Shown: positions 1 to 64,000 of the stretch, piece after piece | Numbering within the stretch: the first letter of the stretch is position 1 | How the letters are laid out: each line of letters begins with the position of its first letter | Assembly (NCBI GenBank): GCA_947581825.1 | Contig: CANPVP010000007.1 | Span: 7,543-71,542 of the forward strand | From: an uncultured Clostridia bacterium | Lineage (GTDB): Bacteria > Bacillota > Clostridia > TANB77 > CAG-508 | Direction of reading: 5' to 3' | DNA length: 64,000 nt | The notes under the pieces: model-generated | The model's database searches: none | Seen by the model: only the letters and a program-made list of their open reading frames with translations | What the model was told of the DNA's origin: nothing | Program-made: the position numbers and the translations under genes

Positions 1-3000
1 TGTAAATACTAATGGAAAATATAAAGATGGAGAGCAAACATTTACATTAGTACTAACTGAGCAAGAGAGTGGAAGATATATACCACTAGAACATGATATA
101 GAAATTGAGTATACTTGTAAATATGATACAACAAATGATAAATGGGAAACTAAGTATACAAAAGTAAAATATGGAGACAAACAGGCAGAGGTTAAAGTAC
201 AAAATAGCGAAGCACAAAATCTTACAGGTTTACTAGATACAGATGAACTAGGCTTGTATCAGAAAGGTACTGATATTTACGTAGTAAATAAACCAGACTT
301 TAATCCAGCTCAAATACTATTACAAAAGAAAGATGAAGAAGGAAATCTTATAAATGGAATTACTTTCAAAGGAAAAGTTGAGCAAGTAAATCCTATAGAA
401 GGTGAAAAAGCAGATGCTGTAAATTTCGAAGTAACAACTGGTGAATCAAAAGATGCTAATGGAAATATTCTACAAGGTGTTGCTTTAATAGATAATATAA
501 ACTTATCTAGAGAAATAAAAATTACTATAGAAAGTGAAGCATGGAAAGATAAAAATAATAAACAGCCTCTAGAGTTCCCAACAGAACCTATAGTAATTAC
601 AGGAATAGAAGTATATGATGATTGGGAAGGAAATATTGGATATAAAAAGATAAGAACAAAAGATGATAGTGGAAAGATTACTGTACAAATAGGTGAACAA
701 GAAGCACAAACAATTGATGTAAATAATAAAGACGAAGCTTCTGAAAACCTTGTATCTTTCACTGGAAATGACAGTAATGTTGTAACATTCTATATTACAA
801 ATAAAAATAAAACATATGATCTAGATGGAAAAGATGCTGATACAGGAATACCATTCCCATATAAAGTTGAAAGAGACATTTTAGGAAATGAAAAGAACGT
901 AACAGAAGGAATTACATTTACTGGAAGAATAGAAGATAGCAATGGAGAAATACTACAAGACCCAGTAACTGTACAATTTAAACAAAATGTAAATTCATCA
1001 GCAGATGGGGCAAATGGAGAAGTAGGCATTGAAGCTAAAGATATTAATGGAAAAATATCTGTAAAAGAAGGAGAACAAGAAGAAGAATATAAACTTATTA
1101 TAAAAGAAAATAATGTATCAAGTAACAACACTGATGCTGTAACAGTTATATACACTTGTAAATATAATAGCGATGAAGACGAGTTTACATCAAAAATAAA
1201 AGCCTATGAGTACAATGGAAAAAGATATGATTTTAACAAGAATATGGAAGAAGTTAAAAAAGACTTAATTCCAGGTGAAGTTAAAGATGATGGTGCAAGA
1301 ATAAATATAAATGATTTATATGTTCCTATAAGAAAATTTGATGAATATGGAAATCTAATAAATGGAGTTGTATTCAAAGGAAAAATAAAAGTAAACATAG
1401 AAAAAGATGAAAATGGACATCCAAAGGATTTTAACTTAAAAGAAGAATATGATTTTATAACAGTAACTGGTGGACAATACTGGAATGATGAAACAAAGCA
1501 GATGGAAACAGCTCCAGATGGTGTTGCAGTAATACCAATTCCAAGTGAAGTAAAAGGAGATTTCACTATAACTATTGACGAAGAATATTGGGGAACTTAC
1601 AAAGAGAATAAATGGACTACAGAAAAAGGAAAATTACCAGATGGACAATTCCCACTAGAATTTGTAAAAGGTGTAGTAGAAATAGGTGGATATGGCATTA
1701 AAGAAGAGACAAAAAATGATATAACAGAAAGAACTGTAACATATAACGGAACAACTGTTAAATATACATTAAATGGTAGTGAAGAAAATAGTGAACCTAT
1801 AGAAGTAGAAAATTATAAAGCTGTAACTACAGATGAAAAAGGTTATATTAGATTTATAAATAATGAACTTAGATATGATTTGAAAAAATCAACTGAAACA
1901 GGAGAAGGAAACAATTTATTTGATGATAAATTTTTAGAGACAAGTTATGGATATAGAACTAAAATAAAAGAAGGAATTTATTTTACAGGCTATATAGTTG
2001 ATGAAACTAAATATGATGAAAAGGGAAATATTATTAAACCTAGTGTAACATTACAAGAAGGTAGAAGTACAAAAGATCCAGAAGACAAAAATAAAGTTAC
2101 TGTTGCTTTAGATAAAGATACAGGAGCAATTGTAGCAACAGGAATTAAAGGAAGTATAGCAGGAATAGATGAAAATAAAACCTTTAAATTTGTATTAGAA
2201 GAATTAAGTTCAAATGGTGAAAATGGCACTCTTAATGTAGTACCAATAGATCCAATTGTAGTAGAATATACTTGTAAATATGATAGAGAAAATGAAAAAT
2301 TTGAAACAGCAATAACAGCATATGAATATAAAGGAAAAAAATATAGAATGTCAGATATTCAAGAACAAACAACTGTAGAAAAAGACATAATTCCTGGATT
2401 AGTATGTGTTAAAGAGGAAGAAAGTAGTATTACAGATAAAATTGGATTAATAAACCATGAAAAGACAATTGATATTCCTTTAGTTAAAAAGGATGAAGCA
2501 GGAAGATTAGTAAATGGAATTAAATTTACAGGAAAAATAATAGCATTAGACGAAGAATATAAAGACGAAAATGGAAAACCAGTATTTGAGACTACAGAGG
2601 AAACAAACAATAATGAACAACCTACAACAAAGAGAAAATCAATGAATTTTGAAGTAGTAACTGGTGAAGTTCCAACAAAAGATTCAATAAAATTAGATGG
2701 TAGCAAAAATGAAGCAAATAATAGCGAAGATAAAAACTTTACAGATGAAGATGGAAAACCAATGTATACAGCTCGTGATGGTGTTGCTTTAATACCTCAA
2801 ATTCCTTATACTGGAAAAGTTAAAATTATTATTGAAAAAGAAGAATGGGCAGATGAGGATTATAAGCCAGCTCCAGGAGATCCAGACCTTGAATTTATAG
2901 ATGGACAAATAGAAGTAACGTTTAGTATTGTCAAAGATAAAAATGGTGAAAAACACATAAATTATAATGGTGGAATGCAAATTGAAGTTAAGGATAGAAA

Positions 3001-6000
3001 TGGTCAAAATATTACAAATGACTATATGGATCCAAAGAATAATCAACACAAGATTATAGTTGGACCAAATTACTTGGGTAAAGATGAAAAAGATTTTGCT
3101 TTTGGAATTAGTGTTACAAATAAATTTAAATCTTATGATGTGCCAATAGCTCTAAAGGTAATTGAAGAAGATACAAATGCTGAAAATGAAGAAAATAATG
3201 AAAACAAAAACATTGTAACAGTAAATAATAAAAAATACAGACAACCAACAAAAGAAGAAGCAAAAGAAATTAAATTTAGAGCAGAAGTTACAGATAGTAG
3301 TGGAACTGTAGTACAAACTTTATTACCACTAACACCAGACGATATGGCAAAAGCAGATGCAGTAGGAATTGGAATTGAAGTTAAAGATATAGATAGTGAT
3401 GGCAAAGAAGAAGCTGTTATCATAGCAAAAGGTATAAAGGGAAGTATTAATAAAGGTGAAGATTTAATTATAAAATTACAAGAAGTGTATTCAGGCGGAT
3501 TAGAACCAATACCAGATATAAAAGTTCATTATAAAATTGAAAATGGTGAAGCAAAAATAACAAAATATGAATGCAATGGACAAACAGATGAATGTAAACA
3601 ACAAAATAATGGAACATGCAAGATAAAAGATTTAATTTATGTTAGCGAAGATGGTAAATATGCATTAGTAAATAAACCTGAAACAGGAGAAGGACCAAAA
3701 GAAACAACACCAATACTTACAATTAAAAAAGTAATGAATGTAGATGGACATGAGGTAGGAGTTCCAGGTATATACTTTAAAATAAGAGTATGTACTGAAG
3801 AATGTAAAAATGATTGCAAAGATCCAGATAAATGCTCTTGCCAAGAAGGTGAAGAACCATGTGAAAAATGCTTTGATTATACAGCAATTTCACAAGCATA
3901 TGGATTAACTACATTCAAACTTACAGATTTTGCAAAAAATAAAGAAGATATAACAACTGGCAAAGTAAAAGTTATTATACTAGAAGAAAGATTAGCAACA
4001 GAAGAAGACAAAGCAAAAATTAAAGAAAATTCAGAAGAAACATCAGAAGATGAGAAAACAGCAGAAGTAGCACCATATACTACTGAACAACCTGGAGAAG
4101 TTAAACTTGAATTTATTAAAAATCCAATTGTAATTAATGGAATTGAAATAAAGAATGGTGAAGAAGAAAATGGAGATAAACAATGTAAAGTAGATTATAC
4201 TAATGCTACAGTAGCTGATACAAACAGTAATGTAAGCTTTGATAATCAAGTAGGAATGCAGATTGTATTTACTAATAAAGAAGCTACATTTGATTTAGAT
4301 TTATTCAAAGGTAAAATGATTAACTATATTGGTGAATTAGAACAAATCTATAAAGGTGTAGAATTTGAAGCTGATGTAGTTAGAGCAGAAGATATAAAAG
4401 CAGAAAACATAGCAGAAGTAAGCTTACAACATATAGTTTCTACAACTGATGAATCTACTGCTGAAAATACAGGCGATAATGGAAACTTAGCTACAACTGG
4501 AATTGAGACAAATAATGGTAAAATTCAAATAAAAGGAATTAAAGGTACTTTTGCATCAGAAAGTAATGAAGAACAACAAGAAAATGCACAACAATATGCA
4601 GTGGTATTAAGAGAAACAGCATCAGAAATATCAGATGCAAAAGATATGCCAACAATGGCAATTGTATTTGAAAGTAAATGTACAACAGGAACAGACGGAA
4701 AATGCACATTCACCCCAACTATAAAAGAATATAAATGGCAAGATGATAATGGATGGCATACTTTAAATGCATTGCAAAATCTTGAACGTGATGAAAATGG
4801 CAATTTAGAACAAGTCCTTGTTACTAATAGAATGTTGAGAAAGATTGAAAATGGTAAAGAAGAAACATATATAGTTAATACACCACCAACAACAATAATT
4901 GGTGGAGGATATTTACCAACAACAGTTGATATTCCTTTAGTTAAATATGATGAAAATGGAAATTTAGTAAATGGAGTAAAATTCTCAGGACATATAGAGG
5001 TTGGTAATCAACAGAAAATGAAATTCTCAACAATAACTGGTGAAGTTCCAACAACAACAATTGCTAATGGATTTGAAAATGTATATGTAGCTCGTGATGG
5101 TGTTGCAATAATACCAAAAATTCCATTTACAGGAGAAGTTAAAGTAGTTATTGAAAAAGAGGAATGGGCTAGTGATGCTTATAAACCATCTGCAGGTTAT
5201 CCAGATCTAGAGTTTATAGATGGAAAAATAGAAATAACATTAACTATAAATGAAGATGAAAAAGGAAATAAACATATTCAACAAGGTGGCATAAGCATAG
5301 CAGTAAAAGGCAAAGACGATAAAGACATTACAGACCAATATATTGATAGAAAAAATGGTAATAATAAAGTTTTAGTTGGATTAAATAGTTTAAATAAAGA
5401 TGATAACGAAGATAACGAAGAATTATTATTCGGAATTAAAATTACTAACAAAATTAAAACTTATGATTTACCAATAGCATTAAAAGTAATTGCAGAAGAT
5501 AACGAGAATGCTAATGGAGCAAATACTATAAAAGTAGGTGATAAAACATATAGAACACCAAGCACAGAAGAAGCTAAAGAACTTAGATTTAGTGCAGAAG
5601 TTTTAGATAGTACTGGAACTGTAGTACAAAACTTATTACCATTAACACCAGAACAAATGCAAAATGCAGATGCAGTGGGAATTGGAATTGCTACTAAAGG
5701 ATCAGACAACAAAACAGAAGCTGTTATTACAGCAAAAGGAATAAAAGGAAGCATAGTAGGAGATAACTTAACGATAAGATTACACGAAGAGAATTCTGCT
5801 GGATTAGAACCAATACCAGATATAGATGTTCATTATAAAACAATTGGAGATGATGCTCCAAAAGTAACATCATATCAATGTGGTGAGAAAACAGTAGAAA
5901 ACAGTGCACCAACAAATGGTGAACAATGCAATATAGAAGATTTAATTTATGTTAGCGAAGATGGTAAATATGCATTAGTAAATAAACCTGGAACAGGAGG

Positions 6001-9000
6001 AGGACCAAAAGAAACAACACCAGAACTTACAATTAAAAAAGTAATAAATGTAGATGGACATGAAGTAGGAGTTCCAGGTGTACACTTCAAAATAAGAGTA
6101 TGTACTCCTGAATGTAAAAACGATTGTACAGATGTAGCAAAATGCGGATGTGAAAACAATAATGATTGTGATAAATGTTATGATTATGAAGCAGTTTCTA
6201 AAGCAGGTGGTTTAGCTACTTTTGAACTTACAGATTTCAGCAAAGATACAACAGCTCAAAACATTGATAATCTAAAAGTAATTATATTAGAAGAAAAATT
6301 AGCAACAGAAGAAGAGAAGGCACAACTAGCAAAAGAAGGAGTTGAACCATATACTACTGAAAACCCTGGAGATGTTAAACTTGAATTTATTAAAAATCCA
6401 ATTACAATTAATGGAATACAATTAAAGAATGCTACAGAAGGAAAAAAGACACAATGCACAGTAGATTATACTAATGCTACAGTAGCAGATGAAAATAGTA
6501 ATGTACGTATCGATAACAACGCAGGAATGCAAATTGTATTTACTAATACAGAAGCAACATATGATTTAAAATTATTTGATAGCAAACTAGTATATGAAGA
6601 TAATAAATTAAAACAAATCTATAAAGGTGTAGAATTTGAAGCTGATATAGTTAGAGTTGAAGACATAAATGCAGAAAACATAGCAGAGAAGAGTTTACAA
6701 CATTTTGTTTCTGAAAAAGCCAAAGCTACTGCTAATAACACAGGCAAAAATGGAGATTTAGGTACAGTAGGACTAGATGAAAGTAATGGTCAAATCAAGC
6801 TAAAAGGAGTTAAAGGAACTTTAGAAGGAGATAATGGACAAGAATATGCAGTTATGTTAAAAGAAACATCATCAGAAGTATCAGATGCAGACGATATGCC
6901 AACAATGGTGATTGTATATAAATGTACTTGTACAACAGATGGAAATGGAAAATGTCAATTTAAACCAGAAATCGAAGAATACAAATGGCAAGATGATGAA
7001 GGATGGCATTCTCTAAATCCAACTCAAAATATTCAAACAGGTGAGAATGGACAGATAGAAAAGAATGAAATTATTGTTGATGGTAGAGTTAAAATACAAG
7101 TATTAGACGATAATAACAAGGTAGTTTCTCTAATTAATGATGGTGGAAAAATAGAACTTTCTACTTCTGAAAGTATTAAATTAACTAAAAAGGACAGCAA
7201 TGGAAATACAGTAGGAGGTATAGAATTTAAAGGAAAAGTAATTGCTTTAAATGCTGATGGAACACCAAAGAAAGAAGCTATGTCAGATGAACAAGGAAAT
7301 ATTATACAAGGCACAAAGAATATTGAATATGAATTTGATGTAATAACTGATAATAAAGGAACAGCTTTAATATACACACCAGATGCTAAAGAAATGCCAA
7401 AATACGAAGGTAAAATTAAAGTTGTTATTGAAGATGAAAAATGGGCAGCAAGTGTAACAGAGCCACCTTATAAACTAGGCTTTGCAGATGAAATAATCGA
7501 AATCACAGGATTAGAGTTAAAAACAGAAACAACTGGACAACTAAAAAACGGAAAAATTGTACACACTAGAGTTATTTATCCAGAACAACTTACTGTAACA
7601 TCTTATAAAAAAGGAGAAAATGGAACAAAAACAGAAGCAACAAATACATACAAAGATAAGGTTTCATTAGGTAAAGATAGTGTTATAGGAATTGAAATTG
7701 AAAACTCAATTTTAGACTATGATGTAGATTTATTTGATGCAAAAATCTTAAAATATGGTGAACACTATGAACAACTAAATTCAGATGTTACATTCTCAGG
7801 AAGAATTATAGGCTACAAAGGTAAAGATTCTAAGCAAGAAGCTAAAGACTATGATGTAGAAGTTAAATTGATTGAAGAAAATGATACAACATCAGGACAA
7901 CAAGGAACAGCAAATGGTAAAAAAGGTAAAATCGTTGCAAAAGGAATAAATGGAGAAATAACAGGAAGCGGTATATACTTAGAACTAATAGAAAAATCTA
8001 TTAATTATGATGTAGAAGATGTAACAGTTATAATCAAATATGATTATACTCCTGATGCACAAGGAAAAGGTACACCAGTTATAAAAGAATATAGAAAATG
8101 GAAAGATGGTGTAAAGGGTGAAGCAAAAGGAAATGTTTCAGATAATACTACAGATTTAATTTGTAATGCAGAAGGTGATGATAATGCCAAAGCATTAATT
8201 GGTGAAATGATTTATAAAAACTATAGTGATACAGCTAAGAATAGCTTAGTAAATATAGTTACTCCAAATCCACTAGACCTTCAAATTAAAAAAGTAGATA
8301 GCAATGGAAAACCTGTTGCAGGAATTAAGTTTACAGGAAGAATAATTGCTGTAGATGATAAAGGTGAAGCTAGAAAAGAAAAAGATGCACAAGGAAAAGA
8401 AGTTGAAATCAAGAAAGAATTTACAACAAGTATAGCAAACTCAGAAGAGCCTCTACAATGGATTACATCTGATTCAGATGGTGTTGCAAGTTTACACTTA
8501 ACATCAGAAGAAGTTAATAAATTTGCAGGAAAGATTAAGATTGAAATAGACAGTGAGGAATGGAGTACAGATGAAAAAGATCCATTAAGAGTTGACTCAT
8601 CAAAACGTACACCATTAGACTTTATCGATGGAAAAATAGAAATTACTGGAAAGAAAATTGATGTTCAAAAAGATAAAACAAGTAGTATAATAAATGCTGA
8701 AAATAATGGAACACCAACAGTAAAAATTATGAAAGATAAAGAAGATGTTACTGAAAAATATAAAGATAGAGTTAATGCAAATTCAAATGAAATTGCTTTA
8801 AGCATGAAGAATATTATTAAAGAATATGATTTAAAATTATTTAATAAGAAGATTATAAATGTAAATGGAGAAGAAATACAAATTAAAGGAGCCATTACAT
8901 TTACAGGAGAAATTAAACAAAACGACCAAACATATCCTATTACTATAGCTTTTGGTCCAGAAACAGATGGTGCAATTATTGCAAAAGGTATCAGAGGAGA

Positions 9001-12000
9001 GATAGTAGGAGATAATATTAAACTTTCAGTTAAAGAAGCAAAAACAATTCCAGGAATTGTTCCAGTAGATTTTGATATAGTATATTCTTGTACATATAAT
9101 GATGGTAAGTTTGAAACAACGATATCAAAGAAAACAATTAAAGACCAAAATACAGGAGAAACTCTAAAAGAAATAAATGGAACAAATGAAAATGGAGATG
9201 TTTTAGAGGAAGACATTACAAAAGATGGTGTAGAATTACAGATTAGAAAAGTGGATGAACATAATGTACCAGTAGCAGGAATTAAATTCTCAGGAACAAT
9301 AACATCAGAAGAAAATAATGGTGGAAAAATAACATTTTCTACTAAGGCAACTGATGAAAATGGTATTACAACTATAATTATTTCAAAAGCTGATATAGAG
9401 CAATACATAAAATTAGGTAGGTTTAATGTAGTTATAGACAAAGAAGAATGGGATAATGGAGCAGAAGCAAAATGGAATGCAATAGCAGGAAATGCTGATA
9501 GAAAACTTCAATTTATAACCTCACCTGTAACAATTTCAGGTTATAAGTTATTTGAAACTTGGGATGGTAACTATGCTCATAGAAGTGTAGACTTTAGTGG
9601 AATAAGCTGTGAAGATACAGAGCATGTTGAACTAGAAAAAGATACAGTAACAATTAAATTTAAAAACAACGATTTAACATACAACATACCATTTATTAAA
9701 ACAGATAAATTATTAACTAATGATAACCAAGATAGTGCTGAAAAATTAAAAGAAGTATCATTTGATATTTCTATAAAAGAAAGTGATGAAGATAACAATC
9801 CACAAAGATTTTATACAACATCTGATGACAATGGTAGATTTGATATAGAAGGAGTTTCAAAATTTGGAGATAATGTAACTTTAACATTAAAAGAGATTAC
9901 TTCTGAAAATGAAACAGCCCAAATGCTAGATGAACCAATAATAATTACTTATAAAACTGTAATAAGTAATGGAAAAGTTTCATTAGAAAATGTAAAAATT
10001 AATGGTAAGGAAATAGATGCACCTTCTGATGATCAAGTTAATAAAACAGATATAGAAGAAGAAAAAGAAAACAATATACAAAAAATCGATGTACAACAAG
10101 ATGAAGGAATAGTGTTAGCAGGATTTAATGTTGTAAACTTTAAAAAATATAGAATTACAATAGATAAAGACTTAAAAGTTGAGGATACAACAATAGATGC
10201 AACTGAATCTGTAGGATTTAAAGGTATTATTACAACAGATCCAAGTAAAGTAAATGGCAATAATACAATTATGAGTTATAAAGATTTTGAGAGTAAGTTA
10301 GAAACATGGAAGAATAGCTCTGATAAAGATGTAATTTACTTTGATGGTCATACAACTGGTGGAAAATTAGAAATTCCAAAAGACATAGATTTCTATGATA
10401 AGCAAGTTTATGTGTACTTTATTGAGTACGATGTTCCAGCTACAATGACTGAAATTAATGAGGTTATGTGGGCATCATTCAATAAGAGAATAACAAATGC
10501 TGAGGCAAATAGTGCATCTTCAGCAGGTAATGTTGAAATTACAAATACAGATACATTAAATATAAGTATTAAAGTTGTAAACCAAGCAAAATCTTATAAT
10601 GTTAACTTTAAGAAAATAGATGCACAAGATCCAAATAGGCAAATTGACTATAGCAATGCTAAATTTACAGTACAATTAAAAGCTTTGAAAGAAGACAACT
10701 CAGCTACTGAAGTAGTTGATACAATGGATATTGAATTTAATGGATTAGGAAAAATAAAAGAACAAACAAAGCCTGGAAAATACTTAGTTGATGCAAAATT
10801 TGAAGATAATCAAATTAAAATTGATGTAAATAAATTTGGTAATTTACAATTAGTAGTAACAGAGGATAGAGCACCAGCAAATTATCAAAAACTAGATACA
10901 GATATTGTAATTAATTATAAAGCAAATGCAGAAGCATCAGAAAAAGACAAAATAATAACTGATGTTCAACTTGAAAAGAATACAAATCCAAGCATTAAAG
11001 ATAAAATAAATGCAAAACCTAATGCTAAAGGAAATGATGTAAGCTTAGACTTCACATTACCAAACTATCCAAATGAATATAGTTTAACGATTAAGAAAAA
11101 ATCTAGAACAAATCCTGACAGTATATTAAATAATATTCAATTCCAATTATTGTTCTACAAAAATAGTGATAATAAAGAGAGATTTGAATATCTAGAAAAA
11201 ACATTGTATGTTGTTAATGGAGGAAAAGTAACAGTAGATGGCTTAAAAGAATATGGTGCAAATTATATGGTACTTCATGAAACAGAAACTGATGGAAAAG
11301 TAGTTAAGCTTCCTGGATATCATGTGTTTAATGTAGAAGCAGTAGTTGGACAAAAACCAAAATTAACATACTTAGGAATGTTTAAATCAGATAAAGAAAA
11401 AGAAGCTGATTATACTATAGAAGAAATAGATAGTAAGTTTAAAGAGCAAGATATTTCTAAACTAGATAAAGCATATAGTAGTTATTTCAAAACAGATGAA
11501 AATTCTGTTGAAGTAGGAAGCTTAGTTGTTGGAAATGATGAACCAAAACTTTACGATATAGATATATTAAAAATAGCTGAAGAAAAAGATGCAAAAACTG
11601 GAAAATCAAATCCACTAGAAGGAGCAATATTTAACTTATACTTAACTAAATCAGATGAAGATTATGCAACAGGAGAGAACCTATTAGATGTTAAATATAG
11701 AAGACAAACAACACCAGTAGATGGACTTATTTCTATCAAACAATTAGATAAGTATAGCGATAAATATGGTGATTTAAAATTAACCTTAGTTGAAGAAAAA
11801 CCACCAAAAGACTATAAAACAGTATTTAGTAAAATAGAAGTAACATATAATACAACAGATGGAAAAACTATTGAAATAAAATCAATAAAAGTATTTGATG
11901 CAAATAATAAAGAAATGTCAGATTACAAAAAATATGTAAACATAACTAATGGTAGTACAGACAAGAAAATAGAAGAATCTAAAATAGAAATAAGTGTTCT

Positions 12001-15000
12001 AAATCCACATAAAAAATCAGTACCATTAGGAATAAAGAAGGTTTACTATGAAGAAACAATAGAAAATGGACAAAGAACAAAGAAAGAAAAACCTATTAGT
12101 AATGCAACATTTAGTGGTGTCGTTTATGAAATAGGTAATCCAGATGATAAAACACCATTTACATCTAAACCAACTGGAGAGGACGGTACTGTTAAGCTTG
12201 GAGACTTCTATGTTGAAGGCGAAATTGAGGTAGTAATCGAAGAAATTAGTTCACCTGATGGATTTGAAAAAATACCTAAAACTACAATAGAGTGTTATGT
12301 TGGCGAAGAAAACAAGGCTACTAAAATAGATAAAAAATATGAAATTTCTACAAATGCAATAGAGTCAATTGAATATACTAATAATATGAATCTATTAAAA
12401 GTTGTTGATACACCAATTTTTGAAACAGACATATCTTTAGCAGGTATTGTTTGGGAAGATAGACCAACAACATTAAGTGAAAAAGAAGAGGCAGATTATA
12501 CAGTAGTCGATGGAAATAAGTATGTTGCAGGAGAAGGTTTTTATGATGAAGGTATAGATAAACTTATTACAAGTAAAAATGCAGATGGTGATGCTACATC
12601 AGAAGTAAATGATGTTGTAGATGGTATGATAGTTACATTACATAAATTAGAGCGTAATGATAAAAATGAGTGGAGAGAGAAAAATGAATACACAGGTTTT
12701 GCAAAAGTAACAACTGGTGATACAGGAAGATATGAATTTAGGGAATTAGACCCATTTGCAAAATACTATATTACATTTAAAATGGAAGGTAAGTATAATT
12801 CTGAAGATTATGAGCATGTTCATTTCTTAGTAGAAAAATTAAATGTTAGCGGTGAAGGTGATAATAAAACAGTAACAATAGACGATTATAACTCAATAGT
12901 AGAAGCAAAAGCTGCAAATAATCTTGAAAGTTGGAAACGAAATTCAAAGGCAGTAGCAGATGGTGTAGAGTCTGGCAATGGCGTAGATCCAAATATTTCA
13001 ACAACAACACAAACAAGAAATGCTAGAGGAAATAAAAACGGTGTTAACAAAATGGATAATATACAAAAATATCCAGTAGATGATTACTTTACTATAGTAG
13101 ATAAAGAAAAATATATAGATGAAAACGGTGAATATAAAGGAGCTTATGTACTTTTCAATGTAGATGTAACGGATAGTCAAAAATCAAATCAAACTATTGT
13201 CTATGCAGATTACTCAACAAGCGGAAAAGAAGAAGATAAGATTGAATTTAGTTCTTTAGATCCATGGCATGACTATATAAACTATGGTATCGTTGAAAAA
13301 CCTAAATTTGATTTATCACTAAGCAAAGATGTTGAAGAACTTTCAGTTAAAGTAAATGATAAAACGATGAAATATATATATGGTAACAAGATTGATTCAG
13401 GACATATGTATACATTAGAAATTAATGAAGCAGATATATCAAAACTAGCAGATATGAAAATTATTTATAAGATAGTTGTTAAAAACGAGAGCGTTAATCC
13501 AGGATACTTAAATTCAATAGCTGATTACTACAATTCAGACCTTATGAAATTTGAAAGCTGGAGTTTAGACGGAAAAAACTACGGAAAAACTGGAGTAACT
13601 GAAACAGAAGAAACTGGTTTAGTACCTGAGCAATATATAACAGGAGTAGTTGATGCAGATGGTAATAGTACAGGTGGAACTCTAACAGTAAATGGAGCTA
13701 ATACAAAACGAGTATTAATTCAAATTCCAGATGCTGAAGAAGGTAATAAGGATAAGAATAGAACAATATATTCAGGTGATGAAAATGCTAAAACAATTCT
13801 TATAACATATCAATATGATACAAATAAATTAAAAGAAAATGATAGTTTGTTTGGTAAGATTGCTAAAGCAGGAGATTCATATGTTACATTAGGACCAGCA
13901 GAAATTTATAGCAGTAATAGTCTAGGTGGCAGAAGAGATATAAACTCAATAAATGGAAATTTATCAAGTAAATTTACTGGTATTTATAACGAGCAGTTGA
14001 AAACTTTCTACACAAATTATGATAATGAGGGTGCATATTATCAAGATTTAAGACATAGCCTTGAAGGTGAAACAGATAAAGATGATGAAGATGTAGCACC
14101 AGCATTAAAAATACTAATAGCAGATCCAGGCAATAGAAAAATAACAGGTTCAGTATTTGATGATATAGAGGGAAACGGCTGGAAAGATGAAAATGATATA
14201 AATATTAAAGGAATAAAAGTTGAATTGTATAAGTGTGATGAAAATGGCAATATTAGAGAGGATGCAAAACCTGTACAATCAACCCAAACAGATGAAGATG
14301 GAAAATATGAATTTGTAGGAATTGAAACAGGATATTACAAAGTAAAATTCACATATGGTGATGAAAATACTCTATTACCTAAATTATATACAAGTACATA
14401 CAATAATGATTTATTAAAATATGTACAAGAACTACAAGAATTACCTGAATGGAATGATGAAGAAAATAATACTATTTATCCAAGAAATAATGAAAATTCA
14501 TATAATGGATTAGAATATGAAGATTCTACTCAAAATAAAATTATAGAGTATAATAGAGGAGATGAATATTGGTATAAGCAGAATAGAGATGAGGCATATT
14601 CTGATGCTGAAGACGAAGATGCATCAAGAAAAAAAGCAGATACAACTTTAAATGAAAGCGAATATTCTACAACAACAAACTATTATTTTATGGATAATGC
14701 AAAAGCCGAATTATTGTATTCATATAGAGGCGATATAACTCAAGAAGAAGTTCAAGAATACATTAGAAAATTAAAAGAAAATTCTGTAACAGCAACAACA
14801 GAGAAATTCAAAATTAATATTATGGATACAGATAGTGACGAACTAACATATGTTACTACAACAGAGTCAGGAGAGACACAATATACAGATGGTGAACATA
14901 TAATTGATACAGGATGTGAAGCTCAAATAGACTTTGGTGTTAAGCAAAGACCAAAAACAAATCTTAAAGTTGAAAAAACTGTAGATAATGTAAAAATCTT

Positions 15001-15856
15001 TACAAGTTCTGGAAATTCTAATGTAGATGCTTCTTACAAAGATGGACGTGCAATAGGGCAAGTAGGAAGAGTACAATGGAGTAAGGATTCTATTGCAGGA
15101 GAAAATGGAAATGGCAACAGAGGATACATTTGGATACAAAGATCAGAAGAAGAAATTGTAGGTGCTACATTAGAAATTACTTATAATATAAAAGTTAAAA
15201 ACGAAGAAGATGAAGCAACTAGAAAAGATCAATGGGTAACTATTGTAGATTATGTTCAAGAGGGTATGACATATTCTGATGAGAATAATACTGGTAATGG
15301 ATGGAATCTTCAAAAGGCTACAACTAAAGACAATAAGTCTTCAATTGGTAATATTTATATAAACAAAAATATTGACTTGACAAATGTAAGCACAGTAGTA
15401 ACACAAGACGTAGAATTACAAAATGGAGAATCAAAAGATATTAAGATTACATTAACAAAAACTCTAAATTCTTATAGTAATACTGATATTGATGCATATA
15501 CAAACTATGTAGAAGTAATATTAACAGCAACACCTGATATGGCTAAGAGTGACAAGAATTCTATACCAGGAAACTTCGATCCAAGTCAAGAAACAACATT
15601 AGAAGGAAACTTAGGAACAATATATGATTTACATCAGAATAGACGTGAAATAGAAGAAATACCATATGATCACCCAACTGAAGAAAGAACAACAATGAGA
15701 TTGGAAAGAGATACAGCAAAAGCACTAGAAACAATAAGTATTACAGCGGAAACTGGTGAGAATAGAAATACAGTATATTACATCTTGGCATTCGCAATAA
15801 TAGCAGTATTTGCAACAGGTATAGGAATAATTATTAAAAAAGTAATTAAGAAATAA
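1..15856 (+). CDS. Giant cell-surface fibrillar adhesin-like protein, 5'-partial (reading frame open from nt 2 to the window edge, so the true start lies upstream of the window). Tandem SpaA/Cna-B-type isopeptide domains, SdrD-B-like domains, conserved C-terminal module and a C-terminal TM anchor.
   Basis: 15.6-kb uninterrupted ORF in frame 2 with no in-frame stop from nt 2. Recurrent Cna-B/SpaA signatures, for example KKVDSNGKPVAGIKFTG, TEDRAPANY and LVEEKPPKDY (E-x-x-AP-x-GY type). SdrD-B-like segments such as KITGSVFDDIEGNGWKDEND...TDEDGKYEF...GYYKVKF. C-terminus ends ...ITAETGENRNTVYYILAFAIIAVFATGIGIIIKKVIKK, a hydrophobic helix plus basic tail. Colinear with gene 2 from about nt 22600 onward. 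Confidence 0.85.
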   Translation, partial: VNTNGKYKDGEQTFTLVLTEQESGRYIPLEHDIEIEYTCKYDTTNDKWETKYTKVKYGDKQAEVKVQNSEAQNLTGLLDTDELGLYQKGTDIYVVNKPDFNPAQILLQKKDEEGNLINGITFKGKVEQVNPIEGEKADAVNFEVTTGESKDANGNILQGVALIDNINLSREIKITIESEAWKDKNNKQPLEFPTEPIVITGIEVYDDWEGNIGYKKIRTKDDSGKITVQIGEQEAQTIDVNNKDEASENLVSFTGNDSNVVTFYITNKNKTYDLDGKDADTGIPFPYKVERDILGNEKNVTEGITFTGRIEDSNGEILQDPVTVQFKQNVNSSADGANGEVGIEAKDINGKISVKEGEQEEEYKLIIKENNVSSNNTDAVTVIYTCKYNSDEDEFTSKIKAYEYNGKRYDFNKNMEEVKKDLIPGEVKDDGARININDLYVPIRKFDEYGNLINGVVFKGKIKVNIEKDENGHPKDFNLKEEYDFITVTGGQYWNDETKQMETAPDGVAVIPIPSEVKGDFTITIDEEYWGTYKENKWTTEKGKLPDGQFPLEFVKGVVEIGGYGIKEETKNDITERTVTYNGTTVKYTLNGSEENSEPIEVENYKAVTTDEKGYIRFINNELRYDLKKSTETGEGNNLFDDKFLETSYGYRTKIKEGIYFTGYIVDETKYDEKGNIIKPSVTLQEGRSTKDPEDKNKVTVALDKDTGAIVATGIKGSIAGIDENKTFKFVLEELSSNGENGTLNVVPIDPIVVEYTCKYDRENEKFETAITAYEYKGKKYRMSDIQEQTTVEKDIIPGLVCVKEEESSITDKIGLINHEKTIDIPLVKKDEAGRLVNGIKFTGKIIALDEEYKDENGKPVFETTEETNNNEQPTTKRKSMNFEVVTGEVPTKDSIKLDGSKNEANNSEDKNFTDEDGKPMYTARDGVALIPQIPYTGKVKIIIEKEEWADEDYKPAPGDPDLEFIDGQIEVTFSIVKDKNGEKHINYNGGMQIEVKDRNGQNITNDYMDPKNNQHKIIVGPNYLGKDEKDFAFGISVTNKFKSYDVPIALKVIEEDTNAENEENNENKNIVTVNNKKYRQPTKEEAKEIKFRAEVTDSSGTVVQTLLPLTPDDMAKADAVGIGIEVKDIDSDGKEEAVIIAKGIKGSINKGEDLIIKLQEVYSGGLEPIPDIKVHYKIENGEAKITKYECNGQTDECKQQNNGTCKIKDLIYVSEDGKYALVNKPETGEGPKETTPILTIKKVMNVDGHEVGVPGIYFKIRVCTEECKNDCKDPDKCSCQEGEEPCEKCFDYTAISQAYGLTTFKLTDFAKNKEDITTGKVKVIILEERLATEEDKAKIKENSEETSEDEKTAEVAPYTTEQPGEVKLEFIKNPIVINGIEIKNGEEENGDKQCKVDYTNATVADTNSNVSFDNQVGMQIVFTNKEATFDLDLFKGKMINYIGELEQIYKGVEFEADVVRAEDIKAENIAEVSLQHIVSTTDESTAENTGDNGNLATTGIETNNGKIQIKGIKGTFASESNEEQQENAQQYAVVLRETASEISDAKDMPTMAIVFESKCTTGTDGKCTFTPTIKEYKWQDDNGWHTLNALQNLERDENGNLEQVLVTNRMLRKIENGKEETYIVNTPPTTIIGGGYLPTTVDIPLVKYDENGNLVNGVKFSGHIEVGNQQKMKFSTITGEVPTTTIANGFENVYVARDGVAIIPKIPFTGEVKVVIEKEEWASDAYKPSAGYPDLEFIDGKIEITLTINEDEKGNKHIQQGGISIAVKGKDDKDITDQYIDRKNGNNKVLVGLNSLNKDDNEDNEELLFGIKITNKIKTYDLPIALKVIAEDNENANGANTIKVGDKTYRTPSTEEAKELRFSAEVLDSTGTVVQNLLPLTPEQMQNADAVGIGIATKGSDNKTEAVITAKGIKGSIVGDNLTIRLHEENSAGLEPIPDIDVHYKTIGDDAPKVTSYQCGEKTVENSAPTNGEQCNIEDLIYVSEDGKYALVNKPGTGGGPKETTPELTIKKVINVDGHEVGVPGVHFKIRVCTPECKNDCTDVAKCGCENNNDCDKCYDYEAVSKAGGLATFELTDFSKDTTAQNIDNLKVIILEEKLATEEEKAQLAKEGVEPYTTENPGDVKLEFIKNPITINGIQLKNATEGKKTQCTVDYTNATVADENSNVRIDNNAGMQIVFTNTEATYDLKLFDSKLVYEDNKLKQIYKGVEFEADIVRVEDINAENIAEKSLQHFVSEKAKATANNTGKNGDLGTVGLDESNGQIKLKGVKGTLEGDNGQEYAVMLKETSSEVSDADDMPTMVIVYKCTCTTDGNGKCQFKPEIEEYKWQDDEGWHSLNPTQNIQTGENGQIEKNEIIVDGRVKIQVLDDNNKVVSLINDGGKIELSTSESIKLTKKDSNGNTVGGIEFKGKVIALNADGTPKKEAMSDEQGNIIQGTKNIEYEFDVITDNKGTALIYTPDAKEMPKYEGKIKVVIEDEKWAASVTEPPYKLGFADEIIEITGLELKTETTGQLKNGKIVHTRVIYPEQLTVTSYKKGENGTKTEATNTYKDKVSLGKDSVIGIEIENSILDYDVDLFDAKILKYGEHYEQLNSDVTFSGRIIGYKGKDSKQEAKDYDVEVKLIEENDTTSGQQGTANGKKGKIVAKGINGEITGSGIYLELIEKSINYDVEDVTVIIKYDYTPDAQGKGTPVIKEYRKWKDGVKGEAKGNVSDNTTDLICNAEGDDNAKALIGEMIYKNYSDTAKNSLVNIVTPNPLDLQIKKVDSNGKPVAGIKFTGRIIAVDDKGEARKEKDAQGKEVEIKKEFTTSIANSEEPLQWITSDSDGVASLHLTSEEVNKFAGKIKIEIDSEEWSTDEKDPLRVDSSKRTPLDFIDGKIEITGKKIDVQKDKTSSIINAENNGTPTVKIMKDKEDVTEKYKDRVNANSNEIALSMKNIIKEYDLKLFNKKIINVNGEEIQIKGAITFTGEIKQNDQTYPITIAFGPETDGAIIAKGIRGEIVGDNIKLSVKEAKTIPGIVPVDFDIVYSCTYNDGKFETTISKKTIKDQNTGETLKEINGTNENGDVLEEDITKDGVELQIRKVDEHNVPVAGIKFSGTITSEENNGGKITFSTKATDENGITTIIISKADIEQYIKLGRFNVVIDKEEWDNGAEAKWNAIAGNADRKLQFITSPVTISGYKLFETWDGNYAHRSVDFSGISCEDTEHVELEKDTVTIKFKNNDLTYNIPFIKTDKLLTNDNQDSAEKLKEVSFDISIKESDEDNNPQRFYTTSDDNGRFDIEGVSKFGDNVTLTLKEITSENETAQMLDEPIIITYKTVISNGKVSLENVKINGKEIDAPSDDQVNKTDIEEEKENNIQKIDVQQDEGIVLAGFNVVNFKKYRITIDKDLKVEDTTIDATESVGFKGIITTDPSKVNGNNTIMSYKDFESKLETWKNSSDKDVIYFDGHTTGGKLEIPKDIDFYDKQVYVYFIEYDVPATMTEINEVMWASFNKRITNAEANSASSAGNVEITNTDTLNISIKVVNQAKSYNVNFKKIDAQDPNRQIDYSNAKFTVQLKALKEDNSATEVVDTMDIEFNGLGKIKEQTKPGKYLVDAKFEDNQIKIDVNKFGNLQLVVTEDRAPANYQKLDTDIVINYKANAEASEKDKIITDVQLEKNTNPSIKDKINAKPNAKGNDVSLDFTLPNYPNEYSLTIKKKSRTNPDSILNNIQFQLLFYKNSDNKERFEYLEKTLYVVNGGKVTVDGLKEYGANYMVLHETETDGKVVKLPGYHVFNVEAVVGQKPKLTYLGMFKSDKEKEADYTIEEIDSKFKEQDISKLDKAYSSYFKTDENSVEVGSLVVGNDEPKLYDIDILKIAEEKDAKTGKSNPLEGAIFNLYLTKSDEDYATGENLLDVKYRRQTTPVDGLISIKQLDKYSDKYGDLKLTLVEEKPPKDYKTVFSKIEVTYNTTDGKTIEIKSIKVFDANNKEMSDYKKYVNITNGSTDKKIEESKIEISVLNPHKKSVPLGIKKVYYEETIENGQRTKKEKPISNATFSGVVYEIGNPDDKTPFTSKPTGEDGTVKLGDFYVEGEIEVVIEEISSPDGFEKIPKTTIECYVGEENKATKIDKKYEISTNAIESIEYTNNMNLLKVVDTPIFETDISLAGIVWEDRPTTLSEKEEADYTVVDGNKYVAGEGFYDEGIDKLITSKNADGDATSEVNDVVDGMIVTLHKLERNDKNEWREKNEYTGFAKVTTGDTGRYEFRELDPFAKYYITFKMEGKYNSEDYEHVHFLVEKLNVSGEGDNKTVTIDDYNSIVEAKAANNLESWKRNSKAVADGVESGNGVDPNISTTTQTRNARGNKNGVNKMDNIQKYPVDDYFTIVDKEKYIDENGEYKGAYVLFNVDVTDSQKSNQTIVYADYSTSGKEEDKIEFSSLDPWHDYINYGIVEKPKFDLSLSKDVEELSVKVNDKTMKYIYGNKIDSGHMYTLEINEADISKLADMKIIYKIVVKNESVNPGYLNSIADYYNSDLMKFESWSLDGKNYGKTGVTETEETGLVPEQYITGVVDADGNSTGGTLTVNGANTKRVLIQIPDAEEGNKDKNRTIYSGDENAKTILITYQYDTNKLKENDSLFGKIAKAGDSYVTLGPAEIYSSNSLGGRRDINSINGNLSSKFTGIYNEQLKTFYTNYDNEGAYYQDLRHSLEGETDKDDEDVAPALKILIADPGNRKITGSVFDDIEGNGWKDENDINIKGIKVELYKCDENGNIREDAKPVQSTQTDEDGKYEFVGIETGYYKVKFTYGDENTLLPKLYTSTYNNDLLKYVQELQELPEWNDEENNTIYPRNNENSYNGLEYEDSTQNKIIEYNRGDEYWYKQNRDEAYSDAEDEDASRKKADTTLNESEYSTTTNYYFMDNAKAELLYSYRGDITQEEVQEYIRKLKENSVTATTEKFKINIMDTDSDELTYVTTTESGETQYTDGEHIIDTGCEAQIDFGVKQRPKTNLKVEKTVDNVKIFTSSGNSNVDASYKDGRAIGQVGRVQWSKDSIAGENGNGNRGYIWIQRSEEEIVGATLEITYNIKVKNEEDEATRKDQWVTIVDYVQEGMTYSDENNTGNGWNLQKATTKDNKSSIGNIYINKNIDLTNVSTVVTQDVELQNGESKDIKITLTKTLNSYSNTDIDAYTNYVEVILTATPDMAKSDKNSIPGNFDPSQETTLEGNLGTIYDLHQNRREIEEIPYDHPTEERTTMRLERDTAKALETISITAETGENRNTVYYILAFAIIAVFATGIGIIIKKVIKK
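2470..4929 (+). repeat. Intragenic tandem repeat unit, copy a (about 2.46 kb, roughly 820 aa, multi-domain module containing the 7-Cys insert).
   Basis: Begins gatattcctttagttaaa (DIPLVKKDEAG...) and is colinear, domain for domain, with nt 4930-7090. Stretches are nearly identical at nucleotide level, for example 3628-3710 versus 5938-6020. Confidence 0.8.
4930..7090 (+). repeat. Intragenic tandem repeat unit, copy b.
   Basis: Begins with the identical gatattcctttagttaaa (DIPLVKYDENG...). Same domain order as copy a: VTGEVPT..., ARDGVA.IP, KIRVC-Cys cluster, YAVxLxET..., KEYKWQDDxGWH. Confidence 0.8.
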
Positions 15857-15886
15857 TAGTTACTGTAAATAATAATAAACCTAAAC

Positions 15887-15913
15887 AAAAAAACGAGCTT
15901 TGCTCGTTTTTTT
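15887..15913 (+). terminator. Rho-independent terminator of giant gene 1.
   Basis: aaaaaaacgagc-ttt-gctcgttttttt: perfect GC-containing stem with a 3-nt loop followed by a T7 run, 31 nt after the stop at 15854-15856. Confidence 0.8.
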
Positions 15914-16233
15914 GTTACCTCCAACTATTTGTTTTTATATTATATTATCAAAATTTTCATCAGCTTTTTTGGACAAAAAAAACGCAAAACTGGCTTTTCC
16001 CTAAGTATAGTGACATTTCAAATAAGCCAATGTAATGAAAAAATAATATAAATGAAACATTATGACATCAAACCCGCATCCGTAAAGACTTAGAGAGAAT
16101 ATTACTATATAATATATTGAAAAAAAAATTACAAAATGCAAAAATATCTATAAGTATGTTGCTAATTAACATAAAAATAATCGACAGCGATAAACACTAA
16201 ATTTAATACTAAAAGAGAGTAGTATTAAAATGA

Positions 16234-16240
16234 AAGGAGC
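16234..16240 (+). promoter_or_regulatory. Ribosome-binding site of giant gene 2.
   Basis: aaaggag located 6 nt upstream of ATG 16246. Confidence 0.7.
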
Positions 16241-16245
16241 AAAAA

Positions 16246-19200
16246 ATGGAAAGGATAAAACAAAAACTACTAGCAATAATCCTAATAATAATAGCTGGAA
16301 TAGTAGGATACCAAGCATATGTTATGGCACATGGATATCCAAGAGCAATTGGACAGGGTGTACCATTTTGGTCAAATGGATCTATGGTGTATTGTAGAGA
16401 GCATAACAATGGTTGGGGCTATGGACAAGGAGCTGCTGATAGAGCATCCTATTATGTATGCGTTGGCGAAGTTAGCACGGTGGCTAAACAAGCTGATGGA
16501 CTAGCATATTATGTATCTAGAGCAAGTGCAAGAAGTATACAGGATTTAATATGGAGTAAAAGTGGATCTAGTGCAGGACAATCAATAATAAATATGGGAA
16601 CTGATTTTAGAAGTTGGTTTGCACCATGGGGCAGTGATAATTTTGCAAATTTATTTTCTATAAATGAAGGAAATAAAGAAACAGGAAATGAAGAAAAAAA
16701 TTCAGCTTCAATGGAGGCTTTACGCAAAGATGTTACTGTTAAAGTTGTTGATGAACTTCCTGACTGGTTTTTTACAAATGTAAATGCTGGTTCTGTAGGA
16801 GAAAGTGATAAAAAGAATAATAGTACAGCTCTTTCTGATAGTGAAATAAACGTGATTATTAAGGAATATGAAAAAAATCACACAAAGGAAGAAACAGAAG
16901 CTTTTAAAAAAGAATTAAAAGATGCACAAAATAACGAGAAAATAATCGAAACAACAGTAAACAAGGTAATTAATACTATAAAAGCAAAGAGTATAGACAT
17001 AAATAGATTTACTGAAGAGCAGAGTAATGAACTTAAGGCAGAAATTCAAAAAGAAGAAGGTATAAAAAATAGTATTATTCCAAGTAAGAAAAAAGAAATT
17101 GAGCAACAAATTAAAAATAAAGAGAGAGAAAATGTAAATGATATAAATAAAGTAGCAACTGAAGAAGTAACAGAAGATATTTTACAAAGAGCAGTAACAA
17201 AAATTGAATTAGAGCAAAATGAAAAAGAAGAAGAGAAAATAGAAAAAGAATTAAAGAAAATAGAAGAACTTTTAGAAAAAGAAAATTTACAACAAGATTT
17301 AAGAATAATAAAAGAAGATTTAAAGACTATAAGAGATAATTGGAATACTACAAAAGAAAAGTACAAAGCAAATCAAATAAGTGTAGAAGATTATAAGAAA
17401 ATAGAAGATGAATACTATAACAAAGTATTAAAAGATATACAAACAATTTTAGTAAATAATTATGAAAATACTGAAGAGTTGAATCAATATAAAGGAAATC
17501 AAGATGCAAGTGAAGAAGAATCTTATAATTTAGTAGACTTAATAGTAGAACAATCAGGCAAAATAAGTGATATATCTTATGATGAATATAAATATTTATA
17601 TGATATGCATAAATTATTTCAATTTTTTGGTAGTTACAAAAACCAAGCAAATACCTTTTTAGATGGAAATGTAAATTCAGAATCATGGAATTTATTATTA
17701 AGACATTTAAATAGTTATTCATCAGATGGTACAAGTAATTTATTAAGAAAAGTAGATAAAAATATCTCAATGGCTGATAAAAATTCTACAACATATGTTT
17801 CAAATGTAACTCAACTTGATCAATCTAAAATAGTTTCAGTAGAAAGTAAAGATAATTCATATGGAACTGCTGTAGACATTTATGCACATTATCAATTAAA
17901 TTTAACAAGCGAACAACAAGCAAAATTGAATAGCATGAATAATGAAAATGAGAAAAGAGAATATCAGAAAACAATTGGACAAACATTATGGGCTTATCAA
18001 TCAGATAGAAAAAAAGATAAAGATGGAAAAGAGATTACACATCAAATAACAATAGATGGACAACAAAAAACTTATTATGAATATGAAAAAATATATTTTG
18101 AAGATCAAGCAGATTCTGTTGTTTCTTTCTTTAGTGAAGAACTACTTTGTATAGGAACAGACGATCAAGATGGTGTAATTGGTACAAATGCAAGCGAAAC
18201 TAGTGCTTTATTAAAATATATTGAATGCTTTAAAGATGATGCAAAGGGTACTACAGAGTTTTGTTCGTTTATAAAGAATAAATATCCTAATTTAGCAAAA
18301 CAATTATCAGAAGCAAAAGGAAGTAATTTAAGCGAAAGAATAATAAATTTATATAATAAATATACAAGCAAAATAACAAATATCTGCCAAGAAGATAATT
18401 CAGAACATTACTATGTATATAAAAATAAAGTGGAAGAAAATTATTGGGATCTTAATTGGGGAGATACAAAAAAAGCAGCTAGATTATATCAATGGTTGAT
18501 GACAAGAGATGCAGAAGGTGTAACTAACATAGATAAAATAGCAGGTCAATTTTCAATTGATGATACTGATGCAAGGGTTTCAATAGATAGAGTAAGTGGA
18601 AAATATCTTATTGGACCATATACAATAAATTATTCAACTTTGATATTAAATGGTGAGAAATTATTAGGAATAGATGATTTTTCAGTATTGTTATCAATGG
18701 GAGAGAATGGAAAAGAAGTAAATAAAGTTCTAACTCAAGGAGATGGAAAAGACCAATATAATATAGTTTGTATGAAAGGTACAACAAGAAATATTAAAAA
18801 TAAAGATGGAAAAACTATAGAAGTTCCTAAGAGTGGAAATTCATTCTTTATTGAATTAGATAAAGATGTAAAAGGTAATGGAAAACGTTTAACAGAAAAT
18901 GATATATTTAAATTTAATATTTCATATGAATACTTAAAGCAAATAAATGCAACAGTTCACTTATTAAGAGATAGTGCAAGTGATGCATCTAGTGGTACTC
19001 CTGATATATGGAATTCTTCTCACCCTCAAAGATTAATGACATTTACTTGGAGATCAGAAAGAGATTATATTGATAAGTCTATTGCAACTAGTACAAGAGA
19101 GTATGACTTTAAATTGAGAAAAACTGATAAAGAAACAGGTAAAGGTGTTAATGGTGGTAAATATATTGCTGCTGCAAAATATAAAAATTCAAAAGATGGT

Positions 19201-22200
19201 TCAATTGCATATTTTGATTTAGAAAGACAAATTAAAAGTTATAATAGTTTTGAAGAATTTAAGGCTGCGGCAGAAGCTCAAGATGTGTCAACATATATTT
19301 CTGAGTCTCAGCCAGAAGGTAATGGATATATTTTATGGAATGATATTCCAGAAAGTATAGCAGAAGTTGAGAGAACAACCGAAGATGGTACAGTGATTTT
19401 ATCTTCTGATAAAATTTGGACTTTAGAATGTATAGAGGTTGAAGAGATAGAAGCACCAAATGGATATAGTATTCCTACTATAGATGAAATTAAAGTTTCA
19501 AATGGATGTACAATAAATAATAAAGGAAGTTATTATACAGTAAGTATACCTACAAGTAGTTCTGAAGGAGAAATTACTTGGCCAGAGCCATCAGTTCCTA
19601 AAGATTATTACATACCAATTAAAAAAGTTGATAATAATGGAAAGCCAATTGATGATTTAAAATTAGAATATTGGTTTGCAGATTTGACTGTTGCTTCTGG
19701 TGAGTGGGATAGTCAAAATTGGAAATACGGATCTGGCAATCGTCAACAGGCAATTACAGGACACCGAATCTATGCTGAAAAAGGAAAAAAACCAGGAAAG
19801 CAATTAAATGGTATGGCATATCTTACAAATAATATGTATAGTGATGCTATTCTTCTAGTAATAGAAGAAAAACCAGCAGAAGGATATGATTATCAATATT
19901 TTCAAAAGATAGCAATGGTATATTCAGCTAAGCAAGGGGCTAAAGGACCAGAGATTAAATTCTTAAAAGCAGAAGATATAAAAAATACTATTGCAAAACA
20001 AAACTTGGCAAACTGGGAAAATGAAGCTGAAAGAGAAGTTATTCAAAATAATAATTGGGAAAACGGTGTGCTTTTTGTTAAAGATAAAACAGGAAGTATA
20101 ATAGAAAGTTCAGCAAAGAAAGTTGAAGGAAAAGAAGGACAAGGAATTTACGTAAATGCGGAAGTGACCTTAGAGGAGCTTAATAATGAAATTGTTGAGA
20201 TTATAAATGATGAAATTCCTCCATATAGTTTAGAATTATTTAAATTTGAAGATAGTGGAGAATACAATCCTAACTTAGCAGGAACTAGGTTTAAAGTTTG
20301 GATTACAATGGGTAATAGAGAAGAGGCAGCATATGAAAAAGAAATAACAGTAAAAGAAGAAAAAGATGAAAATGGTAAGAAAATATATGTTGCTAAAGCT
20401 GAAGGAATAAGAATTTATGGAGATAATTTAGCATTACATATACAAGAAAAATATGCAAAACCTGGTTTTGAATCTAAATTAACAGTAAAAACTATTGCTT
20501 TAATATATAAAGCACAAGTTGTATTTGAAAACGGAAAAGTAAAACCAAAATTAACTATACTAGAAAATACACCTAATGAGAGCTTATTTGTATCAAATAA
20601 TTCTAACTTGCCAGATGAGTTTAACGGACATCCAATTACAGTAGTGAACGAAGATACAATATCTGGTATCTGTGTAGGAATAGAAAATGAAAGAGCACCT
20701 CATTATTTAAGATTCTTTAAAGCAGATGAAGATGGAAAACCTTTAGCAGGTGCAACATTTACATTAGCAAATAAAGATCCAAGAGAGGAAGGCTTCAATA
20801 GTTCAAATGAAATAGGAACAGATACAAGTGACACAGATGGATATATGGAATTTGCAATACCTTCTGAAGTAAAAGGTGAAAATAAAGAATATACACTTTA
20901 CTTGTATGAAAATAGTTCTGGAGACGGACATATATATTCTGATACAAGCAAAAACAATCCTGTCATTATTAAATATCAATATGTAGCAGGAGATGACAGC
21001 ATAACAGGTTTATCAATTATACATAATGGAAAAGACCTTACAGATAATTGGACAAAAGTACAAAACAAAGAATTTACAAAAGAAAATAAAAAATTACATT
21101 GTCAACAAACAGTACAAGATCAAGAAAGAACAAAAGAAGATGGTACAAAAGAAACAGTAAAAGTAAATGTAAATTCTATAAAAAATAATGGATATATATT
21201 TGATTTTGGAAACTTAAAAGAGATATTCTTGTTAACAAATAACCCTGTACCATATTCATTAGATTGGGATAAAGTTGAAGCTGAAACAGATATACCTCTT
21301 GGAAATGCAAAATTTGAAGTAAGCATTGTTCAATCTGATGGAGACCTAAGTAATACTATTAAAGAAATTGTTGAAGACCTTGCAAAAGATAATACTTATA
21401 TCTTACCATCAGGAGTTAGGTTTGCAAAATATAAAAATGATGATACAGAACTACCAATTAAAAATCTTGGTAAATTAATAAATGATGGTAAACAAGAAGG
21501 TCAAGATATAGTTTCAAATAATGAAGAAGGAGAAAATAAAGGTAGAGTTTCAGTAGATAATATTGTAACTTATGGAGAATGTTATGCATTTATTAAAGAA
21601 ATTCAAACTGTTGGAGCACATCAACTACTAAATGACATAATAGTTGTACATTATAAAATAAATAAAGGTGAAACAAAACCAACTATTTTAGATGATATTT
21701 ATGTTTATACACCAGCAAGTAATGATAAAGAAGCAAAAGTAACTAAATATTTAAGATCAAATGGTGTATATAAAGATGATAATGGTAAAGTTTATACAAA
21801 TGTTTCAATGGATGGAAATACTTTACAAATAATTAACCAGAAAGCTCCATATTCATTAGAAATTAACAAAACTAATGCATTAAGTGGTAGACCAATTAAA
21901 GATGTAGCATTTAGAGCAATAATACGTCATAAAAATGAAAATGGTGAACCTAAAGTAGTTGATATATCACGCACTACTGAGAGCGGAAAAATTACTATAA
22001 ATGATATTTATGAATATAGTGTAAATGACAATGATTTAATTACATTAGAGCTATATGAAACAGTACCAGAATATTATAATTATTTTGATAAAAATAAGGC
22101 TAGCGAATTAGTATATATTGCTGATTACATTAAGAAAGGAGCAAATGAACCATTACAACAAAAAACTGGATATATGATAATAAATCCAATAACAGGCGAA

Positions 22201-25200
22201 GGCAACAAAATAGAATCTTTTGATAAAATTGGAGATACAAGTAAAATATTATTTACAATTTCAGAAGTAGGACAAAGTAATGGTCAAAACGATAGCAATT
22301 CTAGTCTTCATACAGTAAAAATTCCTAATATGCCAACTTATAATTTACAAGCTGAGAAAAAAGAAGAATTCAATGGTCAACTTAACAATGTAGATATTAA
22401 TGGAATCAGCTTTACTGGAAAAATCAGAAAAGGTGGAGTTAATGAAAATGGAGATGTAATTCAAAATGGACAATCTGCTAATGCTAAAGAATTAGATGTA
22501 AGAAACTTCACAGTATATCTAAAAGAATATACTTCAAATGGACTTAAGAGTGTAATGGTAAGTGCTGAAGGAATAGATACTCATAGTGCTTTCTTTGATG
22601 AAAGTGGAAACTTAAATAATAATGCTCAAACATTTACATTAGTATTAGAAGAAGCATCTAATGGAAAATATGCAATAGAGCATCCTATAGAAATTGAATA
22701 TACTTGCCAACCTGATACAGACAATGGTATATGGAAAACAGAATATAAAAAGATAAAATTTAATGATAAAACAGTAGATATACCTGCAGGTCAAGAAACA
22801 GTACTAATAGATACAGAAGAATTAGGAATTCAAGTAGCTAAAGATGGACATCTTATCCTTATAAATAAATATAAATTTGAACCAATTCAAATTTTATTAC
22901 AAAAGAAAGATGAAAATGGAAAGCTTATAGATGGAATTAGTTTCGAAGGACTATTAGAGCAAGATGAATCAAAGCTTATGGCAGGAAAAGAACCAAGAAA
23001 GATAGCTTTTGGAGTAAAACCAGTTTATGGTAAAGTAACAGAAATAGATCCAATAACAACTGGTGAAAAAATTGCTCCTGATGGAAAACAGTATAATGGT
23101 GTGGCTGTCTTAGATAATATAGACTTTGGAGGTGCTGTAAAACTTACAATTACAAAGGAATATTGGAAAGATCCAACAGATAAACCAGCACTTAACTTCC
23201 AAGAAGAACCTATAGAAATTTCTGGTATGTACATAGCAGAGTATAAAAAGGGAAATGTTACATATAGAAAATTAACAGTTCCTAACAATAAAATAACAGT
23301 AAAAGTAGGAAATGGAGAAGCAAAAGAAGTCGATATAACTAAAACAGAGGCTCTTAATGAATTTGTATCTTTCAGCTCTGATGGAAATGTTTCAACATTC
23401 TATATTACAAACCAATATAAGAGATACAACTTAGATGGTAATGATGAAGACAAAGACGATACTCCACCGCCTTTCTCTGATAAAGTAATAAGAGACGTTC
23501 AAGGTAATGATACTGAATACAAAAATGAGGATAAAAAAATACAATTTACAGGTATAATAACAGATAGCAATGGCGAAGTATTACAAAATGATGTAAAAGT
23601 AACATTTGAGAAAAAGGAAACACAAAATGCAGAAGGAAAAGAAAGCAAAGTATCAATTAAAGCACTAGACATAAACGGAAGCATATCTGGAAAAGACGAA
23701 AATGGAAAAGAAAAAGAATTTAAACTTGTTCTTAAAGAAAATACTGATGATGAACCTATAACAGTTATCTATACTTGTACTTATGATAGTAGTTCTGATG
23801 AATTTACAGCAAATATTATAGGATATGAGTATAAAGGAATTAGATATAATAAAGACGATAAGGAAAATAATCCTGAACAAAAAGACGATATAGTTCCAGG
23901 ACGTGTAGATAATGATGGTAGCCTAATAAACTATAATAAATTATATATTCCTATAACAAAGCATGATGAAAAAGGAAACCTTGTTAATGGCGTTGTATTT
24001 AAAGGAACAGTAGAATATCCAAAGGATGAAAATGGACATCCAACAAAATTTGGAGAAAATGGACAGAGCTCATGGGATTTCGAAACAGTAACAGGTGGAA
24101 AATATTATGATTTTGCAGAAGACGAATATAAAACAGCTCCAGATGGTGTTGCAGTAATTGTAGTTCCATATGAAATGGATGGCGATTTTATAGTTACAAT
24201 TACAGACGAATATTGGGGAACTAAAGAAGACGATACATGGACAACTACAAGAGGAACAATGCCAGATGAACAACCTTATGACCTAGAATTTATGGAAGTT
24301 GATGCAGCAATCAAAGGTTATAGTGTAAAAAAGGAAAAAGTTGATGAATGGAAAACTGTTTCAAAACTTTACTATAATGGAAATAAAGTTGAATATACAG
24401 TAGAAAATATGGAAGATGAAGCAGTTAATGTAACAGCTTATAACTATATAGATGTAGACAAAGATGGTCATATTAAGTTTGTAAATGATGAAATCAGATA
24501 CAACTTAGATGAAAACACAAAACCATTATTTGATGAAAAGATTAAAGTAGATTCTTTAGGTAATGCATTCCAAGTAAAAGATAATATATCTTTCACAGGA
24601 TATATAAAAGATACAGATGGAAAAACACTTCAAGAAGGACAATCAATCAACGAAGAAATTAGAGATAAAGACAAATTTACAGTTGGACTAGATAGCGAGG
24701 GAAGAATTATTGCTACTGATATTTTAGGTGAAATATCAGGTGATGAAAATACAGAATTCTATTTTGTACTACAAGAATTAGGAGAAGGCGAAGGACAACC
24801 ATTAGAGATTACAGTAATTTATACTAGCGTATATAATAAACAAACAAGAACATTCGATATAACTATTAAAGGATACGAATACAATGGTGAACGTTATGAT
24901 ATAACTACAGAAACAGGTGATAATACATTTAATGAAATAGTTAAAGGATACGTTTGGCATAAACAAGAAAATGGAGAAGAAAAAAGAGACTTAATAAATG
25001 TATTAGAAACAAGTATTCCATTAATAAAATATGAAGAAGCTAAAAAATCTGAAGGTGGACAACCAATACTTAGAAATGGAATCCAATTTACAGGAAAAGT
25101 AGAGGCTGTAGAAGAGAGAGTCGGTTCAAATGGTATAAAAGAATATACAACTAAGAAAAATGCAGAAGGAAACGAAATTTCTCAATACTTTAAAATTGTA

Positions 25201-28200
25201 ACAGGTGAAAAACAAAAAGACATAAATGGTCAAAATTGTAAAGATCCAAAAACAGGATTAGAATATCCATCATATGATGGTGTAGCTACAATCTACGGAA
25301 TTACTAAAGATTATGTTGGTAAAGTTAGAATAACTATTACTGAGGAAAAATGGAAAGATGGTAAAGAATTATCACCAAAAGAAAATGAAGTTAATTTCGT
25401 TGATGACATTATTGAAATTATTGTAGATGTAAAAGAACAAACAGAACAAGATGGAACAAAAAAATTAGTTGTTGACTATGGAGAAAACTTAAATTGGAAT
25501 ACATATAGCAAAAACTCAACAACTGAAAATAGCAGTTTATCAGAAGAATTAAATGAAAAAATAGAGGAAGTAATAAAAGCAAAAGGACAATCTACAACAG
25601 AAAATTATAAAGTAAAAGAAAATGATGAATTTGCATCAGCACTTTTAGATATTGACACATACAATAATGACAAGAAACAAGATGATGTTATCGGAATTAA
25701 AGTTGTAAACGAAGTTAAAACTTACGATATTGAAATACCAAAAGTAGTTGAAGTAGAAAAAGATGGTAAGAAGACATATAGAGCGTTAACTCCAGAAGAA
25801 GCTGCAGAACTTAGATTTACAGCTAAGATTTATGATTCAACTTATAATGGAGAAAATACAGATGCAAAACCAATACAAGAACTTGATGGAAATCATGTAA
25901 GAGTAGTTGTTCTTGATGAAAAAGGAAATGAAATAAAAGAGGGAACAACAAATCAAGAAAATAACAATAATAAAACAAAATCAGTTATTAGAGTTTCTGG
26001 AATTAGAGGTTCTATAATAGGAGAAAGTTTAACACTTGTTTTACATGAAGAGGCATCTGGAGGAATTCAAAAAATAGAAAAAGACATCCAAGTTACATAC
26101 AAATATACTAATAATGAAGCTGATAAGGATGGAAAACCAGAATTATTAAAATTCAAAGATCCAAATGTGGAAAATGGAAACGGTATAATAGATGTTAAAC
26201 TAATAGAAAAAGAAGATAAAAATGAAGAATTTAAAGAAACTAATGTGTCTACAAATCCATATTTAGTAGTAACTGATGAGGGTGTAGCAATTGTTCAAAA
26301 AGAAAAAGAAACAACTCTTGCAATTAAAAAAGTTAAAAAAGTAAAAGATACAAATGGAAATGAGGTAGAACAACCTGTTTCTGGTATCAAATTTACTATA
26401 AGAGTTTGTGGAAGTTGCGAGAAAGAGTGTGCTAAAGACCCATTAAAATGTACATGCGGAGATGATTGCACAAAATGCAAAACATTAACTGCAACTTCAG
26501 ATGAGCATGGATTAGCAGAATTTACAGGAATAACAGAAACTGGCGAAGTTAAAGTAGTTATTCTAAAAGAAGAATGGGATACTACACAATTAACAGAAGC
26601 AGAAAAAGAAGGAAATGACAAGATTGAGTTTATTAATGAACCAGTTGTAATTTCTGGAATTAAAATAAAAAAAGGCAAAGAAGAAGAAAATGCCAATATA
26701 GTAGATTATACCAATGCACAAGTAGTAGAAAGCAGTGGAGAAAGCAAAGCTAGTAGCCATGTAAGTATAAATAAAAACTTTGGTATTCAAATTGTATTTA
26801 AAAATGATACTGCAACATATGATTTAGAGGCATTTGATAGCAAAGTTACAAACTACAATGGAACAATAGAAAAAGTATTGAAAGATGTTACTTTTGAAGC
26901 TGTTATAGCAAAACATAAAGACGGTGCACCTGATATAACCATACCAGATGGAAATACTACATTTAACTTAAATGACGTATATGAAAGAAGTGATAAGGCA
27001 GAAGATAAATTACAATATATCGGTCCATTTGGAATAAGCAGTGATGGAAAAATAAGAGTAGAAGGCATTAAAGGAACAATAGCAAAACAAGTAAAAGCTG
27101 AAGAACAACAAACACAAGCAAATAGTACTGAAACAGAAGGTACATATGATGTTATATTAAGAGAAGTATCATCAAATATGACACCAAATTCAGATGAATC
27201 AACAGATGGAGAAAAAACAGAAGAGATTAAGAGACCAATTATAAAAATTGTATATACTTCTACATGCATAACTGATAAAAATGGAAATAGCTCATTTAAA
27301 ACAGAAATAAAAGAGTATGTATGGAAAGATAGCGAAGGAAAATCACATAAATACATTCCAAATTCAAAAGTACAAGTAGTTGATGAAGGACCAGCAACAA
27401 CATTAGAAACAAATAATAATGTTGCTAATGGAAAAGAAATTGAATTACAGTATTCTGAATCATTTGGAGAAGTATTATATGTTCATAAAGATGGAAAAGT
27501 AAGTTTAATTAATACTGAAAAAAATCCAGTTGCAATTAACTTAAAGAAAGTAGATAGTAATGGAAATCCAGTTAGAGGAATTAAATTTACAGGAAAAGTA
27601 ATTGCATTATTAAATGTAAACGATAAAACTTTAATTCCTAAAGAAGAGCTTACTGATACAGAAAATGGACAATTAATGCAAAAGAGAATTGAATTTAACT
27701 TTGGTGGAAACGATACAAATTCTGGTAGAACAAATTATAGTGGTGTAGCTTTACTTGAAATACCTGAAGATGAAATATTCAATTATGAAGGTGAACTTAA
27801 AGTTGTAATCACTAACGAAGAATGGGTAGATAGCACCAATAAACCTGTATTAGGATTCCCTAATGAGCCATTTGCAATTACTGGATTAACTCTAAAAACT
27901 GATCCACAAACACATAAGAGCAGAATAGAGTATGGAGATATAAAAGTTGAAAAATGTGATGTAAATGGAAATACACAAGAAGGAGAATCTGCATATAAAA
28001 ATAAAGTAAAGAAATATAGTGTTGATGATGGAGAACAACAAGGAACAGAAATATTAGGAGTTTCTGTAGAAAACCCAATCTTAGACTATGATTTAGATTT
28101 AGGTTATAAATTATTAAAATCTGGAGATGAACTTATACCTTTAAAAGAAGGTGTTGGATTTAAAGCTCAAGTATACAAAGATGGAAAAAAAGAAGCAACA

Positions 28201-31200
28201 CAAAAACCTAATCAAGAACCTGATGTAGTGCTTAATGCTGCAGACGGAAAGATTACAGCCAAAGCAATAAAAGGTGATATTATAGGTAACGATATAGAAT
28301 TAATATTAACAGAAACAGAAAACGGACATATTGTAAAAGATATGGAAATTACGATAGTATACTCATACAATCCAGATGGAAACCCAAATGATAAACCTAC
28401 TATAACAGAATACAAATGGAAAGAAAAACAAGAAGATGGAACAGAAGTTGATAAATCATATAAAGTACCACAAGATGGTACAACAGGCGGAGATGGAGAA
28501 GAAGCTAAAAATACACAAATTGGTAACATGATTTATACAAATTACAAAGAATTAGTAGGTATTATAAATGAAGTTATTCCAAATCCTTTAGATATTCAAA
28601 TTGAGAAGAGGGATAGCAATGGAGCTACTGTTGCTGGTATCAAATTCGAAGGAAGAATAGTTGCAGTAGATAAAAATGGACAAGAAAGAAAAGATGAAAA
28701 TGGTAAGGCTATAGAGAAAACATTTACAACAACTATAGATAAAGAAGATGGTACACAGGAAACTCTAAATTGGATTACAACAGATACAACAGGTATAGCA
28801 AAATTACACTTAACCAAAGAGGAAGTTAATAAATTTGCTGGAAATATTAAAATTGAAATAAGCAAAGAAGATTGGAGCACAGACGATAGAGATCCATTAA
28901 AAGTAGATCCAGAACAACGTACACCATTGGACTATATTGATGGAACAATTGAAATTACTGGTAAGAAGATTAATGTTGAAGAGAATAGCCAAAGCAGTAT
29001 AATAAATGATGGAGAAGTAACAGTAACTATTAAGAATAATGGAAAAGACGTTACAGAGCAATATAAAGATAGAGTTGATGCAAAGGCTCCAGGAGAAATA
29101 TCTGTAAGCATGAAGAATATTATTAAAAAATATGATTTAGAATTGTTTAATAAGAAGATTATAAATGTAAATGAAGAAGAAGTACAAATTAAAGGAGACA
29201 TTACATTTACAGGAGAAATTAAACAAAACGACAAAACATATCCTATTACTATAGCTTTTGGACCAGAAACAAATGGTGCAATTATTGCAAAAGATATCAG
29301 AGGAGAGATAGTAGGAGAGAATATTACACTTTCAGTTAAAGAAGAAAAAACAATTTCTGGAATTATTCCAGTAGATATTGATATAGTATATTCTTGCTCA
29401 TATAATGATGGTAAGTTTATAACAGCAATATCAAAGAAAACAATTAAAGACCAAAATACAGGAGAAATTCTAAAAGAAATAAATGGAACAGATGAAAATG
29501 GAAATGTATTAGAGGAAGACGTTGTTAGAACAGGTGTTGAAATTCCAATTAAAAAGGTTGACCAACAAGGAAAACCAGTAGAAGGAATTAAATTCACAGG
29601 ATATGTAATATCAAACAACAAAAATAGCAAAGATGAAGGTGTAGCTTTTAATGTAACAACTAATGAATATGGTATTGCAAATATAGCACTTAAAGCTGAT
29701 TATTCAAATAAAGATAATGTTATAGACGAAATAAAAGATAAAGGTCTTTTAGGAAACTTCAAAGTTGTTATAGAAAAAGAAGAGTGGGCAGAAGGTGCAG
29801 AAGCAACATGGAGAGCAATTCCTGGAAATGAACATAGAAAACTTAAATTTGTAGCAAATAATACAGAGATTGCAGGTTTTGAAATGCAAGAAGCTATTTC
29901 TGAAAATATAGTTATAAGAACTGTATTATTCGATAAAGCAACATGTAACAATACTCATGTTCAGGTAGATAAAAATAATATTACAATTAATGTTGATAAC
30001 CCAGACTTAACATATGATATACCATTTATTAAAACAGATGAATTAATGAATGAAGAAAATAAAGATAAAGTAAACAGATTAGCTAATATAGAATTCTATG
30101 TTACAATCGAAAGTGGTAGTGATAAACAAGAATTTAAACCAAAGACAGATGAGAATGGTATGTTTACATTAGAGAATATTCACGTATTTAGTAGTGATAC
30201 AACTCCTGTAACACTAACAATGAAAGAATTACCACCAGCTGATTTAGGAATACAAATATTAAAAGAACCAATAGTAATTACTTACTATACAGTAGTAAAT
30301 AATGAAACTGGAGAAGTTTCTTTTAAAGATGTTAAAATAGTTCAAAATGGTACTGAACAAAATGATAATAATACTGATAAAATAGTAGATTATATACAAG
30401 TAACTTTAGGAGATAAAGAATATAAATTAATCAACATTGTAAACCATAAAGCATATTCAATTACTTTAGACAAGAAAATTCGTGTTAATGGCAATGAAGA
30501 TAATAAAGTAAAAGATGTAATAGAAGAAATAGGATTTACAGGTTGCGTTACTACAAATCCAGAAAGATTTGGAGTAACACAAAGTAAAGATGAATCTGGT
30601 AATATTCAATATAAGATTGATAAAATTGCATTTGAAGCTAATTTAAACCCAAGTGCAACTAAAGATCTAACAGATACAATATATTTCAGCGGAACGACAG
30701 CAAACGGAAAATTAGAAATACCAGATATAACATTCTATGATAGACAAGTTTATGTAATATTTAAAGAGTTCTTTGTTAATGGCAAAGAACCAAGCTCAAT
30801 GGAATGTACTGATGAAGTTATGGTGGCATCATTTAATAGAAGAATATCAAATGTAGAGTCAACAAGTACATCATCAGATAATGTAACATTTACAAGTATA
30901 GAACCATTAAATATAAGCATTCAAGTTGTAAATGAAGCTATAAACTATAAAGTAAAATTGAAAAAAGTAGATACTGATGATAAAAGTAGATTAATAGATT
31001 ATAAGGGTTCTCAATTTACAATAACTTTAAAAGAACTAGAAGATGATAAAGAGGTTACAGAAACAACAGATCAAGTAACATTAGTATTTGACGAGGAAGA
31101 AGAGATTGATAAAACTCTATCTACAGCTCTTCCAAGTAAATATATAGTTGGGGCACAATTAGTAACAGAAACAGACGAAAATGGAAATGTAAAATTAGAT

Positions 31201-34200
31201 ACAGATGGTACTCCACTAAAATATATTGAATTAGAGCTTAATAAATTTGGTAATAATCTACAACTAGTAGCAACAGAGGATAAAGCACCAGCTGGATATG
31301 AAGCATATAATGGAGATATAGTAATTACATATTCGACACCAGAGCCAGGAGAAAACAAAGAAAATAGTAATATAACAATTAAAGAAATTGTTGGGGAAAG
31401 TGTTACAGCAACTACAAGCAATGACAATAATGTATTAAGTTTAAACTTTGAACTGCCAAATAGTCCTAAACCATATCCATTAGAATTCTTTAAAGTATCT
31501 AAAGAAACAAATAAAAAATTAAATAATATTCAATTCCAAATACTATTTATGAGAAAAATTGATTCTGAAAATTGGGAAAGAATCTTAGAAGACAAGGGAA
31601 GATTATTTAATACAGTAGCTGGAAAGATAACTATACCAGATATTCACAATTATGGAACATATTATATGGTATTAAAAGAAACTGAAACACCTAAAAATAC
31701 AGTAAGATTAGAAGGATATCATATAGTTGAAGTAAATGCGGAGATAGATAAAACTCCAACTCTAATATATAAAGGAACTTTTGCAGAATATGGATATACA
31801 GATAAAGAAACTCTTGTTGATAATGATGAAACAATAAAACAAGTATTATTAGATGCTAAGAATGCTATTGAAAACAATTTTGTAGAAATACAAAAAAATA
31901 ATTTGACTGAAAAATACAAAGCATATTTCAAAAATAAGACTGAGGCTAATGATAACTTCTACTTTACAGTTGAAAATGATTCATCAATAGATTATAAGAT
32001 AAACGTTTTGAAGAAGGACATAAGTAATCATGATAAAGATTTGGATGGAGCAATGTTTGACTTATACTTAGTAAAAGCTAACATGCCATATACAACAGAA
32101 ACTAACTTAATACGAGAACAAGACAGAAAAGGAGAAACTGTTGATGGTAAAATTACTCTTGATTTAGGATATAGTGAAGAACATTATAGTAAAAATACAT
32201 ATACTGAAGAACAGATAGAGGCTATAAGAAATGGAACAAATACTGAAGCTTTAGGCGATATGCTTAAATTGGTATTAGTAGAAACTAATCCACCAAAAGA
32301 CTATAAATCAGAATTTAGCAGAATAGAAGTAACATTCTATACTCATGATGGTAAAGATATTAAAATCATAGATATAAAAGTATTTGATGAAGTAGGAAAT
32401 GAAATAGAGAATAAGTATGCAGAGTATGTTGATAGAAATGAACCAAAAGAAGCAGAAATTACTTTAGCAGCATACAATACTAAGAAAATAGGGGTTCCAT
32501 TACAAATTAAGAAAGTTTATTACAAAGAAGTAGTAGTAGAAGAAAATGGACAAAAGGTAATAAAGAAGATAGAACAACCTCTTGAAGGTGCAGCTTTCTC
32601 TGGTGTGGTTTATGAGAAAGGAAAAGTAAAAGCGGGTACTGAATTTAGCAACGTTACAACTAATAAAGATGGTATTGCTAACCTTGGAGAGTTCTATGTT
32701 GAAGGTGATATTGTAATAGATATTACCGAAGTTAAAGTGCCTGCAGGATTTGAAGAAATAGATGAAACTAACATAGAATGTACAGTAGATGGAAAGAAAA
32801 TAACAGATTATTCTATTTCAACAAATGCTGTAGAAGAGATAGATTGGGTAAATGAAACAAACCAAATAAAAATAATAGAAGGTGTTGATATTAAGTATGA
32901 TATATCTTTACAAGGTTTTGTTTGGGAAGATAGACCAGCAGACACTGGAACAAAACATGAAGATGACTATACAGTAAAAGGTGTAGCAACTGAGGGCTTG
33001 TATGATGACGGTGTAGATTTAAAAATTAAAACAACTGATAAGGAGAATAATCCAACAACAGAGATATCTGATGTTGAAGATGGTGTTATAGTTAATTTGT
33101 ATAATTATGATACTGGAGAACTTTTACAACAAACGACTACATACGATGATGGCTTATATACATTTAAGATTTCAGATCCATTTGCAAAATACTATGTTAC
33201 ATTTGAAATGCGTGGAAAATATAACTATGATAATTATGAGAATGTTAAATTCTTAGTAAAATCAATTGAAACTGAACAACAAAATGGAGTAGAAGAGAAT
33301 AAAATTAATCAATATAATAACATTAATGATGCAATAAGTGCAGCAGAAGGAAATTTGGAAAGCTCTAATTGGATGTACAATTCAAAAGCAATTTTGGACG
33401 AGACAACTGATAAGAATCAAAAATTAGATCAAAATACAGCAGTAACTACTAATAAGAATACAGCTAGTGGTAATAGAAATACAGTTCGTCCAGAAAATGT
33501 ACAAGCATATCCAATATATGATTATTTCACTATACAGAATGATAATAAACTTGGAATGTTTGTTGTCTACAAACAAATTTCAGGAAATAATACAAATCCT
33601 GATTATACAATAGCTAATGTACAAGAAGATAAAAATCCAAATGTGGAAGGATATACTCCAATAACATTTGAAATATTAGATCCAATACACAAATATATAA
33701 ACTTTGGAATTGTAGAAAAAACTGAATTCTGGCTAACATTAGAAAAATACGTTGAAGAAATGAAAATGACATTAGGAGATGACAAGAACGAAACACCATA
33801 TACGTATGAATTTGGTAAATATGAAGGCGACAAGATGTATACTTTAAATATAAATAAAGCAGATTTAGGAAAATTAAAGAATTTAGATATTATCTATAGA
33901 ATAGATGTTTTAAATGAGAGTATAACTGATGGAACATTAAAATCAATAGCTGATTATTATAATTCAGATATTATGGAATATGCAGGATATGCTATAAATC
34001 TAAAGGCTGATTCAGAAGGAAAAATAGACTTCGATAAAGTTAATTGGAATACAGATAAAATGCCTGAAGATCCAACCCATAAAGAAAATCTAATTCCAGA
34101 ACAATGGTCTACTGATGACGTTATAATTCAGAGAGCACAAGCAACTACAGGAAAGCAAATAATTGAATTGAAGCCAACAGATCAATATATAAGCAGTCAT

Positions 34201-36285
34201 GAAAAAATATCAATTTATGTAAAATATAATTATAAACCAGACAAATTAGTGGACGAACATAAGAATTTATTCGGTAAGATAAATGAAGTAAATTCATCAT
34301 ATGTTACTCTAAGTGTAGCAGAAATATATGAAAGTTCAGGCGAAGGTGGAAGAAAAGATATTAATTCTGAAAATAATAGCTTAGAGAATAAATTTGTAAA
34401 TACGTATAAACGTGTATTTAATGATTTCTATGATTATGAGAGCGATAACCAATACTATTGGGATTTAAGTCATAAACAAGAAGGCGAATTTGATATATAT
34501 GATGAAGATGCAGCACCAGCAATGAAATTATTAATTGAAAACCCATCAACTAGAAAAATAACTGGACAAGTATTTGATGACGAAAATGAAGATGGAATAA
34601 TGAATGAAGGCGAAGTTGGTATTGATGGTGTAAAAGTAAGTATTTATGATGAATATGGAACTAAGATTAAAGACACAGTAACATCAACTAATAAAGCAGA
34701 CGGCTCAAATATTGCAAATAAAGGAACATATGAATTTAATGGAATTCCAGAAGGAAAATATAGTCTAGAATTCACATATGGTGATGAAAATACAGTATTA
34801 CCTAAGTTATATACTGAAAGTACAGATGAGAATGGAAATATCATGAAAGATACTAATGGAAATATAGTTATAGCTGATGATAATACAAATAGTAATTGGA
34901 TATATAATGGACAAACATTACCAAGAAACAATAATAAGTCATATAATGCATTAGAATATCAAAGTACCAATGCATATAAGATAGAGCAAGATAATGATTT
35001 CTGGTATAGAGATGAAAAGAGAGCTAATACAGTTTACTCTGATGCTACAGATGATTCTACAAAGAGAGCTGCAGCAGATAATACATTAAATACTAATGGA
35101 AAAGGTATTATGAACAATGCAAAAGCCGAATTATTGTACTCATACAGAGGAAGTGAATATAATAAGGATTATATTGAAACTTTAATAAATAATGCAGTAT
35201 CTGCAAAAACAAATAAGTTCAAAATTAATAGTATGAATACAGAATCAACAGAATTCTCATACACAGGTGATACAGAAGATGGTTCTTCATATGAAGACGA
35301 GCATGGAAATCTTGTAGGAACTGGAAGCAATGCAAAAATAAACTTCGGTGTTAGACCTAGAGAGATGACAAATCTTAAAGTTGTAAAGAAAGTAGATAAT
35401 GTAAAAATCTATACAAGTAGTGGAAATTCTAATGTAGATGCTTCTTATAACAATGGAACAGTAGGACAAGCAGGAAGAGTTCAATGGTCACCAGGTAATG
35501 AACAAAACGGTAATAGAGGATACATTTGGATTCAAAGATCAGAAGAAGAGATTATAGGAGCTAAATTAGAAATTACTTATAATATAACTGTTAGAGATGA
35601 GTCAGAGGATAAAATAGCTGGAGAAGAGGTAACAATTGTAGATTATGTTCAAGATGGAATGAACTTTGATAAAAATAGCTATGAGGATAATAAATCTTGG
35701 GAGATTGCAACAGCAAGCACTAAGGACAATATAAGTAAAATAGGAGATGTTAATATAAACAAAAATATTGATTTGACAAATGTAAGTACAGTAGTAACGA
35801 AAAAAGTAACATTAGATGAAAATGGAGAATCAGAAGATATTAAGATTACATTAACAAAAACTCTAAATTCTTATAGTAATACTGATATTGATGCATATAC
35901 AAATTATGTAGAAGTAATACAAACAGTAACTCCAGGATTAGCTAGAAAGGATAAAAACTCAATACCAGGAAACTTCGATCCACAGAGGGAAACAACTATT
36001 GAAGGAAACATTGGAGCAATTGGTAACTTACAGAATGTAATTACTAAAGCTTTAATAAGCCGTGAAATAGTATTAGTACCATATGATGGACAGGTACCAA
36101 CCGAATATGAAAATGAAAGCATAAGACTAGAAAGAGATACAGCAAAAGCACAAGAAACAATAAGTATTACAGCAGAAACTGGTGAAAACAGAGCTACAAC
36201 ATATTATATCTTAGCATTTGCAGTAATTGCAGTATTTGCAACAGGGGTAGGTGTAATTGTTACAAAAGTAATTAAGAAAAAATAA
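16246..36285 (+). CDS. Giant cell-surface fibrillar adhesin-like protein (6,679 aa). Signal peptide, unique head domain, long E/K-rich coiled coil, then more than 30 Cna-B/SpaA-type and SdrD-B-like domains, a conserved C-terminal module and a C-terminal TM anchor.
   Basis: 20,040-nt ORF with RBS. N-terminus MERIKQKLLAIILIIIAGIVGYQAYVMA (h-region plus AxA-like site). Classic Cna-B motifs such as FFKADEDGKPLAGATFTLANKDP...TDTDGYMEF and IEVEEIEAPNGY. SdrD-B-like segment ITGQVFDDENEDGIMNEGEVGIDGVKVSIYD...GTYEFNGIPEGKYSLEF. C-terminus ITAETGENRATTYYILAFAVIAVFATGVGVIVTKVIKKK. Confidence 0.9.
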   Translation: MERIKQKLLAIILIIIAGIVGYQAYVMAHGYPRAIGQGVPFWSNGSMVYCREHNNGWGYGQGAADRASYYVCVGEVSTVAKQADGLAYYVSRASARSIQDLIWSKSGSSAGQSIINMGTDFRSWFAPWGSDNFANLFSINEGNKETGNEEKNSASMEALRKDVTVKVVDELPDWFFTNVNAGSVGESDKKNNSTALSDSEINVIIKEYEKNHTKEETEAFKKELKDAQNNEKIIETTVNKVINTIKAKSIDINRFTEEQSNELKAEIQKEEGIKNSIIPSKKKEIEQQIKNKERENVNDINKVATEEVTEDILQRAVTKIELEQNEKEEEKIEKELKKIEELLEKENLQQDLRIIKEDLKTIRDNWNTTKEKYKANQISVEDYKKIEDEYYNKVLKDIQTILVNNYENTEELNQYKGNQDASEEESYNLVDLIVEQSGKISDISYDEYKYLYDMHKLFQFFGSYKNQANTFLDGNVNSESWNLLLRHLNSYSSDGTSNLLRKVDKNISMADKNSTTYVSNVTQLDQSKIVSVESKDNSYGTAVDIYAHYQLNLTSEQQAKLNSMNNENEKREYQKTIGQTLWAYQSDRKKDKDGKEITHQITIDGQQKTYYEYEKIYFEDQADSVVSFFSEELLCIGTDDQDGVIGTNASETSALLKYIECFKDDAKGTTEFCSFIKNKYPNLAKQLSEAKGSNLSERIINLYNKYTSKITNICQEDNSEHYYVYKNKVEENYWDLNWGDTKKAARLYQWLMTRDAEGVTNIDKIAGQFSIDDTDARVSIDRVSGKYLIGPYTINYSTLILNGEKLLGIDDFSVLLSMGENGKEVNKVLTQGDGKDQYNIVCMKGTTRNIKNKDGKTIEVPKSGNSFFIELDKDVKGNGKRLTENDIFKFNISYEYLKQINATVHLLRDSASDASSGTPDIWNSSHPQRLMTFTWRSERDYIDKSIATSTREYDFKLRKTDKETGKGVNGGKYIAAAKYKNSKDGSIAYFDLERQIKSYNSFEEFKAAAEAQDVSTYISESQPEGNGYILWNDIPESIAEVERTTEDGTVILSSDKIWTLECIEVEEIEAPNGYSIPTIDEIKVSNGCTINNKGSYYTVSIPTSSSEGEITWPEPSVPKDYYIPIKKVDNNGKPIDDLKLEYWFADLTVASGEWDSQNWKYGSGNRQQAITGHRIYAEKGKKPGKQLNGMAYLTNNMYSDAILLVIEEKPAEGYDYQYFQKIAMVYSAKQGAKGPEIKFLKAEDIKNTIAKQNLANWENEAEREVIQNNNWENGVLFVKDKTGSIIESSAKKVEGKEGQGIYVNAEVTLEELNNEIVEIINDEIPPYSLELFKFEDSGEYNPNLAGTRFKVWITMGNREEAAYEKEITVKEEKDENGKKIYVAKAEGIRIYGDNLALHIQEKYAKPGFESKLTVKTIALIYKAQVVFENGKVKPKLTILENTPNESLFVSNNSNLPDEFNGHPITVVNEDTISGICVGIENERAPHYLRFFKADEDGKPLAGATFTLANKDPREEGFNSSNEIGTDTSDTDGYMEFAIPSEVKGENKEYTLYLYENSSGDGHIYSDTSKNNPVIIKYQYVAGDDSITGLSIIHNGKDLTDNWTKVQNKEFTKENKKLHCQQTVQDQERTKEDGTKETVKVNVNSIKNNGYIFDFGNLKEIFLLTNNPVPYSLDWDKVEAETDIPLGNAKFEVSIVQSDGDLSNTIKEIVEDLAKDNTYILPSGVRFAKYKNDDTELPIKNLGKLINDGKQEGQDIVSNNEEGENKGRVSVDNIVTYGECYAFIKEIQTVGAHQLLNDIIVVHYKINKGETKPTILDDIYVYTPASNDKEAKVTKYLRSNGVYKDDNGKVYTNVSMDGNTLQIINQKAPYSLEINKTNALSGRPIKDVAFRAIIRHKNENGEPKVVDISRTTESGKITINDIYEYSVNDNDLITLELYETVPEYYNYFDKNKASELVYIADYIKKGANEPLQQKTGYMIINPITGEGNKIESFDKIGDTSKILFTISEVGQSNGQNDSNSSLHTVKIPNMPTYNLQAEKKEEFNGQLNNVDINGISFTGKIRKGGVNENGDVIQNGQSANAKELDVRNFTVYLKEYTSNGLKSVMVSAEGIDTHSAFFDESGNLNNNAQTFTLVLEEASNGKYAIEHPIEIEYTCQPDTDNGIWKTEYKKIKFNDKTVDIPAGQETVLIDTEELGIQVAKDGHLILINKYKFEPIQILLQKKDENGKLIDGISFEGLLEQDESKLMAGKEPRKIAFGVKPVYGKVTEIDPITTGEKIAPDGKQYNGVAVLDNIDFGGAVKLTITKEYWKDPTDKPALNFQEEPIEISGMYIAEYKKGNVTYRKLTVPNNKITVKVGNGEAKEVDITKTEALNEFVSFSSDGNVSTFYITNQYKRYNLDGNDEDKDDTPPPFSDKVIRDVQGNDTEYKNEDKKIQFTGIITDSNGEVLQNDVKVTFEKKETQNAEGKESKVSIKALDINGSISGKDENGKEKEFKLVLKENTDDEPITVIYTCTYDSSSDEFTANIIGYEYKGIRYNKDDKENNPEQKDDIVPGRVDNDGSLINYNKLYIPITKHDEKGNLVNGVVFKGTVEYPKDENGHPTKFGENGQSSWDFETVTGGKYYDFAEDEYKTAPDGVAVIVVPYEMDGDFIVTITDEYWGTKEDDTWTTTRGTMPDEQPYDLEFMEVDAAIKGYSVKKEKVDEWKTVSKLYYNGNKVEYTVENMEDEAVNVTAYNYIDVDKDGHIKFVNDEIRYNLDENTKPLFDEKIKVDSLGNAFQVKDNISFTGYIKDTDGKTLQEGQSINEEIRDKDKFTVGLDSEGRIIATDILGEISGDENTEFYFVLQELGEGEGQPLEITVIYTSVYNKQTRTFDITIKGYEYNGERYDITTETGDNTFNEIVKGYVWHKQENGEEKRDLINVLETSIPLIKYEEAKKSEGGQPILRNGIQFTGKVEAVEERVGSNGIKEYTTKKNAEGNEISQYFKIVTGEKQKDINGQNCKDPKTGLEYPSYDGVATIYGITKDYVGKVRITITEEKWKDGKELSPKENEVNFVDDIIEIIVDVKEQTEQDGTKKLVVDYGENLNWNTYSKNSTTENSSLSEELNEKIEEVIKAKGQSTTENYKVKENDEFASALLDIDTYNNDKKQDDVIGIKVVNEVKTYDIEIPKVVEVEKDGKKTYRALTPEEAAELRFTAKIYDSTYNGENTDAKPIQELDGNHVRVVVLDEKGNEIKEGTTNQENNNNKTKSVIRVSGIRGSIIGESLTLVLHEEASGGIQKIEKDIQVTYKYTNNEADKDGKPELLKFKDPNVENGNGIIDVKLIEKEDKNEEFKETNVSTNPYLVVTDEGVAIVQKEKETTLAIKKVKKVKDTNGNEVEQPVSGIKFTIRVCGSCEKECAKDPLKCTCGDDCTKCKTLTATSDEHGLAEFTGITETGEVKVVILKEEWDTTQLTEAEKEGNDKIEFINEPVVISGIKIKKGKEEENANIVDYTNAQVVESSGESKASSHVSINKNFGIQIVFKNDTATYDLEAFDSKVTNYNGTIEKVLKDVTFEAVIAKHKDGAPDITIPDGNTTFNLNDVYERSDKAEDKLQYIGPFGISSDGKIRVEGIKGTIAKQVKAEEQQTQANSTETEGTYDVILREVSSNMTPNSDESTDGEKTEEIKRPIIKIVYTSTCITDKNGNSSFKTEIKEYVWKDSEGKSHKYIPNSKVQVVDEGPATTLETNNNVANGKEIELQYSESFGEVLYVHKDGKVSLINTEKNPVAINLKKVDSNGNPVRGIKFTGKVIALLNVNDKTLIPKEELTDTENGQLMQKRIEFNFGGNDTNSGRTNYSGVALLEIPEDEIFNYEGELKVVITNEEWVDSTNKPVLGFPNEPFAITGLTLKTDPQTHKSRIEYGDIKVEKCDVNGNTQEGESAYKNKVKKYSVDDGEQQGTEILGVSVENPILDYDLDLGYKLLKSGDELIPLKEGVGFKAQVYKDGKKEATQKPNQEPDVVLNAADGKITAKAIKGDIIGNDIELILTETENGHIVKDMEITIVYSYNPDGNPNDKPTITEYKWKEKQEDGTEVDKSYKVPQDGTTGGDGEEAKNTQIGNMIYTNYKELVGIINEVIPNPLDIQIEKRDSNGATVAGIKFEGRIVAVDKNGQERKDENGKAIEKTFTTTIDKEDGTQETLNWITTDTTGIAKLHLTKEEVNKFAGNIKIEISKEDWSTDDRDPLKVDPEQRTPLDYIDGTIEITGKKINVEENSQSSIINDGEVTVTIKNNGKDVTEQYKDRVDAKAPGEISVSMKNIIKKYDLELFNKKIINVNEEEVQIKGDITFTGEIKQNDKTYPITIAFGPETNGAIIAKDIRGEIVGENITLSVKEEKTISGIIPVDIDIVYSCSYNDGKFITAISKKTIKDQNTGEILKEINGTDENGNVLEEDVVRTGVEIPIKKVDQQGKPVEGIKFTGYVISNNKNSKDEGVAFNVTTNEYGIANIALKADYSNKDNVIDEIKDKGLLGNFKVVIEKEEWAEGAEATWRAIPGNEHRKLKFVANNTEIAGFEMQEAISENIVIRTVLFDKATCNNTHVQVDKNNITINVDNPDLTYDIPFIKTDELMNEENKDKVNRLANIEFYVTIESGSDKQEFKPKTDENGMFTLENIHVFSSDTTPVTLTMKELPPADLGIQILKEPIVITYYTVVNNETGEVSFKDVKIVQNGTEQNDNNTDKIVDYIQVTLGDKEYKLINIVNHKAYSITLDKKIRVNGNEDNKVKDVIEEIGFTGCVTTNPERFGVTQSKDESGNIQYKIDKIAFEANLNPSATKDLTDTIYFSGTTANGKLEIPDITFYDRQVYVIFKEFFVNGKEPSSMECTDEVMVASFNRRISNVESTSTSSDNVTFTSIEPLNISIQVVNEAINYKVKLKKVDTDDKSRLIDYKGSQFTITLKELEDDKEVTETTDQVTLVFDEEEEIDKTLSTALPSKYIVGAQLVTETDENGNVKLDTDGTPLKYIELELNKFGNNLQLVATEDKAPAGYEAYNGDIVITYSTPEPGENKENSNITIKEIVGESVTATTSNDNNVLSLNFELPNSPKPYPLEFFKVSKETNKKLNNIQFQILFMRKIDSENWERILEDKGRLFNTVAGKITIPDIHNYGTYYMVLKETETPKNTVRLEGYHIVEVNAEIDKTPTLIYKGTFAEYGYTDKETLVDNDETIKQVLLDAKNAIENNFVEIQKNNLTEKYKAYFKNKTEANDNFYFTVENDSSIDYKINVLKKDISNHDKDLDGAMFDLYLVKANMPYTTETNLIREQDRKGETVDGKITLDLGYSEEHYSKNTYTEEQIEAIRNGTNTEALGDMLKLVLVETNPPKDYKSEFSRIEVTFYTHDGKDIKIIDIKVFDEVGNEIENKYAEYVDRNEPKEAEITLAAYNTKKIGVPLQIKKVYYKEVVVEENGQKVIKKIEQPLEGAAFSGVVYEKGKVKAGTEFSNVTTNKDGIANLGEFYVEGDIVIDITEVKVPAGFEEIDETNIECTVDGKKITDYSISTNAVEEIDWVNETNQIKIIEGVDIKYDISLQGFVWEDRPADTGTKHEDDYTVKGVATEGLYDDGVDLKIKTTDKENNPTTEISDVEDGVIVNLYNYDTGELLQQTTTYDDGLYTFKISDPFAKYYVTFEMRGKYNYDNYENVKFLVKSIETEQQNGVEENKINQYNNINDAISAAEGNLESSNWMYNSKAILDETTDKNQKLDQNTAVTTNKNTASGNRNTVRPENVQAYPIYDYFTIQNDNKLGMFVVYKQISGNNTNPDYTIANVQEDKNPNVEGYTPITFEILDPIHKYINFGIVEKTEFWLTLEKYVEEMKMTLGDDKNETPYTYEFGKYEGDKMYTLNINKADLGKLKNLDIIYRIDVLNESITDGTLKSIADYYNSDIMEYAGYAINLKADSEGKIDFDKVNWNTDKMPEDPTHKENLIPEQWSTDDVIIQRAQATTGKQIIELKPTDQYISSHEKISIYVKYNYKPDKLVDEHKNLFGKINEVNSSYVTLSVAEIYESSGEGGRKDINSENNSLENKFVNTYKRVFNDFYDYESDNQYYWDLSHKQEGEFDIYDEDAAPAMKLLIENPSTRKITGQVFDDENEDGIMNEGEVGIDGVKVSIYDEYGTKIKDTVTSTNKADGSNIANKGTYEFNGIPEGKYSLEFTYGDENTVLPKLYTESTDENGNIMKDTNGNIVIADDNTNSNWIYNGQTLPRNNNKSYNALEYQSTNAYKIEQDNDFWYRDEKRANTVYSDATDDSTKRAAADNTLNTNGKGIMNNAKAELLYSYRGSEYNKDYIETLINNAVSAKTNKFKINSMNTESTEFSYTGDTEDGSSYEDEHGNLVGTGSNAKINFGVRPREMTNLKVVKKVDNVKIYTSSGNSNVDASYNNGTVGQAGRVQWSPGNEQNGNRGYIWIQRSEEEIIGAKLEITYNITVRDESEDKIAGEEVTIVDYVQDGMNFDKNSYEDNKSWEIATASTKDNISKIGDVNINKNIDLTNVSTVVTKKVTLDENGESEDIKITLTKTLNSYSNTDIDAYTNYVEVIQTVTPGLARKDKNSIPGNFDPQRETTIEGNIGAIGNLQNVITKALISREIVLVPYDGQVPTEYENESIRLERDTAKAQETISITAETGENRATTYYILAFAVIAVFATGVGVIVTKVIKKK
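25010..27360 (+). repeat. Third copy, in gene 2, of the roughly 2.4-kb multi-domain module that is duplicated in gene 1.
   Basis: SIPLIKYEEAK...VTGEKQKD...IRVCGSCEKECAKDPLKCTCGDDCTKC...YDVILREVS...KEYVWKDSEGKSH is colinear with gene 1 units a and b. Confidence 0.7.
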
Positions 36286-36297
36286 TTACAAAATACA

Positions 36298-36326
36298 AAA
36301 TAAAGCGAGCATTGCTCGCTTTATTT
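36298..36326. terminator. Bidirectional rho-independent terminator between the convergent giant gene 2 and ttcA-like gene.
   Basis: aaataaagcgagc-att-gctcgctttattt: 13-bp perfect stem, A-rich on the 5' side and T-rich on the 3' side. Confidence 0.8.
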
Positions 36327-36334
36327 TGCATTAA

Positions 36335-37057
36335 TTATTGATCTCCCAGCTTTGCCCAACCTTTTATGTTGCTTCTTTGAATAGCACCATATAAATTTGC
36401 TCTTACTCTAGGAATATCTATTTGCATATCTCTAATTAATTGTTTCATTTTTTCTCTTGTAGTAGATCCATCCATTGGACAAACTTTAGGCATTACTTCA
36501 ATTTCATTCTTTCTAATAAATTTTCGTATATATTTTTCAGGTGTATAAATTAATGGACGAATTAATGTTATTTTTGATCTGTCCATATAAGAAGTTGGAG
36601 CAAAAGTATGAATGCTACCACCATAAAATAAATTTAATAAAAAGGTTTCAAGAACATCATCTTCATTATGACCTAAAGCAATTTTATTGCATCCTTCACG
36701 AATAGCGATGCTATTTAACATACCTCTACGTAAATTAGCACAAAGAGAACATGGATTTTTTTCTTTTCTAATATCAAAAACAATTTCTTTTATATGACCC
36801 TGTTCAATAATTAGAGGGACACCTAAATTATCACAAAAATTTTTTAAACTTGATGAATCAAAATTCTCAAAGCCAGAATCAATGGTAATAGCAATTATAT
36901 CAAATTTTTTTGGATAAAATCTTTGTAAATTTTTAAATCCCATAAGCATTGAAAGCGAATCTTTACCACCAGAAAGACCAACAGCTATTTTATCTCCTTC
37001 TTCAATCATATTATAATCTTCAATTGCTTTTCTCATATAACTTAAAATTTGTTGCAT
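36335..37057 (-). CDS. ttcA: PP-loop ATPase of the TtcA family (tRNA 2-thiocytidine biosynthesis protein-like).
   Basis: SGGKDS PP-loop motif. Cys motifs CSLCANLRRG and KVCPMDGS. 240 aa, typical for TtcA-like proteins. Confidence 0.7.
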   Translation of the reverse strand: MQQILSYMRKAIEDYNMIEEGDKIAVGLSGGKDSLSMLMGFKNLQRFYPKKFDIIAITIDSGFENFDSSSLKNFCDNLGVPLIIEQGHIKEIVFDIRKEKNPCSLCANLRRGMLNSIAIREGCNKIALGHNEDDVLETFLLNLFYGGSIHTFAPTSYMDRSKITLIRPLIYTPEKYIRKFIRKNEIEVMPKVCPMDGSTTREKMKQLIRDMQIDIPRVRANLYGAIQRSNIKGWAKLGDQ

Positions 37058-37135
37058 AAAAACTCCTTAAATACTTAATAATTAAATACAATGTACAATA
37101 TATTTATTAGAAAGTCAAGAAACGACATAATTGGG

Positions 37136-37174
37136 GACGTAGTAAAATGGCAATATTTTACTACGTCTTTTGTT
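37136..37174 (+). terminator. Orphan terminator-like hairpin (13-bp perfect stem plus T-run) upstream of tRNA-Arg.
   Basis: gacgtagtaaaat-ggcaat-attttactacgtc followed by ttttgtt. There is no plus-strand gene upstream. Confidence 0.45.
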
Positions 37175-37230
37175 ATAAAAAAACTTGCTTTTTAAAATTA
37201 GTTGTAGTATGATATAAAAATGAATTAAAT

Positions 37231-37306
<76 letters not shown>

Positions 37307-37350
37307 TTGTTGCTTTAATTAATAATAAATAAAAATTGGAAAGAGAAAAA

Positions 37351-37812
37351 ATGGAAGAAAAAGAAATATTCATGAAACAAGCTTTAAAAGAAGCAAAAAA
37401 AGCTTATGATAAATTAGAAGTTCCAGTTGGTGCTATTATTGTAAAAGATGGAAAAATAATAGCTAGAGCACATAATTTAAAAGAAACCAAAAAAGATACA
37501 ACGAAACATGCAGAAATATTAGCAATCCAAAAAGCAAGTAAGAAATTAGATACATGGAGATTGATAGATTGCGAAATGTATATTACTTTAGAACCATGTA
37601 CTATGTGTATGGGGGCAATTATAAATTCAAGAATAAAAAAAATTTTTATAGGAACCATGGATCCAAAAACTGGAGCATGTGGGTCAGTATTAAATTTAAA
37701 TGATGATTATACTTTCAATCACAAAGTAGAAATAGAAACAGGAATTATGAAAAAAGAGTCGGAAGAATTATTAAAAGATTTTTTTAATAAATTAAGAACT
37801 TTAAAAAAATAA
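37351..37812 (+). CDS. tadA: tRNA-specific adenosine deaminase TadA. The ORF is open from TTG 37336, but ATG 37351 is the likelier start.
   Basis: CMP/dCMP deaminase zinc motifs HAEILAI and PCTMCMGA. About 150 aa. The tRNA-adjacent tadA-ffs-dnaX arrangement is conserved in Firmicutes. Confidence 0.85.
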   Translation: MEEKEIFMKQALKEAKKAYDKLEVPVGAIIVKDGKIIARAHNLKETKKDTTKHAEILAIQKASKKLDTWRLIDCEMYITLEPCTMCMGAIINSRIKKIFIGTMDPKTGACGSVLNLNDDYTFNHKVEIETGIMKKESEELLKDFFNKLRTLKK

Positions 37813-37834
37813 TATAAGAATAAGAGGAGTTTTT

Positions 37835-38572
37835 ATGGAAGTTTCAAGAAGAGCTATACATATAGTACTTATTATATGCATAATAGTTGCTGTTGCAATT
37901 TTTGTTGGAGTAACAATGCAAAGATATGAAATTGAAGGCGAAAAGAATATGCCATTTGAGCTTTCAAAAATAATGATATTTAGTACTGCTGAAGGCTTTG
38001 CAAATGAAAAAAGTGATTATAAATGGGACTTTAATATTTTTCAAAATAATGATATTTATATAAGCATAGCAAAAAATGATGATTATAAAAAAACAGAAAT
38101 TATAGATAAAATAGTAATTGATAATTTTTCAATAGATGAAAAACCCAAAAAGGGTGAATTAGTAGTTTATAAGCCAAATATAGAAACAGCAACACCTTTT
38201 AAATGTGATGAAAAATATGAAGTAAAAGATGTGTTAGAATTTACGGGTGAAACAGAAGCAAATGTAGAAAAATTGCAAATTGCAAATCAAGGTGGAATGA
38301 TAATTTTTAGAATTTCTAATAAAAATCTTCATAGATACCAATCAAATGATGATAAAACAATAGTACATGATGGAACTTTGTTGGCAAAGGCTAATATAAA
38401 AAATGAAGATATAAAATGCAAAGTGTCTTTTGATATAACCATAGAGTTAAAATCAGAAAAAAAATATAAGGGAACAATCACTTTAGAATTGCCAGAAGGA
38501 AATATATTAAAAAATGGTCAAGAAAGCTTAGAAATAACAAATTTTGATGATGTAGTATTTAAGAGAATATAA
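37835..38572 (+). CDS. Hypothetical membrane-anchored protein (N-terminal TM helix).
   Basis: ORF with AGGAG RBS. N-terminal hydrophobic segment IHIVLIICIIVAVAIFVGV. No recognisable catalytic motif. Confidence 0.55.
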   Translation: MEVSRRAIHIVLIICIIVAVAIFVGVTMQRYEIEGEKNMPFELSKIMIFSTAEGFANEKSDYKWDFNIFQNNDIYISIAKNDDYKKTEIIDKIVIDNFSIDEKPKKGELVVYKPNIETATPFKCDEKYEVKDVLEFTGETEANVEKLQIANQGGMIIFRISNKNLHRYQSNDDKTIVHDGTLLAKANIKNEDIKCKVSFDITIELKSEKKYKGTITLELPEGNILKNGQESLEITNFDDVVFKRI

Positions 38573-38577
38573 AAAAA

Positions 38578-38599
38578 CAAGGAGGCTCATGCCTCCTTG
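38578..38599. terminator. Bidirectional terminator hairpin shared by convergent genes.
   Basis: caaggaggc-tcat-gcctccttg preceded by an A7 run, which is a T7 run on the minus strand. It overlaps the last codons of the minus-strand small gene. Confidence 0.6.
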
Positions 38600-38772
38600 C
38601 TTGTCTGAGAATCATCAATGTTTTCTTTGGCCATTTTTTCTCTCTGAATATGCTCGCGTCTGCCCCGCAAAGCAGCAGGGAAAAGGAAAAAAGAGAGAAT
38701 TATTGCAAATACAATGCCGATTCCCCAAAGGCATAAAATTGCAATTCCGATAAGCTTTAAAATGATCATCAA
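38587..38772 (-). CDS. Small membrane protein (61 aa, one TM helix plus a basic C-terminal tail). The locus is locally GC-rich.
   Basis: Strong RBS AAAGGAGGTG 8 nt before the ATG. Hydrophobic core LIGIAILCLWGIGIVFAIILSFFLF. GC content is clearly above neighbouring DNA. Confidence 0.55.
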   Translation of the reverse strand: MMIILKLIGIAILCLWGIGIVFAIILSFFLFPAALRGRREHIQREKMAKENIDDSQTSKEA

Positions 38773-38897
38773 AGAGGCACCTCCTTTTCATAAAATACAG
38801 AGCTAAAAAATTTAAGCTAATACTACTATTATAAAGAAAATGTTAGAAAAAGTCAAATAATTGTAACAAGTAAACAGGTATGTTTTAACTTTTCTGA

Positions 38898-38926
38898 TTG
38901 ACACGAAATCAAATATATAATATAAT
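38898..38926 (+). promoter_or_regulatory. Consensus sigma-A promoter of the SRP RNA gene.
   Basis: TTGACA-17 nt-TATAAT (38898-38903 and 38921-38926). Confidence 0.7.
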
Positions 38927-38931
38927 GGGCA

Positions 38932-39062
38932 AGTAGTTAGAATCTTACCTTTGTACGGAGAGTAATTTCAATAGAGCCCCATGAACCTCGTCAGGTCTGG
39001 AAGGAAGCAGCGATAAATGGGATACTTTATGTGAGTAATTACTTTCCGTAGAGAGGTAAGAT
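38932..39062 (+). ncRNA. ffs: Signal recognition particle RNA (4.5S/scRNA-like, apparently short form). The 3' end is uncertain.
   Basis: Domain IV consensus GTCAGGTCTGGAAGGAAGCAGC (E. coli GUCAGGUCCGGAAGGAAGCAGC) at 38990-39011. It sits at the apex of a roughly 117-nt hairpin, cttacctttgtacggagagtaatt...aattactttccgtagagaggtaag. Position immediately upstream of dnaX, as in Bacillus. Confidence 0.7.
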
Positions 39063-39122
39063 TTAAAATTAGAACCAAAAAAGTAGAGATGTTATCTCAT
39101 GGTATTATGAATTATAGCATCT

Positions 39123-39195
39123 GTAGGGACGACCAGTTGCTGAGGCTGTTAAGGCTTTGCCTGTTACAGCATCAGTATGCTGTGTAGGTCGCCCG
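39123..39195 (+). repeat. Roughly 73-nt structured repeat element, copy 1 (between the SRP RNA and dnaX).
   Basis: gtagggacgaccagttgctgaggctgttaaggctttgcctgttacagcatcagtatgctgtgtaggtcgcccg is about 90% identical to 41975-42047. Internal 10-bp stem ctga(g/t)gctgt/acagcatcag. Outer stem gggacgacc/ggtcgccc. Confidence 0.7.
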
Positions 39196-39278
39196 AATAA
39201 CAAAGAGCGGCAGAGATGTTAATTTATATTTAATGAATAATGAATGATGAATAATTAATGTAAAAGGAGGAAAACTCT

Positions 39279-40883
39279 TTGGAATATACAGCATTATACA
39301 GAAAATTCAGACCAACTACATTCAGTGAAATCGTTGGACAAGAACACATAACAAAAACACTAAAAAATCAAATAAATTCAGGAAGAGTGGGCCATGCTTA
39401 TTTATTTAATGGTGGACGTGGAACAGGAAAAACATCTGCAGCAAAAATATTAGCAAGAGCAGTAAATTGCTTAAATCCTAAAGATGGCGAACCTTGCAAT
39501 GAATGCGAAATTTGTAAGGGAATATTATCAGGTTCTCTAACAGATGTTGTTGAAATGGATGCTGCATCAAATAATAGTGTAGAAGATATAAGAAGTATAA
39601 GAGAAGAAGTTAACTTTTTACCAACACTTGCAAAATATAGAGTATATATAATAGATGAGGTTCATATGCTTTCAACAGGAGCTTTTAATGCTCTTCTAAA
39701 AACATTAGAAGAACCACCAGCTCATGTAAAATTTATATTAGCAACAACAGAACCACAAAAAATTCCAGCAACAATTTTATCACGTTGTCAAAGATTTGAT
39801 TTTAAGAAATTATCAACAGATAATATAATTAAAAGATTAAAAATTGTTTGTAAAGAGTCAAATATAGAAATTACACAAGAGGCTTTAACAACAATAGCTG
39901 TATTAGCAGAAGGTGCAATGAGAGATGCTTTATCTATTTTGGAAAGATGTTTGCAAGATGGCGATACTAATATAGATGAAAATAAAGTTAAAGATTTAGT
40001 TGGAATTCCAAAGCTTACATATGTAAGTAAAATGACAGAAGCTATAATAGATTATAATGTAGAAGAAGCTTTAAAAACAATTGACGAAGTCTTAGCAGAA
40101 GGTAAAGATATAAATAATTTATTATGGGAATTGATAAAATACACAAAAGATATATTAGTGTATAAAACAAGCAAAAATTTACAAATATATAGTAAGGATG
40201 AATTAGAATGTATCGAAAAGCTAGGGGAGAAAGCTTCTAAGGATAGATTATTAAATATGATTTATAAATTATCAGAATTAGAAAATAGCATTAAATGGTC
40301 AACTCAAAAAACAATAGTTTTTCAAACAGGAATTATAAAATTGTGCATAGAAACATCATCTAATTCTATTGAGGATTTAAATGATAGAGTTTCTAAAATA
40401 GAACAAGCAATAAGAAGCGGAGCCGTAGCACAAAGACAAAACAATGTAAAACCAACAAATAATGTGGATATGGCAAGAAAAACGGAAAATGTAATAACTA
40501 GAAAAATGCCTGAAAAAACAAGTATAGCAGCACAGGGAGATGGCACTTTAAATTGGCCATCAATAGTAAATGAATTTAAAGCAGATGGAAAAATTATGCT
40601 ATATACAAATTTAATAAATACAAATGCAAAAGAAATTGATGATATGACAGTTGGTATAGAATTTCCAAATGGTTTAACTAGCTTTGGAAAAACAGTTTTA
40701 GAAAAGCCAGAAAATATGCAAGAATTAGTAAAAGCAGTTTCTTTAGCAGCAGGAAAAACAATGAGAATAAAACTTATAGATTTAAAAGCAGGTAAAGCGA
40801 ATCAGTCAAGCAATAATACAGCATCATCAGGAAGTCAAAATGGTCTTGATAATTTAGATATACCAATTAATTTTATAGATTAA
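39279..40883 (+). CDS. dnaX: DNA polymerase III subunit gamma/tau.
   Basis: TTG start with AAAGGAGG RBS. MEYTALYRKFRP N-terminus. Walker A GGRGTGKTS. Zinc module CNECEIC. Clamp-loader motifs. Confidence 0.9.
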   Translation: MEYTALYRKFRPTTFSEIVGQEHITKTLKNQINSGRVGHAYLFNGGRGTGKTSAAKILARAVNCLNPKDGEPCNECEICKGILSGSLTDVVEMDAASNNSVEDIRSIREEVNFLPTLAKYRVYIIDEVHMLSTGAFNALLKTLEEPPAHVKFILATTEPQKIPATILSRCQRFDFKKLSTDNIIKRLKIVCKESNIEITQEALTTIAVLAEGAMRDALSILERCLQDGDTNIDENKVKDLVGIPKLTYVSKMTEAIIDYNVEEALKTIDEVLAEGKDINNLLWELIKYTKDILVYKTSKNLQIYSKDELECIEKLGEKASKDRLLNMIYKLSELENSIKWSTQKTIVFQTGIIKLCIETSSNSIEDLNDRVSKIEQAIRSGAVAQRQNNVKPTNNVDMARKTENVITRKMPEKTSIAAQGDGTLNWPSIVNEFKADGKIMLYTNLINTNAKEIDDMTVGIEFPNGLTSFGKTVLEKPENMQELVKAVSLAAGKTMRIKLIDLKAGKANQSSNNTASSGSQNGLDNLDIPINFID

Positions 40884-40901
40884 AATAAGGAGGTTTTTAT
40901 A

Positions 40902-41246
40902 ATGGGAAAAAGAGGTGGATTCCCAGGCGGTATGGGAGGATTTGGCGGAATGAACATCAACCAATTAATGAAAGAAGCTAAAAAAATGCAAGCAGATTTG
41001 GAAAAATCACAAGAAGAATTATCTGTACAAGAATTTGAAGCAACAGCAGGTGGAGGAGCTATTGTAGTAAAAGTTAGCGGAAATAAAGAAATTAAAAGTG
41101 TAAAAATAAAACCAGAAGTAATTGATCCAGAAGATGCTGAAATGCTAGAAGATTTAATCTTAACATGTACAAATGAAGCTTTAAGAAAGGTAGATGCAGC
41201 TCAAGCTTCAGCAATGGGAAAATATAATATACCTGGATTAATGTAG
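40902..41246 (+). CDS. ybaB: Nucleoid-associated protein YbaB/EbfC.
   Basis: 114 aa. Gly-rich N-terminus GGMGGFGGMNINQLMKEAKKMQ. Conserved dnaX-ybaB-recR synteny. Confidence 0.85.
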   Translation: MGKRGGFPGGMGGFGGMNINQLMKEAKKMQADLEKSQEELSVQEFEATAGGGAIVVKVSGNKEIKSVKIKPEVIDPEDAEMLEDLILTCTNEALRKVDAAQASAMGKYNIPGLM

Positions 41247-41265
41247 AAAAAGGATGTGAAAAAAT

Positions 41266-41868
41266 ATGTCGTACTATTCACCTTCAGTAGAAAAATTAAT
41301 AGAAGCTTTTGAAAGGTTACCTAGTATAGGAAATAAGACGGCAATAAGATTGGCTTTTCATATGTTAAATGCAAGCCAAGAAGAAATTAATGAGTTTACA
41401 TCAGCAATTATAAATGCAAAGAAGAATCTAAAATATTGTTCTATTTGTTATAATATATCAGATACTGATCCATGTCCTATATGTGGAAATGCTAAAAGAG
41501 ACGCCACATCAATTTGCGTAGTAGAAGATGTAAGAGATGTTATTGCTATGGAGAGAACTCATGAATTTAAAGGAACATATCATGTTTTGCATGGTTCTAT
41601 ATCTCCAATGAATGGAATAGGACCAGAAGATATAAAAATAAAAGAATTATTAAATAGAATAAATGAAAATCCAAATATAAAAGAAATAATACTTGCAACA
41701 AACCCTAGGGTAGAAGGCGAAGCAACAGCTATGTATATATCAAAATTAATAAAACCACTAGGCATAAAAGTTACAAGAATAGCACATGGAATTCCTGTAG
41801 GAGGAGACTTAGAATATACAGACGAAATTACATTAATGAAAGCTTTTGAAGGAAGAAGAGAATTGTAA
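41266..41868 (+). CDS. recR: Recombination protein RecR.
   Basis: 200 aa. HhH N-terminus [18 protein letters not shown]4 zinc finger [16 protein letters not shown]. Toprim region. Confidence 0.9.
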
Positions 41869-41974
41869 AAATAATTTAATGAATGATGAATAATGAATAA
41901 TTTTTATTTTAAATTATACATTATTCATTTTTAATTATTAAATATTAATTGCAATGCGAATGCATTGCACAACC

Positions 41975-42047
41975 GTAGGGGCAATCAGTTGCTGATGCTG
42001 TTAAGGCTCTGCCTGTTACAGCATCAGTATGCTGTGCAGGTCGCCCG
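41975..42047 (+). repeat. Roughly 73-nt structured repeat element, copy 2. It doubles as the recR operon terminator (followed by T6GT5).
   Basis: gtaggggcaatcagttgctgatgctgttaaggctctgcctgttacagcatcagtatgctgtgcaggtcgcccg followed by ttttttgttttt. Confidence 0.7.
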
Positions 42048-42092
42048 TTTTTTGTTTTTACGAAAAAATCCTTATTTCCGTAGTAAAAATCG

Positions 42093-42122
42093 TTGACAAG
42101 CCAGACAAAAATATGATATAAT
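42093..42122 (+). promoter_or_regulatory. Sigma-A promoter with extended -10, upstream of rpoB. It predicts a roughly 250-nt leader.
   Basis: TTGACA (42093-42098), 18-nt spacer, tgaTATAAT (-10 at 42117-42122 with a TG-1-TATAAT arrangement). Confidence 0.6.
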
Positions 42123-42372
42123 ATCACCTGCATAAAATGCAAAAAAGTTTATAATCTTAGTAAATTTATAGAGAAGAGGAATTAAATATATATGCTTTTA
42201 AGCTTTTTAATAAAGAGTTAAGCAGGTCTTTAAAGAAAAACATAAAACTATATATTTGAGAAGGACTTCTTTATATTATTTATAAATCTATATTTTCTAA
42301 GTAATTCATTACGAAGAAGATTTTAGTTCAAAATTTTTTAATTCCTGCTATATTTTATTTCAAGAGACAGGG

Positions 42373-45300
42373 GTGATTTGTTTGGTAAAAGATATCAAAC
42401 ACGAAAAATGCGTACGTAAAACGTTCGCAAAGGTTGGAGACACTATAGAAATGCCTAACCTTATTAAAGTCCAAAAAGATTCATACGATTGGTTCATTAA
42501 AGAAGGACTAGGAGAAGTCCTAAGAGATATTTCACCAATAATAGACTATTCAGGAAATCTTGTATTAGAATTTTTTGACTATTATATGGAGGATAAAACA
42601 AAATATTCTTTAGAAGAATCTAAAGAAAGAGATGCAACATATTCTACAAGATTACATGTAAAAGTTAGATTAATAAACCGTGAAACAGGTGAAATTAAAG
42701 AACAAGAAATCTATTTAGGTGATTTCCCACTTATGACAGATAGCGGAACTTTCGTAATCAATGGTGCAGAAAGAGTTGTAGTAAGTCAATTAGTTCGTTC
42801 ACCAGGATGTTATTATGCATCAGATTTCGATAAAACAGGAAAGCAAATTTTCACATCAACAGTAATGCCAATAAGAGGAGCTTGGATAGAATATGAAACA
42901 GATGCAAATGATATTTTCTATGCAAGAGTTGATAGAACTAGAAAATTGCCTGTAACATGTTTATTAAGAGCAATAGGTATTGCAACAGATCAACAAATAA
43001 TAGATTTATTTGGAGAAGAAGATAAAATTATTGCAACAATTAATAAAGATCCAATCAAAACTCAAGATGAAGCTTTAATAGAAATTTATAAAAAATTAAG
43101 ACCAGGAGAATTACCTACAGTTGATGCTGCTAGAAATTTATTTAATGGATTATTCTTCGATTCAAGAAGATATGATTTAGCAAAAGTAGGTAGATATAAA
43201 TTTAATCAAAAATTAAATCTAGCACACAGAATAACAAATCAAATAGCTTTTTCAGATATAATTGATCCTGAAACAGGAGAAGTATTAGTTGAAAAAGATA
43301 TGCCAATACCAAAGGATGTAGCAAGACAAATACAAGATTTAGGAATAAATATTGTAGATGTTAAAGTTTCTGATAAAAAAGTTAGAATAATTGGTAACGG
43401 AACAGTAGATATAAAGAAATTTGTAGATGAAGATTTAAGCGATTTAAATATTAAAGAAGATGTAAATTATGAAGTGTTAAAAAGTATCTTAGATACAACA
43501 GATGCTAAAGACTTAAAGAAAGTAATAAAAGAAAGAATAGAAGAATTATTACCAAAACATATAACAACAGAAGATATGATTGCATCAGTTAACTATCTAT
43601 TGAATTTACAACATGGATTAGGTAAAGTAGATGATATTGATCACTTAGGAAATAGACGTATTAGATGTGTTGGTGAATTATTACAAAATCAATTTAGAAT
43701 TGGTTTAACAAGATTAGAAAGAGTTGTTAGAGAAAGAATGACAATTCAAGACTTAGATGTTGTTACTCCTCAAACTTTAATAAACACAAAACCAATAACA
43801 TCATCAATTAGAGAATTCTTCGGAAGTTCTCAATTGTCACAATTTATGGATCAAACAAACCCATTATCAGAATTAACACATAAAAGAAGAATATCAGCAT
43901 TAGGACCTGGAGGTCTTTCAAGAGAAAGAGCTGGATTCGAAGTAAGAGACGTTCACTATACTCACTATGGAAGACTATGTCCAATAGAATCTCCAGAAGG
44001 TCCAAACATAGGACTTATATCAGCACTTTCATCTTTTGCTGTAATAAATGAATATGGATTTGTTGAAACACCATATAGAAAAATAGATCCTGTAACAAGA
44101 GTTGTAACAGATGAAATTGAATATATGACAGCAGATGTTGAGGATGACTACATAATAGCACAAGCAAAAGAACCAATAGGACCAGATGGAAAATTGGCAA
44201 ATAAAAAGATAAAAGTTAGATACTTAGATGAAGTTACAGAAGTTCCAGCTGATAAAGTAGATTACTTAGATGTATCACCAAAACAATTAGTTTCAGTAGG
44301 AGCAGCAATGATACCTTTCTTAGAGCATGATGATGCTAACCGTGCGTTAATGGGTGCAAACATGCAACGTCAAGCAGTACCTTTGATGATAACAGATTCA
44401 CCAATAGTAGGAACAGGTATAGAATACAGAGCAGCAAAAGACTCTGGAATAATGATATTAGCAAAATCAAATGGTGTTATCCAAAAGGTAACAGGTGATG
44501 AAATCACATTAAAAACAGACAAAGGTGAAACAGAAACTTATAAATTACGTAAATTTAAAAGAACTAATGGTGGAACATGTATAAACCAAAGACCTATAGT
44601 TGTTAAAGGAGAAAAAGTTAAAGCAGGAGATGTTATTGCAGACGGACCTTCAACAGATAAAGGTGAAATGGCTTTAGGAAAGAACGTAATAATAGCTTTC
44701 ACAACTTGGGAAGGTTATAACTACGAGGATGCTATTCTATTAAATGAAAGATTAGTAAAAGAAGATGTTTATACATCAATTCACATTGAAGAATACGATT
44801 GTGAATGTAGAGATACAAAATTAGGACCAGAAGAAATAACAAGAGATATTCCAAATGTTGGAGAAGACAGCTTAAAAGACTTAGACGAAAATGGAATTAT
44901 AAGAATAGGTGCAGAAGTAAGACCTGGAGATATATTAGTTGGTAAAGTTACTCCAAAGGGAGAAACAGAATTAACAGCAGAAGAAAGATTACTTCGTGCT
45001 ATATTTGGAGAAAAAGCTAGAGAAGTTAGAGATACATCTTTACGTGTACCACATGGAGAAGCAGGAACAATAGTAGATATAAAAATATTTACTAGAGAAA
45101 ATTCAGATGAATTAGGACCTGGTGTAAATCAAGTAATAAGATGTTATATAGCTCAAAAAAGAAAAATATCTGTTGGAGATAAAATGGCTGGACGTCATGG
45201 TAACAAAGGTGTTATTTCAAGAATATTACCAGAAGAAGATATGCCATTTATGCCAGATGGAACTCCAGTAGATGTTGTGCTTAACCCATTAGGTGTACCA

Positions 45301-46092
45301 TCTCGTATGAATTTAGGTCAAGTTTTAGAGGTACATTTAGGAGCAGCTGCAAAAGCTTTAGGATGGAAAATTGCAACACCAGTTTTCGATGGAGCAAAAG
45401 AATACGAAATAACTGAATTGCTAGAAAAAGCAGGAAGAACACCAGATGGAAAAACTATACTTTATGATGGTAGAACAGGAGAGCCATTTGATAAACCAAT
45501 TACTGTTGGAGTTATGTACATGCTTAAACTTCACCACTTAGTTGATGATAAAATACATGCTCGTTCAACAGGACCATACTCACTAGTAACACAACAACCA
45601 TTAGGAGGTAAAGCTCAATTTGGTGGACAACGTTTTGGAGAAATGGAAGTTTGGGCTCTAGAAGCATATGGAGCAGCACATACGCTACAAGAAATATTAA
45701 CAGTAAAATCAGATGATGTTGTAGGAAGAGTAAAAACATATGAAGCAATAGTTAAAGGCGAAAATATACCAGAACCAGGAGTGCCAGAAAGCTTTAAAGT
45801 TTTAATAAAAGAACTTCAAAGTTTAGGTCTAGATGTAAGATTATATTCTGAAAACGATAAAGAGCTTGAATTAAAAGAACATGTAGATGAAGGAATTGAT
45901 TTTGATATAGACAAAAATGACAGTTTAACTGGAGAAGATGTTTTAGTTAATAACGAGTTAGAAGAAGGATACAGTGAAGAATCTGAAGATGCATTAGCAA
46001 CAGATGAATTATACGAAAATGATGAGATAGAAGAAGAATTTGATGAGGATTTTAATGAGGATGAGTTGATTATTGATGACGACGAGTTGTAG
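42373..46092 (+). CDS. rpoB: DNA-directed RNA polymerase subunit beta. Start is GTG 42373 or TTG 42382.
   Basis: 1,239 aa with hallmark RpoB regions ([49 protein letters not shown]). Acidic C-terminal tail. Confidence 0.95.
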
Positions 46093-46469
46093 TGACGTTT
46101 GAAAAATAATCAGTATCTTGCGTTGTTAGACTTCATTTGGAATCAAATCAAAGTACACGCGTACGCCTCATTGATTTCAAAATCGTCTGCCTAGCAATAT
46201 ACTAATTCTTTTCCAAACTTAATCATCAAAAAATATTAGAAAAATCAAATTAAAAATAATTAAATAATCTCTAAATTAAATTTAATTACTAATCCGATGG
46301 AATTGTTCGAGCAGTGTATGGTAATTAAAGAGAATTTAGAAAAAGAAAATTATGTAGGGGCGATTATCAATCGCTCGTACACAAAATAACATATGGAGAT
46401 GTTATTTTGTTCATATCTATAATTTTAGATAACCACTGTAAATTAAAACAATAGTTGTGAATAGTAACA

Positions 46470-49400
46470 TTGAAGGATTTTCAAGGAGGGAAAATTTTCG
46501 TGAACGAAGAATTAGAATTATTTGATAAATTAAAAATAGGACTTGCTTCAGATGAAAAAATAAGAGAATGGTCAAAGGGAGAGGTAAAAAAACCTGAGAC
46601 AATAAATTATAGAACTTTAAAACCAGAAAAAGATGGACTTTTCTGTGAAAGAATATTTGGACCAACAAAAGACTGGGAATGTCATTGTGGTAAATATAAA
46701 AGAGTAAGATATAAAGGAATTGTTTGTGATAGATGTGGTGTTGAAGTAACTAAATCAAAAGTTAGAAGAGAGAGAATGGGACATATAGAACTTGCTGCAC
46801 CAGTTGCACATATCTGGTATTTTAAAGGAATACCAAGTAGGGTAGCCTTAATGCTTGATATATCACCAAGAAGTTTGGAAAAGGTTATATATTTTGCATC
46901 ATACATAGTAACAGATAAAGGAACATCAGGACTAACAAAATGTCAAGTATTAACAGAAAAAGAATATGTTGAAGCTGTAGAGAAATACGGAAAGGGTAGC
47001 TTCAAAGCAGAAATGGGAGCTGAAGCTATCAGAAAATTATTAGCTGAAATTGATTTAGAGAAATTATCAGCTAAGCTAAAAAAAGAAGTAGAAAAAGCAA
47101 GTGAGCAAAAGAAAGTCAAATTAATTAAAAGATTAGATACTGTAGAGTCATTTAAATTATCAGGAAACAAACCAGAATGGATGATAATGAATGTTATTCC
47201 TGTAATTCCACCAGAATTAAGACCAATGGTTCAATTAGATGGTGGTAGATTCGCTACATCAGACTTAAATGATTTATATAGAAGAGTTATAAATAGAAAT
47301 AACAGATTAAAAAGATTGTTAGAATTAGGAGCACCAGAGATTATTGTAAGAAATGAAAAGAGAATGTTACAAGAATCTGTTGATGCGTTAATAGATAACG
47401 GTAGACGTGGTAGACCAGTAACAGGTGCTGGAAATAGACCATTAAAATCATTATCAGATATGTTAAAAGGAAAACAAGGAAGATTTAGACAAAACCTATT
47501 AGGTAAGCGTGTTGACTATTCAGGACGTTCAGTTATAGTTGTAGGACCAGAATTAAAAATATATCAATGTGGTTTACCAAAAGAAATGGCAGTAGAATTA
47601 TTTAAACCTTTTGTTATGAAAGAATTAGTAGGTCGTGGAATTGCACATAACATAAAGAATGCAAAAAGAATGGTAGAAAAGTTAAGACCAGAAGTATGGG
47701 ATATACTAGAAGAAGTTATTAAAGATCATCCAGTAATGTTAAACCGTGCTCCAACACTTCACAGACTTGGTATTCAAGCTTTTGAGCCAATATTAGTAGA
47801 AGGTAGAGCAATAAAACTTCACCCATTAGTTTGTACAGCTTTCAATGCTGACTTCGATGGTGACCAAATGGCTGTACACGTTCCATTATCACCAGAAGCA
47901 CAAGCAGAAGCAAGATATTTAATGTTATCAGTAAACAACTTATTAAAACCACAAGATGGTAAACCAGTTACAGTACCTACACAAGATATGATTCTTGGAA
48001 GTTACTACTTAACAATGCAAGTTGATGGAGAATATGGAGAAGGTATGTACTTTAAAGATCCAGAAGAAGCTTTACTTGCATATCAAAATGGTGATGTAGG
48101 ATTACATGCTAAAGTAAAAATAAGAATGTCTAAAGAAATTGATGGAGAAATAAAAACAAAAACTATAGAATCAACAGTTGGTAGACTAATATACAATCAA
48201 GGAATACCACAAGACATAGGTTTTGTAGATAGAACAAATCCAGAAAACGAATTTAACTTAGAAATAGATTTCCCAGTTATAAAGAAAAACTTAGGAACTA
48301 TAGTTGCAAAATGTATTACAAAACATGGTTTAAGTAAAACAGCAGAAGTGCTAGATTATATTAAAGCTACAGGTTTCAAATATTCAACAAAAGGAGCTAT
48401 AACAGTTAGTGTTGCTGACGTTAGTGTTCCTGAGAAGAAAAAAGAAATATTAGCACAAGCAGAAGAACAAGTTGATAATATAATTAAACAATACAGACGT
48501 GGTTTAATAACAGAAGAAGAAAGATATTCTTCAATAATAAAAATATGGGAAAAAGTAACAAATGATGTTACAGAAGCTATGAAAGAAAACTTTGATGAAT
48601 TAAACCCAATATACATGATGGCACAATCAGGAGCCAGAGGTAATATGAACCAATTAAGACAAATTGCAGGTATGCGTGGTCTTATGGCAAACACATCAGG
48701 TAAAGCAGTTGAAATACCAATTAAGGCATGTTTTAGGGAAGGATTAGATGCTCTTGAGTATTTCATTTCATCACATGGTGCTAGAAAGGGTCTTGCAGAT
48801 ACAGCTTTAAGAACAGCCGATTCAGGCTATCTAACAAGAAGATTAGTTGATGTAAGTCAGGAAATAATTATTAGAGAAAAAGATTGTGGAACACATGATG
48901 GTATTGTAATTTCAGATATAAAAGATGGAAATCAAATAATAGAGAAATTACAAGAAAGATTAGAAGGAAGATATGCAGTAGAAGATGTAATAGATCCTAA
49001 TACAAACGAAGTAATTGTAGATACAAACACAATGATAAATGATAAAATTGCTGAAAAAATTGTAAAAGCAGGAATTACAGAAGTAAAAGTTCGTTCAGCA
49101 CTAGGTTGTAGAGCAAAACACGGTGTTTGTAGCAAATGTTATGGTATGGGACTTGCAACAAGAGAAGATGTTGCAATAGGAGAGGCTGTTGGTATTATTG
49201 CAGCTCAATCAATAGGTGAACCTGGTACACAGCTTACAATGAGAACTTTCCACATGGGAGGTGTTGCTGGAGGAGATATTACACAAGGTCTTCCTAGAGT
49301 TGAAGAATTGTTCGAAGCAAGAAAACCAAAGGGACTTGCAATTATAACAGAAATAGCAGGAACTGTAAAAGTAGAAAATGATAAGAAGAAAAAAGAAGTT

Positions 49401-50036
49401 ATTGTTACATCAAAAGATAATTCTAAAACATATACAATTCCTTTTGGATCAAAATTAAAAGTAAAAGATGGAGACGAAGTAAAAGCAGGAGATCCTCTAA
49501 CAGAAGGATCTATAAACCCAAATGAAATCTTAGCAATAAATGGACCTGAAGGAGTATATAAATATTTAATTCAAGAAGTTCAAAAAGTTTATAGAAACCA
49601 AGGTGTTGATATAAACGATAAGCACATCGAAGTTATTGGTAGACAAATGCTTAAGAAAGTAAGAGTAGACGATAATGGAGATACAAACTTATTCCCAGGT
49701 TCATTAGTAGACATGTATGAATTTGAAGATAAAAATAATGAAGCAATAAAAGAAGGAAAGAGACCAGCTACAGGAAAGAGAGCTTTACTTGGAATTACAA
49801 AAGCATCACTTGCTACAGAAAGCTTCTTGTCAGCGGCATCATTCCAAGAAACAACAAGAGTACTTACAGAAGCAGCAATAAAAGGAAAAGTAGACCCATT
49901 AATAGGATTAAAAGAAAATGTTATTATTGGTAAACTTATTCCTGCAGGAACTGGAATGAGCATATATAAAAATATAACTATAAATACAGAACAAAAACAG
50001 GAAGAAGAAAATAATGAAAATGTTGTAAATGAATAA
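46470..50036 (+). CDS. rpoC: DNA-directed RNA polymerase subunit beta'. The ORF is open from 46470. The likely true start is the in-frame GTG about 30 nt downstream, preceded by AAGGAGGG, giving [24 protein letters not shown].
   Basis: Zn-finger [20 protein letters not shown]. Catalytic NADFDGD. Conserved blocks throughout the 1,188 aa. Confidence 0.95.
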
Positions 50037-50054
50037 AAAGCTCAATACAATATA

Positions 50055-50092
50055 AAAACCTTTTGGAGCAAAGTCTCTGAGAGGTTTTTTAT
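50055..50092 (+). terminator. Rho-independent terminator downstream of rpoC.
   Basis: aaaaacctttggagcaaagtctctgagaggtttttt: imperfect hairpin plus a T6 run. Confidence 0.6.
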
Positions 50093-50283
50093 ATTGTAGA
50101 AAAAATTTTTAATATTGTTTTAATATATTTCGTATATATATAAGAAATCTAGAGAGTAGTTGTGCGTAAGAAAATCTTAATTGAGGATTTTTACGATGCG
50201 AAAATTGTAACAAAAATGTTGCTATTTTTTTATATATTTGTTATACTTGTAATACTTATTCAAAAATAACAAATGATTAGGGA

Positions 50284-51633
50284 GTGACGGATTTGAGAGA
50301 AATTTTAGAAAAACAAAAGAAAAAACATAAAAGGAAAAAACTGAAAATAATTTTACTAATAATTTTGATAATAATAATTGCAATAGTAGGGTTTATTGTA
50401 TATAGAACACAAAAAAATGGTGGAGGAATGAGAGGATTCCTAGCTACAATGCTTGGACATAATGAACATACACTAGAAAAGCTAGATGAGTTATTTGTAC
50501 TAATTGTCGGGGAAAGTAATGGAATGACAGACACAATTATGTTGTGCTCATACGACCCTAAAACGCAAGAGGCTTCAATGCTTTCAATACCTAGAGATAC
50601 TTTTATAGGAGAAAATAAATCAATTGCAACAGCTTCAGATAAAATAAATTCTATATATAATAGTAGAGGGTTGGAAGGTTTAGTAGAAAAAGTAGAAAAA
50701 CTGACTAATATCGAAATACCTTACTATGTAAAAGTAGATACAGCAGGTTTAAAATCTTTAGTTGATACTATAGGTGGTGTAAATTTCGAAGTGCCAATGG
50801 ATATGGATTATGATGATAATAAACAAAATTTACACATTCATCTTAAAAAAGGATATCAACTTCTTGACGGAGATAAATCAGAACAGGTTGTTAGATTCAG
50901 ACATAACAATGATGGAACGAGTTATCCAGTAGAATATGGTGATAACGACTATGGAAGAATGAAAACTCAAAGAGAATTCTTAAAAGCAGTGTTACATCAA
51001 ACTATAAAATTAGGAAATGTAATGAAAATAAAAGAATTCATAGACATAGGAAAAAAATATGTCACAACTAATATAAATGTAAAATTTATTAAAGATTATA
51101 TACCTTATGTTATAGACTTCAAACTAGGGGATTTAAAAACTGCAACTCTTCCTGGTGCATCAGAAAAATGTAACGGAGTTTGGATTTTTCTACATAATGA
51201 ACAGCAAACAAAAAAGATAATAGATGAGATGTTTTTATCAATAAAAGGTAAAGATGATGATATAGAAGATGATAAAAATGATAATAAAAATAACACAACT
51301 GAAAACGGTATAGTAGATACAGATATACATGCAAATGAGATAGCAGATGCTAAACCAGTAAAATCAAATGGAATAAAAGTAGAACTTGTTAATGGAGCAC
51401 CAACCAAAAATCAACTTAATAGAATGAAGAACATATTAGAAAAAGCAGGATATACAATTGTAAATACAAAAACTACAAGCAAAACAGAGAAAACAAAGAT
51501 AATAAATAAAAAGAATTTATCAGACAGCAAATTGAACAAATTAAAAGATACAATTGGAGTAGGAAATTTGAGCAATGAGCCAGATAAAAAATCTAAAGTA
51601 GATGTATCAATAATAATAGGAAATGATTTTTAA
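50284..51633 (+). CDS. LytR-CpsA-Psr (LCP) family cell-envelope phosphotransferase. The start is uncertain and TTG 50293 is possible.
   Basis: N-terminal basic segment plus TM helix. LCP core LIVGESNGMTDTIMLCSYDPKTQEASMLSIPRDTF...VKVDTAGLKSLVDTIGGVNFEVP...QVVRFRHNNDG...DYGRMKTQREFLKA. Confidence 0.8.
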   Translation: MTDLREILEKQKKKHKRKKLKIILLIILIIIIAIVGFIVYRTQKNGGGMRGFLATMLGHNEHTLEKLDELFVLIVGESNGMTDTIMLCSYDPKTQEASMLSIPRDTFIGENKSIATASDKINSIYNSRGLEGLVEKVEKLTNIEIPYYVKVDTAGLKSLVDTIGGVNFEVPMDMDYDDNKQNLHIHLKKGYQLLDGDKSEQVVRFRHNNDGTSYPVEYGDNDYGRMKTQREFLKAVLHQTIKLGNVMKIKEFIDIGKKYVTTNINVKFIKDYIPYVIDFKLGDLKTATLPGASEKCNGVWIFLHNEQQTKKIIDEMFLSIKGKDDDIEDDKNDNKNNTTENGIVDTDIHANEIADAKPVKSNGIKVELVNGAPTKNQLNRMKNILEKAGYTIVNTKTTSKTEKTKIINKKNLSDSKLNKLKDTIGVGNLSNEPDKKSKVDVSIIIGNDF

Positions 51634-51670
51634 TCATTTCCTATTATCTTATATTAACTTAACATATGTA

Positions 51671-52315
51671 TTAAAAATATTTTAAACAAGTGCTTAAGGC
51701 TTTATTTTTTATTATATTTGTACCATATTCAGTCAATTTTTTTTCAAAAACATTAGAACAACTTACAAAATTTGCAAATTCAACAATAGAAGAACAGAAG
51801 AACTTAGATAATTGCATTTCTGGAATCATTTTAATATTATATAATACTAAATAATATTTATTATTATATAAGTACAGAGAGATTTTTTCAGAAAAGTTTT
51901 CTATGTAAAGAATTAAATTAGGATTTAGTTTTTTTAAATTTTTACAAAAATCACAAAATAAATCAAAAGTTGCAAAACAATAAACTGAACTTGTAAAATT
52001 TAAATCTGGAAGTCTTCTTTTTATACGAAGTTTTTTCTTATAAAAATTCGGTTTTGCTTTTTCAGTTTCGGGAATAATTCTAGTTATTGTTAAAACAAAT
52101 CCTCCATCTGAAACAGCTAAAGCTTCTATCATAATCTTATAATTATCAGTAACAAATCCTATTTTTTCTTCGACTTCATCAAGCATTTCTAAAAAGATTT
52201 TTTGTGATTCAATAGAGTTGGTCATAAAAGTATTTAAATCTATATTTTTTTCTTGTAAATCAGTCGTGTTTAAAATTATTCTGATTTTATTTTCATTTAA
52301 CTTTTCAATTTTCAT
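51671..52315 (-). CDS. mecA: Adaptor protein MecA. The ORF extends to 52330, but the start is likely the MKIEKLNENKIRI methionine.
   Basis: N-terminus MKIEKLNENKIRIILNTTDLQEKNIDL and C-terminal LYLYNNKYYLVLY...LTEYGTNII resemble B. subtilis MecA (MEIERINEHTVKF...LYSFENRYYLYV...LEEYGKLI). Confidence 0.7.
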   Translation of the reverse strand: MKIEKLNENKIRIILNTTDLQEKNIDLNTFMTNSIESQKIFLEMLDEVEEKIGFVTDNYKIMIEALAVSDGGFVLTITRIIPETEKAKPNFYKKKLRIKRRLPDLNFTSSVYCFATFDLFCDFCKNLKKLNPNLILYIENFSEKISLYLYNNKYYLVLYNIKMIPEMQLSKFFCSSIVEFANFVSCSNVFEKKLTEYGTNIIKNKALSTCLKYF

Positions 52316-52539
52316 GAGTAACCTCCGCAAAACAATATATTAGCTTATACATTAATTATACTACTATTAAGTAAGTTTTAAAATGATAAAAATATGGTAG
52401 TGCTTACAATTATTATATGATAAATAAAAAATAATGTGATATGTTCTAAAAATATGAAAAAGACGTTATTTTCATATGTAATTGTTCTTTAATACTTGAA
52501 AAAATTTCATATAGCATATATAATACATATGTAATTTAT

Positions 52540-52851
52540 GTGAGTATACGGAACAAAGGAAAAAGCAACCTAATTGATGGGAGTGAAGTAGCAGTGGCAG
52601 TAAAAGATAAAAATGTTTGGATACTATTAATATTCTTATTATCGGGGCTAGTTATTGGTGGGCTTTTAGGCGAAATAGCATCTAGAGTAGATTTTTTATG
52701 GTGGCTAGCATATGGAGATGATTTTGGAATAAAAAGCCCAGTTAATTTAGATTTTAATGTGCTAAAAATAACATTTTCTTTAATTATAAAAATAAATATT
52801 GCTAGCATAATAGGAATGGCAATAGCTATATTCATATATAGAAAAGTTTAG
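52540..52851 (+). CDS. Small integral membrane protein (possibly DUF4321-like). The start is uncertain and GTG 52597 is possible.
   Basis: Two hydrophobic segments, WILLIFLLSGLVIGGLLG and IASIIGMAIAIFIY. Located upstream of radC-mreBCD. Confidence 0.5.
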   Translation: MSIRNKGKSNLIDGSEVAVAVKDKNVWILLIFLLSGLVIGGLLGEIASRVDFLWWLAYGDDFGIKSPVNLDFNVLKITFSLIIKINIASIIGMAIAIFIYRKV

Positions 52852-52896
52852 TTACTTTTAATAATGGGGAGTAAGAGAGCAAGAAAGGATATAAGT

Positions 52897-53598
52897 ATGT
52901 CAATTAAAATGAAAGAACTTCCCGAATGTGAAAGACCATACGAAAAATTAGAAATGTATGGAGCAGAAAAATTATCTAATGCTGAATTATTGGCAATAAT
53001 AATAAAAACAGGCACAAAAGAAGAAACAGCAGTAAGTTTAGCTCAAAAACTTTTGAAGTCAAGTTCTATATCTAACAGAGATTGTTTAAAATTTCTTCAA
53101 GAGATGTCTATAGAGGAATTTACGAAGATAAAAGGAATTGGAAGAGTAAAAGCCATTCAATTAAAAGCTATATGTGAAATTGCAAAAAGAATGTCTAGAC
53201 CAATAGATACTTTAAAAATAAAGATTAAAAAACCAGAAGATGTAGCAGAATTATTAATGGAGGAGATGCAATATGAAAAAAGGGAGATAGCTAAAGTAAT
53301 GATGCTAAATACTAAAAATATTGTATTAAAAATTGTAGATGTATCTTTTGGAGGAACAAATTTTGCAATGATTGATCCTAAAGAGGTTTTAACAGAGGCA
53401 ATCAAGATGCAAGCTCCAAAAATAATATTAATTCATAATCATCCGAGTGGAGACCCAACACCTAGTTCACAAGATTTTAACATTACTGATAGAATTTATG
53501 ATGCATGTGAAATAATAGGTATAGAATTATTAGACCATATAGTCATAGGAGATGGCTATTTTGAGAGCATATTTAACAAGAAGAAAAGGAGTTTTTAA
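52897..53598 (+). CDS. radC: RadC-like JAB/MPN-domain protein (UPF0758). The ORF is open from 52864 and the likely start is ATG 52897 (MSIKMKELPE).
   Basis: N-terminal LPECERPYEKLEMYGAEKLSNAELLAIIIKTG. JAMM motif HNHPSGDPTPSSQD. Confidence 0.85.
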   Translation: MSIKMKELPECERPYEKLEMYGAEKLSNAELLAIIIKTGTKEETAVSLAQKLLKSSSISNRDCLKFLQEMSIEEFTKIKGIGRVKAIQLKAICEIAKRMSRPIDTLKIKIKKPEDVAELLMEEMQYEKREIAKVMMLNTKNIVLKIVDVSFGGTNFAMIDPKEVLTEAIKMQAPKIILIHNHPSGDPTPSSQDFNITDRIYDACEIIGIELLDHIVIGDGYFESIFNKKKRSF

Positions 53599-54629
53599 TG
53601 AGTACAAACAAAATCTTTAAAAGTAATGATATAGGTATAGACCTAGGAACATCAAACATTCTAGTGGCAATAAAAGGAAAGGGAATTATCCTTAATGAAC
53701 CTTCTGTTGTAGCAATAAAAAATAATACAAATACAGAAATAGCTATGGGAGCCGAAGCAAAAGATATGATAGGAAGAACCCCAGAAAGCATTAGTGCCAT
53801 TAATCCTTTAAAAGGAGGCGTTATTGCAGATTTTGTAGCTACAAGAATATTACTAAATAGAGTTATGGAAAAAGTATATAAAAGGCATAAAATTAGAAAA
53901 CCAAGAGTAATTGTAGGAGTGCCATGTGGAATTACAGAAGTAGAAGAGAGAGCCGTAGAAGAAGTAGTAGTCCAAGCAGGTGCAAGAGAGGTGTACTTAA
54001 TAGAAGAACCTATGGCAGCAGCTATTGGAGCGGGAATAAATGTTGCTGAGCCTACTGGAAATATAATTGTAGATATTGGAGGAGGAACAACAGAAGTTGC
54101 AGTAATTTCACTAGGTGGAATTGTTTTAAGTAATTCTATTAGAATTGCAGGAGACAATTTAGATGAAGATATTATAAATTATGTAAAAAAGAAATATAAT
54201 ATGATAATTGGATTAAAAACAGCTGAAGATATAAAAATAGAATTAGGATGTGCAACTCCAGTAATGTCTGAAAAAACTTTACAAGTAACAGGAAGAGATT
54301 TAGAGAATGGTTTGCCTAAAACAATAATCATTGGATCAGAAGAGGTTAGAATTGCAATAGAAGCATCTTTAGCAGAGATAGTTGAAGTTATAAAGATAAC
54401 TCTAGAAAAAACTCCACCAGAATTGTCATCTGACCTTATGGCACAAGGAATTGTTTTAACAGGAGGAGGAGCACTAATAGAGAATTTAGATTCTTTAATT
54501 AATCAAAGAACTGGAATTACAGTACGTGTATCAGAGAAACCATTGGAAGATGTGGTAAATGGAACTCAGAAAGCCTTAGCAGATTTAGAGAAGCTAAGAA
54601 CAGTATTGAAATATAAAAAAAGGAAGTAA
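53598..54629 (+). CDS. mreB: Rod-shape-determining actin homologue MreB.
   Basis: IGIDLGTSNILVAIKGKGIILNEPSVVAI. 343 aa. TAATG overlap with the radC stop. Confidence 0.95.
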   Translation: MSTNKIFKSNDIGIDLGTSNILVAIKGKGIILNEPSVVAIKNNTNTEIAMGAEAKDMIGRTPESISAINPLKGGVIADFVATRILLNRVMEKVYKRHKIRKPRVIVGVPCGITEVEERAVEEVVVQAGAREVYLIEEPMAAAIGAGINVAEPTGNIIVDIGGGTTEVAVISLGGIVLSNSIRIAGDNLDEDIINYVKKKYNMIIGLKTAEDIKIELGCATPVMSEKTLQVTGRDLENGLPKTIIIGSEEVRIAIEASLAEIVEVIKITLEKTPPELSSDLMAQGIVLTGGGALIENLDSLINQRTGITVRVSEKPLEDVVNGTQKALADLEKLRTVLKYKKRK

Positions 54630-54651
54630 TAAACATAAGTAGGGGGAAATA

Positions 54652-55461
54652 ATGTATAAAAAGAAAAAGGGTATTTTAGGAGTTGTAATAACAACAATTA
54701 TACTAATTATACTAGTTTTTTTAACAAACGTTAATACAGAAAAATTATCATACATTGAAAATGTATGCAATAGCCTCATAATGCCTATTCAAAATGGTAT
54801 AACTTATATAAAAAACAAAATTAATGGAAATAATTCTTTTTTTGAAAATATAAGCGAAATACAAGAGAAAAACAAGGTATTACAAGAAGAAAATACAAAG
54901 CTTGAACAGAGTTTAAGAGAATTAGAAATTATAAAAGCAGAAAATACAACTCTAAAAGAATATCTATCTTTAACAGAAAAATATGAAGAGTTTAAATCAA
55001 TACCTGCATATATAATTAGTAAAGATGTAAGCAATTACAGTAGTGTATTTGTCTTAAATGTTGGAACTGATGATGGAGTGGAAAATGGAATGACTGTTAT
55101 AGCAGATAAGGGGTTGGTAGGTCACGTTATTTCAGTAACAAAATCTACTGCAAAAGTTCAAACAATAATAGATTCTGCAAGTAATGTAAGTGCAAAAATC
55201 AATACTTCAAACGAAAGTATATCTTGTAAGGGTGTGTTAAGTTCAAAAACATTAAAAGCTACATACATTCCAAATGATGCAGAATTAATTTCTGGTGATA
55301 CTGTTCAAACTTCAGGAATGGGAGGAATATATCCAAAAGGTATACACATAGGAACTGTAAGAAAAATAGTATCTACCAACAACATTCTAGATAGATATCT
55401 AGAGATAGAGCCAGCTGTAAATTTTGAAACTGTTGAAACAGTTTTAGTCATAACGCATTAG
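54652..55461 (+). CDS. mreC: Rod-shape-determining protein MreC.
   Basis: N-terminal TM helix, coiled coil (LQEENTKLEQSLRELE), then a beta-rich C-terminal domain. Position after mreB. Confidence 0.85.
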   Translation: MYKKKKGILGVVITTIILIILVFLTNVNTEKLSYIENVCNSLIMPIQNGITYIKNKINGNNSFFENISEIQEKNKVLQEENTKLEQSLRELEIIKAENTTLKEYLSLTEKYEEFKSIPAYIISKDVSNYSSVFVLNVGTDDGVENGMTVIADKGLVGHVISVTKSTAKVQTIIDSASNVSAKINTSNESISCKGVLSSKTLKATYIPNDAELISGDTVQTSGMGGIYPKGIHIGTVRKIVSTNNILDRYLEIEPAVNFETVETVLVITH

Positions 55462-55506
55462 AGATAATGAAAGAGTGCTTTTACCATGGAAGGAATGAGA
55501 TAAAAT

Positions 55507-56040
55507 TTGAAAAATATTCTAGTAGGAATAGTATCTTTTATAGTGTTTTTAATAATATATTTTTTACAAATAAATTTTTTTAGTTGGTTTAATATATCTG
55601 GTGTAAAGCCAAATCTTTTTGTAATTTTAGTATTATTTCTAGGACTATATGCTGGGCAGAGAAATGGATTAGTTTTAGGAATAATATTTGGACTTTTTCT
55701 GGATATGACAATGGGTAGAAATATAGGAATATCAGCAATAATGTTATCTATAATAGGTATTTTAGGAGGATATTTCGATAAAAATTTTTCTAAAGATAGT
55801 AGAATAACAATAATGCTAATGGCAGTAGGCTCAACACTTGTTTTTGAATTAGGTTCATATTTATTAAATGCTATGTTGTTAAGCTACAGAATAGATATAT
55901 TAAATTTCATAAGAATAGTGATTATAGAAATGTTTTTCAATATGATGCTTATAATTATTTTATATCCACTGCTAAAAAAAGTAGGATATATGCTAGAAAA
56001 TATGTACAAATCTACGCAAGTACTTACAAGATACTTTTAA
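55507..56040 (+). CDS. mreD: Rod-shape-determining protein MreD.
   Basis: 177-aa polytopic membrane protein following mreC. Confidence 0.75.
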   Translation: MKNILVGIVSFIVFLIIYFLQINFFSWFNISGVKPNLFVILVLFLGLYAGQRNGLVLGIIFGLFLDMTMGRNIGISAIMLSIIGILGGYFDKNFSKDSRITIMLMAVGSTLVFELGSYLLNAMLLSYRIDILNFIRIVIIEMFFNMMLIIILYPLLKKVGYMLENMYKSTQVLTRYF

Positions 56041-56064
56041 ACTATTATTGAAAGAAGGCGAAAA

Positions 56065-58155
56065 ATGGGAAATAAAGGACCAAACATAAATATAAGATAT
56101 AATGTTATGACTGTACTTATATATGTAATAGGAATAATTTTTTTAATAAGATTATTTAGCCTTCAAATAATAAGTGGAGCCGAGTATAGGGAAACATCTA
56201 ATACAAGGCTTTCAAGAGAAACATCGCTAAAAGCAGCAAGAGGAAATATAACTGATAGATCTGGAAATGTTTTAGCAGGAACGCATATGGGGTTTGGATT
56301 AGAGTTTTATAAAAGTAAAGCTGATAATAAAACTTTAAATGATACAATATTAAGAATAATAACTGTTTTAGATGAAAAAGGGGAAAAATATGATGATACA
56401 TTTCCTATAAGTATAAATCCTTTTAAATTTACTTTTTCAAATAAAGAAGCAGAAATTGCTTGGAAGCAAAAATATGAGATTGATGTGAATACATCAGCAG
56501 AAGATTGTTTTTACATATTCCAAGAAAAATATAAGATTGATAATGAGTATATAGAAGATATAAGGAAAATTATAACAGTAAGATATAGAATAGAAACAGA
56601 AGGATATAGTTCAACAAAATCAATAAAATTAGCAGATGATATAAAAAGGGATACAGCAGTTACTTTTAGGGAAAGAAGTTCAGATTTCCCTGGAATAAAT
56701 GTAACTTTAAGTGCTATAAGGGAATATCCAAATAGAAATTTAGCATCTCATATAGTTGGATATATAGGAAAAATAGGAGAAGAAGAATATAAAGCTAACA
56801 AAGATCAAGGATATTTAATAAGCGATTATGTAGGAAAAACTGGTATAGAATATACTTTTGAAAAATACTTAAAAGGAACAGATGGAGTAAAACAAATAGA
56901 CATGGCAGTTGATGGAACTGTTAATGATGAATATATAGTAGAAGAAGCGACAGGCGGAGCAAATGTTGCACTAACAATTGATGCAAATCTTCAACAAGTT
57001 GCAGAAAATGCTCTAGAAGAAGCTGTAATAGGACTTCAGAAAGGAAAATATAATAAAACAAAATATAAATCTAATTGGGGGGCAGTCGTTGTTATGGAAG
57101 TAAAAACTGGAGAAATATTAGCAATGGCAAGTTATCCTGATTATGATCCAAATATGTTTGTTGGAGTAGTAGATGATAAAGACTGGAAAGATGTTAGCGA
57201 AGGAAATAAATTGTTTAATAATGCAATACAAGGTTCATCAGCACCAGGTTCTACTTTTAAAATGGTAACAGGTATTGCTGCTTTAGAAACAGGAAAAGTA
57301 GATAGATATGATACTGTTAATGATGTTGGAATCTATTATAAAGCACATAACCCAGTATGTTGGTACTATACGAGCTACAAAACGGGACATGGTTATTTAA
57401 ATATGGAACATGCATTAGAACGTTCATGTAACTACTTCTTCTATGAAATGGGAGACCGTGTAGGAATTGATACTTTGGAGAAATATGCTAGATATTTTGG
57501 ATTAGGTTCAAAAACAGGAGTAGAATTACCAAGTGAAACTGCAGGAACGGTAGCGAGTAAATCTGAAGCAGAAAAAGATGGTGAACAATGGTCAGAGGGA
57601 AGTACTTTATCTGCAGCAATAGGTCAAAGCTATAATAACTTTTCTCCAATACAAATGGCAAAATATGTTGCGATGATTGCTAATGGAGGAAAAAAAGTAA
57701 ATCCAACAATAGTAAAATCAATAATTAATGCAGATGGTTCAGAAGTCAAAAAAGATGAAATAAACAAATATGTTAAAAAAAGATTGAATTTAACAGATGA
57801 TAAAGCAGAAGATTTAAAAATTTCTGAAGAAAGTTTGGATACAATACGTTCAGGAATGAAACTTGTTACAACATCTGGAAGCGGTACAGCATATTCAGTA
57901 TTTAAAGGATTTAATATAACAGTAGCAGGAAAAACAGGTTCCGCACAAGCGGGAGATGTAACGAATGGATGGTTTGTTGGGTTTGCACCATATAAATCAC
58001 CAGAAATTGCTGTAGCAGTTTTAATAGAAGATGGAGCAACAGGAGGAGCAACAGGAACAGTTGCAAGACAAGTTATTGCACAATATTTTGGAATGAATGC
58101 AACAGATATAAAAGAGGATGTGACAGCAATGCCAAGCGTAGAAATACAAAGATAA
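56065..58155 (+). CDS. mrdA: Penicillin-binding protein 2 (elongasome transpeptidase).
   Basis: N-terminal TM helix, dimerisation domain, transpeptidase motifs SAPGSTFK (SxxK), SCN and KTGSAQ (KTG). 696 aa. Confidence 0.9.
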   Translation: MGNKGPNINIRYNVMTVLIYVIGIIFLIRLFSLQIISGAEYRETSNTRLSRETSLKAARGNITDRSGNVLAGTHMGFGLEFYKSKADNKTLNDTILRIITVLDEKGEKYDDTFPISINPFKFTFSNKEAEIAWKQKYEIDVNTSAEDCFYIFQEKYKIDNEYIEDIRKIITVRYRIETEGYSSTKSIKLADDIKRDTAVTFRERSSDFPGINVTLSAIREYPNRNLASHIVGYIGKIGEEEYKANKDQGYLISDYVGKTGIEYTFEKYLKGTDGVKQIDMAVDGTVNDEYIVEEATGGANVALTIDANLQQVAENALEEAVIGLQKGKYNKTKYKSNWGAVVVMEVKTGEILAMASYPDYDPNMFVGVVDDKDWKDVSEGNKLFNNAIQGSSAPGSTFKMVTGIAALETGKVDRYDTVNDVGIYYKAHNPVCWYYTSYKTGHGYLNMEHALERSCNYFFYEMGDRVGIDTLEKYARYFGLGSKTGVELPSETAGTVASKSEAEKDGEQWSEGSTLSAAIGQSYNNFSPIQMAKYVAMIANGGKKVNPTIVKSIINADGSEVKKDEINKYVKKRLNLTDDKAEDLKISEESLDTIRSGMKLVTTSGSGTAYSVFKGFNITVAGKTGSAQAGDVTNGWFVGFAPYKSPEIAVAVLIEDGATGGATGTVARQVIAQYFGMNATDIKEDVTAMPSVEIQR

Positions 58156-58185
58156 AATAATTAGTTATAAGAAAGAGGAAGAGTA

Positions 58186-58818
58186 ATGAGAAATTGCACA
58201 ATCATAACAGTAGGAGCAAAAGAAATAAAAATAAAAGTAGATGAAAAAGCAACACATGTAGAATTAATGGAATCTTTAAAAAAGAAAATGAATAAAATAA
58301 AAGATGCTGTTGAAGATGAAAAATTACCAATAAGGTTTGCAGGAAAAATATTAAGAATAAAAGAAATGTCAGAAATTGAAGAATTAATACATAAAAATGT
58401 ACAAGTAAAAATTAATTTTGATAGTCCAAAAGCCTTAGGGCTACATGAAATTAAAAATACATTTACTACAGAATTAGAAACATCAGATACTAAATTTCAT
58501 AAAGGTTCTATTAGATCTGGAATGAAATTAGAATATGAAGGTAGTTTAGTAATATTAGGGGATGTAAATGCAGGTGCAGAAGTAATTGCAGGTGATAATA
58601 TTGTAGTAGTAGGATATTTAAGAGGATTAGCACATGCAGGTGCAAAAGGAAATAAAAAATGTATAATTTCAGCATCACAAATAGAAGCACCTCAATTGAG
58701 AATCGCTAACATAGTAAAAGAAGTTGAAAGAGAAGAATATGAAAATGCTGTAATGGTAAAAAAATATGCATTTGTAAAAGAAAAAGAAGATGGAAGTGAA
58801 GAGATAATAATAAAATAA
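58186..58818 (+). CDS. minC: Septum site-determining protein MinC.
   Basis: C-terminal beta-helix region GSIRSGMKLEYEGSLVILGDVNAGAEVIAGDNIVVVGYLRGLAHAGAKG. Confidence 0.85.
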   Translation: MRNCTIITVGAKEIKIKVDEKATHVELMESLKKKMNKIKDAVEDEKLPIRFAGKILRIKEMSEIEELIHKNVQVKINFDSPKALGLHEIKNTFTTELETSDTKFHKGSIRSGMKLEYEGSLVILGDVNAGAEVIAGDNIVVVGYLRGLAHAGAKGNKKCIISASQIEAPQLRIANIVKEVEREEYENAVMVKKYAFVKEKEDGSEEIIIK

Positions 58819-58826
58819 AAGACGTA

Positions 58827-59381
58827 ATGGGAGTAAGAGAAAAAATGAAATGGAAGAATTTTTGGGGACACTTATATACAGTAACTAAACATAAATGGGA
58901 GGTATTTAAATTAAGTATAAGAGCAGGAATTCCTATAAGAGGTTTGTTGCATGATTTATCTAAATATTCCCCAACAGAATTTTGGGAAGGTGTAAAATAC
59001 TATAATGGGAAAAGAAGTCCTATTATAATGTGTAAGAACGAAAAAGGTTATTCTAAGGCATGGTTGCATCACAAAGGAAGGAATAAACATCATTTTGAAT
59101 ATTGGGTAGATTTTACAGCACCAGATAAAACACCAGTAATACCATACAAATATACAGTAGAAATGGTTTGCGATACATTAGCTGCAGGATTAGTATATAT
59201 GGGAAAAGATTGGAATCAAAGTGAACCATTACAATATTTTAATAGAAGAAGAGATAGAGAATATTTAAATGATAAAATAGAAAATGTTATGTTAGAAGTT
59301 TATAGACAGGTTGAGAAAAATGGAATAAAAAAGACAGTAACAAAAAAGAATCTAAAGAAAATTTATAATATGTATGTGTAG
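58827..59381 (+). CDS. Hypothetical protein with a possible HD-domain-like His/Asp pattern. It occupies the position where minD/minE usually follow minC. Start may be M at 58842.
   Basis: Residue spacing H...LLHDLSK...WLHHKGRNKHH...D is reminiscent of HD phosphohydrolases. No firm family assignment. Confidence 0.4.
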   Translation: MGVREKMKWKNFWGHLYTVTKHKWEVFKLSIRAGIPIRGLLHDLSKYSPTEFWEGVKYYNGKRSPIIMCKNEKGYSKAWLHHKGRNKHHFEYWVDFTAPDKTPVIPYKYTVEMVCDTLAAGLVYMGKDWNQSEPLQYFNRRRDREYLNDKIENVMLEVYRQVEKNGIKKTVTKKNLKKIYNMYV

Positions 59382-59441
59382 AGATGTTAAATTTATTCAA
59401 TAAATTTTCTATGCTTTTTTCTCGCTCGTCCCAACTTCGTA

Positions 59442-59490
59442 GAAAATATAAAAAGAAATGCATCTAAAGATACATTTCTTTTATATTTTC
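59442..59490. terminator. AT-rich 19-bp inverted repeat in a convergent intergenic region (candidate bidirectional terminator).
   Basis: gaaaatataaaaagaaatg-catctaaagata-catttcttttatattttc. Confidence 0.45.
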
Positions 59491-59577
59491 TAACTCGTCG
59501 GTCCCCACACAAGCTCGCTACGAAAAAACATAGAAAATTATATAATATATCATAAAACATGAAATGGTCGCCCGTTT

Positions 59578-60858
59578 TTATAATCTATAATTTTTTTTAC
59601 TAAGAGCCATTTTTGCTTTTTTCTTCATAAATACAAGAAGCAAAGAGAATAATACTAATAGAAAAATTATTAATACGACTCTTACAATAATAAGAACATA
59701 AGAAACTTTTTCTACATCTGAGTTAGCAACTAAGTTAGAAGAATATGTCTCACCGTCTATATCATATGTTACAGTTCCTAATACATCTCCTTTTTTTATA
59801 GGAGCTTTTAAATTTTCCTTTATATCTATTTTAGGATCTAATTCGGATATAGAAATACTTTTATCAATAAATGCTGAAATGTCTGATTCATAAGCAATAT
59901 CTAAATTTTTGGTTTCTTTAGTAGCATTACTAATTGTAGCTTGTGAACAAATATCCCCTTGATTTGCAATATTTTCTATTGTATAATTATCAAAGGCAAA
60001 ATTAAATAATGTTTTACAGTCTAAATATTTTTCTCTTAAGCCTTCTTTGGTATAACCACCACCAAGTACAACAGCAATGTATTCTATACCATTTTTTTCT
60101 GCACTGGCTACGATACAATCTTTTGAATTGTCTGTAAATCCAGTTTTTACTCCAGTAACATAATCACAATAATAAGCTTTCATACTTTCTCTAATCATTG
60201 AATTTGTTGACACAAAATATCTATCATTTTTTTTGTATATATCTGTTGCAGGAAGAGTGTAATCAGGTTTCTTAACTATTTCCCTGAAAGTATCAAATTG
60301 AAGAGCATAGTCTGCTAATAAATATAAATCATAAGCAGTAGAGTAATGATCGTCTTGATGTAATCCGCTAGGATTTAAGAAGTTTGAACCTGTACATCCA
60401 ATTTCTTTTGCTTTTGAATTCATTAGTTTAGCAAATTCTTCTATTGAACCAGAAACATGCTCTGCAAGTACATTTGCAGCATCATTAGCTGAAGGAATTA
60501 ATAAAGCATGTAATAATTCATAAACTGTAAATTGTTCACCTTCTTTTAAGCCAGCTGTTGTATAGTCCCAAGGAACGCTCATTATTGCATTATTGCTAAC
60601 TGTAGCTTTTTCGTTTAAATCACAATTTTCTAAAACTAAAATGGCAGTTAATATTTTGGTTGTGGATGCCATATAAATTTTATCATAAGCTTTTTTCTCA
60701 TATAAAATTTTTCCTGTACTTCTTTCAACTAATATAATATTTGGACAGTAAGTTTGTAAAGATGAAGAATCAGCGACTGCATAAACATTGTTTAAGCCAA
60801 AAATATTTAATATTAGTATTACTAGTATAATTATTAATAAAAATTTTTTCTTAATCAT
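59578..60858 (-). CDS. Serine-type D-Ala-D-Ala carboxypeptidase (PBP5/DacF-like, peptidase S11).
   Basis: Signal peptide. SxxK = ASTTK, SxN = PSAND, KTG = KTGFT. C-terminal membrane anchor. Confidence 0.85.
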   Translation of the reverse strand: MIKKKFLLIIILVILILNIFGLNNVYAVADSSSLQTYCPNIILVERSTGKILYEKKAYDKIYMASTTKILTAILVLENCDLNEKATVSNNAIMSVPWDYTTAGLKEGEQFTVYELLHALLIPSANDAANVLAEHVSGSIEEFAKLMNSKAKEIGCTGSNFLNPSGLHQDDHYSTAYDLYLLADYALQFDTFREIVKKPDYTLPATDIYKKNDRYFVSTNSMIRESMKAYYCDYVTGVKTGFTDNSKDCIVASAEKNGIEYIAVVLGGGYTKEGLREKYLDCKTLFNFAFDNYTIENIANQGDICSQATISNATKETKNLDIAYESDISAFIDKSISISELDPKIDIKENLKAPIKKGDVLGTVTYDIDGETYSSNLVANSDVEKVSYVLIIVRVVLIIFLLVLFSLLLVFMKKKAKMALSKKNYRL

Positions 60859-60937
60859 TTGTTTTGGTCTCCTAAAAATAAAATTAGTTATACTATATAT
60901 TAAATTACAAAAAAAATCAACATACGGAGGTAGAATA

Positions 60938-61589
60938 ATGAAGGTTTTTGGTGAAAAAAGAAATTTTATATTTTTTATTGTAGGTATATGTTGTGCAATA
61001 TTAATAATAGTTGTTTTTAATTTATATGTAACGAATAATAAAACTATAACAGACGAAGAAGATTTTTTTAATAATATAGAAAATAATAATTATTCAGAAA
61101 ATAATGAATTAAATGATAATATAGAAAACAACGAATTAAAAGAAGAAAAACTATTAACAATACATGTGGCTCGGAGCTGTAAAAAAAGAAGGTGTTATTA
61201 AAATAAAAGAAAATTCAAGAATAATTGATGCAATAGGAGAAGCGGGAGGACTAACAAAAGATGCAGATTTAAAAAAAGTTAATTTAGCGTATAGCATAAA
61301 TGATGGACAAAAAATATATATCCCAAGTATAAACGATAAAGAGGAATTTGAAATAGTAAGCAATGGAATAAATGAAGGAGGAGTGGCAAACGAAAAAGGA
61401 ATGGTAAATATAAATACAGCAACTCAAACACAATTAGAAGAATTATCGGGGATTGGACCTTCTACAGCGAGTAGTATTATTTCATATAGACAAGAAAAAG
61501 GAAAATTTAAAAGTATAGATGAGATAAAAAATGTATCTGGAATAGGAGAAGCAAAATATAATAAGATTAAGGAAAATATTTGTGTGTAA
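60938..61589 (+). pseudogene. comEA: Competence protein ComEA (SLBB plus tandem helix-hairpin-helix DNA-binding protein) interrupted by a +1 frameshift near nt 61172.
   Basis: N-part 60938-61201 (GGAGGT RBS, TM helix, ...LLTIHVA then RSCKKRRCY stop). C-part in the next frame from 61164: (W)LGAVKKEGVIKIKENSRIIDAIGEAGGLTKDADL...INTATQTQLEELSGIGPSTASSII...IKNVSGIGEAKYNKI. Deleting the C at 61172 (gct-c-gga) restores the consensus HVAGAVKKEGV SLBB motif. Confidence 0.75.
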
Positions 61590-61629
61590 ATACAATATAA
61601 AAAAATAAAAAAGAGTATAAAATACTCTT

Positions 61630-62355
61630 TTAATAAATTGATATTATTGCATGAGTTGTAGCTAAATCATCACTTTTAATAGTAACAATATGTTTACCAT
61701 CAGAATTAGAATAAAAACATTTTATCTTATTAGGATATCTAAGTTGTCTTTTATAAATTATTTCTATTGTACTTGTATCAAGGCTAGAATATACATCTAA
61801 AGGTAAAGCTTCATAAGCAAAGTCTAAATAACAAAGATTATTTACATGACTGTTTAAATCTATATCTCTTCTTTGAATATCATATTCGAAAGTTAAAGAA
61901 GAATTTTCTGGTTCTTGCATTTTTTCATCAATATTAATTTCAAATACACTTTTATCTAGTATTCCGTAAGCATTACGCATTTCAGGTGAAATTCTTTCTA
62001 AAGTATGTGTTGTATAATTTGTTAATGCCCATTTAGATGATGCTTTGCAAATTATATTATTATTTGAATCATATATTTCAAAATCACGATAAGAAGAAGC
62101 TTTAGAAATCATTCTTGCCCAAGTTTTAATATGTAAAACCTCAGAGATAAGAGGTCTTCTTAAAATTTGTACTTTCCAATTAAGAAGGACCCAAGAAAGG
62201 TTAGTGCTAGAAATATTCTCAAAACCATATCCGATAGCTTCTGCATGATCATTAGCAATGTCTTGTAAATATTTAAGAAAACCTTTTGTAGTTAATCTGT
62301 TGGAAGAGTCAATTTCCCAATATCTAATTTTTAAATCTTTTTCAAATACGCACAT
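61630..62355 (-). CDS. Acyl-ACP thioesterase (FatA/B-like, double hot-dog).
   Basis: 241 aa. C-terminal-domain motif DIDLNSHVNNLCYLDFAYE matches the D-x-D-x-N-x-HVNN-x-x-Y signature of acyl-ACP thioesterases. Confidence 0.7.
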   Translation of the reverse strand: MCVFEKDLKIRYWEIDSSNRLTTKGFLKYLQDIANDHAEAIGYGFENISSTNLSWVLLNWKVQILRRPLISEVLHIKTWARMISKASSYRDFEIYDSNNNIICKASSKWALTNYTTHTLERISPEMRNAYGILDKSVFEINIDEKMQEPENSSLTFEYDIQRRDIDLNSHVNNLCYLDFAYEALPLDVYSSLDTSTIEIIYKRQLRYPNKIKCFYSNSDGKHIVTIKSDDLATTHAIISIY

Positions 62356-62514
62356 TTAAATCATCCTTTCGATTTCAAAGTATATCACCACAAAAAATAA
62401 ATGTAAAGAAAAATAATGTTACATAAGTTTGAAATTTAGGTAAAAAATATCGACAAGTTTTTATATTTATGATATAGTATAAAAAAATATCAGGTTTTAG
62501 AGGTTGGAGGACTT

Positions 62515-64000
62515 ATGGAGAGAGGAAGAAGATATTACGAAGAACCGAAATTAAATGTAAAAAAGGTAATAGCAGTAATTATTGCAATACTAGTAATAAT
62601 TATGTTTGTTATAGCTTTAAATAAATTAATAAAAAAAGAAAAAACACATGAAGCTTTTAGCAAAAAATATTATTTCCCAGTATATACAAATAAAAAATGG
62701 GGAGTAATTGATAATAATGGAGATATAATAATCGAGCCAACATATGAAGAATACATAATTATTCCAAATGATGAAAAAGACGTTTTTATTTGTACATATG
62801 ATGTTGATTATAATAAAAACACATATAAAACTAAGGTGATAAATGCAAATAATGAAGAAATAATTTCAGGATATAAAAAAATAGAGCCAATATATAACTA
62901 TGATGAGAGCAATAATATATTCTTTGATGACAATATATTATTGGTGGAAAAAGACAATAAATATGGTTTAATAGATTATGAAGGAAAAGTAATTTTAAAT
63001 TGTGATTATGATGGAATAGAAGCTCTTAAAAAGATAGAAAATAGTTTTATAATAAAAAAAGATAATAAGCAAGGAATTGTAGATGCTAAAGGCAAAATAA
63101 TAATAGAACCAACATACAAAGAAATTAAGTCTATTGGAGATAATTATCAAAATGGATATATAGTTATAAATGAAAAAAACAAATATGGTGTAATTGATTT
63201 TACAGGAAATCAAGTACTAGAAAATAAATATGATGACATATCTCAAGTATATGGAAACAATATGTACATAATACAAGAGAATGGAAAATATAAGCTTATA
63301 AAAAAATCAGGAGAAACAGTTTTAAAAGATTTTGATTCAATAAAATCAATTGATGATGAAAGAATAATTATAAAAGAAGATGGCAAATACGGAATAAAAA
63401 ATATTAGTGGAAAAGAGGTAGTTCCTGCAAAATATCAGGACTTAGAATATACATTTTCAAATTATTACATAGCAAAAAAAGATGGTAAATATGGAATAAT
63501 AGATACTGATGGTAAGGAAATGTTAAAATTTAACTATGAAAATATAACATATAGAAATGTAGCAAATTTTTTTGAAGCTGAGAAAAAAGGAGAATCAAAT
63601 ACAATAATAATTGATTCGAATTTCAAAGAAAAAGTTAAAGGCTATATTAGTGAAGTAAATCTTGAAAAGGGATATTTTAGAATAAAAGTAGATGGAGAAT
63701 ATAAATATTACAACTTTAAGTTTGAAGAAAAGGAATCAAAAGAAATATTAACAGACAATAATTTGTTCTTAAGTAAAAAAGACAATAAATATGGATTTGT
63801 TGATAAAGCAGGAAATGTGGTTGTTGATTACATTTATGATGATGCAAGAGAACAAAATGCATATGGATTTGTAGCAGTAAATAAAGATGGATTATGGGGC
63901 AGCTTAGATAAAAATGGAAATATAATAGTAGAACCAAAATATACTTTAAAATTTAACGTATATGAAAACTTTATTGGAAAGTGGCATATTAGCGAAGATT
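62515..64000 (+). CDS. Membrane-anchored WG-repeat (KWGxID/KYGxID beta-repeat) protein, 3'-partial at the window edge.
   Basis: RBS aggttggagg. N-terminal TM helix VIAVIIAILVIIMFVIAL. At least 8 repeats of about 35-40 aa containing KWGVIDNNGDIII, KYGLIDYEGKVIL, KQGIVDAKGKIII, KYGVIDFTGNQVL, KYGIIDTDGKEML and similar. Confidence 0.75.
   Translation, partial: MERGRRYYEEPKLNVKKVIAVIIAILVIIMFVIALNKLIKKEKTHEAFSKKYYFPVYTNKKWGVIDNNGDIIIEPTYEEYIIIPNDEKDVFICTYDVDYNKNTYKTKVINANNEEIISGYKKIEPIYNYDESNNIFFDDNILLVEKDNKYGLIDYEGKVILNCDYDGIEALKKIENSFIIKKDNKQGIVDAKGKIIIEPTYKEIKSIGDNYQNGYIVINEKNKYGVIDFTGNQVLENKYDDISQVYGNNMYIIQENGKYKLIKKSGETVLKDFDSIKSIDDERIIIKEDGKYGIKNISGKEVVPAKYQDLEYTFSNYYIAKKDGKYGIIDTDGKEMLKFNYENITYRNVANFFEAEKKGESNTIIIDSNFKEKVKGYISEVNLEKGYFRIKVDGEYKYYNFKFEEKESKEILTDNNLFLSKKDNKYGFVDKAGNVVVDYIYDDAREQNAYGFVAVNKDGLWGSLDKNGNIIVEPKYTLKFNVYENFIGKWHISED

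Follow-up and report, generated by a model that had tools for sequence, protein, structure and literature searches.

Sortase substrates are defined by a motif that lies 17-45 residues from the C-terminus (PMC4155245). In C. difficile, SrtB cuts SPKTG-DN and PPKTG-DS between Thr and Gly (PMC4155245), and some motif-bearing proteins of this organism (SPSTG, SPQTG) are unprocessed in vivo (PMC5569036). Class E sortases work on signals with Ala at P3 (LAXTG); in SrtE1, the specialisation for proline-less signals is due to a Tyr of the beta3/beta4 loop, and the S4 pocket is non-polar for Leu (PMC5148588). The SrtD enzyme of C. perfringens does not cleave LAETG (PMC4498605). Signal models for LAETG and LAVTG are already included in NCBIfam.

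The DNA analysed here is a stretch of 64,000 nucleotides (the window) from an uncultured gut Clostridia bacterium of low GC content (29%), with the gene context of a monoderm Firmicute (MecA, LCP, MreBCD). It contains two giant open reading frames, g1 and g2, which lie on the forward strand together with the protein features given below. The frame of g1 (2-15856, at least 5284 codons) is open from base 2 and is cut at its 5' end by the left edge of the window, so that its N-terminus lies outside; the TTG at position 254, taken as the start by the ORF tool, is an artefact. Judged against its closest relative, P0003 (6806 aa, 55% identity), about 1400-2200 residues may be absent upstream, as the sequence comparison suggests. 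Near the C-terminus, g1 carries an Ig-like domain of the SdrD_B / CarboxypepD_reg type (Pfam SdrD_B, 42.2 bits) and is a putative large surface protein. The second frame, g2 (16246-36285), encodes 6679 aa according to the ORF list, with an SdrD_B domain near the C-terminus in the domain search; a gene of 6679 aa is also called at this position in the ENA metagenome contigs, and P0004 from a public protein collection (6679 aa) is 99.985% identical to it. By eye and by hydropathy, g2 starts with a predicted signal peptide or signal anchor (MERIKQKLLAIILIIIAGIVGYQAYVMA/HG, 16246-16329) that shows a basic n-region, a hydrophobic core and a V-M-A site and would serve as the Sec signal peptide expected for an LPXTG-type signal. 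The pattern is kept in five homologues, and it is followed by a CREHxN...YxC motif with two invariant Cys that is likewise conserved in homologues. Terminator-like hairpins lie directly after g1 (15884-15916, a palindrome flanked on either side by runs of A and T) and directly after g2 (36292-36332), and since one follows each stop codon, the ends of both frames are true C-termini.

From our point of view, the last 40-odd residues of both giants are best explained as a sortase-type cell-wall sorting signal with the pentapeptide TAETG, derived in this lineage by a Pro-to-Ala change from the [ST]PxTG(E/D)N signals of homologous surface proteins in related Clostridia, and we would put the probability of this reading at roughly 60%. 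The sequence-only reading had reported nearly identical ends in the two proteins, and translation of g1 (15257-15856, ending in ETISITAETGENRNTVYYILAFAIIAVFATGIGIIIKKVIKK) and g2 (35686-36285, ending in ETISITAETGENRATTYYILAFAVIAVFATGVGVIVTKVIKKK) reproduces the quoted C-termini exactly; for g2 the letters stand, while the start has to be moved from 36160 to 36154, a trivial offset. In g1, the motif SITAETGEN (15737-15763) contains the proposed pentapeptide TAETG (15743-15757), in which cleavage is predicted to fall between T (15752-15754) and G (15755-15757), and is followed by a hydrophobic segment of 22 aa (TVYYILAFAIIAVFATGIGIII, 15770-15835, mean Kyte-Doolittle 2.35), the basic tail KKVIKK (15836-15853) and the stop codon (15854-15856). 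In g2, the corresponding parts are SITAETGEN (36163-36189) with TAETG (36169-36183), a segment of 24 aa (ATTYYILAFAVIAVFATGVGVIVT, 36193-36264, mean Kyte-Doolittle 1.95), the tail KVIKKK (36265-36282) and the stop codon (36283-36285). Both hydrophobic segments lack charged residues and fall within the ~15-25 residues typical of sorting signals, both tails are basic as in such signals, and the spacer between motif and helix is 3-4 residues long. With 32-33 residues after its Gly, TAETG lies within the 17-45 residue range given above for sortase substrates (PMC4155245).

The ends of the two giants are more alike than the proteins as a whole. Over 5497 aligned columns g1 and g2 share 36% identity, whereas the last 42 columns hold 35 identities; windows of 42 columns as good as this number 123 of 5456 and are clustered in 3-4 patches. 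The likeness of the ends thus exceeds chance or general paralogy. Of the last 51 codons, 10 differ only synonymously and 8 non-synonymously between the two genes; the ETISITAETGENR block has three codon differences, each of them synonymous. This pattern points to purifying selection on the end block rather than recent gene conversion. The conservation also extends beyond this pair. It had been considered that the motif might be confined to the two paralogs, and this is not the case: SITAETGEN is invariant in 11 homologous proteins (g1, g2, L007, both L132 genes, P0002, P0003 and P0005-P0008), so that at least nine further proteins, all of one family, carry it. One of these homologues is probably a third paralog in the same organism.

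These data bear on a simpler possibility, namely that helix and lysine tail hold the giant permanently in the cytoplasmic membrane and that TAETG is an uncleaved relic of TPETG or a structural juxtamembrane element kept for folding. A dead motif should drift, yet all nine residues of SITAETGEN are invariant among proteins whose overall identity to g1/g2 is only 31-55%, with synonymous variation in the motif codons. The linker next to the motif on its upstream side is indel-rich while SITAETGEN is fixed, and T-G, the acidic residue and Asn are retained as in the functional-looking TPETGEN and SPKTGDN. In favour of a permanent anchor, the membrane segment is itself strongly conserved in the TAETG proteins (YYILAF..IAV[FL]ATG), as would be expected of a part of the mature protein, the motif has lost a proline that 70% of the family keep at this position, and the SPSTG and SPQTG proteins of C. 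difficile escape sortase processing (PMC5569036). The unusual conservation of membrane segment and tail would suit such an anchor too. Overall, we regard a permanent membrane anchor as rather unlikely.

The curated signal models allow a further comparison. Among the 18,950 models screened, LPXTG_anchor (TIGR01167) scores best, and the native tails reach 14.7-15.1 bits, a near miss of the curated cutoff of 15.9 bits that also speaks for the permanent anchor. The native tail scores 12.8 against a cutoff of 20 for Pfam Gram_pos_anchor (PF00746) and 13.4 bits for strep_LAETG (NF041528), far under the cutoff of 30. With the g1 tail (native 14.7), scrambling the motif or replacing TG by AA abolishes the LPXTG_anchor match, whereas the scores rise to 17.9 bits for A-to-P, 17.6 for T-to-L and 22.2 for TA-to-LP. 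The match of the native tail hence needs the TG motif and does not come from membrane segment and lysines alone. The tail of P0009, the nearest outgroup, carries TPETG and passes the model (17.5 versus 15.9 bits).

A search of 1.84 billion proteins with a profile of the last 350 aa gave 222 hits (E<=1e-3). The best 150 of these had their tails inspected, and the 138 that end in a membrane tail were scanned. In the C-terminal domain homologues obtained in this way, about 140 in number, motifs such as TPPTG and TPNTG stand at the position of TAETG and are followed by a membrane segment and KKKVL. Among the 138 tails from the best 150 of 222, TPPTG occurs 35 times, TPNTG 8, TPSTG 7 and TPATG 6 times, and the nearest outgroups P0009 and P0011 have TPETG and SPETG, respectively. 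The Gly of the motif is invariant across the tails examined. TIGR01167 is matched by 86 of the 138 tails (best E 1.9e-6), a count that is in part not motif-driven, since in ~20% of the tails the Gly is preceded by F, Y or L in place of T, and such tails match solely through the membrane segment and the basic part. Other tails match EF0750_LPXTG, Rumino_NPXTG, LPxTATN, strep_LAETG and srtB_target. As the homologues carry xPxTG(E/D)N at the same position and the Ala codon GCA is one nucleotide from the Pro codon CCA, TAETG is, on its sequence, to be read as a Pro-to-Ala derivative of this clostridial signal. The earlier proposal of a tripartite sorting signal is thereby supported by the [ST]PETG, TPPTG and TPxTG homologues, the outgroup above the cutoff and the motif-dependent score. 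To call TAETG a new sortase-class recognition motif is an overstatement, given that it is one Pro-to-Ala step from clostridial xPxTG and that Ala at this position is already known (LAXTG, PMC5148588; LAETG and LAVTG in NCBIfam). On a contig of the same samples and coverage, a DUF11 protein ends in TLKTG, a membrane segment and KKY and is also proline-less.

If the preferred reading is correct, a sortase should act on these tails, and its gene was sought in several places. A search for a sortase (PF04203) found none in the window or the adjoining 10 kb on its right, none on the P0008 contig (30 kb) and none at L007 and L132, the loci of relatives, and tblastn with a relative's sortase gave no match in the loci of the organism; the ~120 kb of its sequence examined, about 60 kb of it attributed to the organism from outside the window, thus yielded none, a result that would equally be expected of a permanent anchor. 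In a related organism, a sortase lies at a distance of 6 kb from members of the family with TPPTG, which counts for the preferred reading. This enzyme, the only one seen there, is assigned to no class by any NCBIfam class model and adjoins an LPITG substrate rather than the TPPTG proteins. One could therefore imagine a dedicated, undescribed processing enzyme for the TAETG signal, perhaps for the whole family of [VI]x[VI]-T-P-P-[T/F/Y/L]-G-E-N, membrane segment and KKKVL, in the form of a divergent sortase subclass or a non-sortase sorting enzyme limited to these gut Clostridia. The family-wide conservation, which comprises a hydrophobic triplet before the motif, the invariant Gly, E-N after it, Gly and Ile residues within the membrane segment and at its end that are conserved to more than 90%, and the KKKVL tail, exceeds what LPXTG signals need, and F, Y or L at the presumed P1 is accepted by no characterised sortase. 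However, no candidate enzyme lies beside any of the 11 family loci examined, the best-matching curated models all describe sortase signals, and TPETG, SPETG and TPxTG agree with the clostridial (S/P)PXTG specificity (PMC4155245), so that we consider such an enzyme very improbable.

It had also been proposed to look in the rest of the genome for other proteins that end in xAETGxN, a membrane segment and KK. For TAETGEN with a membrane tail, no carrier outside this one family was found, a restriction that counts against the preferred reading. No [IVM]TAETGEN with a membrane tail was found on an unrelated protein; none of 116 pattern matches in metagenome contigs was TAETGEN with a membrane tail outside the family, and among 185,579 species genomes the combination occurs in one MAG, in this protein family only. 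It is conceivable, though quite improbable, that in this lineage of gut Clostridia a sortase or other C-terminal sorting enzyme is specific for proline-less T-[A/L]-x-T-G, within a wider uncatalogued signal family that includes Phe at the presumed scissile position. If true, the enzyme and the giant adhesins on which it acts would be products of co-evolution, and it would by nature be orthogonal to LPXTG sortases.

Under ordinary sortase anchoring, the reading that we prefer, the N-terminal signal peptide, as read from g2, would direct the protein to Sec export (the start of g1 lies outside the window), and the hydrophobic segment of 22-24 residues and the K-rich tail would then arrest transfer, so that the C-terminus stays in the membrane with the positive side inside. 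A membrane-bound sortase would cut TAETG between Thr and Gly to form a thioacyl intermediate, and the Thr carboxyl would be passed to an amine of a peptidoglycan stem peptide, in analogy to SrtA of S. aureus and SrtB of C. difficile. A fibrillar adhesin of ~0.7 MDa would thereby become covalently wall-bound, with membrane segment and tail discarded. As the P3 proline has been lost, the S3 subsite of the sortase is predicted to be altered in the manner of class E enzymes.

Compared with described systems, g1 and g2 resemble C-terminally membrane-anchored (tail-anchored-like) surface proteins in their single C-terminal helix and short basic cytoplasmic tail, but they are no true tail-anchored proteins because an N-terminal signal peptide, as read from g2, is present, and a plain anchor needs no invariant TG motif 3-4 residues outside the helix. 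With the class E LAXTG signals of Actinobacteria, such as those of the Streptomyces chaplins, they share Ala at P3 followed by x-T-G, AETG being identical to the end of LAETG; P4, however, is polar Thr in 11 of 11 TAETG proteins instead of Leu, the score on the curated LAETG model (13.4 versus 30) is low, and the host is a 29% GC member of the Clostridia and no actinobacterium. TAETG clearly arose independently of LAETG, from TPETG inside the clostridial family. The LPXTG pathway (TIGR01167, PF00746), exemplified by S. aureus protein A (LPETGEEN...), has in common with g1 and g2 the tripartite layout at the very C-terminus, with an acidic residue and Asn after T-G, a hydrophobic stretch of ~20 residues and a basic tail, and its substrates are likewise secreted, fibrillar proteins of the surface that carry Ig-like domains in the stalk; the differences are Thr instead of Leu at P4, Ala instead of Pro at P3 and a sortase not located in ~120 kb. 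The (S/P)PXTG system of C. difficile SrtB (PMC4155245, PMC5569036) also belongs to a clostridial host and has in common with g1 and g2 a P4 residue that is small or carries a hydroxyl group (Ser versus Thr), D/E and N/S after the G (TG-EN in g1/g2), the membrane segment and the basic tail. Every C. difficile substrate has proline at P3, whereas the TAETG clade has Ala, and g1 and g2 thus have T and A where SrtB substrates have Ser/Pro and Pro. P0011 (SPETG) and P0009 (TPETG) fit or nearly fit that pattern, with which the outgroup sequence SPETGEN and the consensus of the family, TPxTG(E/D)N, agree directly. The two giants hence probably use ordinary sortase anchoring in a form peculiar to their lineage, and no new sorting system.

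The two giant surface-protein genes that lie in tandem in the window, g1 and g2, both end in the C-terminal strings quoted in the sequence-only reading, which were recovered exactly from the translated 3' ends. Each tail consists of SITAETGEN (15737-15763 in g1 and 36163-36189 in g2, both on the + strand and placed by translation), a polar spacer of 3-4 residues, an uncharged hydrophobic run of 22 or 24 residues and a final KKVIKK or KVIKKK before the stop codon, 3' of which a terminator-like hairpin is found in both genes. We interpret this tail as a cell-wall sorting signal that depends on a sortase and whose pentapeptide, TAETG, is a variant, and give this reading a probability of roughly 0.6. 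Secretion and membrane retention are predicted from the sequence; cleavage between Thr and Gly (T|G) and attachment to peptidoglycan would be the steps that follow.

The frame of g1 (2..15856, +) is open from base 2 rather than from the TTG at 254 listed as its start by the ORF tool. It holds at least 5284 codons, its 5' end being cut by the window edge, and comparison with the 6806-aa homologue P0003 suggests that about 1400-2200 more codons lie upstream. The assembly breaks ~8.7 kb upstream of the window start in two independent assemblies, probably because of repeats. The second gene, g2 (16246..36285, +), encodes 6679 aa, the first of which, MERIKQKLLAIILIIIAGIVGYQAYVMA, make up a typical signal sequence. 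In the two proteins the only Pfam matches are SdrD_B / CarboxypepD_reg-type Ig-like domains close to the C-terminus, while SpaA and DUF11/CLIPPER domains are present in homologues, and the whole set are fibrillar surface proteins. At E<=1e-10 no homologue was recovered with the first 800 in-window residues of g1 as query, and the plasmid collection, searched with the C-terminal domain, gave no match. For the last 354 aa, AlphaFold run on a 4-sequence alignment gave a model with a pLDDT of 46.6; its Foldseek matches were weak (TM about 0.2) and mostly Gram-positive pilins, a predicted likeness that is suggestive only.

Residues 1-135 of g2 (16246-16650) form a conserved N-terminal module common to P0003 and P0006-P0009, in which GYQA ends the signal peptide and is followed by an invariant C-R-E-x-x-N and a second invariant Cys (Y-x-C); in g2 a long Lys/Glu-rich stretch comes next. 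The YCREHxN motif brought a thioester domain (TED) to mind, and the module matched neither a Pfam TED nor any other Pfam or NCBIfam model. A small tip domain, disulfide-bonded or of the thioester type, is one possibility for it. The remaining genes of the window, whose DNA is 29% GC, are housekeeping genes (dnaX, ybaB, recR, rpoB, rpoC, LCP protein, mecA, radC, mreBCD, PBP, minC and comEA). Among the genomes of a 185,579-species collection, 'MAG: uncultured Clostridia bacterium isolate Lapin-032__bin6' (contig CANQSV010000013.1) comes closest, and contigs near-identical to the window are present in ENA metagenome assemblies.

Over 5497 aligned columns g1 and g2 are 36% identical, and in the last 42 columns 35/42 positions agree, a value equalled by only 2% of windows along the alignment, in three or four patches. 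The last 51 codons carry 10 synonymous-only and 8 non-synonymous codon differences, and the ETISITAETGENR block differs at three codons, all synonymously, a pattern that points to selection on the peptide. Recent gene conversion as the source of the near-identical tails was rejected because of these 10 synonymous differences.

The signal is conserved well beyond the two genes. SITAETGEN, the membrane segment and the basic tail are invariant in the MAG orthologue at locus L007, in P0001 and P0002 (both fragments), in P0003 and in P0005-P0008, as well as in a second giant that adjoins P0003 at locus L132, even though identity to g1 and g2 is just 31-55%. The motif codons differ synonymously among these genes (Ser AGT/AGC, Ile ATT/ATA/ATC, Ala GCA/GCG, Thr ACT/ACA, Glu GAA/GAG, Asn AAT/AAC). 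One of the homologues, P0008 (3874 aa), very probably belongs to the window's own organism as its third TAETG paralog, since its contigs come from the three assemblies that also contain the window region and the coverage of the two agrees within 10% (6.2 vs 6.4, 6.9 vs 6.3 and 6.9 vs 6.8). By tetranucleotide similarity the organism could not be told apart from its relatives, so that shared samples and coverage are the only basis for this same-genome assignment. Directly downstream of P0008 lies a gene for a PMT_2 family (dolichyl-phosphate-mannose-type) glycosyltransferase (L133:20241-21737), which could glycosylate the P0008 adhesin.

The sequence-only reading had asked for further proteins ending in xAETGxN, a membrane segment and lysines; these were found among homologues of the giants, not among unrelated proteins, for which degenerate DNA scans gave no case. 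Scanning for [IVM]TAETGEN yielded 116 metagenome-contig matches and 1 viral-contig match, none of them with a hydrophobic segment, basic tail and stop, and we regard these as only chance hits; in the genome contigs of the 185,579-species collection one relative alone was found. As no membrane tail follows any metagenome or viral match, the exact TAETGEN signal is known from the giant-protein family only.

The main rival explanation is that the tail is a permanent membrane anchor in which the motif is a relic. We consider this possible, if rather unlikely: the membrane helix is strongly conserved and no sortase was found in the sequence searched, whereas a relic is hard to square with nine motif residues that are all absolutely conserved beside an indel-rich linker. 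The search for a sortase covered the window, 10 kb past its right end and the 30-kb P0008 contig, as well as the relatives' loci L007 and L132, all without a sortase, and tblastn with a relative's sortase likewise found none in the loci retrieved for the window's organism. In L138, a locus of a more distant relative, three family members in tandem are followed, 6 kb downstream, by a PF04203 sortase whose active-site motif is TLITC; from this it follows only that sortases are encoded in the wider group. This enzyme (L138:21795-23992) fits no NCBIfam sortase class and adjoins a TED/SpaA substrate ending in LPITG; the TED and SpaA ORFs that end in LPITGM and a stop look fragmented, as by frameshifts or assembly errors.

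Downstream of g2, a 245-aa protein (37835..38572, +) has an N-terminal membrane helix and a beta-rich ectodomain, and its synteny between tadA and dnaX is kept. As a divergent sortase it found no support, with no Pfam or NCBIfam match and no TLxTC motif, and its single-sequence AlphaFold model (pLDDT 41) is unusable. Past the right end of the window (L012:1-9841) there are genes for a WG_beta_rep protein (504 aa), a 411-aa protein without assigned family, ACPS, TatD, a G5+3D protein and a large protein of at least 1849 aa that is cut by the contig end, its C-terminus lying outside. In three relatives a very large gene of the GH94 / glycoamylase type (resembling cyclic beta-1,2-glucan synthase or cellobionic-acid phosphorylase) directly follows family members (L007:11173-18945, L132:30542-38758, L137:17378-21720); it is absent downstream of the window giants.

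The origin of TAETG as a putative sorting signal can be traced in the wider tail family. While a homologue search with the 52-aa tail alone gave no candidate, a profile of the last 350 residues returned 222 matches (E<=1e-3) among 1.84 billion representative proteins, and in the best 150 of the 222 a homologous tail of three parts forms the C-terminus of nearly every protein. Its motif is SITPETGEN (P0009) and AISPETGEN (P0011) in the nearest outgroups; the others have TPPTG (35), TPNTG (8), TPSTG (7), TPATG (6), TxPTG and related forms. Gly is invariant, E-N is common after it and the consensus end is KKKVL. With positions numbered P4 to P1 before this Gly, Pro stands at P3 in 70% and at P2 in 66% of 138 tails, in which only three singletons outside the TAETG clade are without both prolines. 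Since the Ala codon GCA of the clade aligns with CCA of P0009 and the outgroups bear proline, TAETG is a one-nucleotide derivative of TPETG that was fixed in one clade. Of the family clusters, 20 were looked up in the protein collection, and none is named by any source there.

Roughly 20% of the homologous tails have Phe, Tyr or Leu in place of the Thr before the invariant Gly (LPPFG, IPPFG, TKPYG, IPPLG; for example P0019, P0022, P0027, P0051, P0053 and P0072), and we know of no characterised sortase that cleaves after Phe. Such members, and the additional positions conserved within the membrane segment and the tail, would fit a dedicated, previously undescribed processing enzyme, an explanation that we hold to be improbable.

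The tails were also scanned with NCBIfam models. The LPXTG_anchor model TIGR01167 matches 86 of the 138 tails (best E 1.9e-6), followed by EF0750_LPXTG (34), Rumino_NPXTG (33), LPxTATN (12), strep_LAETG (8) and srtB_target (8). Against a curated LPXTG_anchor cutoff of 15.9 bits, the TPETG tail of P0009 reaches 17.5 bits and the TAETG tails 14.7-15.1 bits. Editing the g1 tail showed that its match is motif-dependent: it was lost when ITAETGEN was scrambled or TG was changed to AA, and the score rose to 17.9 bits with A-to-P, 17.6 with T-to-L and 22.2 with TA-to-LP. In the tails with F, Y or L before Gly, the alignment (about 15 bits) spans the membrane segment and basic part only, hence some of the 86 matches are not motif-driven.

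The P0008 contig further encodes a DUF11-repeat protein of 1773 aa (L133:619-5940; TIGR01451, 119.9 bits) that ends in ...LLTLKTGQIPVYFILGVGVLTVIAGGIYLIKKYVYDRMI, that is, TLKTG, a membrane segment and KKY; the C-terminal profile did not detect this protein, and on LPXTG_anchor its tail reaches 15.3 bits. As TLKTG is also proline-less, the sorting enzyme of the organism may accept T-[A/L]-x-T-G, a hint from a single case in a contig assigned to the genome from samples and coverage. A DUF11-repeat surface protein of the L138 relative (L138:4812-9986) likewise ends in a proline-less SIRTG, a membrane segment and RKR. Together, TLKTG and SIRTG suggest a second proline-less signal type in these organisms.

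If TAETG is cleaved, natural sortase recognition in Firmicutes would widen to a proline-less signal with a polar P4, and the enzyme that recognises it would become a candidate for orthogonal ligation in sortagging. To our knowledge, proline-less specificity has so far been tied only to actinobacterial class E enzymes (LAXTG) and laboratory-evolved SrtA variants. Adhesin screens look for LPxTG, LAxTG, IPxTG, NPxTG and similar motifs (PMC9210967). Such regular-expression or HMM screens, or the TIGR01167 cutoff, miss TAETG and most TPPTG/TPxTG tails, and in these uncultured gut Clostridia the largest surface proteins are hence left unannotated as wall-anchored. The signal is useful for the annotation of these bacteria and may also point the way to a sortase that is orthogonal by nature.

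That a fibrillar adhesin is anchored covalently to the wall is ordinary biology and involves no new principle. The suggestion of a new sortase-class motif is overstated for a motif one nucleotide away from TPETG; the pentapeptide is a variant that our literature search found in no paper under 'TAETG'. The signal would work like LPXTG signals, although the curated threshold places it outside the LPXTG_anchor model. Class E LAXTG signals have alanine at P3 as their hallmark (PMC5148588), yet TAETG departs from their Leu at P4, and the curated threshold also places it outside the LAETG model. It departs as well from the Pro at P3 required by C. difficile SrtB; the consensus of the family, [ST]PxTG-(E/D)N, is very similar to SPKTG-DN and PPKTG-DS, experimentally cleaved substrates of that enzyme (PMC4155245).

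Follow-up and report, generated by a model that had tools for sequence, protein, structure and literature searches.

A giant anchored surface protein with a conserved N-terminal head

The window, a stretch of 64,000 nucleotides to whose positions all coordinates below refer, contains two related giant genes. According to the ORF list and its translation, gene 2 (16246-36285, on the + strand like all of its features described here) encodes a giant secreted and wall-anchored surface protein of 6,679 amino acids (aa). Its signal peptide, recognised from the sequence (aa 1-28, MERIKQKLLAIILIIIAGIVGYQAYVMA, 16246-16329), has a K-rich n-region and a GYQA c-region which are kept family-wide (invariant M1, K5, K7, G21, Y22, Q23 and A24), and we infer that it is cut after VMA. 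At the other end, a C-terminal sorting signal (36169-36282) consists of TAETGENR, an LPXTG variant, followed by a hydrophobic helix and a KKK tail. Gene 1, which extends past the window start, bears the same sorting signal at 15743-15853, and residues 2053-6666 of gene 2 share 37% identity with it. No sortase gene is found in the window.

Pfam searches with the complete genes 1 and 2 yield matches to SdrD_B and CarboxypepD_reg only, near the C-termini. Most of the giant-protein body matches no Pfam family, and the N- and C-terminal 1,000 aa have no match in NCBIfam. A first-pass annotation of this DNA had envisaged a Cna-B shaft, of which Pfam picks out a single SdrD_B region, near the gene 2 C-terminus. 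TIE proteins typically consist of a head after the signal peptide, repeats and a C-terminal sorting signal (PMC4450167). The proteins seen here are laid out in the same way: a signal peptide leads to an N-terminal head, SdrD_B/SpaA-like repeats follow, and a T[AP]ETG sorting signal stands at the C-terminus.

When 1.84 billion representatives were searched exhaustively, the head turned up in five clusters besides that of gene 2, whose protein is itself present in the representative library as P0001. All head-bearing relatives are giant proteins, and in each of them the head immediately follows the signal peptide. The proteins of the family are 3,600-6,800 residues long, the overall identity among the six members is 27-37%, and in one of them (P0006) the sorting motif reads TPETG. 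The head had been called unique, which holds inside the window but not beyond it, since P0002, a relative of gene 1 (55% identity across the entire visible length of gene 1), bears the same head as gene 2.

The head carries two conserved motifs in thioester-domain order

The head (aa 29-135, 16330-16650), proposed here to be the N-terminal lobe of a divergent class II-like thioester domain (TED), includes the peptide quoted in the first-pass annotation, which corresponds exactly to residues 29-133. It is indeed GC-richer, as had been noticed: its GC content is 0.40, versus 0.29 in residues 946-6679, and is the top value among all 411-nt windows of gene 2. Broken down by codon position, head and body show a GC2 of 0.54 versus 0.31 and a GC3 of 0.19 versus 0.13. 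The excess comes mainly from codon positions 1 and 2 and thus reflects a composition rich in G, A, R, S and W rather than foreign DNA, which led us to reject horizontal transfer as the origin of the GC bump.

The two motifs highlighted earlier, YCRE and IQDLIW, are both present in the head. The first lies in YCREH (aa 49-53, 16390-16404), whose C50, R51 and E52 are invariant and whose C50 is the proposed thioester Cys. All six members have [YFL]-C-R-E, and the Cys closes the predicted strand E46-50. The residue that follows it is Arg in 6/6 members, where the TED motif [YFL]CΦζ has a hydrophobic residue. C50 is not the lone Cys it had been taken for: C72 (16459-16461), which lies in the next predicted strand, is likewise invariant in 6/6 homologues and is a possible disulfide partner of C50. 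The second motif, IQDLIW (aa 98-103, 16537-16554), aligns with TQMLIW of SaTIE and is the putative equivalent of TQxxΦW in TED helix α2. The six members share [IVF]-Q-x-x-Φ-W, with an invariant Q99, 49 aa after C50, and an invariant W103 in the predicted helix 95-105. Across all of its 6,679 aa, gene 2 has a single [YFL]C.ζ and two instances of Q..ΦW. Both head motifs at a spacing of 40-70 aa are found in 0.07% of head shuffles, a figure to be read knowing that the TED-like motifs were spotted post hoc.

In TEDs, the TQxxΦW motif belongs to helix α2 and adjoins the bond but is dispensable for bond formation (PMC6194298; PMC4450167). It is common in TEDs, though not universal, and follows the Cys by 50-60 aa. 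In EfmTIE86, for example, the Cys motif is at Cys88 and the motif Trp at Trp146 (PMC6194298). In the alignment with SaTIE (6FX6), 54 aa separate the Cys from the TQxxΦW motif, versus 49 in the head. The first-pass annotation had already remarked on the likeness to TEDs, but regarded the Cys-Gln spacing as too short. While the likeness stands as far as the Cys motif, the helix motif and a weak N-lobe profile match are concerned, IQDLIW had been mistaken for the Gln motif. If it corresponds to TQxxΦW and not to the bonding Gln, the objection falls, since 49 aa fits the Cys-to-QxxΦW distance in class II TEDs, and the search for the bonding Gln must turn to residues far downstream. The TED fold combines a six-stranded β-barrel with a bundle of three helices and brings the Cys and Gln side chains next to each other. 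The bonding Gln of TEDs resides on a β-strand C-terminal to the three helices, and in class II TEDs a sandwich is inserted ahead of the Gln hairpin.

Weak but specific similarity to the N-lobe of class II thioester domains

After a 3-sequence TED profile had proved too thin for hhalign, we built a class II profile from 13 sequences; for the N-lobe, the profile comprised 14 class II sequences, namely 13 plasmid TEDs and the SaTIE fragment. With the latter, hhalign aligns the head over 77-79 columns, Cys on Cys, at P=0.003 and a probability of 10%, which is below conventional thresholds. The score of 22.1 compares with 10.7±2.5 in a column-shuffle null and is reached by 0/120 shuffles. Moreover, among 110 real 107-aa windows from genes 1 and 2, the head ranks first against the N-lobe profile.

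Thioester-domain HMMs, which had been put forward as a check, find no match in either library: the six family members yield no TED or TED_2 match in Pfam (PF08341 and PF20610 included) at E<=10, and no TED match in NCBIfam at E<=1. Nor do gene 2 aa 1-1000 or the family alignments retrieve anything relevant from the PDB in sequence and profile searches. The absence of a Pfam match is weak counter-evidence, because genuine TEDs themselves score marginally. The experimentally supported TED of TIEpLS20 reaches 28.8 bits on TED_2, for which the cut-off is 27, and 23.5 bits on TED; searched by phmmer, it retrieves no PDB TED. The 13-sequence TED profile, in turn, scores SaTIE at 25 bits only.

AlphaFold2 (AF2) predicts the order E30-33, E41-43, E46-50, E68-77, H84-92 and H95-105 in the head. 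The mean pLDDT is 50 for a 965-aa module and 57, with a pTM of 0.62, for a head+tail deletion construct, and in both models the head has a low-confidence pLDDT of 40-74. A fold comparison, also suggested earlier, finds no TED with these models: Foldseek against the PDB gives no significant match for either of them, but only generic β-sandwich noise. The predicted contexts parallel those of TEDs: a strand ends at the Cys, the second helix carries the Q/W motif, and a conserved Gln, Q928, is on a post-sandwich strand.

A conserved downstream module contains a candidate bonding glutamine

The N-terminal module continues with a conserved middle region (aa 438-760, 17557-18525), which has invariant residues from I440 to Q749, appears as a mixture of helical and β elements in low-confidence AF2 models, and has no Pfam or PDB match. 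It is followed by a predicted all-β sandwich (aa 761-912, 18526-18981; AF2 pLDDT 70-85). This sandwich is collinear with the class II TED sandwich, a correspondence that is not significant (rank 16/62 windows). Just beyond it lies SSHPQRLMTFT (aa 924-934, 19015-19047), a predicted β-strand of the form ΦQζΦΦ with an invariant Q928-R929. In the family the motif reads [PS]QR[LF][MI], and the same QRLM recurs in the Gln256 motif of TIEpLS20. Local pairs between plasmid class II TEDs and gene 2 include, in addition to YQRLM/PQRLM, FC[VIL]EH/YCREH and ILYYG/LAYYV.

Downstream of the helices, only Q749 and Q928 are invariant. As judged from the sequence, Q928 is the best candidate for the bonding Gln; Q749, which sits in a predicted helix in the context YQWLM, is less likely. 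Q112 (GQSII) was ruled out, as P0002 and P0008 do not share it. When head and tail are combined in one profile, hhalign yields a collinear alignment over 193 columns of the 240-position TED profile (P=0.014, probability 3%), which places C50 and Q928 on the bond-forming TED residues. The score is 24.1, versus a null of 14.0±2.6, and 0/120 shuffles reach it. For the sandwich+Gln half compared with the TED lower lobe, 10/120 shuffles match the score, and this half behaves like other β-domains of the body. C50 and Q928 are separated by 878 residues in gene 2, and the corresponding distance is ~520 in the shortest homologue. We know of no precedent for a Cys-Gln separation of 520-880 residues, and as an insertion within a TED it would far exceed any described.

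The E/K-rich region is a lineage-specific insertion

Between the head and the middle region, alignment of the family defines a variable G/N/E-rich linker (aa 136-160) and a conserved segment, DVTVKVVDELPDWFF (aa 161-176), which together span 16651-16773. F175 and F176 are invariant, and the pLDDT of the linker region is <50. The helical E/K-rich insertion that follows (aa ~180-437, 16783-17556) is present in gene 2 and P0002 only. Residues 201-435 contain 34.5% E+K and 1.3% G+P, and AF2 predicts long helices over 198-406 with a pLDDT of 40-60. The region had been described as a coiled coil. It is indeed E/K-rich and predicted helical, but the heptad signal is weak and patchy, with a contrast of ~2 SD over shuffles and strong patches in 219-246 and 317-372 only.

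It had also been viewed as a stalk between tip and shaft, a role at odds with its distribution. It is missing from 4/6 homologues, in which only 9-15 residues lie between the conserved segments on either side, ..P..FF and I.DISY.EY.YLY. Thus, the E/K region is a loop insertion whose ends must meet. On this sequence evidence, it is a lineage-specific insertion of gene 2 and P0002, not a stalk, and residues 180-437 probably form an antiparallel hairpin or bundle.

A divergent thioester domain as a possible adhesin tip

We give about an even chance to the reading that residues 29-135, with β-strands A-D and helices α1-α2, make up the N-lobe of a class II-like TED that has diverged very far and sits at the distal tip of the adhesin. 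The adhesin would be a giant fibril, anchored in the sortase manner on an uncultured low-GC Firmicute, with the head outermost. After secretion and removal of the signal peptide, C50 would bond to the side chain of a Gln as an internal thioester, while the IQDLIW helix would pack on the Cys backbone through Q99 and W103, like TQxxΦW in solved TEDs. An amine of the target, typically a Lys, could then attack the thioester, so that an isopeptide bond would join bacterium and target covalently. In this scheme, Q928 (HPQRLM) rather than Q99 would be the bonding Gln, on a strand just past the β-sandwich as in class II TEDs.

If Q928 bonds, residues 29-~945 would constitute one module, a single "split" TED of a new class, which we consider doubtful. 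In such a domain, the Cys lobe and the Gln strand would be parted by the conserved α/β region and the β-sandwich and, in two lineages, also by a ~260-370-aa E/K helical hairpin, with residues 180-437 of gene 2 as a further lineage-specific helical excursion within the insertion. Once formed, the bond would tie the tip of these adhesins of uncultured herbivore-gut bacteria into a very large topological loop, which might put bond formation or exposure under the control of the inserted domains or of force.

The head could instead be a novel ligand-binding domain unrelated to TEDs, in which C50 and C72 form a disulfide or one of them is a free surface thiol, and whose TED likeness is coincidental or convergent. 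Such a domain would account for two invariant Cys 22 residues apart, one on each of two successive predicted strands, and for the failure of HMM and fold searches to find a TED, with hhalign probabilities of at most 10%; a family of just six clusters among 1.84 billion representatives could well have an orphan fold. Yet it leaves to chance that the head outranks the other 109 windows and all 120 shuffles against the TED profile with Cys on Cys, and that its two N-lobe motifs occur in TED order, spacing and context, as 0.07% of shuffles do, with a third, C-terminal Gln motif also in TED order. In addition, C50 and C72 would be offset by ~4 residues in a simple hairpin register, as inferred from a low-confidence model. 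We regard a novel domain as possible, though on balance unlikely.

Alternatively, the TED lobe may be degenerate, having lost its thioester chemistry and binding non-covalently, with Q928 conserved for structural reasons. That the N-lobe similarity is supported and the Gln half is not, the Arg after the Cys and the enormous insertion between the Cys and any conserved Gln would all suit this explanation. We nevertheless find it improbable: the Cys, the Q/W helix and the Q-R-Φ-Φ strand are all invariant at 27-37% identity, which would be unexpected in an inactive domain, and the bonding Cys and Gln are the only residues conserved in all TEDs (PMC6194298). A Cys enzyme (peptidase, transglutaminase-like or autoprocessing), in which C50 would act with H53 or E52, is suggested by C-R-E-H, which sets Cys, Glu and His together with C50 and E52 invariant. 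In the papain, NlpC/P60 and transglutaminase folds, however, the catalytic Cys is at a helix N-terminus, whereas the prediction has C50 closing a β-strand; P0008 has Leu at the position of H53, and there is no peptidase family match in Pfam or NCBIfam, all of which makes an enzyme very unlikely. Finally, the compact TED of ~130 aa proposed in the first-pass annotation, with a C50-Q99 thioester on a coiled-coil stalk, can point to the invariance of both residues. We attach almost no credence to it, as Q99 belongs to the QxxΦW helix, which in solved TEDs adjoins the bond but neither forms it nor is needed for it, TEDs place their bonding Gln on a β-strand past three helices, and four of the six homologues lack the "stalk". 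The broader idea of an adhesin tip survives, in that the evidence speaks most for a giant anchored protein tipped by a thioester-adhesin domain; the specifics proposed for it were wrong.

Relation to known adhesins

The proposed TED most resembles those of class II (BaTIE, 6FWV; SaTIE-TED, 6FX6; EfmTIE86-TED; TIEpLS20 of pLS20). Shared features are a repeat-rich surface protein, anchored to the wall, whose head comes right after the signal peptide, a strand-borne [YF]C.E(H) followed 49-54 aa on by a QxxΦW helix, a β-sandwich (here predicted) ahead of a strand bearing Q-R-L-M, and an N-lobe profile similarity that is weak but specific. Unlike class II TEDs, the head is missed by Pfam TED, TED_2 and NCBIfam, has Arg after the Cys and a second invariant Cys, and is followed by an extra 300-650 aa between helix α2 and the sandwich (the α/β region and the E/K insertion). 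As a consequence of that size, the Cys lies ~520-880 aa from the candidate Gln, versus 171-204 in class II TEDs. With class I TEDs (SfbI-TED, Cpa, CpTIE, PnTIE) the family shares the three-motif logic and the proposed covalent-adhesion chemistry (PMC4450167), but neither their helix α0 nor their ~10-residue linker before the Gln strand (PMC6194298) is recognisable in it. Like giant Gram-positive fibrillar adhesins of the SdrD_B, SpaA or Cna-B type, gene 2 has a multi-thousand-residue β-rich body with an SdrD_B match, a C-terminal sorting signal and a tandem paralogous gene; unlike in them, the sorting motif is T[AP]ETG in place of LPXTG, and most of the body is without a Pfam family.

To our knowledge, thioester domains are the sole known route by which bacterial adhesins bind their targets covalently. 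Their recognised diversity comprises two structural classes, mostly from cultured pathogens and conjugative plasmids. If the TED reading is true, some of the largest proteins of bacteria would be tipped by a third variant that HMMs do not see, thioester chemistry would reach uncultured gut Firmicutes, the TED fold would accommodate insertions hundreds of residues long, and TED models could be made more sensitive with the new sequences. Should the head prove not to be a TED, it would be an orphan Cys-containing adhesive domain of six clusters, a modest but real addition to adhesin tips.

The head is absent from every GTDB representative genome, and scans of GTDB genome contigs and JGI metagenome contigs found no relatives. 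A faecal metagenome of a Mongolian gazelle is the source of at least one homologue.

Two giant tandem genes in a chromosomal setting

The window comes from the chromosome of an uncultured, Firmicute-type bacterium of low GC content (~28%) and matches ENA metagenome assemblies, e.g. NODE_107 of ERZ27249643. Gene 1 (+ strand) extends from the open window start to 15856, with >5,200 aa visible, and is followed in tandem by gene 2 (16246-36285, + strand; 6,679 aa). The sequence shows a terminator-like hairpin between the end of gene 1 and gene 2, and a ribosome-binding site of gene 2's own. Residues 2053-6666 of gene 2 are 37% identical to gene 1; its first 1,000 aa have no equivalent within the visible part of gene 1. 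Just 3' of gene 2 lie a tRNA gene (37231-37303) and a bacterial small SRP RNA (38954-39053), neighboured by a TadA-like deaminase gene (37336-37812) and an unannotated 245-aa ORF without a Pfam match (37835-38572). The genes 3' of gene 2 include tilS-like, tadA-like, dnaX, ybaB, recR, rpoB, rpoC and LCP-family genes as well as mecA, radC, mreBCD, minC and the genes for PBP2 and a D-Ala-D-Ala carboxypeptidase.

The N-terminal head of gene 2 is rare

We searched 1.84 billion cluster representatives exhaustively by HMMER, using gene 2 aa 25-190 as the query. Besides the query itself only five real relatives were recovered (P0002, 6,806 aa; P0003, 3,645 aa; P0004, 3,874 aa; P0006, 3,768 aa; and P0008, 5,291 aa), and two additional matches were rejected as repeat junk. 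None of the 185,579 GTDB species representatives, and none of the JGI metagenome contigs scanned, contains a relative. In all five relatives the head directly follows the conserved signal peptide. P0006 stems from run SRR17049900 (Logan), a Mongolian gazelle faecal metagenome (PMC8965509), which is the sole habitat information for the family. P0004 is found in the ENA assemblies and samples that contain the window contig, at equal coverage (~6-7x), and is thus probably a paralogue within the same genome, which suggests that there are several head-bearing adhesins per genome. On the ENA contigs, the neighbours of its gene encode a GGDEF response regulator and a glycosyltransferase of the PMT_2 family.

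Over its entire visible part, gene 1 shares 55% identity with P0002, from P0002 residue 2258 on, and its full length is therefore probably ~7,400 aa. Since gene 1 tracks P0002, it almost certainly carries the same kind of head just off-window, and probably an E/K insertion as well. Thus the head, termed unique in the first-pass annotation, would not be exclusive to gene 2.

The peptide quoted in that annotation corresponds exactly to gene 2 aa 29-133, and its GC-richness is borne out, as aa 29-135 form the GC maximum of the gene (0.40, versus 0.29 at aa 946-6679). The excess resides in codon positions 1 and 2 (GC2 0.54 versus 0.31) and hardly in position 3 (GC3 0.19 versus 0.13). The cause is therefore a composition rich in Gly, Ala, Arg, Ser and Trp, and not a foreign origin of the head DNA. 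Instead of the lone Cys described, the head has two, C50 and C72. Invariant in the six-sequence alignment are P40, C50, R51, E52, N55, Y70, C72, A83, A87, Y88, Q99, W103, G111, I114, N116 and F125.

The E/K-rich region is an insertion in a conserved module

Past the head, a variable G/N/E-rich linker leads to a conserved '..D..P..FF' segment (F175, F176). In P0003, P0004, P0006 and P0008 the next conserved segment, 'I.DISY.EY.YLY.L', follows within 9-15 residues, whereas ~257 E/K-rich residues (~180-437) separate the two in gene 2 and a ~370-residue insertion does so in P0002. Because the flanks are that close in four of the six homologues, the E/K region is an inserted, lineage-specific loop, and its ends must meet; judged from the alignment, it is no spacer from tip to shaft and no stalk, and it probably folds as an antiparallel hairpin or bundle. 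Of the coiled-coil stalk proposed earlier, the E/K-richness (34.5% E+K at aa 201-435, with Gly and Pro almost absent) and the helicity (long helices in the AlphaFold2 (AF2) model) hold, but heptad periodicity is only ~2 SD over shuffles and mostly confined to two patches. The insertion is followed by a conserved mixed α/β region (aa 438-760), a β-sandwich (aa 761-912; AF2 pLDDT 70-85) and an invariant 'H-P-Q-R-[LF]-[MI]' strand (Q928, R929), which closes the module; the first 'Y.F.L.K.D'-type stalk domain starts at ~aa 948. We therefore regard aa 29-~945 as a single conserved N-terminal module.

The head resembles the N-lobe of thioester domains

Thioester domains (TEDs) of Gram-positive adhesins carry three motifs: strand C bears the bonding Cys within [YFL]CΦζ; helix α2 bears TQxxΦW, which adjoins the bond and whose Gln and Trp are both dispensable for its formation; and a late β-strand bears the bonding Gln within a weak ΦQζΦΦ. 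Ahead of the hairpin with this Gln, class II TEDs have an inserted β-sandwich (PMC4450167, PMC6194298). IQDLIW of the head, previously likened to the Gln motif, thus corresponds to the α2 motif. The Cys-Gln distance, previously noted as shorter than in known TEDs, fits the Cys-to-α2-motif spacing of solved class II domains: C50 is 49 aa from Q99 and 53 aa from W103, similar to the 54 aa between Cys and the TQ Gln in SaTIE, and EfmTIE86 has Cys88 and Trp146 (PMC6194298). All 6,679 residues of gene 2 contain the Cys motif once and Q..ΦW twice, and both motifs spaced 40-70 aa apart occur in 0.07% of head shuffles. AF2 predicts, at low confidence for the head (965-aa module, mean pLDDT 50; head+tail construct, pLDDT 57, pTM 0.62), three short strands, C50 ending the third, then a fourth strand and two helices, the second of which holds Q99 and W103; this is the order of the TED N-lobe. 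Foldseek searches of the PDB with both models gave no significant match, and neither did a PDB sequence search give any.

The thioester-HMM search that had been suggested found no TED match in any family member, in Pfam or NCBIfam. We built a class II profile of 13 sequences, namely TIEpLS20, a conjugation adhesin located by a published primer, ten diverse plasmid TEDs found by tblastn, and P0009 and P0010. As a positive control, a PDB search with this profile does detect SaTIE-TED (6FX6), but in the N-lobe alone and with a mere 25 bits (E=1e-4). The Pfam scores of TIEpLS20 itself are low too (28.8 bits for TED_2, 23.5 for TED); TEDs are thus inherently difficult to detect. In hhalign, the family head aligns with the TED N-lobe over 77-79 columns (P=0.003, score 22.1), Cys on Cys and AYY on LYYG. 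Column shuffles score 10.7±2.5, with 0 of 120 reaching 22.1, and the reversed control scores 16.2. The gene 2 head as a single sequence scores 21.9 and ranks first when genes 1 and 2 are cut into 110 consecutive windows (the rest 10.9±2.3, runner-up 18.3). HHsearch probabilities for the TED comparisons are only 3-10%, and the sandwich/Gln half alone is not significant against the TED lower lobe (10 of 120 shuffles reach its score; rank 16 of 62 windows).

Only two invariant Gln lie downstream of the head, Q749 in a helix (YQWLM) and Q928 in a strand (Q-R-Φ-Φ). The latter matches the position of the bonding Gln in class II TEDs, and TIEpLS20 has the same motif, 'YQRLM', around its modelled bonding Gln256. 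In the likeliest reading, which we consider an even prospect, a giant fibrillar adhesin anchored by T[AP]ETG carries a very divergent class II-like TED at its tip, and the head forms the Cys-bearing N-lobe of that domain. C50 would then be the reactive residue, IQDLIW the α2 motif and Q928 the probable bond partner of C50. Caution is called for by the Arg that follows the Cys, by the presence of a second invariant Cys and by the distance of 520-880 aa between Cys and candidate Gln, which is without precedent. The main alternative, in which C50 and C72 form a disulfide within an orphan binding domain, we regard as possible but less likely.

Secretion and anchoring signals

The signal peptide (aa 1-28) is unusually conserved in the family (invariant M1, K5, K7 and G21-Y22-Q23-A24), which suggests a family-specific type of secretion signal, akin in spirit to YSIRK-type signals. 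At the C-terminus, all five relatives have IT[AP]ETGENR (ITPETGENR in P0006), followed by a hydrophobic helix and then a basic tail; in the window, ISITAETGENR with helix and Lys-rich tail is found at 15743-15853 (gene 1) and 36169-36282 (gene 2). The motif appears to be the LPXTG sorting signal in a T[AP]ETG form; NCBIfam makes no call on it, and no sortase is found among the window ORFs scanned. Finally, the otherwise Cys-poor repeat body of gene 2 contains seven Cys within 24 residues (RVCGSCEKECAKDPLKCTCGDDCTKCK; aa 3388-3411, window 26407-26478), perhaps an insert that binds metal or forms a disulfide knot; P0002 holds a similar cluster.
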